The position numbers and the translations under genes were made by a program. The notes under the pieces are model-generated. The model ran no database searches. It worked only from the letters and a program-made list of their open reading frames with translations, and was not told the origin of the DNA. Shown here in pieces: positions 1-64,000 of a stretch of DNA of 64,000 bases (position 1 is its first letter; each line of letters starts with the position of its first letter). The DNA comes from Mustelus asterias (Eukaryota). The stretch is from assembly GCF_964213995.1 (NCBI RefSeq), contig NC_135808.1, positions 7,440,001-7,504,000 on the forward strand, in the 5' to 3' direction.

Positions 1-230
1 GGCCTCTTCTATCGACGTTTCACTAACTTCTGACGCCATGCAAAAATGCAATACATTCTCCACGCCTGGGCACAAAGGACAATATAGAATTATGCTACAG
101 AATTAATACAGCGCATGTTTAACTGAATTGATAGATTACATTACTGCATGGTTGAAAATGTGGATCACGTACAAACTAATAAGTTTTCTTTCCAACTAAG
201 AATATTTACATATACACAAATAATCACACA

Positions 231-330
231 TAAACACACACACACACACACACACATACATACACACACGCACACACACACACATATATATACAAATATA
301 CACACACGCATGCACACACAGACAGACATG
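231..330. repeat. (CA)n-rich microsatellite next to the assembly gap
   Basis: Degenerate CACACA/TACACA tract running into the N run. A similar tract lies at about 1133-1262. Confidence 0.9.
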
Positions 331-468
331 NNNNNNNNNNNNNNNNNNNNNNNNNNNNNNNNNNNNNNNNNNNNNNNNNNNNNNNNNNNNNNNNNNNNNN
401 NNNNNNNNNNNNNNNNNNNNNNNNNNNNNNNNNNNNNNNNNNNNNNNNNNNNNNNNNNNNNNNNNNNN
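331..468. other. Assembly gap
   Basis: Run of N. Confidence 1.
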
Positions 469-1585
469 GACAGCATCTTAAAGAAAAACATCAGTATTTC
501 GAGTGGGGACCATTTGAGTGGTGTTAAATGGTGATTCGTAGTTTTGTTTTACGTACGTTGTTCATCCACACGCTCCGTAAAAACAATTTTACCTCCTTCT
601 GACCGTCCATTAAAATTTGTAGGCTAGTAGCAACTAAACAAGGATAACAATTTTTTCAGGAAATGAAAACGATTGAATATAGATCAATGCACTTTAATAA
701 TGTGATGACATACCCGCATAGCTGTCTCACCTCCTTTGCTGAAACAGGAATAGAGAGCTAGGCTGAACTAACCACCGCCAGAACAACAATCCACCCATCC
801 GCATTCCACCACCAATCGGGAGGTGCAAAGAGACGTTGAAAACAACATTGACCAATTGCTACAATATGTGTATGAGCTCGCCTTTAATAAAGTCTTTACC
901 ACACAATTATAATATCCTCCAGATGAACACGATGAGAACTCACGGCCACACGTGAAGTGGAGCGAATAAGAAGGCCTCTATGTGAGGACATAAACCCGCA
1001 GGCGGTCTCGGAAGTCAAGAACGGGTTGAGGCAACTTCTCTAACTAAAATATTGGAGCTCGCCGTTTCACAACAAACTTTCACATGATTAAATTTTGTGC
1101 TTTATTAATAATGTATCATATGTTACTTCATTCACACATACAGGCACACACATACACTCACACAGCCACACACATATACACACACACACATACACACTCA
1201 TAGACAAACACATACATGCACACACACACATACACAGAAAGCGACAGACACACACACACATATCAGAGGAGCTTGAATCTCAGCCCAACTCATAGAATCC
1301 TACGGTGCAGAAAGAGGCCATTCGGCCTATCGAGTCTGCACCAGCCACAATCCCACCCAGGCCCTATCCCCATGTCCCTACATATTTACCCACTAATCCC
1401 TTTAACCTATGCATCCCAGGACACGAAGGGGCAATTTAGAATGGCCAATCAACCTGCCCGCACATCTTTGGACACACATATGCGCACATATAAAAAATTC
1501 CATCAATGTTATTTCTTAAAGACTACTCGAACCTCTACTCCATAGTCGGCTAACGTCAAACATTTTATGAAAAATTGAGTATCAT

Positions 1586-1890
1586 TATAGAATCATACAA
1601 TGCGGAAGGAGGCCATTTGGCCCATCGAGTCTGCACCGACCACAATCCCACACATAACCCCAAGCATGTACCCTTGTCCCCCTGACACTGAGGGGCAATT
1701 TAGCATGGCCAATCCACCTAAACCACACATCTTTGGACTGTGGGAGGAAAGGAGAGCACCGGGAGGAAACCCACGCAGACATGGGGAGAACGTGTAAACT
1801 CCACACAGACAGTGACCGAAGCCCGGAATTGAATCCGGGTCCCTGATGCTGTGAGGCAGCAGTGCTAACCATTGTGCCACCGTGACGCCC
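1586..1890 (-). mobile_element. tRNA-derived SINE with CR1-like tail (shark HE1-like family)
   Basis: Head GGCACAATGGTTAGCACTGCTGCCTCACAGC...GGGTTCAATTCC (A/B boxes) on the minus strand and a GATTCTAT tail. A 5'-truncated copy lies at 1291-1473. Confidence 0.85.
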
Positions 1891-4176
1891 ATGGAACTTA
1901 TTTGTTTGTACATGATCCACATTTTTATCATTTTCTGTTAACATTTACCAATGAGGAACACTCCGTTTAAGACCACAAGGTGCAATCGTGGCAACTCTTG
2001 GCTCAGTTTGAGATTAACTGCTTTCTGGTCAGAATTTCAATTTCTTCTGCATACACCTCTATTCTGTGAAGCCATCTTTACAAACATCTTTGCATCTCTA
2101 TTGCAAAGGCTGACTTAGCAGTGTCGCTGTTAGAACTTTTAAAATTGGATTAGAAGGCCAGAGTGTCACAAATTGCAACGAATGTTAAAGTGCGTGACCT
2201 ACAAAAGCAACACTTTCTTAACAATAGATAAAAGCAAATTACTGCCGATGCTGGAATCTGAAACCAAAAAGGAAAATGATGGGAAATCTCAGCAGGTCTG
2301 ACAGCATCGGTAAGGAGAGAAAAAAGCTGAATTTCGAGTCCGGATTACCCTTTGTCAAAGCTTTGACAAACTCTTGGTCGGTGCAGGCTTGGATTTGGTC
2401 GGTGCAGACTTGGATGGTCGGTGCAGGCTTGGAGGGCCGAATGGCCTTTTCCTGTGCTCTACGTTTCTTTGTTCTTTGTTCTTTTGTTCTTTTCTCTCCT
2501 TACAGATGCTGCCAAAGCTGCTGAGATTTCCCAGCAGTTTCTCTTCTGATAACACTTTCTTAACACCAGTTAACATGGGGCAAATGCGTAAGGGTGAATG
2601 AACGTTTGTTAGGTATTTGGCTTCTGTGTAATTAACTGCTGTCTGCATCGCCCGCCAAGCGTCCATGTTGAGGCGGATGAGTCTTCTCTCCAATCAGATT
2701 CAAATGCTTACAAATAATTTTCGACTTTCTCAAGGTGTTATTTTGAACAGCGGCAGGTGCGAAACGCATTGCTGTGGCCTTCAATATTACCAATGCTCGC
2801 ACGTTTGGTTCAAAGGTGCGTTGAGTCACGGAGCAGGCTTATTGTCGTCACGTAGAAGAGAAAGGTCTATTTCCAACACTTCTGGATATAGTGAAACGCA
2901 CAGTAGATGTGAGATTTAAACAGATTTAAACATCTCCAATATGTCAAATCAAGAAATTCCCTGCCGAATATCATTTAGGGGCCAGATTGTACATAACAAA
3001 TATAATGTTGTATACTTGCAGTGCTAATTTTCGGCAGAGTGATTCTACAGGATCTCCATGTTTAATTTATTTTTCAAATTCTTACACATCCGCCTGTATT
3101 CTGTGAAGCCATTGAATGTTTTAATCTTCACGAGATGTAGATTTTCAGCTTTATTGCCCGGAAGGTAATCTGATGGATACCACACAGCCCCGCCGCCTCC
3201 GCACCTCTCCACCTCAGCCATCCCCCGCCCTCCACCGCCCCCCACCCTCCCACCCCCCACCCTCGCTGCATCCCTCTCCCCCTCTCCTTTACGGAGTCGG
3301 ATTGATATTGCTTGCTCAAAATTTAGTTGGATGAGGATCAGGTGGCAGCTATAAAGAACGAGCAGAGCCGCCAAAGTCCAGCATCCTCCTCCCCTGAAGA
3401 TTACGGAAGTGACCATTGTTGGTGTTGGACGATGGGGTACATTTAACAGCACTTCCCGAAAAAATAATCGGCTGCGCAAAAAAGGCTACGAATTCGTTAT
3501 TGCCTGCTTTCCCCAATGTCCAATGCCAACTTTACCAGCTGAATATTTTGGACTGTATTACCAACTCTCACAACATTGCTCGTGTGAGTGAGTTTGGATG
3601 CTGTCTGATTTGGGGGAACAGAATGGTCCGCTATGCGCCATAAACAACATGGATTGCCCAACCCACATGCTGATTGCCCAACGCACATTTTCATTCTGTA
3701 ATAACGGGTACACTCAGCTAATGACAATGAAAGAAATACAGATAACGCAGTAATCAAGGGACGCAGAAAGAATTAGTGAGAAACTGGAGGGACCGAATTA
3801 TGAGGAGCGAAATAGGAGTTGAAAAAGTAAATGTTTAGAGGGAATATGATTGAAGCTTTTGGGATTCTAAAGGGGCTGGAGAATTTAGACCACGCGAAGT
3901 TAGGAAACCTAATGTCTGTAGTGAAGAAATTATTACAGACAAAATGAAAAAGTGAATTGGCATTTGGGAAATGTTGAAGAGTGGAACCAAAACGCATAAC
4001 CTCGATTGAATGACGTAATCAAGAGGGAATAAAAACAATCAGTGAACATGTAGTTAATTAATCGATGAAAAGACTACCTAGAGGATGAGGAAATCAAATG
4101 AAATTAGTCCCTAGAACTGCAAACTCGATAGTTTTATATTAAATATCTATATTTTGGGATTTAACATTTGAATGAT

Positions 4177-4506
4177 GGTGGCATGGTGGCACAGTGGTCA
4201 GCACTGCTGCCTCACAGCGCCAGGGACCCGGGTTCGATTGCCGGCTTGGGTCACTGTCTGTGTGGAGTCTGTACATTCTCCCCCGTGTCTGCGTGGGTTT
4301 CCTCCGGGTACTCCGGTTTCCTCCCAAAGTCCAAAGATGTGCGGGTTAGGTGGATTGGCCATGCTAAATTGCCCCTTAGTGTCAGGGGGACTAGCTAGGG
4401 TAAATGCACGGGGTTACGGGATTAGGGTCTGCGTGGGATTCTACTCGGTGCAGACTCGATGGACTGAATCGTCTCCCCCTGCACTGTAGGATTCTATGAT
4501 ACTATA
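4177..4506 (+). mobile_element. tRNA-derived SINE (same family)
   Basis: GGCACAGTGGTCAGCACTGCTGCCTCACAGCGCCAGGGACCCGGGTTCGAT...GATTCTATGAT. Confidence 0.85.
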
Positions 4507-4835
4507 ATCACGAGGGGGAATGGGAAATGGAGTGCTGTTATTTTAGCGGGATTGGTGATCAAGCTTTATTTTCGACCTCTGATTCCAAATCTCCCCATCT
4601 CTAGCATCTTCCTCGACTCATGTCAGGGTCAGCGGACAGAAATGGATTGTTGCGACTAGTCAAAATCCGTTATTATTGTACCATGCGATCACAGGTATGA
4701 CAGGAAGTCTGTTACAGAATTGCCCTTTGGCTTCCATTGTCTAGCAGTTCCAACGTATTATCGTGCCCTGCCATTTCACTCAAATGATCCATGGTCATTA
4801 TGATAAGGGTGACGTGCACGAACTTCATCATCGGT

Positions 4836-5125
4836 TAGTTTATTTATTAGTGTCACAAGCTGGTTTACATTAACACTGCAATGTAGCTACTGCAAAAATC
4901 CCCTGCCCGCCTATACAGGTACATTGAGGGAGAATTTAGCATGGCCAATGCACCTAAGCAACACATCTTTCGGACTGTGGAAGAAACGGGAGCACCCGGA
5001 GTAAATCCACGCAGACACGGGCGAATGTGCAAACTTCGCACAGGCAGTGATCCAAGCCAGGAATCGAAGCCGGATCCCTGGCGCAATGAGGTAACAGTGC
5101 TAACCACTGTCCCAACATGCCGCCC
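4836..5125 (-). mobile_element. tRNA-derived SINE with an alternative 3' tail
   Basis: Same head, but the tail ends ...GTGACACTAATAAATAAACTA. Related copies at about 45968-46270 and 49350-49620. Confidence 0.75.
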
Positions 5126-5178
5126 TCCGTTAGTGTGACTTTCCTACGTTTTTCAGCTAAGATGAAAAAGGTTAGATA

Positions 5179-5692
5179 TCATAGAATCATGGAGATATAC
5201 AACAGGGAAACAGGCACTTCGGCCCAACTCATCCATGCCGACCAAGTTTCTGAAACGGAACTAGTCTCATTTGCCTGAACTAGTCCCATTTGCCTGCGTT
5301 TGGCCTCATCCCTCTAAACCTTTCCCATCCATGTACCTGTCCAAATGTCTTTAAAATGTTGCAGTTGTACCCGCCTCTACCACCTCCTCTAGCAGCTCAT
5401 TCCATACACGCACCACCCTCTATGTGAAAAAGTTGCCCCTCAGGTCCCTTTTAAACCTTTCTTTTCTCACTTTAAACCTATGCCGTCTAGTTTTGGACTC
5501 CCTTATCCTAGGGAAAATACCTTGGCTATTCACCTTATCTCTGCCCCTCATGATATTATAAACCACTATAACGTCACTCCTCATCCTCCTATGCTCCAGG
5601 GGAAAAAGTCCTAGTCTATCCTGCCCCTGCTTATAATTGAAGCCTTCCAGTCTCGGTAACATCCTTGTAAATCGTTTTTGCACACTTTCCAT
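5179..5692 (-). mobile_element. CR1 LINE 3' fragment
   Basis: Minus-strand ORF2 C-terminus (VQKRFTRMLP...LGLFPLEHRRMRSD...RGNFFT) followed by the 3' tail. Confidence 0.9.
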
Positions 5693-6485
5693 CGAGCTTG
5701 CGATTCTCTGTAAATTGAAATCAAGATAGTATGGGAGCAGGAAATCTGAAATGAAACTACAAAATGCTGGAAAAACTCTGCAGGTCTGGCAAAACCAATG
5801 GAGGGAGGAACAAAGTTGCGAGTCCAATATGACGGTTCCGAATCTGCATATTGGACTCAAAACGTTAACTCCGTTTCTCCACAGATGCTGCTGAGTGTTT
5901 CCAGCACTTGCTGTTTTTAATTTTCTGAGAATCACCGTTTTCTTTTAAATGTATCCCCTAAATGTATCCCCTAAACAGGCTCAAATAAAGCGTAGCATGT
6001 GTTCTTCGTTGTTACTCCAACACCGCTCTCAAGTCACTGACATCTCTCCAATTGAGCGCAAAAAGCAGCACTTAACTTTCCAGAAGTGATCTTTTTATTG
6101 TTAATAAGATTGGTGCTGCACTTTACATCCTCATGCAAGAATAACACATTCCAATAAACATCATTGTAATGTGTTGTTTCACCGTTTGTACTGTCATTTT
6201 AGCTGAAAGATATAATTCGATTCACATTTAAAAAGTAAGTTTAATTTAATCTTCTATTCTCCATGTTCTTGCCCTGAGTTCACTAATGGTCCAGTCAGAA
6301 GCTACACCGAAAGGAGTGATGTCCACTTTAGAAGCATTTAACAGGGAATACATTATGATAGAGTCTCATTATTGACAGGTGCAAAATCCTGCATTATCCA
6401 ACTCTAAATTTCTTGGGTAACATTTCCCGTGCAATTGTAAAGCAACTTGTTCAGTATTACGCATCCGCATTGAATGCAAACCATT

Positions 6486-6517
6486 TACTTCACTTTCTAT
6501 GGCAGCACAATTTGCAT
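6486..6517 (+). promoter_or_regulatory. Candidate gene A promoter motifs: IRF-type GAAAGTGAA (minus strand) and octamer ATTTGCAT
   Basis: TACTTCACTTTC at 6486-6497 and ATTTGCAT at 6510-6517, about 120-150 bp upstream of the leader ATG. Motif match only. Confidence 0.35.
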
Positions 6518-6639
6518 ATGCTGTGTCGTCAATGCAAGCCCACAAATAATGTCATCGCTGAAATCAACCCTCAAGGTATTGACAGTGTTTGACTTAAACA
6601 GCACAGCACACAATGTGTCCTGCAGTGTGTTCATTGACG

Positions 6640-6697
6640 ATGGATTCTATTCTAAAAATTAATCTGATACAGCTGATTCTCTTCCTTCCAACTACTG
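6640..6697 (+). CDS. Gene A exon 1: signal peptide MDSILKINLIQLILFLPTT
   Basis: ATG at 6640, hydrophobic core, phase-1 donor G|GTTAGT at 6698 matching the phase-1 V exon. Same 58-nt length as, and alignable with, the gene B leader. Confidence 0.8.
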
Positions 6698-7580
6698 GTT
6701 AGTTACCTTATATCATTCGTTATTATGTATTGCTCTGCCTATATCACTTGGTGCCATACAAAATTGTACTTCAGTTAGTCTGCTACTATGTAGTGCTCTA
6801 GCTAGCCTCGTTTGACGTTAACTTTACAAGACTCCGTAATTCAAAATATAAGATTGAAACACATTAATACACAATTTGTTACCCAGTTCCAATGTTGGAA
6901 TAAGATTCCTGTCTGAGATTGACGAATGCGTTATTTAAGATACGGTAAATGTAAGAACTATTTCAGTATCTGATACAGTTGATTCTCTTTCTTCCAACTA
7001 CTGGTAAGTTACCTTATATTATCCGTTATTATGTATTGCTCTGCCTATATCACTTGGTGCCATACAATATTGTACTTCATTTAGTCTGCTACTATGTAGT
7101 GCTCTAGCTAACCTCGTTTGATGTTAACTTTACAAGACTCCGTAATTCAAAATATGTGATTGAAACACATTAAGACACAATTTATTACCCAGTTCCAATG
7201 CTGAAATAAGATTCCTGTCTGAGATTGACGAATGCGTTATTTAAGATACGGTAAATGCAAGAACTATTTCAGTATCTGATGCAACTGATTCTCTTTCGTC
7301 CAACTCCTGGTTGGTTACCTTATATTAGTCGTTATTATGTATTGCTCTGCCTATATCACTTGGTGCCATACAATATTGTACTTCATTTAATCTGCTACTA
7401 TGTAGTGCTCTAGCTAACCTGCGTTGGATGTTAAATTTACAAGACTCCGTAATTCAAAATATGAGATTGAAACACATTAATACACAATTTGGCACCCAGT
7501 GCCAATGTTGGAGTAAGACTCCTGTCTGAGATTGACGAATGCGTTATTTAAGGTACGGTAAATGCAACTATTTCAGTATC
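6662..7580 (+). repeat. Tandem triplication, 306-bp unit, starting inside the leader exon
   Basis: Near-identical units start at 6662, 6968 and 7274 (ATCTGATACAG...ACTATTTCAGT). Confidence 0.95.
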
Positions 7581-9409
7581 TATTTACTGGGATTTCCCTT
7601 TATCATATTGTGAGGTTATTTCACCAAAGGTGATGTGATCGGGACATTATGCTTGGACCAATACTTGTGCTATAATTTATTGATTGCCAGTGCTCTCTTA
7701 GTACAATTTGAGAGGTTAAATAAATATATTTGCCTTTTTGGTTGACATTCCCTTATGTTGTGTCCTCCTCAAAAGTAATACTGATCCAGTTTTACATACA
7801 TTGACTTGGCATCCTTGATCTGATCATTGATCTGAAATGGTTTACACGAATTGCAAGGGCTGTTAGATAATTTTATGCAAGTTTTTTTATATTTATCGGA
7901 TTCTACAGAAATAAAGAAATGAAAAATATTTTTCTCAAATCAGTCAGCCAAGTTGCTGATACATCTCATTCTAACACCATCGTTAATGAAGATTATAAGT
8001 CCCTTTCTCGCATATATTTTCAAATTCGGCCAACGGTTACCAACCAGTTATTTTGAGTATCGAGTCTAACGTTGCTGGCAACAGAGTCAAATTACACTAA
8101 GGTTCTGGAAATCATATGGAATTCATTGAATATTCGACATTGTGGATAATGCTTGGGTTGGGATTAGGTTTGTGTATTTTCATTGTAAAGTGTTATTTTA
8201 AAGCCGCTTTAAATTTAGACATATAGGCGTGACACTGTTAAGGCAACAGTGCAGGATTAATTAAATCACATTTAAATAAGCATTTATTGGAAAACTAATT
8301 ACCGGACTGACTTGATCTTGACTCCGCATGTCTCTGTTCCTGCAGCCCTCGGTAAATAGCTCCATTCTGCTTATATTTGCTCTCCTTATCGTCCAGACAA
8401 ATTTGCCCTGCATATCAAAGTACAGTTAATTACAGAGGATTCATAGACATCAAGAGAAGCAGTAAGCCTAATACACACCCCGGAGGAATATAGTAATATG
8501 ACTCTATGTAGTTTGGAGAAAGTAACATTCACCAGTACTCTGCCCCGTTGTCTGATTTTATATCCATTCTCGCCCTCTCTTTAAATCTATGAACTCTATC
8601 ATGTCCATTCTGTCATATTTCCCCGGATGTCATTTTATCTACAGTCCCCTCATCGACTCCCTCGATTTCGTCATCAAAAGCAAAGACATAGGAGGTTTGT
8701 TCGGGAGCTTTAGCTTTCAATGCCTTTCTTTCCCCATTCATGGCAAAGAGTCTACTCTGCACTGGAACCATCGCTTCATTGAAAATTCATTTTGTTGAAT
8801 TACTACCCCTTGCTGTCACGGTCTGCTTATCATTTTCCAATTCAAGATATTTCTCTCTTGACTCGTCTTCACTCTTTATTCTGCCACATTTCCAAAATTT
8901 GAGCCTTTTCTTCCACTGTTTTGAATTAAAGCCCTCTTACTTCCCTAGTTATGCGGTTTGCTAGAACACTGGACCTAGCACGATCCAGCTGTCGGCATTC
9001 CCAAACGTACAGCCCCAATTCCCCAGTAAGGTGGCCAATGCCCCATGCATTTTCCCATACCACGCACCTCTCTGATTTTATTTGCTCAATGCAATTTGCA
9101 TGTTGCTCAAGTAAGCATATAGAGATTATTACCTGTATGATTTTGCTTTATATTTTAGTGCTTAGCTGCTCATATTCTCTATGTAGAAGTTGTTTCCGAG
9201 AGTTGCCTTTGTCGTTGGTACCTACTTGGACCACGACCAATGGTCCCCTCCTCCCCCGCCTCCCCCTCCTCCGCCCCCCCAACCCCACCCTGCAAGCTCC
9301 TGTCCAGAGCTGAAAATATATCCCGAACACTGACACCAGTAGTTCAACGCAGCCATCATGACTCACGCCCTCGACTGCAGAAAACGGTCTATCTCTCCAG
9401 CATAGACTG

Positions 9410-9962
9410 TCAAGGGATGTAGGCCTGCATTTATTGCCCATCCCTAATTGCCCTTGGAAAGGTGGTGGTGAGCTGCCTTCGTGAAGTCCTACATTCCATG
9501 AGGTGTAGGTACACCTAAAGTGCTGGTAGAGAGGGAATTCTTCGACTTCCAGGGTAATGTTGGGTTGTGTTGTTCGATTAATGTCGGGTTGTGTTATTAG
9601 GTTGGCACGGCGAAGAAACGGTGATATATTTGCAAGTCAGGGTGGCAAATGGTTTGGAGGGGAAGTTGCAGGTAGTGGTGTTCCCGTGTATCTGCTACCC
9701 TTGTCTTTCTAGATGGTAATAGTCTTAAGCTTGAAAGGTGTTGCCTAAGGAGGCTTGGTGAGTTTCTTCAGTGCATATTGTAGATGGTATACACGACTGC
9801 CACTGTGCGTCAGGGGTGGAGGGAGTGAATGTTGTAGAAGGGGTACCAATCAAGCGGGCTGCTTTGTCCTGGATGGTGTCGAGCTTCTTGAGTGTCGTTG
9901 GAACTGCACCCATCCAGGCAAGTGGAGAGTATTCCATCACTGTACAGACTTGCGCCTTGTGT
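9410..9962 (-). mobile_element. Old degenerate non-LTR retrotransposon 3' fragment
   Basis: Minus-strand MEYSPLAWMGA..TLKKLDTIQDKAARLIG (RT C-terminal region) and a GGGCAATTAGGGATGGGCAATAAATGC tail. Confidence 0.7.
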
Positions 9963-10213
9963 AATCGATCTGCAATTTAATTTGGGCGCTTTGTATAGAA
10001 GATGAGATAGCGAGGGAGAGCAACAAACTCAAGCATTAATCCGCCATTCGCTCTTAAAAGGCCGAAATGATTTGTTACCTTTATGCCACGTTCTGCCTAT
10101 GAATTGTGTATGCGTTTCGTTTGCCTCCGTATCTATAGACTGAGGAATGATAGTTGGATTTACCAACGAAAATGAACGGGCAGCTTTTCAAAATTAATTT
10201 TCCCCCATTTCAG

Positions 10214-10510
10214 TAGATGGGGAGCTCAATTTCATCGTTTACCAGTACCCTCCCTTTCTAACGGCAGCAGAGGGGGTGTCGGCGACACTGAACTGCGCCT
10301 TGGAAATTGATGAAAGCCTATCCCTTATCGGATCAGCACGTTGGACGTGGGTTAAACCACATGGTTATAGACTGGACAAGAGCCCATTTTATAAGGATCG
10401 GCTGGAGGGATCGGACGGACATTCATTGCTAACAACAGAATATTCATTCATATCTCCGACTTGGCTGGGAAAGACTGAGACACCTATTACTGCCATGTGT
10501 ACTTAAATGG
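10214..10510 (+). pseudogene. Decayed duplicate of the gene A V exon inside intron 1
   Basis: Acceptor TTTCAG, then DGELNFIVYQYPPFLTAAEGVSATLNC...W...YRLDKSPFYKDRLE. A 1-nt deletion near 10426 and an in-frame TGA before TYYC; G strand and donor are missing. Confidence 0.9.
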
Positions 10511-10624
10511 CTTTTGGGGCTGAGTGCCAATTCGCATTGTCATTGGCTTTTGGGGATTAGCGTCAGTTAGTGCCAACCTAATAACAAAACCCGACACAGC
10601 CAATCCAAAGAATAATTAGATTTT

Positions 10625-10838
10625 TTGATTTGATTTGATTTGTTGTTGTCAAATGTATTCGTAAACAGTGAAAGGTGTTGTTTCTTGCGCGCTATACAGA
10701 AAAAACAAAAAAGAAGGAAACGAGAGAGTGCAGAATGTAGTGTGGCAGTCATAGCTAGGGTGTAGAGAAAGGTCAACTTAATGCAAGGTAAGTCCAATCA
10801 AAAATCTGATGCCAGCAGGGAAGAAGCTGCTCTTGATT
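10625..10838 (-). mobile_element. Rex1/Babar-like LINE 3' end
   Basis: Matches the 3' end of the element at 24405-25045, with an (ATCAA)n tail. Another copy lies at about 11690-11844 (+). Confidence 0.65.
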
Positions 10839-11063
10839 CTGCATACACAACCTAACATTAACCTGACATTCTGTTTCAGATTCTGACTGGTTTGCTAGAT
10901 ATTTGAAACGCTTTACTTGACGTTTCCGCTAACCGTCGTCCTATTCATTTTCTTTCCATCTTTATAATATGAGATGTTAATCACACTTCGCAACCCAAGT
11001 TGTGGATAGCACCTAGCGTTTGGGAATTATCTCGCTTACAGCTGAGGTGTTTTTTCCCAACAG

Positions 11064-11402
11064 ATGGGAGGATGGATTTCACAGTTTACCAGTTCCCTCC
11101 CTTTATAACGGCAGCAGAGGGGGAGTCGGTGACACTGAACTGTACCGTGAAATTTGAAGCAAACCTACTCCTAATGGGAGAAACTTATTGGACACGGGGT
11201 AAACAGGATGGCTACAGATTGGACAAGAGCCCATTTTATAAAGATCGGCTGGAGAGATCAGACAGCAAATCATTTGCCAACAACAGAATACATATTCATA
11301 TCTCTGGGTTGACTGAGAAGGATTCAGATACATATTACTGTCATGTATCCTTAATGGGATCAGAAGTGAGGGATGGAAATGGTACCCATCTGGAAGTAAG
11401 AC
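11064..11402 (+). CDS. Gene A exon 2: single-exon VJ-type Ig V domain, NKp30/NCR3-like
   Basis: Acceptor TTTTTCCCAACAG, 339 nt, phase 1-1, donor C|GTGAGT. Motifs GESVTLNC, YW, ISGLTEKDSDTYYC and J-like DGNGTHLEVR all lie in one exon. No recombination signal seen. Confidence 0.93.
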
Positions 11403-12395
11403 GTGAGTAATACTTATAAACATATGCTTCATGAAAGAAACTGCTCTAATTTTCCACGAGCTAGATTGTTGTGATCCCGTATTTTCTGATCTAACTGCCG
11501 TGCAATTAGCTAACCGCTTGCTATTACACTGTTGGTGCAATCAGTTGAGGTGTATCTCGTAACACATGTAGCTCCTGACCACTACCACGTGAGTGATCGA
11601 AGGAGAGAAACAGGTGCCTTAAAATAAGATGGCGCAATGTTAACTTGATGCAAGTGTAACGTCGGCTTTAAATTGTTGTAAATTGATCCTTCGCTTCACC
11701 CTCGCTATGACTGTAACACTATATTCTGCACCCTCTCCTTTCCTTTTCTCCTATGTACTCTATGAATGGTATGTTTTGTCTGTGTGGCGCGCAAGGAACA
11801 ACACTGTATACCAATAAATGTGGCAATGATAAATCAAATCAAATTAAGTAACCGGACGGCACGATTTCATACACAAGCCACATGCGCTGTTATTACGTGA
11901 TGTGATGAAGCCCTCAGAAAGTCAACATACACGTTTCCTCAGTAGCTCCGTTTAGGTGCTTTGCGAGATGATGATTATATCTACAAACGCCTAAATTAGT
12001 ATCACACACAAGTTAAATAGAGAAATACGTTTATTTTAATTAAAATATTAAGTACCTCAAATGTAAGGCCTAAATGTTGCGATATTATTCTCCCTCCTCA
12101 CGTTTTCCGTCAGGCCTACATGTCATGAAGTCCATAATTTAAGACAATAAAACACTTTCTAAATACATGTTTTCCCGAGGACTAGTTTATGCTACAATTT
12201 GATTCTGTACGTGATGGGACAAAGCACTCGGTTAATTTGTTGATGCTCGCAGAGAGTTTCCTAGGATCTCGAAAGTTGTAGCGACAGAGCTAAATTGACT
12301 GGGCGGAACAGATATTAAAGTACAAATTTGCGATCCAAAAGCAAACCGCATGTTGTTTACAACATGTCTGATGCTTACAATGTACATATAATCCA

Positions 12396-12707
12396 ACAGT
12401 GTAGAAAGAGGCCATTCGGCCCAAAGAGTCTGCACCGACCACAATCCCACCCAGATCCTATCCCCATAACCCCATACATTTACCCTAGCTAGTTCCCCTG
12501 ACACCAAGGGGCAATTTAGCTTGGCAAATCCACCTAACCCGCACATCTTTGGACTGTGGGCGGAAACCAGAGCACTCGGAGGAAACCCACGCAGACACGG
12601 GGAGAATGTGCAGACTCCGCACAGACAGTGGCCCAAGCCGGGAATCGAATCCGGGTCCCTGGCGTTGTGAGGCAGCAGTGCTAACCACTGTGCCACCGTG
12701 CCGCCCT
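12396..12707 (-). mobile_element. tRNA-derived SINE
   Basis: Full head GGGCGGCACGGTGGCACAGTGGTTAGCACTGC on the minus strand. Confidence 0.88.
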
Positions 12708-12952
12708 TGAGTGCTCTTTTTGTGTTTTGAAGTACAATTAACTCTTCTGCCCTGTTGAACATAAGTCACTGTCAGATGTTCAGATGTCTGTGGGAAAGAA
12801 ATGCAAATTAAAAATTATTCCAAATATATTTCAATGGTGTATCCGAAGAGTCACTGAACGTACTCTACAATCTTGTGTAGAACAATTATTTTGTTCTTTA
12901 ATATTAGCCGGATCATAGAAGCAAAAACACTGTCTTCTTTTTATCTTTTTAG

Positions 12953-13093
12953 GAAGGATAAAGAAATCAAATTGCCTAGACCCCGGGACTGCGTTAATAT
13001 CTACGCTGTTGAGAACAATAATCTTACCAGCTATTGTCTTAGTTATCTTGCTACTTAAAACACTAGCAAGCAAACTGAAATGGAAATGCAATG
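12953..13093 (+). CDS. Gene A exon 3: Cys stalk and transmembrane helix (RRIKKSNCLDPGTALISTLLRTIILPAIVLVILLLKTLASKLKWKCN)
   Basis: Strong acceptor TTCTTTTTATCTTTTTAG, 141 nt, phase 1-1, open in the frame set by exon 2, donor G|GTATGT. Arg inside and Lys at the end of the hydrophobic segment. Confidence 0.88.
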
Positions 13094-14441
13094 GTATGTA
13101 TTCTTGTAAAACGTAAGCCCCCACCCCTCAAACTGGTAATGTATGTGTTGTGGTTCCTTTAAGTCATTGTCATGCGCAACTTCGGTAGATAGTTACCTCT
13201 ATGTCCGTGACAATAGTCTCTAGTAGATTCCTTATTCCTAATGGACTGACATATAATGTATTCCTCTGCACCCTATTTGAAACGAGGGCAGCATCTTGGA
13301 ACAAAGAGTTAGATGTGGGAGTCTGTCACTCGGCCCTTCCAGGCTTTCCACCATTCCACAAGATCCATGACTAGTCACATTGTGGCTTTAGGTCTCTTTT
13401 CGTGCCTGCCTCCCCATAACCGAATATTCTCCTGTCTATTAAAAAAATCTGCTTAACTGAGATTCAATGACCCTGCGTTCACTGCTTTCTGGGGATGAGA
13501 GTTCCACACGATAACGTATCTCTGAGGTTAAATAAATCCTCCTCTTCTCCTCGTAGATGGGAGACCCCTTTTTCTTAAATGATGTCCCATACTTCTTCCA
13601 TCCCGAACACGAGGAAACATTCTCCGCATCGACCCTATGAAGTCCCGTGAGTAAATAGGACCTTCAACCTTTCTTCATAAGATATGCCCTTACTTCCAGG
13701 AACGAGCTTCTAATGGAATTGCAATTTTTTTCGAAAGAGTCCAATGCTGAGCAAAATATGCCAAATGTAGTCTCAACAAGGTCCTGTACAGCTAATTTAA
13801 AAATCCCTACTTTTATATCCCATTCCCTTGTAAACGTCGTCATTTACAATCCCCCATGTTTAATAAAATAAACATTTTAATGCTACGAACCAATATAACC
13901 AGAGTAACTTGACTTCCAATGTGATTTTTACAAAAATTGCCAGTTGGCAGCACGTTGAACAGCGGAATTTTACCGTCCCGCCTGCCATCCGAATCGCAGC
14001 GGGTGGGACGGCACAATGCAAATTGACCTCGGGCGCGATATTCCGGTCTTGGGGCAGGCGCGGCCGGAAAATCTAGCTATAAGATAATAATCACATCATC
14101 AGCTGGAAAGATCTGTTTCTGTCTATCAGTGGGTTTGGAAGCGGTCATGTACGCACATTATTGGGGTTATAGTTCAGTCTTGAGAAATGTCCTGATTTAT
14201 TTCGCAGTTACCAGCCAGCACTTTGTATAATGGAGAAACATACGTATTGAGAAATAGATAGACAGAGAGACAATTGGTTAAGTGGGTAGACAGAAAGATA
14301 GAGGGCGGATAGGCAGACAGATCACATAACAGGAAACCTTATCAAGTAGATGCACCTGCAACATTGCAATAGTTACAACTCGAAATAGATTCTTTGGGCA
14401 TTTAATTACTCATGGTTATTACTTCGTTACTGTTTTCTCAG

Positions 14442-14485
14442 ACAATAAAACTGGCAGTCGCTCTGAAGTGGATTCCACATACACG
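14442..14485 (+). CDS. Gene A exon 4: cytoplasmic (DNKTGSRSEVDSTYT), first half of the ITAM-like motif
   Basis: Acceptor TGTTTTCTCAG, 44 nt, phase 1-0, donor ACG|GTAAAG. Confidence 0.82.
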
Positions 14486-14580
14486 GTAAAGTACATTCCC
14501 AGACTATCCTGAATGCATTAAAACAAGCCTCTGTTAACAGGATTGTCTAAAATAATTAGATTTCTTCTATTTTTTAACAG

Positions 14581-14640
14581 GGTTTCGAACTGGACGGTGT
14601 GGATATTTACAACGAGTTACACAGGTTTGATGTTGCATAA
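14581..14640 (+). CDS. Gene A exon 5: GFELDGVDIYNELHR(FDVA*), second half of the ITAM-like motif
   Basis: Acceptor TTTCTTCTATTTTTTAACAG, phase 0. Reads through to TAA at 14638-14640, or splices at CAG|GTTTGA (14624/14625). Confidence 0.82.
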   Translation, partial: GFELDGVDIYNELHRFDVA

Positions 14641-15079
14641 TTCTTAAGCAATCAAATATATATCTGAAAAAGTAAAGTGATTCCCCGTACGGTACAGCCT
14701 TCAACTCATGTTCCGAGGGGCTTATGCGCTCAAGTGATTTATTTTTAATGCAGACATCCTGGAAGCTGAGTTTAAGCTGAGAATGATTTGCTTAGTCGTT
14801 ACTTTCCTTAATATATAAGGAATGTATTTCATAATTCCTCGCACTCACTGACGGTACGAAATGGAGCTAATAGGTCTCTGCTAAACAGAGGCATTTACGC
14901 TAAATTGTTCAGTATCAAAGGGATTTCATCAGCCACGGCTTCATCTGAGGAAAGCAAGTATCAATCCAATCTCTGCATCCACGTCAAATGCTTGCAACAA
15001 CTATGAACTACGCGAATTTTGTTGAAAAAAGTGATAAGTGGAGGAAGCTTTTTGTTTTGCTCTCAGACGGACAAATACT

Positions 15080-15692
15080 CATAGAATCATAGAGGTTTAC
15101 AGCATGGAAACAGGCCCTTCGGCCCAACTTGTCCATGCCGCCCTTTTTTTAAAAAACCCCAAAGCTAATCCCAATTGCCCGCATTTGGTCCATATCCCTC
15201 TATTCCCATCGTACCCACGTAACTATCTAAATGCTTTTTAAAAGACATAATTGTCCCCGCCTCTACTACTACCTCTGGCAGCTTGTTCTAGACACTCACC
15301 ACCCTCTGTGCGAAACAATTACCCCTCTGGACACTTTCGTATCGCTCCCCTCTCACCTTAAACCTATGCCCTCTAGTTTTAGAATCCCCTACCTTTGGGA
15401 AAGTATATTGACTGTCTAGCTTATCTGAGCCCCTCATTATTTTATAGACCTCTATAAGATCACCCCTCACCTTCCTACGCTCCAGAGAAAAAAGTCACTG
15501 TCTATCCAGCCTCTCCTTATAACTCAATCCACGAAGTCCCGGTAGCATCCTAGTAAATCTTTTCTGCACTCTTTCTAGTTTAATAATATCCTTTGTATAA
15601 AAGGGGGACCAGAATTGCACACAGTATTCCACGTGTGGCCTTACCAATGTCTTGTACAACTTCAACAAGACATTCCAACTCCTGTATTCAAT
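15080..15692 (-). mobile_element. CR1 LINE 3' fragment
   Basis: MRGDLIEVYKIMRG...RGHRFKVRG and a CTATGATTCTATG tail. Confidence 0.9.
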
Positions 15693-17119
15693 AGAATACT
15701 AAATTTCAAACAATGCGATCAATGTATGTCACAGGAGAAAAGGAGTGCTCATTAGGTGGAAAGTGGACTCCAATTGGCCAAAACGTTGTCATGGAGAAAG
15801 CAACGTGAAATAGAGGCGAAGCAAGCTCGCCGGTATCCAAAATAAAGGTGCAAGGCTTAAACATATTCAGTTTCTTTGTAGAGAATAGGTTCCTATGTTT
15901 GAATGCATGGCAGGTGTAGTAAGTTTAAGTGAGCCCTGTTAGGAGCTCGATTCATTATCCTTCATCGTAATGTTTACTTGATGTGATAAGCATTCTTCTG
16001 AAGGGACGACTCTCAGCAAACAGAGACTTATTTGTCACGTTGCTCTCTCCATGGCATGGCCTCAACCACTCCGGCAATTCTTCTGTGGACGTGCGAGCCC
16101 GAGCCTAGCTCTAATTGAGGCCCTTAATTGGCCAATCATTGAGCTTTTTCATTCAGCCTCAATTTTCTGAGTCTCATGATCCAGGAGTCATTCAGTGTCC
16201 CGCCCCCGTGTCTCACTCTGACCCATAACAGGGACGTCTCTGCAATTTTGCAATGGCAGCACGGCTGATTGGAACCAGCATATTGTGAGTGTGATGGCGA
16301 ATAGGCATGTTGTAAATGTTTCACTTTACGGTAAAGAGGGGTTCCGCTGACAAGGTGGGTAAATTGAACAGCCTTAAGGATGGAACTATTAAATCCCTGC
16401 TGACCGAAAGGAATACACTGTTAAAGAACGGGTTCGCATTGGAGGACAAAGAATGTGCTCTTGTTAATGACCAATTGAGTACTCAAAATTTGATTTACAA
16501 GAGCAAGGCCAGTTAAACCAGATTAACTGAAATGCAGAACAATAATGCGTCAGACCCCCAAAAAACACCAATTGTCGTTGTAGCCAACGCCCCAAATGTG
16601 ACGCGAAGCACTTTGCTTGATGCCTTGGACAGTTTAGTTTTGTACATTCAATAAGCTCAGTACTGATGGTGATTTGGCACCGCGCTGGTTGTTACTGCTT
16701 CACTGTTGCTATAGGGAGACTGAAGATTCTGCATTGTATACCCTTGCACACTTCCCTGTTGCAACGACCCATTTTGTACCATTCATGTAACTTGTGTTAA
16801 CATTAGAAATACAAATTTTCAGTCTGACGGGAGACAACCAGGAGCAAAGGGCCAAGCTCAATAATGAACTATGTTCAGGAATCCGGCCAGAAACGGCTGG
16901 GGTGGAGACCTCGATTAGCAGCCTCCTTTTAACATCGGGCGTCCCTCCGCCCTCCCAAAATAGATGTGGCGCCCGCAGGTCTTCCCACTTCCCTACACCC
17001 CACTCTTCCTTCCATCTCACGACTGACAACCTCACCCAACTCTGGACACTTACCTGGGATTCACAATTCCCACCTGAGGCCAGCACACTCACCTGGTCCA
17101 GCATTTTATTAGTTGAGGC

Positions 17120-17722
17120 GTAGAATGAAAAAGCATGGAGGCTATTATGGAGCTGCATAAAACCTTTGTTAGGCCACGGCTAGAGAACCGTGCCAGCTTC
17201 TGGTTGCTGCACGATCGGAAGGATGTGATTGCACTCGAGAGGGTGCAGATGAGATTCCCCAGAGTGTTCGCAGGTTTGGAAAGCTTCAGCTATGAAGCGA
17301 GGTTGGTTAGGCTAGGGTTCTTTCCCTTGGAGCCGAGAAAGTTGAGAGGCGTCCTGATCGAAGTGTACAAAATTATGAGGGACAGCAGTACGGTAGATAG
17401 GAAGGAATCTTTCTCCTTGGGAGAGTGGTCAATAAAGGGGGCATAGATTTTAGGAATAGGGAAAGAGATTTAGGGGAGATTTGACGAAAAGCTCGTTTTT
17501 TCCAGAGGATGCTGTGAATTTGGAGCTCACTGCCTGAAAGGTTGGTGGAGGAGGGACCTTCACACCATTTAAGAATGATTTAGATAATAATTTGAAACGC
17601 CATAGCATACACAAACAACGAACCAAGTGCTGGAACATGGGATTAGAATAGATAGGTGCTTGATGGCCGGCGCAGACACGATGGTCCGAAGGGTTGCTTT
17701 TTGTGCCCTAAAACTCTACAAC
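17120..17722 (+). mobile_element. Degenerate CR1 LINE 3' fragment
   Basis: FVRPRLE...LERVQMRFPR...LRGVLIEVYKIMR. Confidence 0.85.
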
Positions 17723-18055
17723 TCCAAGGCACTCTGGGGATGGGACTGCCGCTGTTGCCTGCAGTACCGGTATTGTCCACTGCAACTTCTGGCGCTTCTG
17801 ACTGCAGATCGCCAGCAACTTACTGAGGTGGATTTCCTCCCCAGTTAACGTTTGTTGGAGCGTTAAATGGCTGCCGAACAGACACTATCAACAGGGACAT
17901 GTTCCATAACGGCTCCTCGCGTGCTGGAAGTTAAACCCCGCCGTCCCGAAAACCCAGGTCGAGGTCTGAAATCATGACAAAATGGCTAATCTTCAATACC
18001 ACTTATGAAAGTTGCCACCGAAATAATCACATTTTTACTTTTCCTTTCCTAACAG

Positions 18056-18062
18056 GAAATAG
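18056..18062 (+). CDS. Possible gene A terminal exon (completes ...HRK*), followed by a 3' UTR with AATAAA at 18253
   Basis: Very strong acceptor TTTTTACTTTTCCTTTCCTAACAG. G AAA TAG completes the phase-2 codon left by the 14624 donor. Confidence 0.45.
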
Positions 18063-18449
18063 GATACTTTCTGCTTCGTCTAACAGCTATTGTCGTGTTG
18101 GGAACATATCAGCACATGGATCCATTTCTGACCAATCAAGATTGCACCAGTCAATAATGCGATATTCTTTAAAATCAGTGAACGTTTCTACAAACTAACA
18201 TAAAGGCATTACAATTTTGAGGAGTGGCTGATTATGATTTTTCCTTCTTTAAAATAAAACGCACTCAGCGATATTGCGGCCGCTATAGATAAAAGCAAAA
18301 TACTGCGGATGCTGGGATTTGAAACACAAAAATAAAATGCTGGAAAATCTCAGCAGGTCTGACAACATCTGAGGAGAGAGAATAGAGCCAATGTTTCGAG
18401 TCAGGTATCCCTGATTCCAAACATTTGCTCTGTATCTCCACATATGTTG

Positions 18450-19131
18450 TGCTGCAAGTCAGGTTGGATACTTCAAGGTGATGTAAAAGCTCGCCTGACC
18501 TGTACATTTTTATGTTGAATTTGGCTAGGATGAGTATGAGCGGTTTCACTTCAAGTGTGTTTAAACTGACCCACGAGAGTATTGTTGACATGTATAGTAA
18601 GACACTTAGCAAGACCTTTTAACAATTACAAACAGGAAACACAACAACCAGGATAATGTATAACTCGTAAGGAAATATCTCTACTGTGTTCCAATCAAAG
18701 CCAACATCCAATACACAAAACCGTCCAAATAAACAAAATACAGCATAGGTTAATGCCCACTTGTTACAGGAATCCAGTCTCCTGGACTGGATGCTAAAAA
18801 TCCCTTGTGAAAAAACTCAGAAGAGGTTGTAAACGAATCTGTTTCCCAAATCACAGCTTATTTCAGGCGGAACCAAACAAAGAGAAAAAAACAGGGAGTG
18901 AAAGAGACTGCTTCTTAGCTTGCTGCTAAACTGCTCCCCAAAACACTCCAAAAACGAACTGAAAGCCCAAAGGAAAAGGAAAATACCGCTATCACCTGAC
19001 TGCCACAAACGAAACTGAAAGCCCTGTCCCCTGACTGCCGCAGCTTAACTCAACAGCTAATGACGTCGCTGAAGCTGCAAGCTGCATGATTTTTATTTTA
19101 AAAACTTTCTTAAAGGTACACTCGCATGACG
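18450..19131 (-). mobile_element. Probable solo LTR
   Basis: About 680 bp with TG...CG ends and a 4-bp GTTG duplication (18446-18449 and 19132-19135), splitting a short repeat (TCTCCACA.ATG | GCCAGACCT). Orientation is tentative. Confidence 0.5.
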
Positions 19132-21359
19132 GTTGCCAGACCTACCGAGATTTTCCATAATGTTTCTGTTTGTGTTGGATATTGAGGCCGCAACGCCTTC
19201 GAAATCAGATCGAAACAGCAGACCTTCTGAGGGACTGCGGGCCGCTTCTGGAATACTTTAGCTTAAAGAGTTCTCTACGTCAATCATAATCGAACAATTC
19301 GAGACAATTGTCGGGTCGAATGTTCGGACGAATAATAATAATTTGAATCACTGAACTGTTGGTGACGATATTGTCAAAGGGGATCGTAACATCCGTGTCT
19401 CTCTCACTTCTGCCTCCTGCTGGTCCCAAGGCAGGATCCATTCTTTCTGCGCTGGCCTATTCTTTCGAGGATGTTCAAAGATGGAGCAATGATTGAAACA
19501 ACTTGCCAAGAATATCCCAAGTTTGCCGTTTGACCATGCGTTTTGGCATGATTATGTATGACTCTATGTTTCACGATATTTTACGGGTTTTTTTTGTTAC
19601 TTTGAGCCATTTGACATCATGCGTCGTAGCTGCTTCAATGTACGAATTTTATGCTATCTACTCACGAATCTATGGAATTTTGCGACATATAAATGGATGT
19701 TTTAATGAAATAATTGTTCGATGTTGCAGGTAACACGTTGTATTGATTTAAAATAAATAAACGGCTTATTGCAAAATTAAATTCAGTTGAGAACAACACG
19801 GTGTATTTATGCAGCGACATCAATCCAGGAAATGTCCCAAGGCATTTCATCCAAATTTATGGAGGGCCACCTCTCCAAAGTCACAATTCTTTATACAGTT
19901 CTTTCAGGATGGCCGGGTTCCGTAAGTACCGATTGCGCATGCGCCGCCCTCAGGGCCGCACATGCGCCAAACTTCGTAGTCCTGTCAGGATTTGGATGTT
20001 TCCACCTCCGCTCGATAAGATGAATCAGACTAAACACAACATACGAACACATCTGAAAAGGCAACATAAATTACATCAGCCTCCCGTTGCTCTTCAGGCG
20101 TCTTTACAAATCACTGGAGTTAAACTATAGGCAGAAAAGTTTATTTTATTCAGTTGTGCGACATGGGCGTCGCTGGCTGGCTAGCATTTATTGCCCATGC
20201 CTAGTTCCCCTTGAGAAAGCGGTGGTGAGCTGCCGTCTTGAAACGCTCCGGTTAGTGATTGACACAATTGAATGGCTTGGTAGGCCATTTCTGAGAGCGG
20301 TAAATAGCCATTTCTGAGGTTAACAGTAGATTCTTAACTCCAGGTAATTTTTATTGAATTCAAATTCCACTATATGCTGTGGCAAGATTCGAACCCTGCT
20401 CCGTAGAATACTCGCTGAGTTTCTGGATTAATAGTCCAGCGATAATGCCACTAGGCCATTACTTCCCCAGAATAAATAAACTCAAATCAAAGTTAGATTC
20501 ACAGTTAACTAAACAATTTAGGGACAATAGAGTTAAAGAGGGACACCAGCTTCTTAAAAAGGCTACACTGCAATCTTGCAAACAAACTGTTGGATAAGAA
20601 CACAATCATCCCCTTATCTCAATATTTTATCCATTTTCTCACTTAAAATACGTTCAAGTTGTGATGCTTGCTTGTATGAATACGGCAGTGTCTGCTTGAG
20701 TTTCTGCCCACAGTCCAAAGTTTTGCAGGTGAGGTGGATTGGCCATACTAAATTGTCCTTTAGTGTCCAAAGATGTGGAGGCTCGGTGGTTTAGCCATGT
20801 TAAATGGGCGGGGTTACGGGTGGAAGTGAGATACTCTTTTGGGGAGAGGGTGTCGGTGCAGATGTGCCGAATGTCCTCTTTCTGTAGGAATTCTTATAGT
20901 TCTATCATTGTAGAAAGTTCCTATATCATTGAGATGAGCCTGACTGGCCTGTGGATGCAAGAGTTTGTATTGAACAAGACGCTTGGAAACAGAGTAGACA
21001 AGAACACAAAAGTTCGTATGAAACAAACTCTGCTTTCTTGACATACTCAAATTCACTGTCTTACGAAATTCATAGTGTGGAGTTTTAGAGGAGAATGGCG
21101 TGGTGGTGATGCGAGCTCAAATCCCAACACGTCTGTTGGTTGAACTTAAATTCCATTCATTATAAGCCTAGAATCAACAGCTAGTCTCAGCAATGGTGGC
21201 TGCGAAATTATTGGATTGTCTAAGAACCCATCCTGTTCACAAACGCACTTTAGAAGAGGACATCTGCCGTCTGTAACTGTTCTTACCTGTGACTCCAGCC
21301 AACAATTTGGTTGACTCTTACATGCCCACTCAAATAGTAGCTGCTAAAATCCTCGCCCT

Positions 21360-23900
21360 AGCATCTGGGACCTGTGTGGAAATTGGGAGAGCTATCCCAC
21401 AGAATAGTAAAGGAACAGCCTGATATAGTCAATCTCATGGAATCATACCTTACAGCCAGTGTCCGAAACACCATCATCAACATCCTTAGCTACGCCCTGT
21501 CCCAACTGAAGGATCGACCCAGCAGAGGGCGGCACGGTAGCACAGTGGTGGGCGGCACTGCTGCTGCACAGCTCCAGGGACCTGGGTTCGATTCCCGGCT
21601 TGGGTTACTGTTTGTGTGGAGTTTGCACATTCTCCTCGTGTCTGCGTGGATTTCCTCAGGGTGCTCCGGTTTCCTCCCACTGTCCAAAGCTGTGCGGGTT
21701 AGGTAGATTAGCCATGCTAAAAAATGCCCTTAGTGTCCTGAGATGCTTAGGTTAGAGGGATTAGTGGATAAATATGTTGGGATATGGGGATAGGGCCTGG
21801 GTGGGATTGTGCTCGGTGCAGACTCGATGGGCCGAATATCCTCTTTCTGTACTGTAGGGTTTCTATGTTCTATGTTCTTGGTAACGACAGGTCGAGGTAA
21901 TTGGTTGCCAGGGGAGTCTTCAGCATTGACTCTAGAACCCCAGATATCTCCTGGTACATAGGAAACATAGGAACGTAGGAACCTGGTACCTGGTTAAACA
22001 TGGCAAGGTGATTGGCTGATTACTGCCAATCACCCTCAGTCTCTTGCTGATTCAATACCCCTCTATGTTGGGTACCACTTGGTAGAAACACCGTAGATAG
22101 CAACTGTATGGAATTTACTTTGGGTGGGGACCTTCAGTGTCCATCATCAAAAGTGATTCAATACCACTGCTCATGACCGAGCTGTTGGCGTCATGAAGAG
22201 CATCTCTGCCAGTCTGGGACAGCAGCACATGGTGAGGGAAACAAAAAGAGGGCAAAAATCTAGAAGTCATTAGCCATTGGTCCAGATGACAGTAGTGGAT
22301 AGAGTGACAATGACACTTTGATTCATCAGCATCAAGCTAGGGGATGTCAATGAAGAGTCCAGGAGACCATACCAGGAGCAACACCAAGCATACCTAAAAA
22401 ATAGTTGGAAATCTCGTGCAGCTACAACACAAAGTGGGATACATGCCAAACATTGGAAACTAAGACGTCCCAGAGCCTAAGGATTTGCTGTTCTGCCATT
22501 CCATCTTCTGTAAGAGGGTGTGCAATTAAGCAACTAACTTTTAGAATTGCCCCAGCCACAGGTGCCAGTTGTCAGCAACTACCCAGAGTAGGAGAACAAT
22601 ACTTAACTGGCTTGACTTGAAGTAAGAGCCTAGCACAATAGTTCTGAAGCCTTCATAATCAGTCAGCCAGAAGTGCCGATAAGAAGTTCTAATTTGGTCT
22701 CCTCTAGTCCCCAGCCACAGGTACCAGCTTTCAGTCAATTCAATTAACTCCACACAATATCAAGAAAGCATTAAAGACAATGGCTACTGCAATATATAAG
22801 AACCCTGAAAACATCCCAACATTACTTTTGAAGACTTGTGCTCTGGAAATACACACAACTTTAGCCACATTGTTCTGTTTGAGTTACAACATTAGCATCT
22901 ATCTACCAATGAGGAAATGTTCCCAGGTATATCTTGCCCACAAAAAGCAGGACAAATTGAATCTAGCCAATTATTGCACCATCAGTCTACTCCCAAACGT
23001 TAGTAAAGTGATGGAAGGTGTCGTCGACTGTTTTACCAAATGGCACTTGCTTGGCAATACCCTGTTCCCTGACTCTCAGTTTGGATTCTGCTAGGGCCAC
23101 TCGGCTGCTGACCACATTGCAGCCTTGTTCCAAACATGGGCAAAAGATCTGAACTAAATAATGAGGTGATGGTGACATTCCTTGACATCAAGATAGCATT
23201 TGACTGAACATGGCATTGACGAGTCCGAGAAAAAATAAAGTTAGTGGGAATAAGGAAGTAAAGATCTTCATGGATTGCAATCACAGTTAATGGAAACGAA
23301 AATGGTTGTGGTACTTGGAGGCTATTCATCTTAGTCTCAGAACATTGTTGCAGGAGGTCCTCAGGTAAGCGTCCTAGCTCAACCGTTTTCAGATGTTTCA
23401 TTAATGACTTACCCTCCATCAGAAGGGGGTGTTTGCAAAGGATGTTCAGTAACATTCGCATCTCCCCAGGTTATGAGGCAATCGGTGTCCACATGCAACA
23501 TTACATTCAAACTTGAGCCGGCAAGTCACAAGTAATACCTTCATCACACAATTACTATCTTCAGCCAAAGACAATATAAGGATAGAGCCCATCATGCTCG
23601 AAGTTCAACCGAATTGCCAACGCTGAATACTTCAGTACCAATTTAGTGAGGGTGACCATTGACAGAAACTTAACTGGACAAACCACACGTATAATACGTT
23701 TACAATTGCAGCATGCGAAAAGCCAAAGTTTAGTGGTATACTCTCTACTTTCCACGTTGAGTACAGCCTCAGCACTCAAATTCGACACTAACTTGGAAAA
23801 AGTAGCTCACTTGATCACCACCTCGGACAACACCTTAACCATTCTCTCCCTCTACCACTGACATTCAGTGGTATCAGGATACAGACAGGGAACATAATTA
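21360..23900 (+). mobile_element. Old degenerate LINE (endonuclease and RT remnants), interrupted by a SINE at 21528-21878
   Basis: KLGELSHRIVKEQPDIV and PENIPTLLLKTCALE...ANYCTISLLPNVSKVMEG...QFGF, with many stops. Confidence 0.7.
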
Positions 23901-24009
23901 TTAAAGTGTATCTCGGAAAACCGTTGTGGTCAGTATGTAGCAAGTCCAAAAAGAGGGGTTCGGTTCTAGACTTAGTGTGAGGAAATGAAGCTGGGTAGGC
24001 AGACGGAGT

Positions 24010-26440
24010 AACCTGTAGAAAATATTCTATCACCCTCCTGACTTGTGCCTTATAGATGGTGGACAGAATCTGGGGGATAAGGGGGTGGGTTACTCGCCGC
24101 ATGATTCCACGCCTCTGACTGTTCTTGTAGCCATCGTATTCGTATGGTTAATCAAGTTCGGTTACTGGTTAATATTGATGTTGGGAGATTCAGGGATGGT
24201 AATGCCTGTGAAAGTCAAGGGGCGATGGTTAGATTCTTTCTTGTGGGATGTGGTCATTGCGTGACACTTGTATAGCGTGAACCGTACTTGCCACTTGTCG
24301 GCCCAAGTCTGGATATTGTCAAGTTGTTGCTGCATTTGGACATGAACTTCTTCAGTATCTGAGGAGTTGTGATTGGTGCTGAACATTATGCAATCATCGA
24401 CGCAGTAGAAAGGATCGAGAGCTTCAAGTTTTTAGGTGTCCAGATCACCGACAACCTGCCCTGAGCCCTATGCCGAGACTACAGTTAAGAAAGCCCACCA
24501 ACGCCTTTCTCAGAAGACTAAGGAAATTTGGCATGTCAGCTACGACTCTCACCAACTTTTACAGATGCACTATAGAAAGCATTCTTTCTGGTTGTATCAT
24601 AGCTTGGTATGGCTCCTGCTCTGCCCAATGCCGCAAGGAACTACAAAAGATCGTGAATGTAGCGAATCCATCACGCAAACCAGCCTCTCAGCCATTCACT
24701 CTGTCTACACTTCCCGCTGCCTTGGCAAAGCAGCCAACGTAATTAAGGACCCCACGCACCCCGGAAATGCGCTCTTCCACCTTCTTCCTTCGGGAAAAAG
24801 ATGCAAAACTCTGAGGTCACGTACCAACAGACTCAAGAACAGCTTCTTCCCTGCTGCTGTCAGACTTTTGAATGGACATACCTTGCATTAAGTTGATCTT
24901 TCTCTATACCCTAGTTATGACTGTAACACTACATTCTGCACTCTCTCGTTTCCTTCTCTATGAACGGTATGTTTTGGCTGCAGCGTTCAAGAAACAATAC
25001 TTCTCACTGTATGTCAATACATGTGACAATAATAAATCAAATTTTAAAAAAGGAATTTAAAAAATCATCAGCGAACTTCCCCACTCCTGACCTTATGAAG
25101 GAAGGAAGGTCATTGATGAAGCAGCTGAAGATGCTTGGGCCTCGGACATTATCTTGAGGAACTCCTGCAGCAATGTCCTGGAACTAAAAGGATTGACGTC
25201 CAACCACCATAACTATCTTCCTTTGTTCTCGGTATGACGCCAACAAGCGGGGTTTTTCCCCTTATCCCCATTAACTTCAGTTTTGATGTCAAGGGGACTC
25301 ACTCTTATCTCACCTCTGGAATTCAGCTCTTATATCATTGGTGACGCTAGTGGATTCCAAACAAAGCGTCTGAGAGCAGGTTATTGCTAAGTATGTGCCG
25401 CTTGAATGCAGGGTTGATGACCCCTTCCATCACTACCGGTGATTGAGAGCAGGCCAATGAATGTTGAGTGACTTGGTTGGATTTGCTCTGTTTTTTGTTT
25501 ACAGGACATACCTGGGCAAAGTTCCTCATTGACGTGTATATCATAGGATCATAGAATCCCTACAGTGCAGAAGGAGGCAATTCGGCCCATCGAGACTGCA
25601 CCAAAACAATCTTACCCAGGCCCTATCTCCATAACACCACATATTTACCTTGCTAATCCCCCGACACTAAAGGTCAGTTTGGCATGGCCAATCCACCGAG
25701 TCCACACATCTTTGGGCCAGATGCCAGTATTGAATCCATACTGGAACAGCTTAGCTCAGGACAGAGATACTTCTGGAGCACAAGTGTTCAGAATTATTAT
25801 CAGAATATTATCAGGGTTCATTGTCTTTGCAGTACTGAGTGCCTTTAGCCGGTTCTTGGTGTCAGAGGAATAAATCGAATTGGCTGAAGATTGGCGTATG
25901 GACTGCTGAGGATGTCCGGAGGAGATCCCGATGAATCATTCACTTAGCACTGCTATCTGATAATTGTTGCAAATCTTCAGTCTTAGCTTTTACACTGATG
26001 TGCTGGACTCTTCCGCCATTCAGGATGGAAATATTTGTGGTAGCTCCTCCTCCAGTGAGTTGTTTGATTGTCCACCACTATGCACAACTGGATGTGACAG
26101 GACAGCCGAACTTAGATGTGATGGGTTAGTTGCGGAATTGCTTAATCCTGACTATTATTTGCTGCTCTTTCTGCTGAGCATGCAAGTAATCCTGTGCTGT
26201 AACTTCACCATGTTCATACCTTATTTTTAGGTATGCTCGCTGTTGCTCATGGCATGTCCTCCTGTAACCTGCATTAAACCAGGGTTGATCCCCTGGCTTG
26301 GTGGTAATGGTGAGTGGGGAAATGGTAGGCCATGAGGTTGCAGATTGTAGTTGAGTACAAATTTGTTGCTGTTGATGGCGTACAACGCCTCATGATTGCC
26401 CAGTGTTGAGTTGCCAGATCTGTTTGAAATCTATTCCCTA
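24010..26440 (-). mobile_element. Old degenerate LINE of the same family in opposite orientation, with nested insertions
   Basis: QQQLDNIQTWADKWQVRF and VMEGVINPAFKRHILSNNLLSDALFG. Hosts a Rex1-like element and a SINE fragment (25545-25716). Confidence 0.7.
24405..25045 (+). mobile_element. Rex1/Babar-like LINE 3' part
   Basis: RRLRKFGMSATTLTNFYRCTIESILSGCIIAWYG and TNRLKNSFFPAAVRLLN, then an AATAAATCAAAT tail. Confidence 0.75.
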
Positions 26441-26441
26441 A

Positions 26442-26780
26442 AGGGAGGCGATGGCCTAGTGGTATTATGGCTACACTGTTGATCCAGAAAATCAGCTAAT
26501 GACCCAGGTTTGAATCCCACTACGGCAGGTGGTGAAATTGGAATTCAATTAAAAAAAATATCTGGAATCAAGAATCTATTGATGACCATGAAACTATTCT
26601 CAATTGTCGGAAAAAACCATCTGGCTCACTAGTGTTCTTGAGGGAAAGAAATTTGCTGTCCTTATCTGGTGGGCCTACATGTGACTCCAGAGCCACAGCA
26701 ATATGGTTGACTCTTAAATGCCCTCCAAAGGCAACCCGGGATGAGCAATAAATGCTGGACAGTCAGCGACGCCCTTGTCT
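26442..26780 (+). mobile_element. Second tRNA-derived SINE family (GGGAGGCGATGGCCTAGTGG head)
   Basis: Other copies at about 20150-20468 (-), 27440-27780 (-), 29668-29830 (+), 50285-50512 (-), 52603-52950 (+) and 59530-59878 (-). Several form mirror pairs across the two arms. Confidence 0.75.
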
Positions 26781-29171
26781 ATGCTACGGCGTTTCAAGTG
26801 CTCAGCTGAATGTTCCTTAAAAGTGGGTTCCCACCTCGCCCATCCTTTCTGGCTGTGAGTTACAGATTCCCACCATCCCCCGGGTGAAAAGGTTTTTCCT
26901 CAAATCCCCTCTAAATTTCCTACTCCTTACTTTAAATCTATGCCTCCTGGTTATTGATCGCTCTACTAAGGGGGAAGTTTTCCTTCTATCTACCTCAACT
27001 ATATCCTTCATAAGTTTGTACACCGCCATCAGGTCCTCCCTCGGCCTTCTCTGCCCTCAGCAGAACAACACCAGCCTAACCAGCCTCTCTTCATAACTGA
27101 CACAAGTCCAAGTTGTTAGTAGTGAGATAGAAGCCTTAGACTGGGGATGTTTCTACTGGAAGAGCAGAGGCTGAAGTCAGATTTCATTGAGATGTATCAA
27201 ATTATGAGACATGTTAGAGAGTATGGGTATGACCTTGTTACCTCGGCACAGAGGTCATTGATCAACTGGCATTGAGATAAATTGATGACTAGAGGGGACA
27301 GGAGGAAAGATCTCCTCACCCAAACGGTTGCGTGGGTGGGGAGTGTGGTGCTGGGTCGGGTTGTGGAAGCTGGAACGCATTGCCTGAAAGAGTTGCAGAG
27401 GTGGGAACTGTCAAATTATTCGAAAGGTGCCTGGATTTTTTTTGTGGGACATGGGCGTAGCTGGCTGGCCACCATTAATTGCCCATCCCTAGTTTCCCGA
27501 GGGCAGTTGAGAGTCAACGATATTGCTATGGCTCTGGAGTTACATGCAGGCCGGACCAGGTAAGAACGGCAGACTTCCTTCCCTTAAGGACATTAGTGAA
27601 CCAGATGGTGCTTTCAGACAATCTACAATGGTTTCAAGGTCATCAGTAGATTCTTAATTCTAGATATATTTTTACTGAATTCAAATTCCACCACCTGCCG
27701 CAGCGGGATTCGAACCCAAGTTCCCAGGGCATGAACTGAGTTTCTGGATTAATAGCCCAGCGATAATACCACTCGGCCAACCGAAGTGCCGTAATCTGCA
27801 GCGCTACAGAGCAAATGTTGTCAAGTGGGATGAGGCTCTGTGGCTCGTCTTTCGGCCCCTGCAGACACTGCGGGCCAAGTGGCCTCCTTGTATGCCGTAA
27901 ACCTTCTATGAGTCTACATAGACTATTTATTAACAACCCAAGGCTCCTTCAAAAGTATTTGGAAAACCGGCGACCTCTGTATCTAGGACAGGGCAACAGC
28001 CTCCAGGGAGCAGTACGTTTCATTTCAAGCCACACGCCATTCTAATCCGGTCCTTTTTTAACGGTGGTGGGGTCAAATCCGGAACTTCCCTTATTAGCAT
28101 CACTGCAGGTGTACGGACGCTCGATGAACTACAGCGGTTGAAGAACAGGGCAAGCCATCACCTCCTAAAGGGCAATTAGACGTGGGCAATAAGTGCTGGC
28201 CTAGCCAGAGAGGCTCACAATCTATGAAAAAATACGAACAGTAGTTAGAAAGTTGTTATCCAAAACTATTATTTCCCGTCTCAAAATGACATAATTAGAC
28301 TCAATGCTATTCTGGTTTTCACGTGGCAGGAGGAGCTAGCCTGGTTCTCCGTTAATCAAATACCAATATATCGGGGCAATTGCTATAGGACGCAACATAA
28401 GTAGCAAAACCAGGTGAAAGATCATTTGCATGCATTCAACTGTCGTCGCTGATAAAGTGGGATTTATTTAACCCAAGGTTAATACCGTGTACATGAAATT
28501 GTTCTATAAAGTAGACATCTCTTTAGATTGAAACATGCGTCAATCACAAAAGAAAAACAAACAAATGCAAATGGCGCTAAATAAATAACCTTTAAAAAAA
28601 GGTTTGCTTCAATATTTCTCGCATATGCGGTTGAATTTACGTGCGATGGGATGTTGGCGGAGTTAATGAGGAATCCTGTCTACAGGTTCTGTTGAAGGCA
28701 TGTTTTCCATCAACAGCTTAGGTGCAGAATGGATCTTTGATCGAGTTGTTTTTTCTTTGTTGACTCACTGAGCTCCTAACACCCACCGGCAATGTGGTTT
28801 TCCGTCCACATACATAGAAGAGCTCAAGTTATTGCTCATATTGTCATTGTCGAACATCAAACACACACAATGTATTTCATTTAAATAAATAAGGGCACAA
28901 TTCGCATTGTAGCTTCCACGCCCTCACCCTCACCCTCCAGTCTACTTTTTCAATTCCTATATAAACGGCACGTTGAGAGAGGAATTAATTTCCATTCTGA
29001 GCACTCCTGAGGTCGGGCCCTTTCACTTTGGATCGAACAATAACAGGAGCTCTGTGCCTCCAACCAGACAAGGCAGAAACTGTTCCATTCCCACCCATTT
29101 ATTCTACTGAGACTATTCATGTGGTGTGAATGCACCACATTCTACAGATCATCAGCGTGTGTGCAGTGAAG

Positions 29172-29228
29172 ATGCGATTCGTGCACTAATTGCTGTCATC
29201 CGACTGACTTTCTTCGCCCTATGCACTG
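29172..29228 (+). pseudogene. Pseudogene B' leader exon
   Basis: Mirror of 51123-51180 but 57 nt long: a 1-nt deletion gives ATG CGA TTC GTG CAC TAA. The donor G|GTGAGT is retained. Confidence 0.85.
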
Positions 29229-29829
29229 GTGAGTACATATTTTCCCGAGCTATTATACAATGCAGCGATTATCGTCTGAAGTTTCAATGGGCCGCCTTTA
29301 GCAATTCGGGAAGTATCAGTCCATTAATGTTAAAATCATATGCTACTCTCTGCGAAATTTTACATTTAACCTCAATAGATTGAATGTAAAATTCTAACAT
29401 GGCAATATGCGATTCGATCCCTTCTTATAGGTGCTTCATCTGCGGACTTACCATAAAGATAACATTATTCGGAAAAGAAGCCCTCCCTCAGGCGGGAGCA
29501 AAATATATTGAAAGCCGAGCTTTTATTACACAAACGACTATAATTAGTGAGGACATCAATTCAGCCAGATTCCATTCGATGCGATTTCCAGCGGGAGCCA
29601 TTTGTCAACGCGATACATTAGAAAAAATAAATCCTCGGTCGCAATATGCAGCTTTGATTAATTCTGGCGGGGCGGCAATGGCACAGTGCGTATTGTCACT
29701 GGGCTAATAATCCAGAGACCCAGGGTAATGCGCTGGGGACATTGGTTCGAATCCCACCGCAGTAGCTGGTGAAATCTGGAATAAAAGATCTAATGATCAC
29801 CAGGAACAGATTATCGTAAAGACCCATCA

Positions 29830-31780
29830 CAAAGAACATAAGAAATAGGAGCAGGAGTAGGCCATCTAGCCTGCTCCGCCATTCAATAAGATCATGGCTG
29901 ATCTGACAGTGGGTTCAGTTCCACGTACCCGCCCGCTCCCCATAACCCTTAATAACCTTAGTGGTTAAAAATCCATCTATCTGTGACTTAAACAAATTTA
30001 ACTGCTTCACTGGGCAGAGAATTCCAAAGATTCACTACCCTCTGGGTGAAGAAGTTCCTCCTCAACTCTGATCTAAATTGACTCTCCCGTATTTTGAGGC
30101 TATGCTGCATAGTTCTTGTTTCCATTGTAAGTGGAAATAACCTCGCTGCTTCTACCCTGTCTCGCCCCTTCATTATCTTATGTGTCTCCATAAGAGCTCC
30201 CCTCAACCTTCTGAACTCCAATGAGTACAGGCCCAGTCTACTCAATCTCTCCTCATAAGCTAACGCCCTCATCTCTGAAATCAACCTGGTGAACCTTCTC
30301 TGTACCCCCTCCAAAGCTAATATATCCTTTCTTAAATAAGGGGACCAAAACTGTACACAGTACTCTAAGTGCGGCCTCACCAGTACCCTGTACAGGTGCA
30401 GCATGGCCTCCCTGCTTTTATACTCCATCCCTCTTGCGATAAAGACCAACATTCCATTGGCCTTCCTGATTACCTGCTGCACCTGCAAACTGAGTTTTTG
30501 TGATTCATGCACAAGCACCCCCAGGTCCCTCTGCACACTAGCATGTTGTAACTTTTAACCGTTTAAATAATAGTCCATTTTACTATTATTCCTTCCAAAG
30601 TGGGTAGCCTCACACTTACCAACGTTATACTCCATCTGCCAGATCCTTGCCCACTCACTTAGCCTATCCAAATCTCTCTGCAGACTCTCTGTGTCCTCCA
30701 CGCAATTTGCTTTCCCACTCATCTTTGTGTCATCCGCAAACTTCGTTACCCTACACTCGGTCCCCTCCTCCAGATCGTCTATGTACATGGTAAATAGTTG
30801 AGGCCCCAGCACCGATCCCTGCAGCACGCCACTGGTCACTGATTGCCAACCGGAAAAGCACCCAATTATTCCGACTCTCTGCTTTCTGTTAGATAGCCAA
30901 TCCTCAATCCACGCTAACACTTTACCCCCAACTCTGTGTACCTTTATCTTATGCAGCAACCTTTTGTGAGGCACCTTATCGAATGCCTTCTGGAAATCTA
31001 AATACACCACATCCACCAGTTCCCATCTGTCAACTGCACTCGTTATATCCTCAAAACATTTCAGTAAATTAGTCAAACGTGACTTTCTCTTCATGTATCC
31101 ATGCTGCGTCTTCTTGATTGAACCATTCTTTTCCAAGTGTCCTGCTATTTCTTCCTTAAAGATAGGTTCCAGCATTTTCCCAACTACAGATGTTAAGCTA
31201 GCCAGCCTGTAGTTACCTGCCTAACTACAGATGTTAAGCTAACCAGCCTGTTGTTACCTGTCTTTTGTTTACCTCCTTTTTTAAACAGTGGCGTTACATT
31301 AGCTGTTTTCCAATCAGCTGACACCTCCCCAGAGTTCAGTGAATTTTGATAAATTATACTTAATGCATTTGCTATTTCTGCTGCCGTTTCTTTTAGTACC
31401 CTGGAATGCATTCCACCCGGACCAGGGACATGTCTACCTTTAGTCCCGTTAGCCTACCCAGCACTACCTCTTTAGTAATAGTGATCGCTTTAAGGTCCTC
31501 ACCCCCTACAGTCCCATGACCGTCAATTATTGGTAAGCTATTTGTGTCCTCCACTCTGAAGACCGACACAAAAACCTTGTTTATGGCCTCGGCCATTTCC
31601 TCGTTTCCTATTATTAAATCCCCCTTCTCAGCGTCTAAGGGACCAACATTTACTTTATCCACTCTTTTCCGTTTTATGTATTTGTAAAAACCTTTACAAT
31701 CAGTTTTTATGTTTTGCGCTAGTTTGCTTTCATAATCTATCTTTTCTTTCTTTATTGCTTTCTTAGTAGTTCTTGGGAAA
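29830..31780 (-). mobile_element. CR1 LINE, 5'-truncated and frameshifted (arm-1-specific)
   Basis: RT motifs DVVYLDFQKAFDKVPH, QGSVLGP and KFADDTK; TTCTTATGTTC tail; absent from arm 2. Confidence 0.92.
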
Positions 31781-31884
31781 CTTAGGGAAGGAAGTTTATT
31801 GCTTTCTTTATTGCTTTCTTGGTAGTTCTTGATAAACTTAGGGAAGGAAGTGTATCATCCTTACCTGGTCTGGCCTACATGCAT

Positions 31885-33437
31885 ACACACGCTATTAGAT
31901 ATTGCAAATGCACTAGTGGTAATTTACCAAAATTCGCTGGACTCTGAGGTGGTTCCCGCAGATTGGAAAACAGCAAATGTGATGCCACTGTTATAAAAAT
32001 GAGATAGACAAAAGGTGGGTAACTATAGGCCTGTTAGCTTAAATTTTGTAGTCGGGAAAATGCTTGAATCTATCATCAAGGAAGTAATAGCGAGACATCT
32101 GGATATAAATTGTCCCATTGGGAAGACCCATTGGGTTCATGAAGCGCAGGTCATGTTTGACTAACTTGGTGGAATTGTTTGAGAACATTACATGCGCAGT
32201 GGACAATGGGGAACACGTGGATGTGGTGTGTCTGGATTTCCAGAAGGCATTCGACAAGGTTGCCGCACCAAAGACTGCTGTATAAGATAAAGGTACACAG
32301 TGTTACGGGTAATGTATTAGCATGGAGAGAGGATTGGCTAACTAACAGAAAGCAAAGAGTGGGTGTTTTTCTGGTTGGCGATCAGTGACTAGTGGTGTGC
32401 CTCAGGGGTTAGCGTTGGGACCGCAGTTGTTTACGATTTACATTAGGAGTTGGGGACCAAGTGTAGTGTGTCAAAATTCGCAGATGACACTAAGATGGGT
32501 GGCAGAGCAAAGGGTGCAGCGGACGCTGAAAGTCTGCAAAGGGATATAGATAGTCTAAGTGAGTGGGCAAGGGTCTGGCAGATGGAGAACAATGTTGGTA
32601 AATGTGAGGTCATCCATTTTGCTAGGAGTAATAGCAAAATGGACTATTATTTAAATGGTAAAAATTGGAGCATGCTGCTGTGCAGAGGGACCTGGGCGTC
32701 CTTGTGCAAGAATCAGAAGGAGTTGGTTTGCAGATGCAGCAGGCAATTAAGAAGGCAAATTGAATTTTGTCCTTCATTGCTAGAGGGATTGTGTTAAAAA
32801 CAGTGAGGTTATGTTGCAGCTGTATAAAGTGCTGGTGAGGCCACACCTGGAGTACTGTGTACAGCTTGGTCTCCTTACTTGGGAAAGGATATACTGGCGC
32901 TGGAGGGGGTGCAAAGAAGATTCACTAGGTTGATTCCGGAGTTGAGAGGTTTGCCTTATGAGGAGAGACTGAGTAGGCTGGGGCTATACTCATTGGAATT
33001 CAGACGAATGGGGGGAGGTTTTATAGAAACATATAAGATTATGAAGGGAAAAGGTACGATAGAAGCAAGGAAGTTCTTTCCACTGGCGGGTGAAACTAGA
33101 ACGAGGGGACATGGCCTCAAAATAAGGGAGAGCAGATTTAGGACTGAGTTGAGGAGGAACTTCTTCACCCAAAGGGTTTTGAATCTGTGGAATTTCCTGC
33201 CCAGTGAAGCAGTTGAGGCTACCTCATTGAATGTTTTTAAGACAAGGATGGTTAAAGTTTTGAACAGTAAAGGAATTGAGGGCTATGGTGATGAACAGTA
33301 AAGGAATTAAGGGCTATGGTGAGTGGGCGGGTAAGTGGAGCTGAGTCCAGGAAAAGCTCAGCTATGATCTTATTGAATGGCGGAGCTCGAGGGGCCAGAT
33401 GGCTTACTCCTGCTCCTAGTTCTTACGTTCTTATGTT
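31885..33437 (+). mobile_element. CR1 LINE, 5'-truncated and frameshifted (arm-1-specific)
   Basis: KFADDTKMGG...WQMENNVGKCEV and LEGVQRRFTRLIP; TTCTTATGTTC tail. Confidence 0.92.
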
Positions 33438-35116
33438 CATATATACATATATGATATAGCAACTATATATATAAAAAAATATTTGTTATGTGTCTTGTGT
33501 GTTATTGTTATTCTCTCACGGAATGAGGGCGTCATTGTCTAGGCTACCATTTATTGTGCATCCCTAATTGCCCTTGAGAAGGTGGTGATGAGCTTCATTC
33601 CGGAACCGCTGCAGTCCATGTAGGTACATCCACGGAGTTGTTCGGGAGGAAGTTCAGTATTGTTACCTAGGATCCCATATGGGTGTGTGTATCCGTGCGT
33701 ATCCGTGTGTGTGTTCTTGTGCGCGCGTGTGTGACTGTGATTGGGACATATTTGCCGATCAGAAATGTTGTTGCAGAACTTGCTGTTTCATCTCAAACAT
33801 AAATAAAACAAAACTCCACCTGCTCCCGCGGATGAGGAATGTCTCCAATGTAAAATGCTATTCATTGCATAACTGTCGGGAAGAAGAGATAGGAAGATAA
33901 CTGATAACTAGTATCTTAGTGACCCCAGGCATGGATTATTACAGTCCGTTTGTTTGAAGGAAGAAGGAAAAACTGCAGAAAGTACAAAACTCTCACATCA
34001 GTCAGACATCTATGTCAAATCTACACATTTATCCAACCGGAAGTTTTTTCAGTCTTTGATTTAAGCAGTTCTATATTTAAGGTAGCCAGATCTGGGCCAT
34101 TTCAGTTTCGGCTAGTACGCAGAACCATAGTTACCCCGCCTTTAATAGTTACCCGGAGAAATCCGCCTATAGATGCGAAGGTGTTTGATGTTGTTTAAAC
34201 GTTATTTGGATTCTGGAATAGGAATGTGAGACTTAACTTGGAACTCCGATTAAAGCTTTGTTCCTTTTAGACTTTTATTTTATTCATTCTTGGGGTGTGC
34301 AGGGTCAGCATTTAATGCCCATCCGTATTTGTCCCTGAGAAGCTGGTGCTGCCATGCGACGTGGGACTGCAACTCTGTGGAATGACCAGAGATCTGAATT
34401 ACTCTTCTCAAATCAGAGAATGATGAGGGAAGGTTCAGTAGAGGTTTAAAGATTATGAGGGCTTTTGATAGAGAAATTAGACGGAATTTCTTTTTCAGTA
34501 ACGGGTCATCATCGAATGGAATTCAACACTTGAAAATAGATCCAGTAGCACCTTTCGAATAGAAATCCCATAAATACGTGCATCGGAGCAGGTCTATGGA
34601 CGAAGAGAACAGAAGGGTTCAAATTGGATAATTACTTCAAACAGCTGTCAAAGACACGATGGGACGACTGGCATCCTTAGATGTTGTATCATTGCATGAT
34701 AGCCTTCTCACCGGACAAGTTGAGAAAATGATTGCAACAGCTTGAGAACGATGCATTGACAATTCCCAAATTGAATTAATTGTACCGTTTCGGCAGCAAA
34801 ACAGGAGAATTTGAAGGATTGCTCTAAAGTTTATCTTCCCGAAGAGTTTCGCCAGTCGAAAAGATAAGGGAGTGAATTTCTTCGTCCAATTAAATTGTGC
34901 AACGTAACAGACTCATGATGTAGAATGTGTGGGTTTCTGTGCCCGCCGTCTTGAACGTGGATAAATGTGGTCCACCGTAAATCTAGCTTTTATAAAAGTA
35001 CCATGTAACTGATGCATCCGGCATAAATAATATAGCTGTATAATTGATTAATGTTTAATAATATAATGAATAACGGCTAACAGGTTCTTATTCCCTACTC
35101 TATATTGTAAAATTAG

Positions 35117-35292
35117 AGGAATTTGAAGTTGAAATCAGATACCCTCTGCTATTTCCGAGTTTCCTTCCTTTATAAACGCCAGTCGGCGTTTGGACAAGAA
35201 ACAGTCTGCTGTCAAATCTAGGGCTTGACAGAGGGGCGTTTATTACTGTGACAAAGCCGGAAAGTGACAAAACAGCACCGTGACAGTAAAAT
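35117..35292 (+). pseudogene. Pseudogene B' truncated-Ig exon
   Basis: Mirror of 48176-48370 with the same large internal deletion plus extra 1-, 10- and 8-nt deletions. Donor weakened to GTGATT. Confidence 0.82.
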
Positions 35293-35827
35293 GTGATTAG
35301 TCATTTAAAATAATGATGAATAGTGCGCATGATTAAAGTTGACAAATAATTTCTCACTAAGCTAAAACGGACGAAAATGCTCTACTGAGCCCGAAGTCGG
35401 AACTTGCAAAGAATAAGAGTGGGTAACATTGCATCGGGATATATGGAAAATCCTGTGACACTCGAGCCCTTTAGCAGCATTGAAAAACGAGTGAAGAAAG
35501 ATTGCTATGGCAGAGGCATTAATAGCGACAAATAATAGAATTCGAAAAAAAATACACTCGATTTGACACACTCCTTGAGCCTTCCTCCGCTTTACTTTCT
35601 CTCCAGTGGATTGGAAAAATGCTATTGATGGTAGTGGGTGTGGGCGGGGGAGTGGGGGTGGCGTGGAAAAAGGAGGAGGCCGAGGGTGATAGGACGCAAC
35701 TCTGGCCTGAATACTATGAAGCTTCTTCCTTAAAGTTGCAAACATTTCTTCTGAGTACAGAAACTGTTATATCTCATTCTTGTTTCCATATCAATTGAAA
35801 CTTCTGCGTTTATCCTGTTTATGGTAG

Positions 35828-35936
35828 GCCTTGTTAATGAAACAGAGAGGCATAACACCCATTTTTCTGGGCGTCCTGTTGGTAATGGCTGTGTTCATCG
35901 TATTTTTGACAGTTCGCGTGGTGCGGAGGAAATGAG
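35828..35936 (+). pseudogene. Pseudogene B' transmembrane exon
   Basis: Mirror of 45338-45448 (GITPIFLGVLLVMAVFIVFLTVRVVRRK*). A 2-nt deletion in the AG run, a TGA, and the donor GT changed to AT. Confidence 0.85.
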
Positions 35937-35954
35937 ATTTGTGGTTTCGGTATC

Positions 35955-36277
35955 CATAGAATCCATACAGTGCAGCAGGAGGCCGTTCGGCCCATCGAGT
36001 CTACACCGACAACAATCCCACCCAGGCCCTATTCCCGTAACCCCCATATTTACCCCACTATCCCACGCATCCCGGGACACGAAGAGGCAATTTAGCATGG
36101 CCAATCAACCTAACCTGCACATCTTTGTGGGGGGAAACCAGAGCACCCGGAGGAAACCCAGGGGGACACAGGGAGAATGTGCAAACTCCACACAGACAGT
36201 GAGCCATGCCGGGAATTGAACCCAGCTCCCTGGAGCTGTGAGGAAGCAGTGCTAACCACTGTGCCACAGTGCCGTCC
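35955..36277 (-). mobile_element. tRNA-derived SINE (arm-1-specific)
   Basis: Full SINE; the site is empty in arm 2 near 45325. Confidence 0.85.
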
Positions 36278-37157
36278 ATATATATCATATATTATATATG
36301 TGTTATATTTAAGCGTACCGAACCAAATAGTGCCCTTTTATACAGGGCAAAGGGAAGTGTTTCTGAGCCTGCAAGTATTCATTTGGTAATATATCCAAAT
36401 GATTATGAAATGATTTTGATATGAAAGTCATCGTAGCGTATCTGTGTACCTATTCGAGACATGCATCAACACGGCAGCGATCCCTAACACAATCTGAGGT
36501 TATTTGCATCTTCCTATCAGGCGTGCTTCAGTTGGTAGCACACTCGACTCGAAATCACTGGGTTCAAGTCCGCCCCAGGACTCGAGCGCACAAATAAATG
36601 CTGACCTTCCAGTGCAGTACAGAGGGAGAGAGAGTTGCACAGTTGGAGGTGTTGTCTTTCGGGTGAGACGTCGAACCGAGGCCAGCAATGAACGCGGGTC
36701 CCTGGCGCAGTGAGGCAGCAGTGCTAACCTCTGTGCCACTGTGCCGTCCCGAGCAGCACGCCTCATATTCACAGTAAAAGGCTACTCAGCTTGTCAAATC
36801 CGTTTGAGCAAACAAAGATGCTGCAGTAACATAATAAAAAAGACATTCGAATATTATGGGTCACTGAATCACACATTTAAAAATAAATATAACGGGTGGA
36901 ATTCTGTAATGCTTTCCGGAACACACTTTCAGAGATTCAACGTTAATAGAGCACAATGGGTCAAGTGAAAACACTCCACTACAGCACCACAGCACACTGA
37001 CACTCATGTACGTTCCGACCCGATTTTAACTCCACTGAAGTCCACTGTTGGAGGAGTGATGTACAGACTGCAGAATGTCGCCTTGCCCTACAGCCCAAGG
37101 CCAGTTTCACTCTTAATAGATCTTCACGTGCTTTGAGGCTGATCGTGGCTGCTTGGC

Positions 37158-37346
37158 TCACGGGAACTGGGGTGTGCAAGCTCTGGTCGCCGAGGTTTGT
37201 GGGGGATTGCTGATGCTCAGTGGGTTTATTGAGGCATATTCCACGCGATCTTCGTTCCTGTTTTGTCTGTCCGCCCTTCTCCCTTGTTGCAGATTCAACC
37301 GCGTGTACACACACCCCTCCTCAACAACATGACTCCGGGGAAACAC
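37158..37346 (-). CDS. Gene B last exon: cytoplasmic tail with two tyrosine motifs (CVYTRL, VEYASI)
   Basis: Acceptor TTTTAACCCCTTTAG, phase 0 matching the preceding exon. VFPRSHVVEEGCVYTRLNLQQGRRADRQNRNEDRVEYASINPLS...QFP*. Confidence 0.8.
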   Translation of the reverse strand: MFPRSHVVEEGCVYTRLNLQQGRRADRQNRNEDRVEYASINPLSISNPPQTSATRACTPQFP

Positions 37347-37544
37347 CTAAAGGGGTTAAAATGCCATTGTCACCACAAAAGAAAATTCCATAACTGAAAT
37401 GTCCAGTTTGCTCTGCGTTCTCTGCCATTTATTGCGCTGAGTTAAAACCAAGACTCTGCACTGTCGCCTGATTTAATTCCTATTGTGTGGACAATTGGTT
37501 TGGTGGCACGGTTAAAATTCACGAACCCCACACCCCGATTATAA

Positions 37545-38327
37545 AGTCATACAGTCATAGAGACTTACAGCACGGAAACAGGTTTTTCGGCCCAACTTGT
37601 CCATCGTGCCCTGTTTTTACCACTAAGGTAGTACCCATTACCCGTATTTGGGCCATATCTGTATACCCATCTTACCCATGTAACTGTCAAAATGCTTTTT
37701 AAAAGACAGAATTGTATCCGCCTCTACTACTGGCAGCTCGTTCCAGACACTCACCACCCTCTGTATGAAAAAATGCCCCTCTGGACCCTTTTGTATCTCT
37801 CCCCTCTCAACTTAAACTTATGCCCTCTAGTTTTAGACTCCCCTACCTTTGGGAAAAGATGTTGACTATCTATCTCACCTATGCCCTTCATTATTTTATA
37901 GACCTCTATAAGTTCAGTCCTAAGCCTCCTACGCTCCAGGGAAAAAGTCCCAGTCCATCCAGCTTCTACTTATAACTCAAACCATCAGATCCTTGTAGCA
38001 TCCAAGTGAACCTTTTCTGCACTGTTACTAGTTTAATAATATCCTTTCTGTAATGGGGTGACCAGAACTCGACACAGTATTCCAAGAGTGGCCTTACTAA
38101 TGTCTTGTACAACTTCAGCAAGACGTCGCAACTCCTGTATTCAATGTTCTGATCAATGAAAGCAAGCATGCCGAATGCATTCATCACCACCCTGTCCACC
38201 TGTGAATCAATTTTCAAGGAGCTATGATCTCTTTATTCTATAACACTCCCCAACGCCCTACCATTAATTGAGTAGGTCCTGCCCTGCTTCGATCTACCAA
38301 AGTGCACCACCTCACATTTATCTAAAT
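37545..38327 (-). mobile_element. CR1 LINE 3' fragment
   Basis: LYKTLVRPLLEYCVEFWSPHY...VQKRFT. Confidence 0.9.
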
Positions 38328-39173
38328 GTTTGAAACTCAGACTTTATCATTGGTGGTTATCTGGCTACAAGAGCAGGTCAGAGGCTGGGGATTCCACCTC
38401 TTGCCAATGACTCGGCAAACTCTGTCCACCATCTGGAAAGCTTAAGTCAGGAGTGTGCCGGAATACTCTCCAATTGACTAGATCAGTGTAGCTCCACAAT
38501 ACTCTAGAAGCACGATACCGCCCAGGAAAAGAAGTCTCGTGATTAGCACCACATACACCAATTTAAACATTCATTCCATGCACCGACGATGCACAGAGGC
38601 AGCAGCGTTTACCATCAAAAGATGCACCATGGAAACTCACCAGGGCTCCTTCGACACACTTTCCCACCCCACGACCAGTACCATGTGAAAGGACAAGAGC
38701 AGCAGATACCTGGGAACACCACCACTTGGAAGTTCCCCTTAGAAAGGTATTGCCGTTCCTTCACGGTCATATGGTCAAAATCCTGGAATTCCCTCCGCAC
38801 TGTGAGTGTAGCTACAGCTCAGCCGTTCAAGAAGGCAGCCCAGCACCACTTTCTCCAGGGATGTGATTTTGCGAATAGTCCGCGTAAATCAACCCACTCA
38901 TCAATTATTGCAAGTGCAAGTGCTATGAGGATAAATCCATCTTTTCCTTTCAGAAGATGTCAAATGTAAGGAATTGTTTCCCTTAGATACGCTATGGGGC
39001 ATTAAATTGTCACGCATAACATAGATATGCTAAAAGTCAACTTTCATTGTCTCTATCCTAGGGCCTTATCAAATGGCTCAGTAGGTAGTTATGTTTCTTT
39101 GTAACTCCTCGAACCGTAAAATTGTGTCTGCACCATTTCTCGTTTGATATGTAAAGCATCTGACAGTCCTTAC

Positions 39174-39202
39174 TTGTGCCGTTGCCTTTACGCCGCTGGA
39201 AT
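39174..39202 (-). CDS. Gene B exon 4: cytoplasmic micro-exon (DSSGVKATAQ)
   Basis: Acceptor TTCTGTTATATTCTTACTATCACAG, 29 nt, phase 1-0, donor CAA|GTAAGG. Exactly bridges the phases of the transmembrane and last exons. Confidence 0.75.
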
Positions 39203-39861
39203 CTGTGATAGTAAGAATATAACAGAATTATGGAAAATCGAAAAAAGTAATTTCGTCAGATAATACTCTATGTTGCTGTTCAATGGCAATAAGAATGGAT
39301 CTCATCTCGTATATAAAACAAGAATAACAATTCAAATCTGTTCCCGTTAACTTCTATCCAACAAACCAAGGAGGAAATAGGAAAATCAGCTCTGCCTCTC
39401 CCCTCTCAACGATAGCATCTGCATCATGTCAATTCAAATGTGTTACAACTCGATGGCAACCCCCTACTCACCTTCTTAGTGACATCATCACCATTTAAAA
39501 TTCTAATCAAAAATGTTATTTGTCTTAATCCCCCAGCAATTATAATTCGTAGTCAAGGCACAATGTGACCGTTTGTGGTCCTAAGAAAACTAGCGATGGT
39601 GCTTAACAGTTAACATGGTCAATATGGGAAGCTGTATGATGGGTTACTTAAGGTAGAACCCTACAGTGCAGAAGGAGGCCATTCGGCCCATCGAGTCTGC
39701 ACCGACCCCAATCCCACCCAGGCATCACTCCCGTAACCCCGCATATTTACCCCACAAATCCCCTGACACTAAGGGCAATTTAGCATGGCCAATCAACATA
39801 ACGCGCAAATCTTTGGACTGTGGGAGGAAACTGGAGCACCCGGAGGAAACCCACGCAGAGC

Positions 39862-42800
39862 ATATTACAGCGGTGCAGAGGGAGGACAATTCGGAGGAGT
39901 CGTGTAGCGAGTCACTCTGGGTGGAGCTTAGAAACAGGAAAGGCGCAGTCACTATGTTGGGGGTGTACTACAGGCCCCCCAACAGCCCAAGAGAAGTGGA
40001 AGAATGGATATGTCAGGAGATACTGGATAGGTGCAGGAAATATAGGGTTGTTGTAGTGGGAGACTTCAATTTCCCTGGTATAGACTGGAAATCGCTGAGG
40101 GCAGGGACTCTGGATGGTGAGGCATTTGTAAAATGTGTACAGGAGGGTTCGTTGGAACAATATGTGGACAGCCCAACTAGAGAGGGGGCTATACTGGACC
40201 TGGTGCTGGGGAATGAGCCCGGTCAGGTCTTCAAAGTTTTGGTTGGGGAACATGTGGCAAATAGTGACCACAATTCTGTTAGCTTTAGGATAGTGATGGA
40301 AAAGGATGAGTGGTGTCCCAAGGGTAAGGTGTTGGATTGGGGGAAGGCTAACTTTATTGGGATCAGGCAGAAATTGGCAGCTCTTGATTGGGAGAGGCTG
40401 TTTGAGGGTAAATCCACATCTGGTATGTGGCAGTCTTTTAAGGAACGGTTGTTAGGGCTACAGGACAAGCATGTGCCTGTAAAAAAGAAGGATAGGAAGG
40501 GTAGGATTAGAGAACCGTGGATAACCAGGGAAATTGAGGGACTGGTCAAAAGGAAAAGAGAGGCGTATGTTAGGTCCAAGGAGCTAAAAACGGAGGGAGC
40601 TCTGGAGGAGTATAATGAAAGTAGGAAAATACTCAAACGGGGAATTAGAAGAGCAAAAAGGGGTCACGAAATGTTCTTGGCAGACAGGATTAAGGAGAAT
40701 CCCAAGGCATTTTATTCATACGTTAGGAACAAAAGGGTTGTTAGGGAAAAAATCGGACCTCTCAGGGACAAAAGTGGGGACTTATGCTTGGAGCCCAAAG
40801 AGGTAGGGGAGATCCTAAATGAATACTTTGCGTCGGTATTCACTAAGGAGAGGGATGTGTTGACTGGGAGTGTCTCGGAGGGGAGTGTTGAACCGTTGGA
40901 GAAAATCTCCATTACAAAGGAGGAAGTGTTAGGTTTGTTAGAGAATATAAAGACTGACAAATCCCCAGGGCCTGATGGAATCTATCCAAGGCTGCTCAGG
41001 GAGACGAGAGGTGAAATCGTTGGGCCTCTGACGCAATTCTTTGTCTCGTCATTGGACACAGGTGAGGTCCCAGAGGATTGGAGGATAGCCAATGTGGTCC
41101 CGTTATTTAAGAAGGGGAGGAAGGATAACCCGGGTAATTATAGGCCGGTGAGCTTGACGTCCGTGGTGGGGAAGTTGTTGGAGAAGATTCTTAAAGATAG
41201 GATGTATGCGCATTTAGAAAGGAATAAACTCATTAACGATAGTCAACATGGTTTTGTGAGAGGGAGGTCATGCCTCACGAACCTGGTGGTGTTTTTTGAA
41301 GAAGTGACCAAAATGGTTGACGAAGGAAGGGCCGTGGATGTTGTCTATATGGACTTTAGTAAAGCATTTGACAAAGTCCCTCATGGTAGGCTAGTGAAAA
41401 AGGTTGGATCCCATGGGATAAAGGGGGAGGTGGCTAGATGGGTGGAGAACTGGCTTGGTCATAGAAGACAGAGGGTGGTAGTGGAAGGGTCTTTTTCCGG
41501 CTGGAGGCCTGTGACTAGTGGTGTACCGCAGGGCTCTGTATTGGGACCTCTGCTGTTTGTGAATTATATAAATGATCTGGAAGAAGGAGTAACTGGGGTG
41601 ATCAGTAAGTTTGCGGACGACACAAAACTGGCAGGACTTGCAGATAGTGAGGAACATTGTCAGAGGCTACAGAAGGATATAGATAGGCTGGAAATTTGGG
41701 CAAGGAAATGGCAGATGGAGTTCAATCCTGATAAATGCGAAGTGATGCATTTTGGTGGGAATAATGTAGGGAGGAGCTACACGATAAATGGAAGAACCAT
41801 AAAGGGTGTAGAGACGCAGAGGGACCTGGGTGTGCAAGTCCACAGATCCTTGAAGGTGACGTCACAGGTGGAGAAGGTGGTGAAGAAGGCATATGGCATG
41901 CTTGCCTTTATAGGACGGGGCATAGAGTATAAAAGTTGGGGTCTGATGTTGCAGATGTATAGAACGTTGGTTCGGCCGCATTTGGAATACTGCGTCCAGT
42001 TCTGGTCGCCACACTACCAGAAGGACGTGGAGGCTTTGGAGAGAGTACAGAGGAGGTTTACCAGGATGTTGCCTGGTATGGAGGGGCTTGGTTATGAGGA
42101 GAGATTGGGGAAACTGGGGTTGTTCTCCTTGGAAAGACGGAGGATGAGGGGAGACTTAATAGAGGTGTATAAAATTATGAAAGGCATAGATAGGGTGAAC
42201 GGTGGGAAGCTTTTCCCCGGGTCGGTGGTGACGTTCACGAGGGGTCATAGGTTCAAGGTGAAGGGGGGGAGGTTTAACACAGATATCAGAAGGACATATT
42301 TCACACAGAGGGTCGTGGGGGCCTGGAATGTGTTGCCGGGCAAGGTGGTGGAGGCGGACACACTGGGAACGTTTAAGACTTATCTAGACAGCTATATGAA
42401 CGGAGTGGGAATGGAGGGATACAAAAGAGTGGTCTAGTTTGGACCAGGGAGCGGCGCGGGCTAATTGTTCCTGGTTTCTCGTTTCAAGGCTTCATTCTAT
42501 GATCATCTTGCTGGTGCCAGTACAGAGTGAGACTGCGGATAGTTGGGAACCTGTCTCGGGGGCAGGGAATTCATATGGTGTTCGTGGAAGTGGAAATGAC
42601 TAGGGTTGGGAAGCATTTTCCGATCGGGGCCATTGTGATCTCCTGGACTCGTTTCGATCGCCTCAGGGGGTCGGAGAGGAATTTCCCAGATTTTTTTTCC
42701 CCATATTGGCCCTGGGGTTTTTCACTCTGGGTTTTCGCCTCTCCCTGGAGATCACATGGTCTGGAATGGGGGGTGGGGGTAAGTTAATAGGTTGTAATGA

Positions 42801-42980
42801 ACAAAGCACCGTAGCTGTGAGGGACAGCTCGGTGGATAGGATATTGGTATGTAGATAGGCTGGAAAATTGGGCGGGGATCCTGGATTCAGGATTCAATCC
42901 TGGACCGGGGAGCGGCGCGGGCTTGGGGGGCCGAAGGGCCTGTTCCTGTGCTGTATTGTTCTTTGTTCTTTGTTCTTTGA
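39862..42980 (+). mobile_element. Young 5'-truncated CR1 LINE with an uninterrupted ORF2 remnant (partial endonuclease plus full RT, stop at 42437)
   Basis: YYRPP, VVGDFNFP, SDHN, KSPGPDG, QHGF, DFSKAFDKVPH, GVPQGSVLGP and FADDTK; (TTCTTTG)n tail. Abuts a truncated SINE (39655-39861, -). Confidence 0.95.
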
Positions 42981-43132
42981 CACGGGGAGAAAATGGCCCA
43001 TGGTCTCTATTTCTAAGAACGCCCGAGTTGGTTGATGTCAGCAAAAAGCGGACATTCTGGGGTGCAGAATGGTTGCGACAATTGAACTCAATTGCGGGTT
43101 AATTGCAGGCATGGAATAGAAAAGATTAAGCA

Positions 43133-43800
43133 CTTGCATTTATATAGCGCTATACACGACCAGGGGACGTCTCAAATTTATAGAAACATAGGAAATAAAC
43201 GGGGAAGTAGGCCATTCGGCCCTTCAAGCCTGCTCCGCCATTCGTTTGATCATGGCTGATCATCAAAATTCAAAATCCTGATTCCACCTTCCGTACCACC
43301 CCCCTCCCCACGCACCTCCCCCCTCCTCCCCCCCCCCCCCTCCCAACCATCATATCCCTTGATCCATTTAGCCCCAAGAACTATGTCTCAATTTTTTCTT
43401 GAAATCACATAACGTTTCGGCCTCAACTACTTTCTCTGGTAGTGAATTTCACAGCCAATGACCCACTTTAGCATTGTAATATAGGAAACGCGGCGGTTAG
43501 TTCTACCTCAGCAAGATCCCACATACAGCAAAGTGACAACCAACAAATAATCTGGCAGAGTCTTTTTTTGGATGATGCTGATTGAGGGATAAATGTTGGC
43601 CAGGACACCGAGAGTAACTCCCCTGCTTGCCTCCGAGATAATGTTGTAGGTTATTTTACCTCCAGAACTGTCAGGGCTGTTCAACGTCTCACCCGAAAGA
43701 CAACACCTCCAACAGTGCTACCCTCCCTGCACTCGAGCCCTGGGGCGGACCTGAAACCGATTATTTCGAATTGAAGACCCTACCAACTGAACCACGGCAG
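43133..43800 (-). mobile_element. Ancient Deu-domain SINE (SacSINE1/AmnSINE1-like), interrupted by a CR1 tail (about 43180-43450)
   Basis: On the minus strand: GGTGTTGTCTTTCGGGTGAGACGTTGAAC, GGTGTCCTGGCCAACATTTATCCCTCAATCAGCATC and tail GCGCTATATAAATGCAAG. Family assignment is from recalled consensus. Only the head is copied in arm 1 (36525-36683). Confidence 0.6.
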
Positions 43801-43884
43801 ATAGGAAAATGCAAATAACCTCAGATTGTGTCAGGAACAGCTGCCGTGTTGACGCATGTCTCGAATAACTCCAGGCTCTCATAT

Positions 43885-45212
43885 TATAAGGTGGTGGAAG
43901 GTATTTTGAGAGCACGGATCTACAGGCATTTAGAGACGCAAGGACTGATTAGGGACATTCAGCATGGCTTTGTGAGTGGAAAATCATGTCTCCCAAATTT
44001 GATTGAGTTTTTTGAAGGGTTAACCAAGAAGGTAGATGAGGGCAGTGCAGCTAATGTTGTCTATATGGACATTAGCAAGGCCTTTGACAAGGTACCGCAT
44101 GGTAGGTTGTTGCATAAGGTTAAATCTCATGGGATCCAGGGGTGAGGTAGCTAAATGGATACAAAATTGGCTTAATGATAGAGAGAGTTGCTTTTCAAAC
44201 TGGAGGCCTGCGACCAGCGGTGTGCCTCAGGGATCAGTGCTGGGTCACTGTCATTTGTCATTTACATTAAAGGTTTGGACGACAATTTAGGAGGCATGGT
44301 TAGTACGTTTGCAGATGACATCAAGATTGGTGACATCGTGGACAGTAAAGAAAGTTATCTCCAATTGCAACGCAATCTTGATCAATTGGGCCAGTGGCTG
44401 ACGAATGGCAGATGGAGTTTAATTTAGACAAATGCGAGGTGATGCATTTTGGTAGATTGAACCAGGGCAGGACTTACTCAGTTAAGAGTAGGGCGTTGGG
44501 GAGAGTTACAAAACAAAGAAATCTAGGAGTACATGTTCATAGCTCCTTGAAAGTGGAGTCACAGGTGGACAGAGTGTTGAAGGAGGCATTCAGCATGTTT
44601 GGTTTCATTGGTCAGAACATTGAATACAGGAGTGGGACGTCTTATTGAAATTGTACAAGACATTGGCAAGGACACAGTTGGAATACTGTGTACAGTTCTG
44701 GTCACCTTATTATAGAAAGGATGTTATTAAATTAGAAAGAGTGCAGAAACGATTTACGAGGATGTTACCGGGACTTGATGGTTTGTGTTATCAGGAGAAG
44801 TTGGATAGACTGGGACCTTTTTCTCTGGAGCGTAGAGGACTGAGGGGTGATCTTATAGAGGTCTATAAAATATTGAGGGGCGTAGATCAGCTAGATAGTC
44901 AATATCTTTCCCAAATGTAGGGGAGTCTAAACCTAGAGGATATAGGTTTGAGGGGAGAGATACAAAAGGATCCAGAGGAGTAATTGTTTCACACAGAGGG
45001 TGATGAGTGTCTGGAACAAGCTGCCAGAGGTAGTAGTAGAGGCGGGTACAATTTTGTCTTTTAAAAAGCATTTAGACAGTTACATGGGTAAGATGGGTAC
45101 AGAGTGATATGGGCCAAATGCGGGCAATTGGGGCTAGCTTCGGGGTTAAACAAAAGGGCGGCATGGACAACTTGGGCCGAAGGGCCTGTTTCCATGCTGT
45201 AAACCTCTATGA
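43885..45212 (+). mobile_element. CR1 LINE, 5'-truncated and degenerate (arm-2-specific)
   Basis: QHGFVSGKSCLPNLIEFFE, DISKAFDKVPH, TFADDIK and LERVQKRFTRMLP. Confidence 0.92.
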
Positions 45213-45337
45213 CTTTAAACATAATCATTTGGACATGTTACCAAATGAATACTCGCAGGCTCAGAAACACTTCCATTCGGCCTGTATAATAGGGTACTAT
45301 TTGGTTCGGTATGCTTAAATATAACGAAACTACAAAC

Positions 45338-45448
45338 CTTTTTTTCCCCGCACCACTCGAACTGTCAAAAATACGATGAACACAGCCATTACCGACAGGA
45401 TGCTCAGAACAATAGGTGTTATGCCTCTCTCTGTTTCATTCACGAGGC
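45338..45448 (-). CDS. Gene B exon 3: stalk and uncharged transmembrane helix (CLVNETERGITPIVLSILSVMAVFIVFLTVRVVRGKK)
   Basis: Acceptor TTTATCCTGTTTATGGCAG, 111 nt, phase 1-1, open. About 20 hydrophobic residues then a basic stop-transfer segment; donor AAG|GTTTGT. Confidence 0.85.
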
Positions 45449-46450
45449 CTGCCATAAACAGGATAAACGCAAAGTTTCAATCGATATGGAAACCAGAATT
45501 AGATATAACAGTTTCTGTACTCAGAAGAAATGTTCACAACTTTAAGAAAGAAGTTTCATAGTATTCCGGCCAGAGTTGTGTTCTACCTGCCTACCCAACC
45601 CTCCCCCCCCCCCGACCCCCCACCCCGCTCTCCCCCCCCCCCCCCCGCCTCTCCCTTCTCCACGACACCTCTCTCCCCCGCCCACAGCCCCCCCCCCCCC
45701 CCGACACACACCCACTCCCACCAACACCACCACCCTCTCTTTCAGATGCTGACCTGCATCAACAACATCACTTCCTCGAAACAGAGCTGGGGGGGAAGGC
45801 GGTGTTGGGGGGGTGTGGAAGAGGAGGGAAGATGGCGGGGCTGTAGCTAAGAACAGAATTCAGAAATTAGCCTTTCTCCATGCCAGGGGATAGATGGAGA
45901 TGCATTTTGGGCTAACTTGGAGATATGCGTGAAATAAAAGATGATGAACCAGAAATTGTGGGTTTAAAGTTAATTTATTAATCTCACAAGTAGGATTACA
46001 TTAATTACAATATTGCAATGAAGTTACTGTGAAAATCCCCTAGTCGCCACACTCCGGCGCCTGTTTGGGTACACCGAGGGAGAATTTTGCATGGCCAATG
46101 CACCTAACCAGCACATCTTTCAGGCTGTGGGAGGAAACCAGAGCACCCGGAGGTAACCAACGCAGACACGGGGAGAACGTGCAGAATATGCACAGGCAGT
46201 GACCCAAGGAGGGAATTGAATCGAGGTCCCTGGCGCTGTGAGATAGCAGTGCTCACCAATGTGCCATTGTCACAGGGTGTGAAAATTGAGCTCACCTGAG
46301 ACCACGCTATTATTTCAAGAAAGCACTGAAGGTTATCAGTACAACAGTCATCCAAATCCGCGCTGGGTCACTACTGCGCTGAAGAGATCGCCACTTGTAG
46401 ATGACAGTCAGACAATTCTCTCCTTTCCAGTCCCTGGCGCTATTGTACTA

Positions 46451-46680
46451 TACAGTAAGAAGTTTAACAACACCAGGTTAAAGTCCAACAGGTTTATTTG
46501 GTAGCAAAAGCCACACAAGCTTTCGGAGCTGCAAGCCCCTACTCACCTGAAGAAGGGGCTTGCAGCTCCGAAAGCTTGTGTGGCTTTTGCTACCAAATAA
46601 ACCTGTTGGACTTTAACCTGGTGTTGTTAAATTTCTTACTGTGTTTACCCCAGTCCAACGCCAGCATCTCCGCATCATGG
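46451..46680. mobile_element. Miniature palindromic Penelope-like element terminus with a hammerhead-like core
   Basis: Near-perfect hairpin of about 85-bp arms homologous to the ends of 56580-58045. CTGAAGA...GAAA at 46547-46573; GCTATTGTACT on both flanks. Confidence 0.75.
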
Positions 46681-47551
46681 CTATTGTACTGTAACAGGCA
46701 CCGTTAACACAGGGGCACATGGGCGGGCAAAAATACTCATCTGTAAAGTGCTCCGGTGGTTTCTACGCCCATGGGCGTTGAAAGTAAGAATAATTGTCGT
46801 GTGTAGTGTGGGCCTATTTTGTTATTGTCCATTTCACATTCCCGCGCAACATTGCAAGTCCAATCGCTGTGCTTAGGAATTTTAATTCATCCTGTTTCAA
46901 TAAGAGTAATGTCTACTTGCCAGCATTGGAAATTGTGGGAAGTAACTCAAAGGCCGTCCGACATAGAAAGAGCGTTGGTGATTAAACAATATTGTCAGAG
47001 AAATTAATAAACAGATCTTGCATATATTGCTGTAGGGCTTAAGAGCTGAGTAATGTGTGACGGCAGAATGAGAAAAGATTCGGCGGAACACACTTAGCTC
47101 CAGAAAATTAAAAATAGAACGAAAGAGTTCTTGCTACTGGAAGGCAGAAGTGTCAAAGGGTGCAGGTGGTATGGAGGGTCAGGACAAGCGGTGTACTAGC
47201 ACTGCTGTAAAAACGAGAACAGTGACGACAGAAAGTAACGATAAAACTCCGGATAAGAACGGGGACGATATCATAACACCTTCAGAGTGGGGTGGGTGAA
47301 TGTGCATGGAGGAGGTTGTGCAAATATAATTCATTTTCGAGAATTATTGAGGAAGAAATCGAGGTACGCCAAGTAGAAGAGAAAGAATCAGAGGGAAATG
47401 GAGAAATGAGATTCTCCTGCTCAAAGACAGCACTGGGGCGAAAGGCCATGTCAGCAGCAGGTCCAGTTTGGAATCCATTGCTATGGATCAGGATCAGAAA
47501 GTGTAACGGCAAACTGAATGGTCCAAACCAGGTGACGCGTTCCCATAGCTG

Positions 47552-47858
47552 GGGCGGCACGATGGCACATTGGTTAGCAATGCTGCCTCACAGCGCCAGA
47601 GACCTGGGTTCAATTCGGCCTCGGGTCACTGTCTGTGTCGAGGTTGCACGTTCTCCCCGTGTCTGCGTGGGTTTCCTTCGGCTGCTCCGGTTTCCTCCCA
47701 AATACAGTCCAAAGGTTTGCGGCCATGCTAAATTAACCCTAGTATCTGGGGATTAACAGGGTAAATATAAGGGGTTACGGGCATAGCGCCTGGGTGGGAC
47801 TATAGTCGGTGAAGACTCGATGGACCGAATGGCCTCCTTCTGCACTGTAGGGATTCTG
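47552..47858 (+). mobile_element. tRNA-derived SINE
   Basis: GGGCGGCACGATGGCACATTGGTTAGC...TAGGGATTCT. Confidence 0.85.
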
Positions 47859-48175
47859 ATATTGTATGCTGGCGTCAGGTTAAAAGGAGAGTTGTGTTTT
47901 CAAGAAAGTTAAGCGGAGGAGGGCAAGGGGAGTGTGTTTTTTTTCTAATTCAATCATTTGTCGCTATTAATGCCTCTGCCATAGAAATCTTTCTTCACTC
48001 ATTTTCCAAAGCGACTAAAAGTCTTGAGTTTCACTGGATTTTCCATATATTCCGGTACAATGTTACCCACCCTTTTGCAGACTCCAGGCTCAGTAGAGCA
48101 TTTTCATCCGTTTTGAGAAATTATGTTTACTTGAATCATGCACATTATTCATCATTATTTTAAATGACTACTCAC

Positions 48176-48370
48176 ATTTAACCGTCACAGTGCTGTTTTG
48201 TCTCTTTTCGGTTTTGTCACAGTAATAGACGCCTGAGTCGCCCTCTGTCAAGCCATAGATTTTACAGCAGACTGTTTCTTGTCCAAACGCCGACTGGCCT
48301 CCTGCTGCGTTTATAAAGGGAGAAAACTCAAAAATAGCAGAGGGAATCTGATCTTTAACTTTAAATTCCT
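48176..48370 (-). CDS. Gene B exon 2: internally deleted Ig V-like domain (EEFKVKDQIPSAIFEFSPFINAAGGQSAFGQETVCCKIYGLTEGDSGVYYCDKTEKRQNSTVTVK)
   Basis: Open frame, phase 1-1 from a TAG acceptor (195 nt) or an alternative AAG acceptor at 48352 (177 nt); donor T|GTGAGT. Both ends align to the gene A V exon (YQFPPFITAAEGES; ISGLTEKDSDTYYC). The acceptor is only moderate. Confidence 0.72.
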
Positions 48371-50527
48371 CTAACTTTGCAACGTAGAGTAGCCGACTGC
48401 GTGATGTAGGGAATAAGGAATCTGTTAGTCTCCATTCACAATGTTATTAAGCATTAGTCAATTAGTGATCTATAATATTTATGCGCAGATGCATCAGTCA
48501 CGTGCTACCTTTATAAAGCTGGATTTACTGTGGACCACATGTATCCAAGTTCAAGACGGCGGGCGCAGAAACCCACACATTTTGCATCATGAGTCTGTTG
48601 CTTTTCACAATTTAGTTGACCGAAGAAGTTCACTCTTATCTTTTCTACTGGCGAAATTCTTCAGGAAGAGAAACTTTAGAGCAATCCTTCAAATTATCCT
48701 ATTTTGTTGCCAAAACGGAACAATTAATTTGACTTGGGAATTCTCAATGCATCGTTCTCAAAATGCTGTAATTATTTGCTCAACATGTCTGGTGAGAAGG
48801 CTATCATGTAATGCTGCAACCCGGAAGGATGCCATTCGGCCCATCGCGTCTATGACAGCTGTTTGAAGTAATTATCCAATTTGGGCCCTTCCATTCTCTT
48901 CCTCCATAGACCAGGTCCGATGCACGAATTTATGGTGTTTCTATTCGAAAGGTGCCATTGAATCTATTTTCAAGCATTGAAATTCCATTTGATGATGGCC
49001 CATTGATGAAAACGAAATTCCCCCTAATTTCTCTGTTAAAGGCCCTCATGATCTTTAAACCTCTACTTAACCTTCCCTCATCGTTCTCTGATTTGAGAAG
49101 AGTAATTCAGATCCCTGGTCATTCCACAGTTGCAGTCCCTCGTCCCATGGCAGCAGCACCTTCTCAGGGACAAATACGGCACTAAATGCTTCCCCTGGAC
49201 ACCCCAACAATGAATAAAATAAAAGTCTAAAAGGTTTAATCGGAGTCCCAATTTAAGTGCCACGCCCCTACTCGGAAGCCAAATAACATTTGAAAGACAT
49301 CAAACACCTTTTCATCTATAAGCGGCTTTCTCAAGGTAACTATTAAAGATTACTTATTTATTAGTTACAAGTAAGGCTTACATTAACACTGTAGTGAAGT
49401 TACTGTGAAATTCCCCTAGTTGCCACGCTCCGGTGCCTGCTCGCGGCACTGCACATAACCAGCACGTCTTTGAGGCTGTGGGAAGAAACCGGAGGAAACC
49501 CACGCAGACACAAAGAGAACGTGAAAACTCCGCACACACAATGGCCCAAACCGGGAATCGAACCTAGGTCCTCTAGCGCTGTAAGTCAGCAGTGCTAATC
49601 ACTGTGCCACCGTGTCACCCAGGTTAACCAACCCTTCTGCACACTAGCCGAAACTGAAATGGCCCCGATCTGGCTAGCTTAAATATAGAACTGCTTAAAT
49701 CAAAATAAGTTCCAGATGGATAAACGTGTATAATTAGCATAGACCCTGACTGATGTGACAGTTTTGTACTTTCTACGGCTTTTCCTTCTTCCTTCAAGCA
49801 AACACACTGTACTAATCCATGCTTGGAGTCAGTAAGATGCCAGTTATCAATTATCTTCCCATCTCTCTTCCCGAGAGTTATGCAATGAGCGGCGTTTTAC
49901 TTTTGAAAAATTCCTCATCCGCGTAAGCAAGTGAGATTTGCTTTATTTATTTTCAAGATGAAACAGCAAATACTGCAACAACATTTCTGAATGATAAATA
50001 TTTTCTAATCACAGTCACACACACACGCACAAGAACACACACACAAACGCATAGTTACGCACAAATACACACACACATATAGGATGCCGAGGTCAAAATA
50101 CTGAACACCCCCCTAACAGCTCTGTAAGTGTACCGACATCTCATGGACTGCAGCGGTTCATGAATGAAGCTCATCACCACCTTCTCAAGGGCAATTAGGG
50201 ATGCACAATAGATGGTAGCCTAGACAACGACGCCCACATTCCATGAGAGAATAAAAAACAGATAAGCCACGTAACAAATATACATGTAGGCCAGACCAGG
50301 TAAGGATGACAAACTTCCTTCCCTAAAGACATTTCTGTTGGGTTTTAAAAACAATGAGTTTTAATAGCAATCGATTCCTAGTGATCATTAGATCTTTTAT
50401 TCCAGATTTCACCACCTGCTTTGGTGGGATTCGAAGTGATGTCTCCAGAACATTACCCTGGGTCTCTGGATTACTAGCTTACTGACAATACCCACTGTAC
50501 CACTGCCTTCCCGCCAGAATTAATCAA

Positions 50528-50691
50528 GTTAAAGTCCAACACGTTTATTTGGAATCACGAGTTTTCCGAGATGAGTCACCCGAGGATGGAGCAGAGTTCC
50601 GAAAGCTCGTGATTCCAAATAAACCTGTTGGATTTTAACCTGGTGTATTGAGACTTCTTACTGTGCCACCCCAACGCCAGCATCTTCACAT
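50528..50691. mobile_element. Miniature Penelope-like terminus with a 13-bp target-site duplication
   Basis: CAGAATTAATCAA at 50515-50527 and 50692-50704; a single copy (empty site) in arm 1 near 29654-29666. Confidence 0.8.
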
Positions 50692-51122
50692 CAGAATTAA
50701 TCAACGCTGCATATTGCTACGGAGGATTTACTTTTCAAACGTACCGCGTTGACAAATTGTTACCGCTGGAAATGGCATCAACTGGAATCCGGCTGAATTG
50801 ACGTCCTCACTAATTATAGTCGCTTATTTTATGAAGGCTCGGCTTTCAATATGTTTTTCTCCCGGCTCAGAGAGGTTTCCTTTTCGAACAATATTATCTT
50901 TAATGGTAAGTCGGAAGATGAAGCAACTCTCAGAAGTGATGGAATCGCATATTGTTATGCTCGAATTTTACATTCAATCGATTGAGGATAAATGTAAAAT
51001 TTCTCAGAGAGTGGCATATCACTTTAACGGACTGATAATTCCCGAATTGCCAAAGGCGGCCCATTGAAACTTCCGACGATATTCACTGCATTGTATAATA
51101 GCTCGGAAAAATATGTACTCAC

Positions 51123-51180
51123 CAGTGCATAGGGCGAAGAAAATCAGTCGGATGACAGCAATTCGCTGCATGAATCGCAT
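51123..51180 (-). CDS. Gene B exon 1: signal peptide MRFMQRIAVIRLIFFALCT (in-frame upstream ATG at 51186)
   Basis: 58 nt, phase-1 donor G|GTGAGT. Aligns without gaps to the gene A leader (I..I.LI.F...T). Confidence 0.82.
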
Positions 51181-54100
51181 CTTCATTGCACACACGCTGA
51201 TGATCTGTAGGATGTGGTGCATTCACGCCAGATGAACAGTCTCAGTGGAATAAATGGGCGGGAATGGAACAAGTTGAGGTCCGTCTGGTCGGAGGCACAG
51301 AGCTCCTGTTATTGAGCGATACCAAGTGAAAGGGCCCGACCTCAGGAGTCTCAGAATAGAAATTAATTCCTCTCTCCACGTGCCGTTTACTTAGGAAATG
51401 AAAAAATAGTCTGGAGGGTGGGGGAGTTGAAGCTACAATGCGAGTGGTGCCCTTATCTATTTACAATGAAATACATTGTGCATTTTTGATGTTCCACAAT
51501 GACAATATGAGCAATAACTTGAGCTGTTCCATGTACGTGGACGGAAAACCACATTGCGGGTGGGTGTTAGGAGCTCAGTGAGTCAACAAAGAAAACCAAC
51601 TCGATCAAAGGTCCATTCTGCACCTAAGCTGTTAATGGAAAACATGCCTTTAATAGAACGTGTGGACAAGAGACCTCATCAAACCCCCCAACATCCAAAA
51701 GCACGTAAATTCAACCGCATATGTGAGAACTATTGAAGCAAAGCTTTATTTTTCGGTTATTTATTTTGCGCCGCCACATTTGTTTTTTTTATATTGACGC
51801 ATGTTTCAAACTTAAGAGATATCTATTTTATAGAACAATTTCATGTACACAATATTAACTTTTGGTTAAATAAATCCCACTTTATCAACGACATATTTAA
51901 ATGCATGCAAATGACCTGTCACTTCCCTCGCTTTGCAACTAATATTGCGTCCTAGAGCAATTGCCCCACTATATTGTTATTTGATTCACGGAGAACCATG
52001 CTAGTTACCCCCTGCCATGTGAAAACCAGAATAGCATTGAATCTAATTATGTCATTTGGAGACATAAATAATCATAATAATACTTTTGGATAATAACCTT
52101 CTAACTAGTATTATTATTCACTTATAGATTGTGAGCCTGTCTGGTTAGACCAACATTTACTGCCCACACCTAATTGCTCTTTAGGAGTGGTGGTTTGCCC
52201 CGTTCTTCAACCGCTGCAGTTCAACTCGAGTCAGTGCACCTGCAGTGATGCTAATAAGGGAAATCATAGACTTGAACCAGCTACTGTAAAAAAAAGACCA
52301 GATTAGTATGTCGTGTGGCTTGAAATGAAATGTACAATGTTACTGCTCCCTGGAGTCTGTTGCCCGGTCCTAGATGCGGCAGTCCTAGAGGTTGTCAGTT
52401 TGCCAAGTACGTTTGAAGGAGCCGTGGTGAGTGTTGTTAATAGATAGTGTATATGGAATCGTAGAAAATTTATGGCATAAAAATAAGCCACTTGGCCGGC
52501 AGTATCTACACCGGCCGAAAGACGAGCCACAGATCTTAATAACACTTGACAACATTTGATCTATAGCCCTGTAGGTTACAGTACTTAGGGTGCACATCCA
52601 AAGGGAGGCAATGGCCTAATCGCTAGACTATTAATCCAAAAACTCAGCCAGTGTCCTGGGAACCTGTGTTAGAATCCCGCCAGGGCAGATGGAGGATTTT
52701 GAATTCAGTAAAAGATATCTGGAATTAAGAATCTACTGATGACCATGAACCCATTGTAGATTGTCGAAAATACCCATCTGGCTCACTAATGCCCTTAAGG
52801 GAAGGAAATCTGCCTTCCGTACCTGGTCTGGCCTACATGTAACTCCAGAGCCACAGCAATGTGGTTGACTCCCAACTTCCTTCTGGCAACTAGGGATTGG
52901 CAATAAATGGCGGCCAGCCAGCGAGGCCCATGTCCCACAAATGAATGAAAAATATCCAGACACCTTTTAAATGATTTGACGGGTCCTGCCTCTACGACCC
53001 TTTGAGGTAAGGCGTTCATATGGGTGAAAGGAATTTTCCTCATATCCGCTCTCGACATCACTTCAACTCGTTGATCTCTCATGCCAGTCCTAGCAGCAGG
53101 ATGCAGCAAAGGTGGTGACATAGTTGTATACATTCGGGAGAGAGTTACCCTGGGAGTCCTCAACATTGACTCTGGACCCCATGAAGTCTCAGGATATTTA
53201 GACAATCAAGGGCAATCACAGATTGTTCCACCAGAGCAAGCGGAGAGGGAGTGATTCGAGTGAGAAGAGCTGAAGGTAAGAGACTTTGATATTTACATTG
53301 CATTTTGTTGGAGTTTTTTTCTCGAGTGAAACAGGAAACTGGAAATAGGCCGCAGAGAGGCCTGGGAAGGTTTTTGTTCTGTTTCTTTTTAAAGGACTTA
53401 CCTTCGAGGTTTCCACCTCATTGTGGCACCGCAGCAAGCGGAGGGGGTGCAATTCGAGTGAGAAGAGCTGAATGTACAAGACTTTGATTTTTACATTACT
53501 TTTCGTTGGAGTTTTTTTTCCTAGTGCAACAGGAAACAGGAAACCGGAAGTAGGCCGCAGAGAGGCCTGGGAAGGTTTTTGCCCAATAAATTTGAACGGG
53601 GGGCGGGGGGAACCCGAGACACTAAACCTAAGAGTCTCCCACCCTCCCCCCTCCTCTAACCTAAAAAAAAGACCCGGAGTGAGAGCATTTTTTTTCACTC
53701 TTTCATTTCCGCAAGTTATCTCGTGGGGATGTCAGGGAAGGCAGTGCAATGTTCCTCCTGCAGAATGTTTGAGGTGAGGGATGCCGTCAGTGTCCCTGCT
53801 GATTTCACCTGTGGGAAGTGCACCCATCTACAGCTCCTCAAAAACTGCGTTAGGGAACTGGAGCGGGAGCTGGATGAACTTTGGATCATTCGGGAGGCAG
53901 AGATGGCCATAGATAGAAGCTTCGGGGATGTAGTTACTCTGAAGAATGAAGATAGATGGGTAACGGTGAGAGGGGCTGGGAAGAAGCAGCCAGTACAAGG
54001 ATCCCCTGTGGTCGTTCCCCTCAGCAACAAGTATACCGCTTTGGATACTGCTGAGGGGGACGACCTACCAGTGCTGGGCGGCAGTGACCGGATCTCCAGC

Positions 54101-56579
54101 ACTGAGTCCGTCCCTGTAGCTCAGAAGGGAAGTGGGGGGGGGAGAAGGAGAGCAATAGTTATTGGAGACTCGATAGTTAGAGGGATAGATAGAAGGTTCT
54201 GTGGCAGTGAAAGGGACTCACGGATGGTATGTTGCCTCCCGGGTGCCAAGGTCCGTGACATCTTGGACCGTGTTTTCAGGATCCTTAAGTGGGAGGGGGA
54301 ACAGTCACAAGTCGTGGTACACATCGGTACCAACAACATAGGTAGGGGAAGGGATGGGGATTTAAACAAGAATTTAGGGAGCTAGGGTGGAAGCTGAGAG
54401 CCAAGACAAACCATGTTGTCATCTCTGGTCTGTTGCCACTGCCACGTGCTAGCGAGTTGAGGAACAGGGAGAGGGTGCAGATAAACATGTGGCTGCAGGG
54501 ATGGTGTAGGAGGGAGGGTTTCAGTTTTGTGGATAATTGGAGCTCATTCTGGGGAAGGTAGGACCTGTACAAACATGACGCGTTGCACCTGAACCAGAGG
54601 GGCACCAACATCATGGGAGGGAAATTTGCTTCGGCTCTTTGGGGGGGTTTAAACTAATTTGTCAGGGGGATGGGAAAACGAGCTCAAGTCCAGAAGCCAG
54701 TGTTGAGTGTATTGAGGTACTGAGGAGGGAATCAAGGGGTTGCAGCAGTGTACCGACAGACAGGAAAGTGGGTTAAAGAGTGTCTACTTCAATGCAAGGA
54801 GCATCCGGAATAAGCTAGGTGAACTTGGAGCATGGATTGGTACTTGGGACTACGATGTTGTGGCCATTACAGAGACATAGTTAGAACAGGGGCAGGAATG
54901 GTTGTTGGAAGTTCCAGGGTATAGATGTTTCAGTAAGAGTAGGGAGCGTGGTAAAAGAGGTGGAGGAGTAGCACTGTTAATCAAGGATAGTTCAGCGGCT
55001 GCAGAAAGGCAGTTCATAGGGGATCTGCCTACTGAGGTAATATGGGCTGCAGTTAGAAATAGGAAAGGAGCGGTCACGTTGTTAGGAGTTTTCTTTCGGC
55101 ACCCAAATAGTAATAGAGATGTGGAGGAAGAAATTGCAAAGCAGATTATGGATGGGTGTGGAGGTCACAGGGTAGTTGTCATGGGTGACTTTAACTTTCC
55201 AAATATTGATTGAACCCATTATAGGTCGAATAGTTCGGATGGGGCAGTTTTTGTACAGTTTGTGCAGGAGGGTTTCCTGGCACAATATGTGAATAAGCCG
55301 ACAAGAGGTGGGGCTACTTTGGATTTGGTACTGGGTAATGAACTGGGCCAAGTGTTGGATTTGTTTGTGGGAGAGCACTTTGGAGATAGTGACCACAATT
55401 TGGTGTCTTTCACTGTTGCATTGGAGAGGGATAGGGCCATACGGCAGGGCAAGGTTTATAATTGGGGAGGGGTAATTATGATGCGATTAGGCAGGAATTA
55501 GGGAGCATAGGATGGGAACAGAAACTGTCAGGTAAAGGCACAAATGAAAAGTGGAACTTGTTCAAGGAACAAATACTGCATGTCTTTGATAGGTATGTCT
55601 CTGTCCGCAGGGAGGGAATGGACGAGTGAGGGAACCATGGTTCACAAAAGAAGTGGAATGTCTTGTCAAGAGGAAAATGGAAGCGTATGAGAAAACAAGT
55701 TTCAATTGGGTCGCTTGAGGGTTAAAAGGTAGCAAGGAATTAGCTAAAAAAAAGGGGTTAGGAGAGCGAGGAGGAGACATGAGAAGTCCTTGGCGGGCCA
55801 GATCAAGGAAAACCCCAAGGCTTTTTACTCTTATGTGAGAAGTAAAAGAATGACCAGGGTGAGGTTAGGGCCGGTCAAGGACAGTAGTGGGAACTTGTGC
55901 ATCGACTCAGAAGAGATAGGAGAGGCAATGAATGAATACTTTTCTTCAGTGTTCACCAAGGAGAGTGGCCATGTTTTTGAGGATGAGAGTGTGATACAGG
56001 CTGATAGGCTGGAGGAGGTAGATGTTCTGAGGGAAGATGTATTAGCAATTTTGAAAAATCTGAGCGTCGATAAGTCCCCTGGGCCAGATGGGATATATCC
56101 TAGGATTCTTTGGGAGGCAAGGGATGAGATTGCAGAGCCTTTGGCTTTGATCTTTGGGTCCTCACTGTCCACGGGGATAGTGCCAGAGGACTGGAGAGTG
56201 GCGAATGTTGTTCCTCTGTTCAAGAAAGGAAATAGGAATGACCCCGGTAATTATAGGCTGGTTAGTCTTACTTCGGTGGTCGGTACGTTAATGGAAAAGT
56301 TCCTGAGAGACAGGATTTATGACCATTTGGAAAGATGCAGCTTTTTCCGGGATAGCCAACATGGATTCGTGAAGGATATGTCTGGCCTCACAAATGTGAT
56401 TGAATTCTTTGAGGAGGTAACTAGGTGTGTAGATGAAGATAGAGCAGTTGATGTCGTATACATGGATTTTAGTAAGGCGTTTGATAAGGTTCCCCATGGT
56501 GGGCTCACGAAGAAAGTAAGGAGGTGTGGGATAGAGGGAGATTTGGCTGATTGGATAAGTAACTGACTATCTCATAGAA

Positions 56580-58045
56580 AGAAGTCTCACAACACCAGGT
56601 TAAAGTCCAACAGGTTTATTTGGTAGCAAATACCATAAGCTTTCGGAGCACTGTTCCTTCGTCAGATGGAGTAGAAATGTGCTCTCAAACAGTGCAAACA
56701 GACACAAAATCAAGATGCAGAATACTGATTAGAATGCGAATCCCTACAGCCAGCCAGGTCTTAAAGGTACAGACAATGTGGGTGGAGGGAGCATTAAACA
56801 CAGGTTAAAGAGATGTGTATTGAGTCCAGACAGAACAGCTAGTGAGATTCTGCAAGCCCAGGAGGCAAGCTGTGGGGGTTACTGATAATGTGACATAAAT
56901 GCAACATCCTGGTTTAGGCCGTCCTCATGTGTGTGGAACTTGGCTATCAGTTTCTGCTCAGCGACTCTGCACTGTCGTGTGTTGTGAAGGCCGCCTTGGA
57001 GAACGCTTACCTGAAGATCCAAGGCTGAATGCCCGTGACTGCTGAAGTGCTCCCCCACAGGAAGAGAACAGTGTTGCCTGGTGATTGTCGAGCGGTGTTC
57101 ATTCATCTGTTGTTGTAGCGTCTGCATGGTTTCCCCAATGTACCATGCCTCGGGACATCCTTTCCTGCAGCATATCAGGTAGACAATGTTGGCCGAGTTA
57201 CAAGAGTAGGTACCGTGTACCTGGTAGATGGTGTTCTCATGTGAGATGATGGCATCCGTGTCGCTGACCACCACACTACACAACCCTGCCACAGCAACCT
57301 CTGCAAGACGTGCCGGATCATCGACACGGATGCCATCATCTCACGTGCGAACACCATCTACCAGGTACACGGTACCTACTCTTGCAACTCGGCGAACATT
57401 GTCTACCTGATACGCTGCAGGAAAGGATGTCCCGAGGCATGGTACATTGGGAAACCATGCAGACGCTACGACAACGGATGAATGAACACCGCTCGACAAT
57501 CACCAGGCAAGACTGTTCTCTTCCTGTGGGGGAGCACTTCAGCAGTCACGGGCATTCAGCCTTGGATCTTCAGGTAAGCGTTCTCCAAGGCGGCCTTCAC
57601 AACACACGACAGCGCAGAGTCGCTGAGCAGAAACTGATAGCCAAGTTCCACACACATGAGGGCGGCCTAAACTGGGATGTTGGATTTATGTCACATTATC
57701 AGTAACCCCCACAGCTTGCCTCCTCGGCTTGCAGAATCTCACTAGCTGTTCTGTCTGGAGACAATACACATCTCTTTAACCTATGTTTAATGCTCCCTCC
57801 ACCCACATTGTCTGTACCTTTAACACCTGGCTGGCTGTAGGGATTCGCATTCTAATCAGTATTCTGCAACTTGATTTTGTGTCTGTTTGCACTGTTTGAG
57901 AGCACATTTCCACTCCATCTGACGAAGGAGCAGTGCTCCGAAAGCTTATGGTATTTGCTACCAAATAAACCTGTTGGACTTTAACCTGGTGTTGTAAGAC
58001 TTCTTACTGTGTTCACCCCTGTCCAGCGCCGGCATCTCCACATCA
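56580..58045. mobile_element. Penelope-like element: inverted pair of GIY-YIG endonuclease and terminal segments
   Basis: NIVYLICCRKGCPEAWYIGETMQTL...EH on the minus strand (56879-57292) mirrored at about 57320-57705 (+). 12-bp duplication TATCTCATAGAA (56568-56579 and 58046-58057). Confidence 0.9.
57919..57943 (+). ncRNA. Minimal hammerhead-ribozyme-like core in the Penelope terminus
   Basis: CTGACGA-AGGAGCAGTGCTCC-GAAA (conserved boxes around a stem II hairpin), with a mirror copy at about 56641-56665. Stems I and III were not verified. Confidence 0.55.
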
Positions 58046-59102
58046 TATCTCATAGAAGACAGAGGGTGGTGGTGGAATGAAAATTTTCAGACTGGAGACC
58101 AGTTACCAGCGGTGTACCACAGGGATCAGTGTTGGATCCTCTGCTATTTGTGATTTTTATCAATGACTTGGAGGAGGGGGCTGAAGGGTGGGTCAGTAAA
58201 TTTGCTGATGACACCAAGATTGCTGGAGTAGTGGATGAGCTGGAGGGCTGTTGTCGGCAGCAAAGGGACATTGATAGGCTGCAAAGCTGGGCCGAAAAAT
58301 GGCAGATGGAATTTAACCCTGATAAGTGCGAGGTGATTCATTTTGGTAGGACAAATTTGAATGCGGATTACAGGGTCAACGGCAGGGTTCTGAGGAATGT
58401 GGAGGAACAGAGAGATGTTGGGGTTCATATCCACAGATCTCTGAAGGTTGCCACTCAAGTGGATAGAGCCGTGAAGAAGGCCTATAGTGTGTTAGCGTTT
58501 ATTAACAGGGTGTTTGAGTTTAAGAGCCGTGGGGTTATGCTGCAACTGTACAGGACCTTGGTTAGACCACATTTGGAATATTGTGTGCAGTTCTGGTCAC
58601 CTCACTATAAGAAGGATGTGGAAGCATTGGAAAGAGTGCAAATGAGATTTACCAGGATGCTGCCTGGTTTGGAGGGTAGGTCTTGTGAGGAAAGGTTGAG
58701 GGAGCTAGGGCTTTTCTCTTTAGAGCGGAGGAGTATGAGAGGCGACTTAATAGAGGTTTGTAAGATGATGAGGGGGATAGATAGAGTGGACATTCAGAGA
58801 CTATTTCCTCTGGTGGATGGAGCTATTACTAGGGGGCATAACTATAAGGTTCACGGTGGGAGATACAGGAAGGATGTCCGAGGAAGGTTCTTTACTCAGA
58901 GAGTGGTTGGGGTGTAGAATAGACTGCCTGCTTTGATAGTGGAGTCGGACACTTTAGGAACTTTCAAGTGGTAATTGGATAGGCACATGGAGCACACCAG
59001 AATGATAGGGAGTGGGATAGCTTGATCTTGGTTTCAGACAAAGCTCGGCACAACATCGAGGGCTGAAGGGCATGTACTGTGCTGTCCTGTTCTATGTTCT
59101 AT

Positions 59103-60750
59103 GAAACCTCCTGCTGATTACCATATACCGCACCAGCCCACCCCGTCAGCGATGAATCAGTACTCCTTCATGTCAAACACAATTAGAGAAAGCACTGAGG
59201 GTCGCAAGGGGCAGAATGTGCTCTGGGTGGGGGACTTCAATATCCATCACTAAGAGTGGCTCAGCAGCAGTACTACAGACTGAGCTGGCCAAGCCCAGAG
59301 AGGTATAACTGCTTGACTGGATCTGCGTCAGGTGGCAATGGAACCAAGAAGAGAGGAAACATACAAATAAATAACCAGAGTAGGAGCATCAACCTGCGTG
59401 CTGCAGATGCACTTGTCCCTGACAGTATCAGTAGGAGTGTTCACAGTTCTTGTGGAAACAAATTCCCATTTTCGCATTGTGAATACCCTCCATCATGTTG
59501 TGTGGGACTCACGCCATGATATGTTTTTTCTATTCATTTGTGGGACATTGGCGTCGCTGGCTTGCCAGCATTTATTGCTGCCCATCCAGAGTTCTCCTTT
59601 CAGGGCATTTCGGATTCAACCGCATTGCTCTGGCCACATGTAGGCCAGACCAGAAAAGGGATTTCCTTCCCGAAAGGACAATAGTGAACCAGATGGATTT
59701 GTCCAACAACCGGCAATGGTTTCATGGTCATCAGTGGATTCTTAATTCCAGATACTTTTTTTAATTGAATTCAAATTCCAGCATCTCCCATAGCGGTATT
59801 TGAACCTGGATCCCCAGCACATTAGCTGAGTTTCTGGATTAACAGTCTAGTGAAAATACCAATAGGCCATCGCCTCCCTTTATCGGCTAGATTTCAAACA
59901 GTTCTAACAACTCAACACTGGGCATTGATGAGGCGTTGTGCCCCCATCAACAGCAGCAGAATTGTACTCAGCCACAGTCTGGAGCCTCATGGCCTGCCAT
60001 TTCCCCACTCTACCATTACCACCAAACAAGGGGATCAACCTTGGTTTAACGAAGGTTACAGGAGAGCATGCCATGAGCAACAGCAGGCATACCTAAACAT
60101 GAGGTATGAACATGGTGAAGTTACAGCACAGGATTATTTGCCTGCCTAATAGGAAGAGCAGCAAGTAATAGTTAGCTTCCTCAAGTATTTCCATCCTGAA
60201 TGACGGGGCAGCCCAGCACATCAGTGCAAAAGGTAAGACTGAAGATTTGCAACAATATCAGATAGCAGGGCCCATGAATGATTCATCTCCTCCAGACATC
60301 CTCACCATTACAGATGCCAATCTTCAGCCAATTCGATTTATTCCTTCTGCCACCAAGAAACGGCTAAAGGCACTCTGTACTGCAAAGACTATGGACCCTG
60401 ATCATATTCCGGCAATAATCCTGAACAATTGTGCTCCAGAACTTGCCCTGTCCCAAGCCAAGCTGTTCCTGTATGGATTTAACAGTGGCATCTAGCCCAA
60501 AGATGTGCGGGTTAGGTAAGTTGGCTATGCTAAATTGACCTTTCGTGTCAGGGGGATTAGCAGGGTAAATATGTGGTGTTATGGGGATCTGGCCTGGGTG
60601 AGATTGTTGTTGGTGCAGGCTTGATGGGCCGAATGGCCTCCTTCTGTACTGCAGGGATTCTATGATTCCATGATCTACCCGGCATGTTGGAAATTTGCTC
60701 AGGTATGTCCTGTACACAAAAAGCAGAGCAGATCTAACCCAGTCACTCAT
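59103..60750 (+). mobile_element. Old degenerate LINE with nested SINEs (partly the mirror of 25465-26780)
   Basis: KQGDQPWFNEGYRRA and MDPDHIPAIILNNCAPELA. Confidence 0.7.
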
Positions 60751-61306
60751 GGATACCCAGATTTGAGCGACAAAATCTGCCCTGAATTTTACCTGTTAAC
60801 ATGATGGATTGCATCTTCATTGTGAAGCCGGGACTTTACCTCCACAATCACAGTGCCACGGTCACTCTATTCACTCTGTCATCTGGAGCCAATTGGCAAT
60901 GCGTTGTAGAGTTTTGCTCTCTTATTCTTTCCCTCGCTATGTGCTGCTGTCCCAGACTGGCAGAGATACCCTACATGACTCCACCAGCTCGGTCAGGAGC
61001 AGTGCTATTGAATCACTTTTGATGGTGGACACTGAAGGTCCCCATCCAAAGTAAATTCCGTGCCGTTGCTACCAACAGTGTTTCTACCAAGTGGTACTCA
61101 ACATAGAGGGGTACTGAATCAGCAGGAGACTGAGGGTGATTGGTAGTAGTCTGAAGGAGGGTTCCTTGCCATGTTTAATCTTGTACCAGGTTTCTACATT
61201 CCTATGTTTTCTTTGTACCAGGAGACCTCAGGGGTTCTGGTGTCAATGTTGAAGACTATTGGGGCAACACATTACCTCTACCTGCCGCTACTTCTGCTGG
61301 ATCTGT

Positions 61307-62985
61307 CAAAGAACAAAGAACAAAGAACAATACAGCATAGGAACAGGCCCTTCGGCCCTCCAAGCCCGCGCCGCTCCCTGGTCCAAACTAGACCATTCTT
61401 TCGTATCCCTCCATTCCCACTCCGTTCATGTGGCTATCTAGATAAGTCTTAAACGTTCCCAGTGTGTCCCCCTCCACCAGCTTGCCCGACAGCGCATTCT
61501 AGGTCCCCATCACCCTCTGCGTAAAATACGTCCTTCTGATATCCGTGTTAAACCTCCCACCCCCCCCCCCCCCCCCCCGCCCCCCCGCCTCACCTTGAAC
61601 ATATGACCCCTCGTGAACGTCACCACCGACCTGGGAAAAAGCTTCCCACCGTTCACCCTATCTATGCCTTTCATAATTTTATACACCTCTATTAGGTCAC
61701 CCCTCATCCTCCGTCTTTCCAGTGAGAACAACCCCTGTTTACCCAATCTCTCCTCATAACTAAGCCCTTCCATACCAGGCAACATTCTGGTAAACCTCCT
61801 CTGTACTCTCTCTAAAGCCTCCATGTCCTTCCGGTAGTGTGGTGACCAGAACTGGGTGCAGAATTCCAAATGCGGCCGAACCAACGTTCTATACAACTGC
61901 AACATCAGACCCCAACTTTTATACACTATGCCCCGTCCTATAAAGGCAAGCATGCCATATGCCTTATTCACTACCTTCTCCAGCCGTGACGTCACCTTCA
62001 AGGATCTGTGGACTTGCACACCCAGGTCCCTCTGCATATCTACACCCTTTATGGTTCTGCCATTTATCGTATAGCTCCCCCGTATGTTAGTTTTACCAAA
62101 ATGCATCACTTCGCATTTATCTGGATCGAACTCCATCTGCCATTTCTTTGCCCAAATTTCCAGCCTATCTATATCCTTCTGTAGCCTCTGACAATGTTCC
62201 TCACTATCTGCAAGTCCAGCCATTTTCATGTCGTCCGCAAACTTACTGATCACCCCAGTTACACCTTCTTCCAGATTGTTTATATAAATCACAAACAGCA
62301 GAGGTCCCAATACAGGGCCCTACGGAACACCACTAGTCACAGGCCTCCAGCCAGAAAGAGACCCTTCCACTACCACCCTCTGTCTTCTGTGACCAAGCCA
62401 GTTCTCCACCCATCTAGCCACCTCCCCCTTTATCCCATGTGATCCAACCTACCATGAGGGACTTTATCAAACGCTTTATTAAAGTCCATATAGACGACAT
62501 CCACGGCCCTTCCCTCGTCAACCATTCTAGTCACTTCTTCAAAAAGCTCCACCAGGTTAGTGAGGCATGACCTCCCTCTCACAAAAGCATGCTGACTATC
62601 GATAATGAGTTTATTCCTTTCTAAATGTGCATACATCCTATTTCTAAGAATCCTCTCCAACAACTTCCCTACCACGGACGTCACGCTCACCGGCCTATAA
62701 TTTCCCGGGTTATCCTTCCTACCCTTCTTAAATAACGGGACCACATTAGCTATCCTCCAATCCTCTGGGACCTCACCTATGTCCAGTGACGAGATGAAGA
62801 TTTGCGTCAGAGGCCCAGCGATTTCATCTCTCATCTCCCTGAGCAGCCTTGGATAGATTCCATCAGGCCCTGGGGATTTGTCAGTCTTTATATTCCCTAA
62901 AAAACCTAACACTTCCTCCCTTGTAATGGAGATTTTCTCTAACGGGTCAACACTCCCCACCGAGGCACTCCCAGTCAACACATCC
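61307..62985 (-). mobile_element. Young 5'-truncated CR1 LINE, same subfamily as 39862-42980 (arm-2-specific)
   Basis: Near-identical ORF2 peptide, a small internal deletion near 62440 and a (TTCTTTG)n tail. Confidence 0.93.
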
Positions 62986-63619
62986 TTCAGTTGGGACAGG
63001 ACATACCTAGGGACGTACCTCGGGACGTTGATGATGGTGTTTCGGCCACTGGCTGTCAGGTATGATTCCGTGAGATTGACTATGTCAGGCTGTTCCTTTA
63101 CTGTTCTGTGGGAAAGCTCTCCCAATTTCCGCACAAGGCCCCAGATCGAGTACAGAAGATTTCAGCAGCTACTATTTCAGCGGGCACGTAAACGTCAACC
63201 AAATTGTGGGCTGGTTCAACCAGTTACATACGGCAGATGTCCTCTTCTAAAGAACGTTTGTGAACCGGATGGAGTCTTAGAGGGCCCAATAATCTTGCAG
63301 CCACCATCACTGAGACTAACTGCTGATTCCAGACTTATTAATGCATGAAATTTAAATTCCAACAACAGATGTATTGGAATTTGAGCTCGCATCACCACCA
63401 CGCCACTCTTCTCCAAAACTCCACACTATGAATTTCGTAAGAACGGCAGTGTGGACATTAAATTTGAGGACATAATTAAAGCAGAGTCTGTTTCATACAA
63501 ACTTTTGTTTTAGTGCCTTTTCTGTTTCCAATCGTCTTGTTCAATACAATCCATAGGCCAATCAGATTCATCTCAATGGTACAGGAACTCTCCACAATGA
63601 TAGAACCGCAAGACTCCCT

Positions 63620-63915
63620 ATAGTGCAGAAAGAGGATATTCAGCACATCTGCACTGACGCCCTCTCCCTAAGAGAGCATCTCACTTCCGCCCATAACCCA
63701 ACACATTTACCATGGCTAACCCACCTAACCTACACATCTCTATACACTAAAGGACAAGTTAGCAATGCCAATCCACCTCACCTGCAAATCTTTCGACTGT
63801 GGGCGAAACCCACGCAGACACAGGAGAACGTGCAAACACCACACAGACAGTTACCCAAGGCCGGAATTGAACCGGGTCCCTTGTGCTGTGAAGCAGCACT
63901 GCCACCATGCCACCC
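63620..63915 (-). mobile_element. tRNA-derived SINE at the outer end of arm 2
   Basis: Its body mirrors the headless SINE at 20688-20890. Confidence 0.8.
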
Positions 63916-64000
63916 ATGAACTACGATAAAATTTGATCGCTTGTATAATATTGATCAATTAATTAAGGAAAGTCAGCACGGATTTAGCGAAATGAACCCG

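What the first reader, a model, noticed from the sequence alone, without database searches (positions are those of the whole stretch)
48176..48370. Gene B ectodomain is a half Ig domain that has kept its reading frame
Seen: the exon joins the A/A' strands (IFEFSPFINAAGGQSA, matching VYQFPPFITAAEGESV in gene A) directly to the E-F-G region (CKIYGLTEGDSGVYYC...TVTVK). About 40 codons are missing, including the B-strand Cys and C-strand Trp. A CC pair sits in the E-strand region and two N-glycosylation sequons (NST, NET) follow. The same deletion is in the arm-1 copy, so it predates the duplication, yet only this copy stayed open. Inference: possible selection for a minimal-ectodomain inhibitory protein, adaptor-like or with a re-wired disulfide. 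The alternative is a pseudogene that escaped frameshifts by chance.
Basis: partly seen in the sequence, partly recalled or inferred. Interest (0 to 1): 0.85.

Follow-up and report, generated by a model that had tools for sequence, protein, structure and literature searches.

The report
Shark receptor with half Ig domain
A shark immune-receptor gene of the NKp30 family has lost the middle of its only antibody-like domain, yet all five coding pieces are still intact while a neighbouring duplicate has decayed, so the shortened protein was probably kept in use, though no RNA evidence could be obtained.

Summary
Exon 48370..48176 (minus strand) is open, 65 codons, phase 1-1. It matches gene A's V exon only at the A/A' strands and the E-F strands, with 141 nt (47 codons) missing between them. 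The same junction is in the arm-1 copy.

Context: the exon belongs to a coherent five-exon NKp30-like gene: leader 51186-51123, half-V, TM 45448-45338, a 29-nt exon 39202-39174, and an ITIM tail 37346-37158. All junctions are GT-AG and in frame. Arm 1 is a 5'-partial inverted duplicate. Its three exon copies carry 5 indels, 3 in-frame stops, a lost ATG and a lost donor; arm 2 carries none.

At the arms' intronic rates (K2P 0.16), intactness by chance is 0.16 for the half-V exon alone, 0.024 for the three arm exons and about 0.003 for all five. Exon divergence is lower than non-exon divergence, and pN/pS is about 0.43-0.55.

Past purifying selection on the truncated gene is therefore likely. 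The scan's index shows no look-alike elsewhere.

The parts
51123..51186 (-). Gene B exon 1: leader/signal peptide MKMRFMQRIAVIRLIFFALCT plus 1 nt, donor CTG|GTGAGT, phase 1
   Evidence: Found by the ATG/hydrophobic/donor scan. It aligns with gene A's leader candidate and with the arm-1 copy. Context GCAATGA and donor shown.
48176..48370 (-). Gene B exon 2: the half V exon (A/A' strands joined to E-F-G), 195 nt, phase 1-1, donor AAT|GTGAGT. Other in-frame acceptors would start the exon at 48352 or 48421. The acceptor with the best pyrimidine tract (exon start 48396) gives a stop after 8 codons.
   Evidence: Pfam V-set scores only 13.8 bits (cut-off 26) over profile positions 76-101. PDB matches cover only residues 28-61.
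45338..45448 (-). Gene B exon 3: stalk Cys (split codon T+GC), NET sequon, uncharged TM helix ITPIVLSILSVMAVFIVFLTV, RVVRGKK; acceptor cag|GC, donor AAG|GTTTGT, phase 1-1
39174..39202 (-). Gene B exon 4 (candidate): 29 nt, (D)SSGVKATAQ, phase 1 in and phase 0 out, acceptor tract 0.70 pyrimidine, donor CAA|GTAAGG
   Evidence: It rests on splice signals, frame fit and a weak likeness to the family's '..ATQ|V..'. There is no RNA support.
37158..37346 (-). Gene B exon 5: cytoplasmic tail VFPRSHVVEEGCVYTRL...RVEYASI...QFP plus stop; phase 0; one canonical ITIM (VEYASI) and one YxxL motif with Cys at -2
   Evidence: tblastn against the catshark tail YAKVNIKEGKKTRTMNCDTRHVEYATI (P0013) gives E 0.002 within the window.
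35117..35292 (+). Arm-1 copy of the half V exon: same junction, but deletions of 1, 10 and 8 nt and two stops in the arm-2 frame
29166..29228 (+). Arm-1 copy of the leader exon: first ATG changed to GTG, 1-nt deletion
35828..35936 (+). Arm-1 copy of the TM exon: 2-nt deletion, in-frame stop, donor GT lost (AG|AT)
47903..63821 (-). Arm 2 of the inverted duplication (a further block lies at 45321-45585). Its partner is arm 1, 20688-35600 plus 35690-35953 (+).
   Evidence: Self-BLAST and repeats. Outside the exons: p-distance 0.143, K2P 0.160, 66 gap events in 6619 aligned nt.
11064..11402 (+). Gene A V exon, the full-length comparator (NKp30-like VJ domain with GNGT in the G strand)
   Evidence: V-set E 7.8e-13; the four best PDB matches are NKp30 entries, E 3.4e-8 to 4.5e-8.

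Best explanation
Gene B is an NKp30 (NCR3)-like paralogue in a shark receptor cluster. Its single V exon lost 141 nt (the B to D strands) in frame. That loss came before a roughly 15-kb inverted duplication that copied only the gene's 5' part (upstream region, leader, V, TM). The arm-2 gene kept the only tail and stayed intact. It most likely encodes, or encoded until recently, a type I membrane protein. After the signal peptide comes a non-Ig ectodomain of about 70 residues, with two N-glycan sequons and four cysteines (CC, the F-strand Cys and a stalk Cys). Then follow an uncharged TM helix and a tail of about 85 residues with YTRL and the ITIM VEYASI. What is shown: the anatomy, the in-frame five-exon structure, and the asymmetry with the decayed arm-1 copy. 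What is inferred: the protein cannot bind ligand through an Ig fold. It would act as a ligand-blind inhibitory chain, a disulfide-linked homodimer or a partner of full-length cluster members, recruiting SH2 phosphatases through its ITIM as known ITIM receptors do.
For: Five exons have canonical GT-AG sites and matching phases, about 195 codons in all. The tail is homologous to shark NKp30-like inhibitory tails (E 0.002). Arm 1 has 5 indels, 3 stops, a lost ATG and a lost donor in the three exon copies, and arm 2 has none; a sign test gives 2^-10. In a neutral simulation at the intronic rates, the three arm exons stay intact with probability 0.024 and exons 4-5 with 0.13, together about 0.003. 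Exon divergence is 32/348 against 0.143 outside the exons (p 0.0027). The V exon shows 16/176 (p 0.025), and 16/176 against 27/130 in the 150 nt just upstream (Fisher p 0.0045). For the V exon pS is 0.173, close to the two-lineage neutral value, and pN is 0.075, close to the one-lineage value; the ratio is 0.43. Gene A's TM exon also carries a stalk Cys.
Against: No protein resembling the exon was found: 8 generic Ig hits covering the F-strand region among 1.84 billion representatives, no candidate of 50-159 aa, and nothing in metagenome contigs. The half-V exon alone stays open by chance 16% of the time, and its pN/pS test gives p 0.09. The in-frame acceptors have weak to moderate pyrimidine tracts (0.35-0.55), while the best tract (0.75, exon start 48396) gives a stop. 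At least one replacement (CCT to TCT) lies on the arm-2 lineage, judged against gene A and the pseudo-V (alignment). The A/A' strands, which look conserved among the shark homologues printed, match gene A at only 8 of 16 residues here (my count). The J-like GxGT is QNST. Exon 4 is a model without homology support. AlphaFold2 gives pLDDT 41.6.
Confidence: 0.55

Rival explanations
1. Gene B is an unprocessed pseudogene. The V deletion killed it, and the arm-2 exons are open only by chance, or it died recently.
For: Loss of the B-D strands removes the Ig fold's Cys and Trp. Such clusters evolve by birth and death, and this window already holds a pseudo-V (10216-10511) and the dead arm 1. No protein like it is in the searched collections. 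The acceptors are weak. V-exon openness alone has p 0.16.
Against: All five exons intact has a probability of about 0.003 under neutrality since the duplication. The 10-to-0 asymmetry of disabling changes, the lower exon divergence and pN/pS below 1 also argue against it. A recent death cannot be excluded, but it would still mean the truncated form was kept for a long time.
Confidence: 0.25
2. The gene is functional but the half-V exon is skipped or non-coding. Leader-to-TM splicing is frame-neutral because both junctions are phase 1. The product would be an almost ectodomain-less ITIM protein, and the exon a decaying relic.
For: The exon is 195 nt and phase 1-1, so skipping keeps the frame. 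Its acceptors are poor and the strongest nearby one is out of frame. The constraint signals specific to this exon are only marginal (p 0.025-0.09).
Against: A skipped exon would be neutral, yet it has no indel or stop against five in arm 1. Its divergence is lower than the adjacent intron's (Fisher p 0.0045). Its donor is a perfect GTGAGT.
Confidence: 0.1
3. The exon is not 'A/A' joined to E-F-G' but a contiguous C''-D-E-F-G half of a V exon whose 5' half was lost. A related variant: a longer 246-nt exon from the gene-A-like acceptor aacag|AT (exon start 48421) is the one used.
For: tblastn aligns LDKSPFYKDRLERSDSKSFANNRIHIHISGL..YYC to FEFSPFINAAGGQS---AFGQETVCCKIYGL..YYC at E 0.003-0.04. The frame stays open from 48421, and its acceptor context equals gene A's.
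Against: At the DNA level the 5' block matches the A/A' strands (31 of 39 nt, 0 of 2000 shuffles) and shares only an 8-mer with the C'' region. The stretch 48421-48371 lies in the most diverged part of the arm alignment (p about 0.21) and holds an 18-nt indel, as intron would.
Confidence: 0.1

Closest known systems
Shark NKp30 (NCR3)-like receptors with inhibitory tails, e.g. Mustelus asterias LOC144497821 (P0014) and Scyliorhinus canicula LOC119976539/LOC119976781 (P0012, P0013)
   Same: Leader / V / stalk-TM / tail exon plan. The tail carries two tyrosine motifs ending in VEYA[ST]I. The V-exon DNA descends from the same kind of exon as gene A. Gene A's V domain differs from P0014 at 4 of the 108 aligned residues by my count of the alignment. 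Its best solved relatives are four NKp30 entries.
   Different: 47 codons (B to D strands) are missing, with no Cys-Trp core. The J-like GNGT is QNST. The membrane-proximal motif has Cys at -2 instead of V/L/I. A stalk Cys is present, which the stalks of P0012-P0017 lack.
Human NKp30d/e/f isoforms
   Same: These are NKp30-family chains with a different, C-type Ig ectodomain instead of the V-type (PMC9231431, passage read).
   Different: They arise by alternative splicing of an intact gene. That they are shorter is recalled, not in the passage. Human NKp30 signals through a TM Arg and CD3zeta/FcRgamma. Here the shortening is a germline deletion, the TM is uncharged and the tail has an ITIM.
[quoted passage not shown]
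   Same: [quoted passage not shown] It is the closest working analogy for a ligand-blind ITIM chain. That its ectodomain is short is recalled, not read.
   Different: No sequence relation was tested or is expected. SIT did not arise from an Ig receptor as far as I recall. Dimerisation of gene B's product is only inferred from its cysteines.
Unprocessed pseudogenes of birth-and-death immune receptor families
   Same: An internal deletion in the only ligand-binding exon. The sister copy (arm 1) is a clear example.
   Different: The arm-2 gene has no disabling change in any of its five exons.

Membership tests
V-set immunoglobulin domain (Pfam PF07686) | Scores above the Pfam gathering cut-off over most of the profile | tested here: not met
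   13.8 bits against a cut-off of 26, profile positions 76-101 of 109 only. Gene A's exon scores 49 bits over positions 3-108.
V-set immunoglobulin domain (Pfam PF07686) | B-strand Cys, C-strand Trp and F-strand Cys core | tested here: not met
   Only the F-strand motif GDSGVYYC is present. No B-strand Cys or Trp is in frame.
NKp30 (NCR3)-like VJ receptors of cartilaginous fish | V exon descended from the family's V exon | tested here: met
   Two DNA blocks match gene A's V exon (0 of 2000 and 16 of 2000 shuffles). Gene A's V matches shark NCR3-like proteins and NKp30 structures.
NKp30 (NCR3)-like VJ receptors of cartilaginous fish | Germline-joined J-like G-x-G-T motif in the G strand (motif recalled; it is seen in gene A and in P0001-P0003 and P0012-P0019 as GNGT) | tested here: not met
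   Gene B reads RQNSTVTVK. Gene A reads GNGTHLEV.
NKp30 (NCR3)-like VJ receptors of cartilaginous fish | Leader, stalk-TM and tail exons joined in frame | tested here: met
   The sequence model is coherent. It is not verified by RNA.
ITIM-bearing inhibitory receptor | (S/I/V/L)xYxx(I/V/L) in a cytoplasmic tail continuous with the TM segment (consensus recalled) | tested here: met
   VEYASI sits in exon 5, in frame through the 29-nt exon 4. The first motif, CVYTRL, is non-canonical at -2.
ITIM-bearing inhibitory receptor | Tyrosine phosphorylation and SHP-1/SHP-2/SHIP recruitment | not testable with these tools
   This needs biochemistry.
Transmembrane adaptor proteins (SIT-like) | Short ectodomain, disulfide-linked dimer, no ligand-binding domain | not testable with these tools
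   The cysteines and sequons are present. Dimerisation and surface expression are unknown.
Unprocessed pseudogene | Frameshift, premature stop, or lost start or splice site | tested here: not met
   None is found in the five arm-2 exons. All of these types are present in arm 1.

The most novel reading that the evidence does not exclude
The half V remnant is a working module, not a spacer. Through its unpaired cysteines (CC, F-strand Cys, stalk Cys) it would disulfide-link to full-length NKp30-like chains of the same cluster, such as gene A, which also has a stalk Cys and an activating-type charged TM helix. Alternatively, two half domains would complement each other into one Ig-like sandwich. 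Either way the product is a germline-encoded, ligand-blind inhibitory subunit that damps an activating receptor, kept by selection since before an old inverted duplication (K2P 0.16 between the arms).
Probability: 0.15. Interest if true: 0.7.

Novelty: new variant of a known kind. Interest (0 to 1): 0.45.

Why it matters
If the truncated gene is expressed, it shows one way an Ig-superfamily receptor can turn into a ligand-blind ITIM chain by a single in-frame exon deletion. It would show this in the oldest living jawed-vertebrate lineage, inside a cluster of paired activating and inhibitory NKp30-like genes. The window also contains its own neutral control: the tail-less arm-1 duplicate. That control makes the selection question testable from sequence alone once orthologous loci or RNA reads are available. 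If the gene is not expressed, this is an ordinary pseudogene of a birth-and-death family.

Tried and rejected
1. Contiguous C''-D-E-F-G reading of the exon. Protein alignments allow it (E 0.003-0.04). DNA favours A/A'. I kept it as a low-weight rival.

2. A 'C-C' strand' match at 34573-34632 with an arm-2 counterpart (E 0.4). By my reading of the frames it lies in LINE-like sequence shared by both arms. I took it for chance.

3. A relic B strand (SATLRCK, 48398-48375, in another frame) upstream of the exon. Its DNA similarity to V exons is not significant: 672 of 2000 and 1755 of 2000 shuffles reach the score.

4. My own error. From I first read exon 4 as 30 nt and concluded that the ITIM tail was out of frame (notes 1-2). 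Searches show 29 nt (CAA|GTAAGG), so the tail is in frame (note 3).

5. A homology search for further tail exons between 45338 and 37346. Only the last exon matched; the rest was noise.

6. Polarising substitutions with gene A. The four-way alignment is reliable only in the A/A' block, which is too few sites.

7. AlphaFold2 on the 65-residue exon alone gave pLDDT 41.6 and pTM 0.20. It was too poor for fold search, so none was run. No dimer prediction is offered by the tools.

8. Literature. Searches and passages showed no V-truncated NKp30-like gene in cartilaginous fish. The two key papers (Flajnik et al. 2012, PMC3709836; Ohta and Flajnik 2015, PMC4594805) are not held, so this is not a claim of absence from print. 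No supplements were opened.

9. The exons were never joined for a search, a fold or a cluster look-up.

Full report
**What is at the coordinates**

On the minus strand, 48370..48176 is an open 195-nt stretch ending in AAAT|GTGAGT. Read in phase 1 it gives (E)EFKVKDQIPSAIFEFSPFINAAGGQSAFGQETVCCKIYGLTEGDSGVYYCDKTEKRQNSTVTVK.

Against gene A's V exon (11064-11402, +) only two DNA blocks match:
- 48328-48290 matches 11091-11129, the A/A' strands. Identity is 31 of 39 nt, and 0 of 2000 shuffles reach the score.
- 48260-48219 matches 11300-11341, the E-F strands. Identity is 30 of 42 nt, and 16 of 2000 shuffles reach the score.

The blocks are 170 nt apart in gene A and 29 nt apart here, so 141 nt (47 codons) are missing, in frame. 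These include the B-strand Cys and the C-strand Trp. The F-G part is also 18 nt shorter, and the family's GNGT reads QNST.

Pfam sees only a sub-threshold piece of V-set (13.8 bits, profile positions 76-101). PDB sequence matches cover only residues 28-61.

**Family and organism**

Gene A's V exon finds shark proteins named natural cytotoxicity triggering receptor 3 or left uncharacterised:
- Scyliorhinus canicula, 69% identity.
- Mustelus asterias LOC144497821, which differs at 4 of the 108 aligned V residues by my count of the alignment.

Its four best solved relatives are NKp30 entries, E 3.4e-8 to 4.5e-8. Earlier notes of this scan describe many NKp30-like paired receptor genes in this genome. 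I took these notes as leads only.

**The duplication**

Self-comparison shows an inverted duplication. Arm 1 is 20688-35600 plus 35690-35953 (+). Arm 2 is 63821-47903 plus 45585-45321 (-). Outside the exons the arms differ by p 0.143 (K2P 0.160), with 66 gap events in 6619 aligned nt. This is far too diverged to be an assembly duplicate.

The 35-nt deletion junction is identical in both arms, so the deletion is older than the duplication.

**Gene model**

I read the model exon by exon. The exons were never joined for a search or a fold.
- Leader, 51186-51123: MKMRFMQRIAVIRLIFFALCT, donor CTG|GTGAGT. It aligns with gene A's leader candidate.
- Half-V exon, 48370-48176.
- TM exon, 45448-45338: a split Cys codon, then LVNETERG, an uncharged helix and RVVRGKK; donor AAG|GTTTGT.
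- Exon 4, 39202-39174: 29 nt, SSGVKATAQ, phase 1 in and phase 0 out.
- Tail exon, 37346-37158: VFPRSHVVEEGCVYTRL...RVEYASI...QFP and stop.

The tail aligns with the catshark tail YAKVNIKEGKKTRTMNCDTRHVEYATI at E 0.002. It occurs once, on the minus strand, in the spacer between the arms. Arm 1 is therefore a 5'-partial, tail-less duplicate.

I first misread exon 4 as 30 nt and thought the tail was out of frame. Searches corrected this.

**Is the open frame more than chance?**

The arm-1 exon copies carry the following changes; arm 2 carries none of these types:

| Arm-1 copy | Disabling changes |
|---|---|
| Leader | first ATG changed to GTG; 1-nt deletion |
| V | deletions of 1, 10 and 8 nt; two stops in the arm-2 frame |
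| TM | 2-nt deletion; one stop; donor lost |

That is 10 disabling changes against 0.

I simulated neutral evolution at half the intronic K2P and half the intronic indel rate, using the observed gap lengths. The chance of staying intact is:

| Exons | Chance of staying intact |
|---|---|
| Leader | 0.40 |
| Half-V exon | 0.16 |
| TM exon | 0.36 |
| All three arm exons | 0.024 |
| Exon 4 | 0.59 |
| Tail exon | 0.22 |
| All five exons | about 0.003 |

The last figure assumes that exons 4 and 5 had the same time at risk.

Exon divergence between the arms is 32/348, against 0.143 outside the exons (binomial p 0.0027). For the V exon it is 16/176 (p 0.025). Against the 150 nt just upstream (27/130) Fisher's test gives p 0.0045. 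Against the downstream flank (15/129) it gives p 0.57.

Results from the Nei-Gojobori method for counting synonymous and replacement changes:

| Exons | pS | pN | pN/pS | Test |
|---|---|---|---|---|
| Leader + V + TM | 0.148 | 0.081 | 0.55 | binomial p 0.05-0.11 |
| V | 0.173 | 0.075 | 0.43 | p 0.09 |
| TM | 0.201 | 0.087 | 0.43 | p 0.07 |

The four leader changes are all replacements. The pattern fits a neutral arm 1 and a constrained arm 2: pS is near the two-lineage neutral value and pN near the one-lineage value. The counts are small, local divergence varies between 0.06 and 0.22, and the tests are not independent.

**What speaks against a working half-Ig protein**

- No RNA evidence could be obtained. 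The run search listed 4 rows from one study, kind unknown, none on record as RNA.
- No similar protein was found. Among 1.84 billion representatives, the 8 hits with E up to 0.001 are multi-Ig proteins whose best stretches lie within query residues 37-88, the F-strand region.
- No candidate of 50-159 aa shares words with the exon. A 195-residue product would lie outside that search's length range.
- Two metagenome scans found nothing.
- The in-frame acceptors (exon starts 48421, 48370, 48352) have pyrimidine tracts of 0.35, 0.55 and 0.35. The acceptor starting the exon at 48396 has 0.75 and gives a stop after 8 codons.
- The stretch upstream of 48370 is the most diverged part of the local alignment. 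This argues for an exon start at or after 48370.
- The single-sequence AlphaFold2 model is uninformative: pLDDT 41.6, with only an F-G hairpin.

**Verdict**

The truncated gene was most likely kept by purifying selection after its V exon was shortened. Its predicted product is a type I membrane protein with:
- a short, glycosylated, cysteine-bearing, non-Ig ectodomain;
- an uncharged TM helix;
- an ITIM tail.

How it would be engaged without an Ig fold is inference. It could act as a dimer, or as a partner of full-length chains through the stalk Cys; gene A also has a stalk Cys.

Known parallels:
- Human NKp30d/e/f isoforms, which have a different, C-type Ig domain produced by splicing (PMC9231431, passage).
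- SIT, a disulfide-linked homodimeric glycoprotein adaptor carrying an ITIM (PMC2193021, listing and start of abstract).

My searches and the passages I read showed no description of a V-truncated NKp30-like gene in cartilaginous fish. The two most relevant papers are not held. Supplements were not consulted.

Noticed in passing
window 10216-10511 (+): A second V-like exon lies about 850 nt upstream of gene A's V exon and is 79% identical to it. It has an in-frame stop (..LAGKD*DTYYC) and a frame change near 10428. It is a tandem pseudo-V exon.
   Followed up: partly
window 6640-7581 (+): Gene A's leader candidate (MDSILKINLIQLILFLPTT, 6640-6697) runs into a 306-nt tandem repeat of 3.0 copies (6662-7581). 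The 3' part of the leader and its donor may therefore be present three times.
   Followed up: no
window 48375-48398 (-): In a frame other than the open one, the DNA just upstream of the half exon reads (Q)SATLRCK. This looks like the missing B strand with its Cys. Arm 1 lacks 18 nt here. The DNA similarity to V exons is not significant.
   Followed up: yes
window 47179-47334 (-): A hydrophobic ORF (..VMISSPFLSGVLSLLSVVTVLVFTAVLVHRLS, then stop) lies between the half-V and TM exons, in a stretch of about 2.3 kb with no arm-1 counterpart. I took it for chance or repeat-derived sequence.
   Followed up: no
window 30873-31013, 41313-41432, 44059-44130, 56429-56518, 62445-62525: The N-terminus of the annotated Chiloscyllium plagiosum protein P0015 (..YVDLTKAFVKVPHGRL..) matches repeated sequence in this window. 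By recall it looks like a reverse-transcriptase motif. That public gene model may start in a retroelement.
   Followed up: no
window 12953-13095 (+): Gene A's stalk-TM exon reads (R)RIKKSNCLDPGTALISTLLRTIILPAIVLVILLLKTLASKLKWKCN. It has a stalk Cys, and Arg and Lys in the helix. Its V domain is nearly the same as that of the ITIM-tailed Mustelus protein P0014, which suggests a paired activating/inhibitory set.
   Followed up: partly
window 56573-58011 and 40850-42462 / 61363-62988: There is a 563-nt inverted repeat, 97% complementary, with arms 313 nt apart. There is also a repeat pair about 1.6 kb long at 91-93%, shared by the spacer and arm 2. Both are younger than the arms and are probably transposable elements.
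   Followed up: no
window 200-330 and 1130-1295, beside the N run 331-468: The minus strand here translates to Cys/Val-rich, low-complexity runs (my reading: a TG/CA-type simple repeat) on both sides of the only N run. The N run was left as it is.
   Followed up: no
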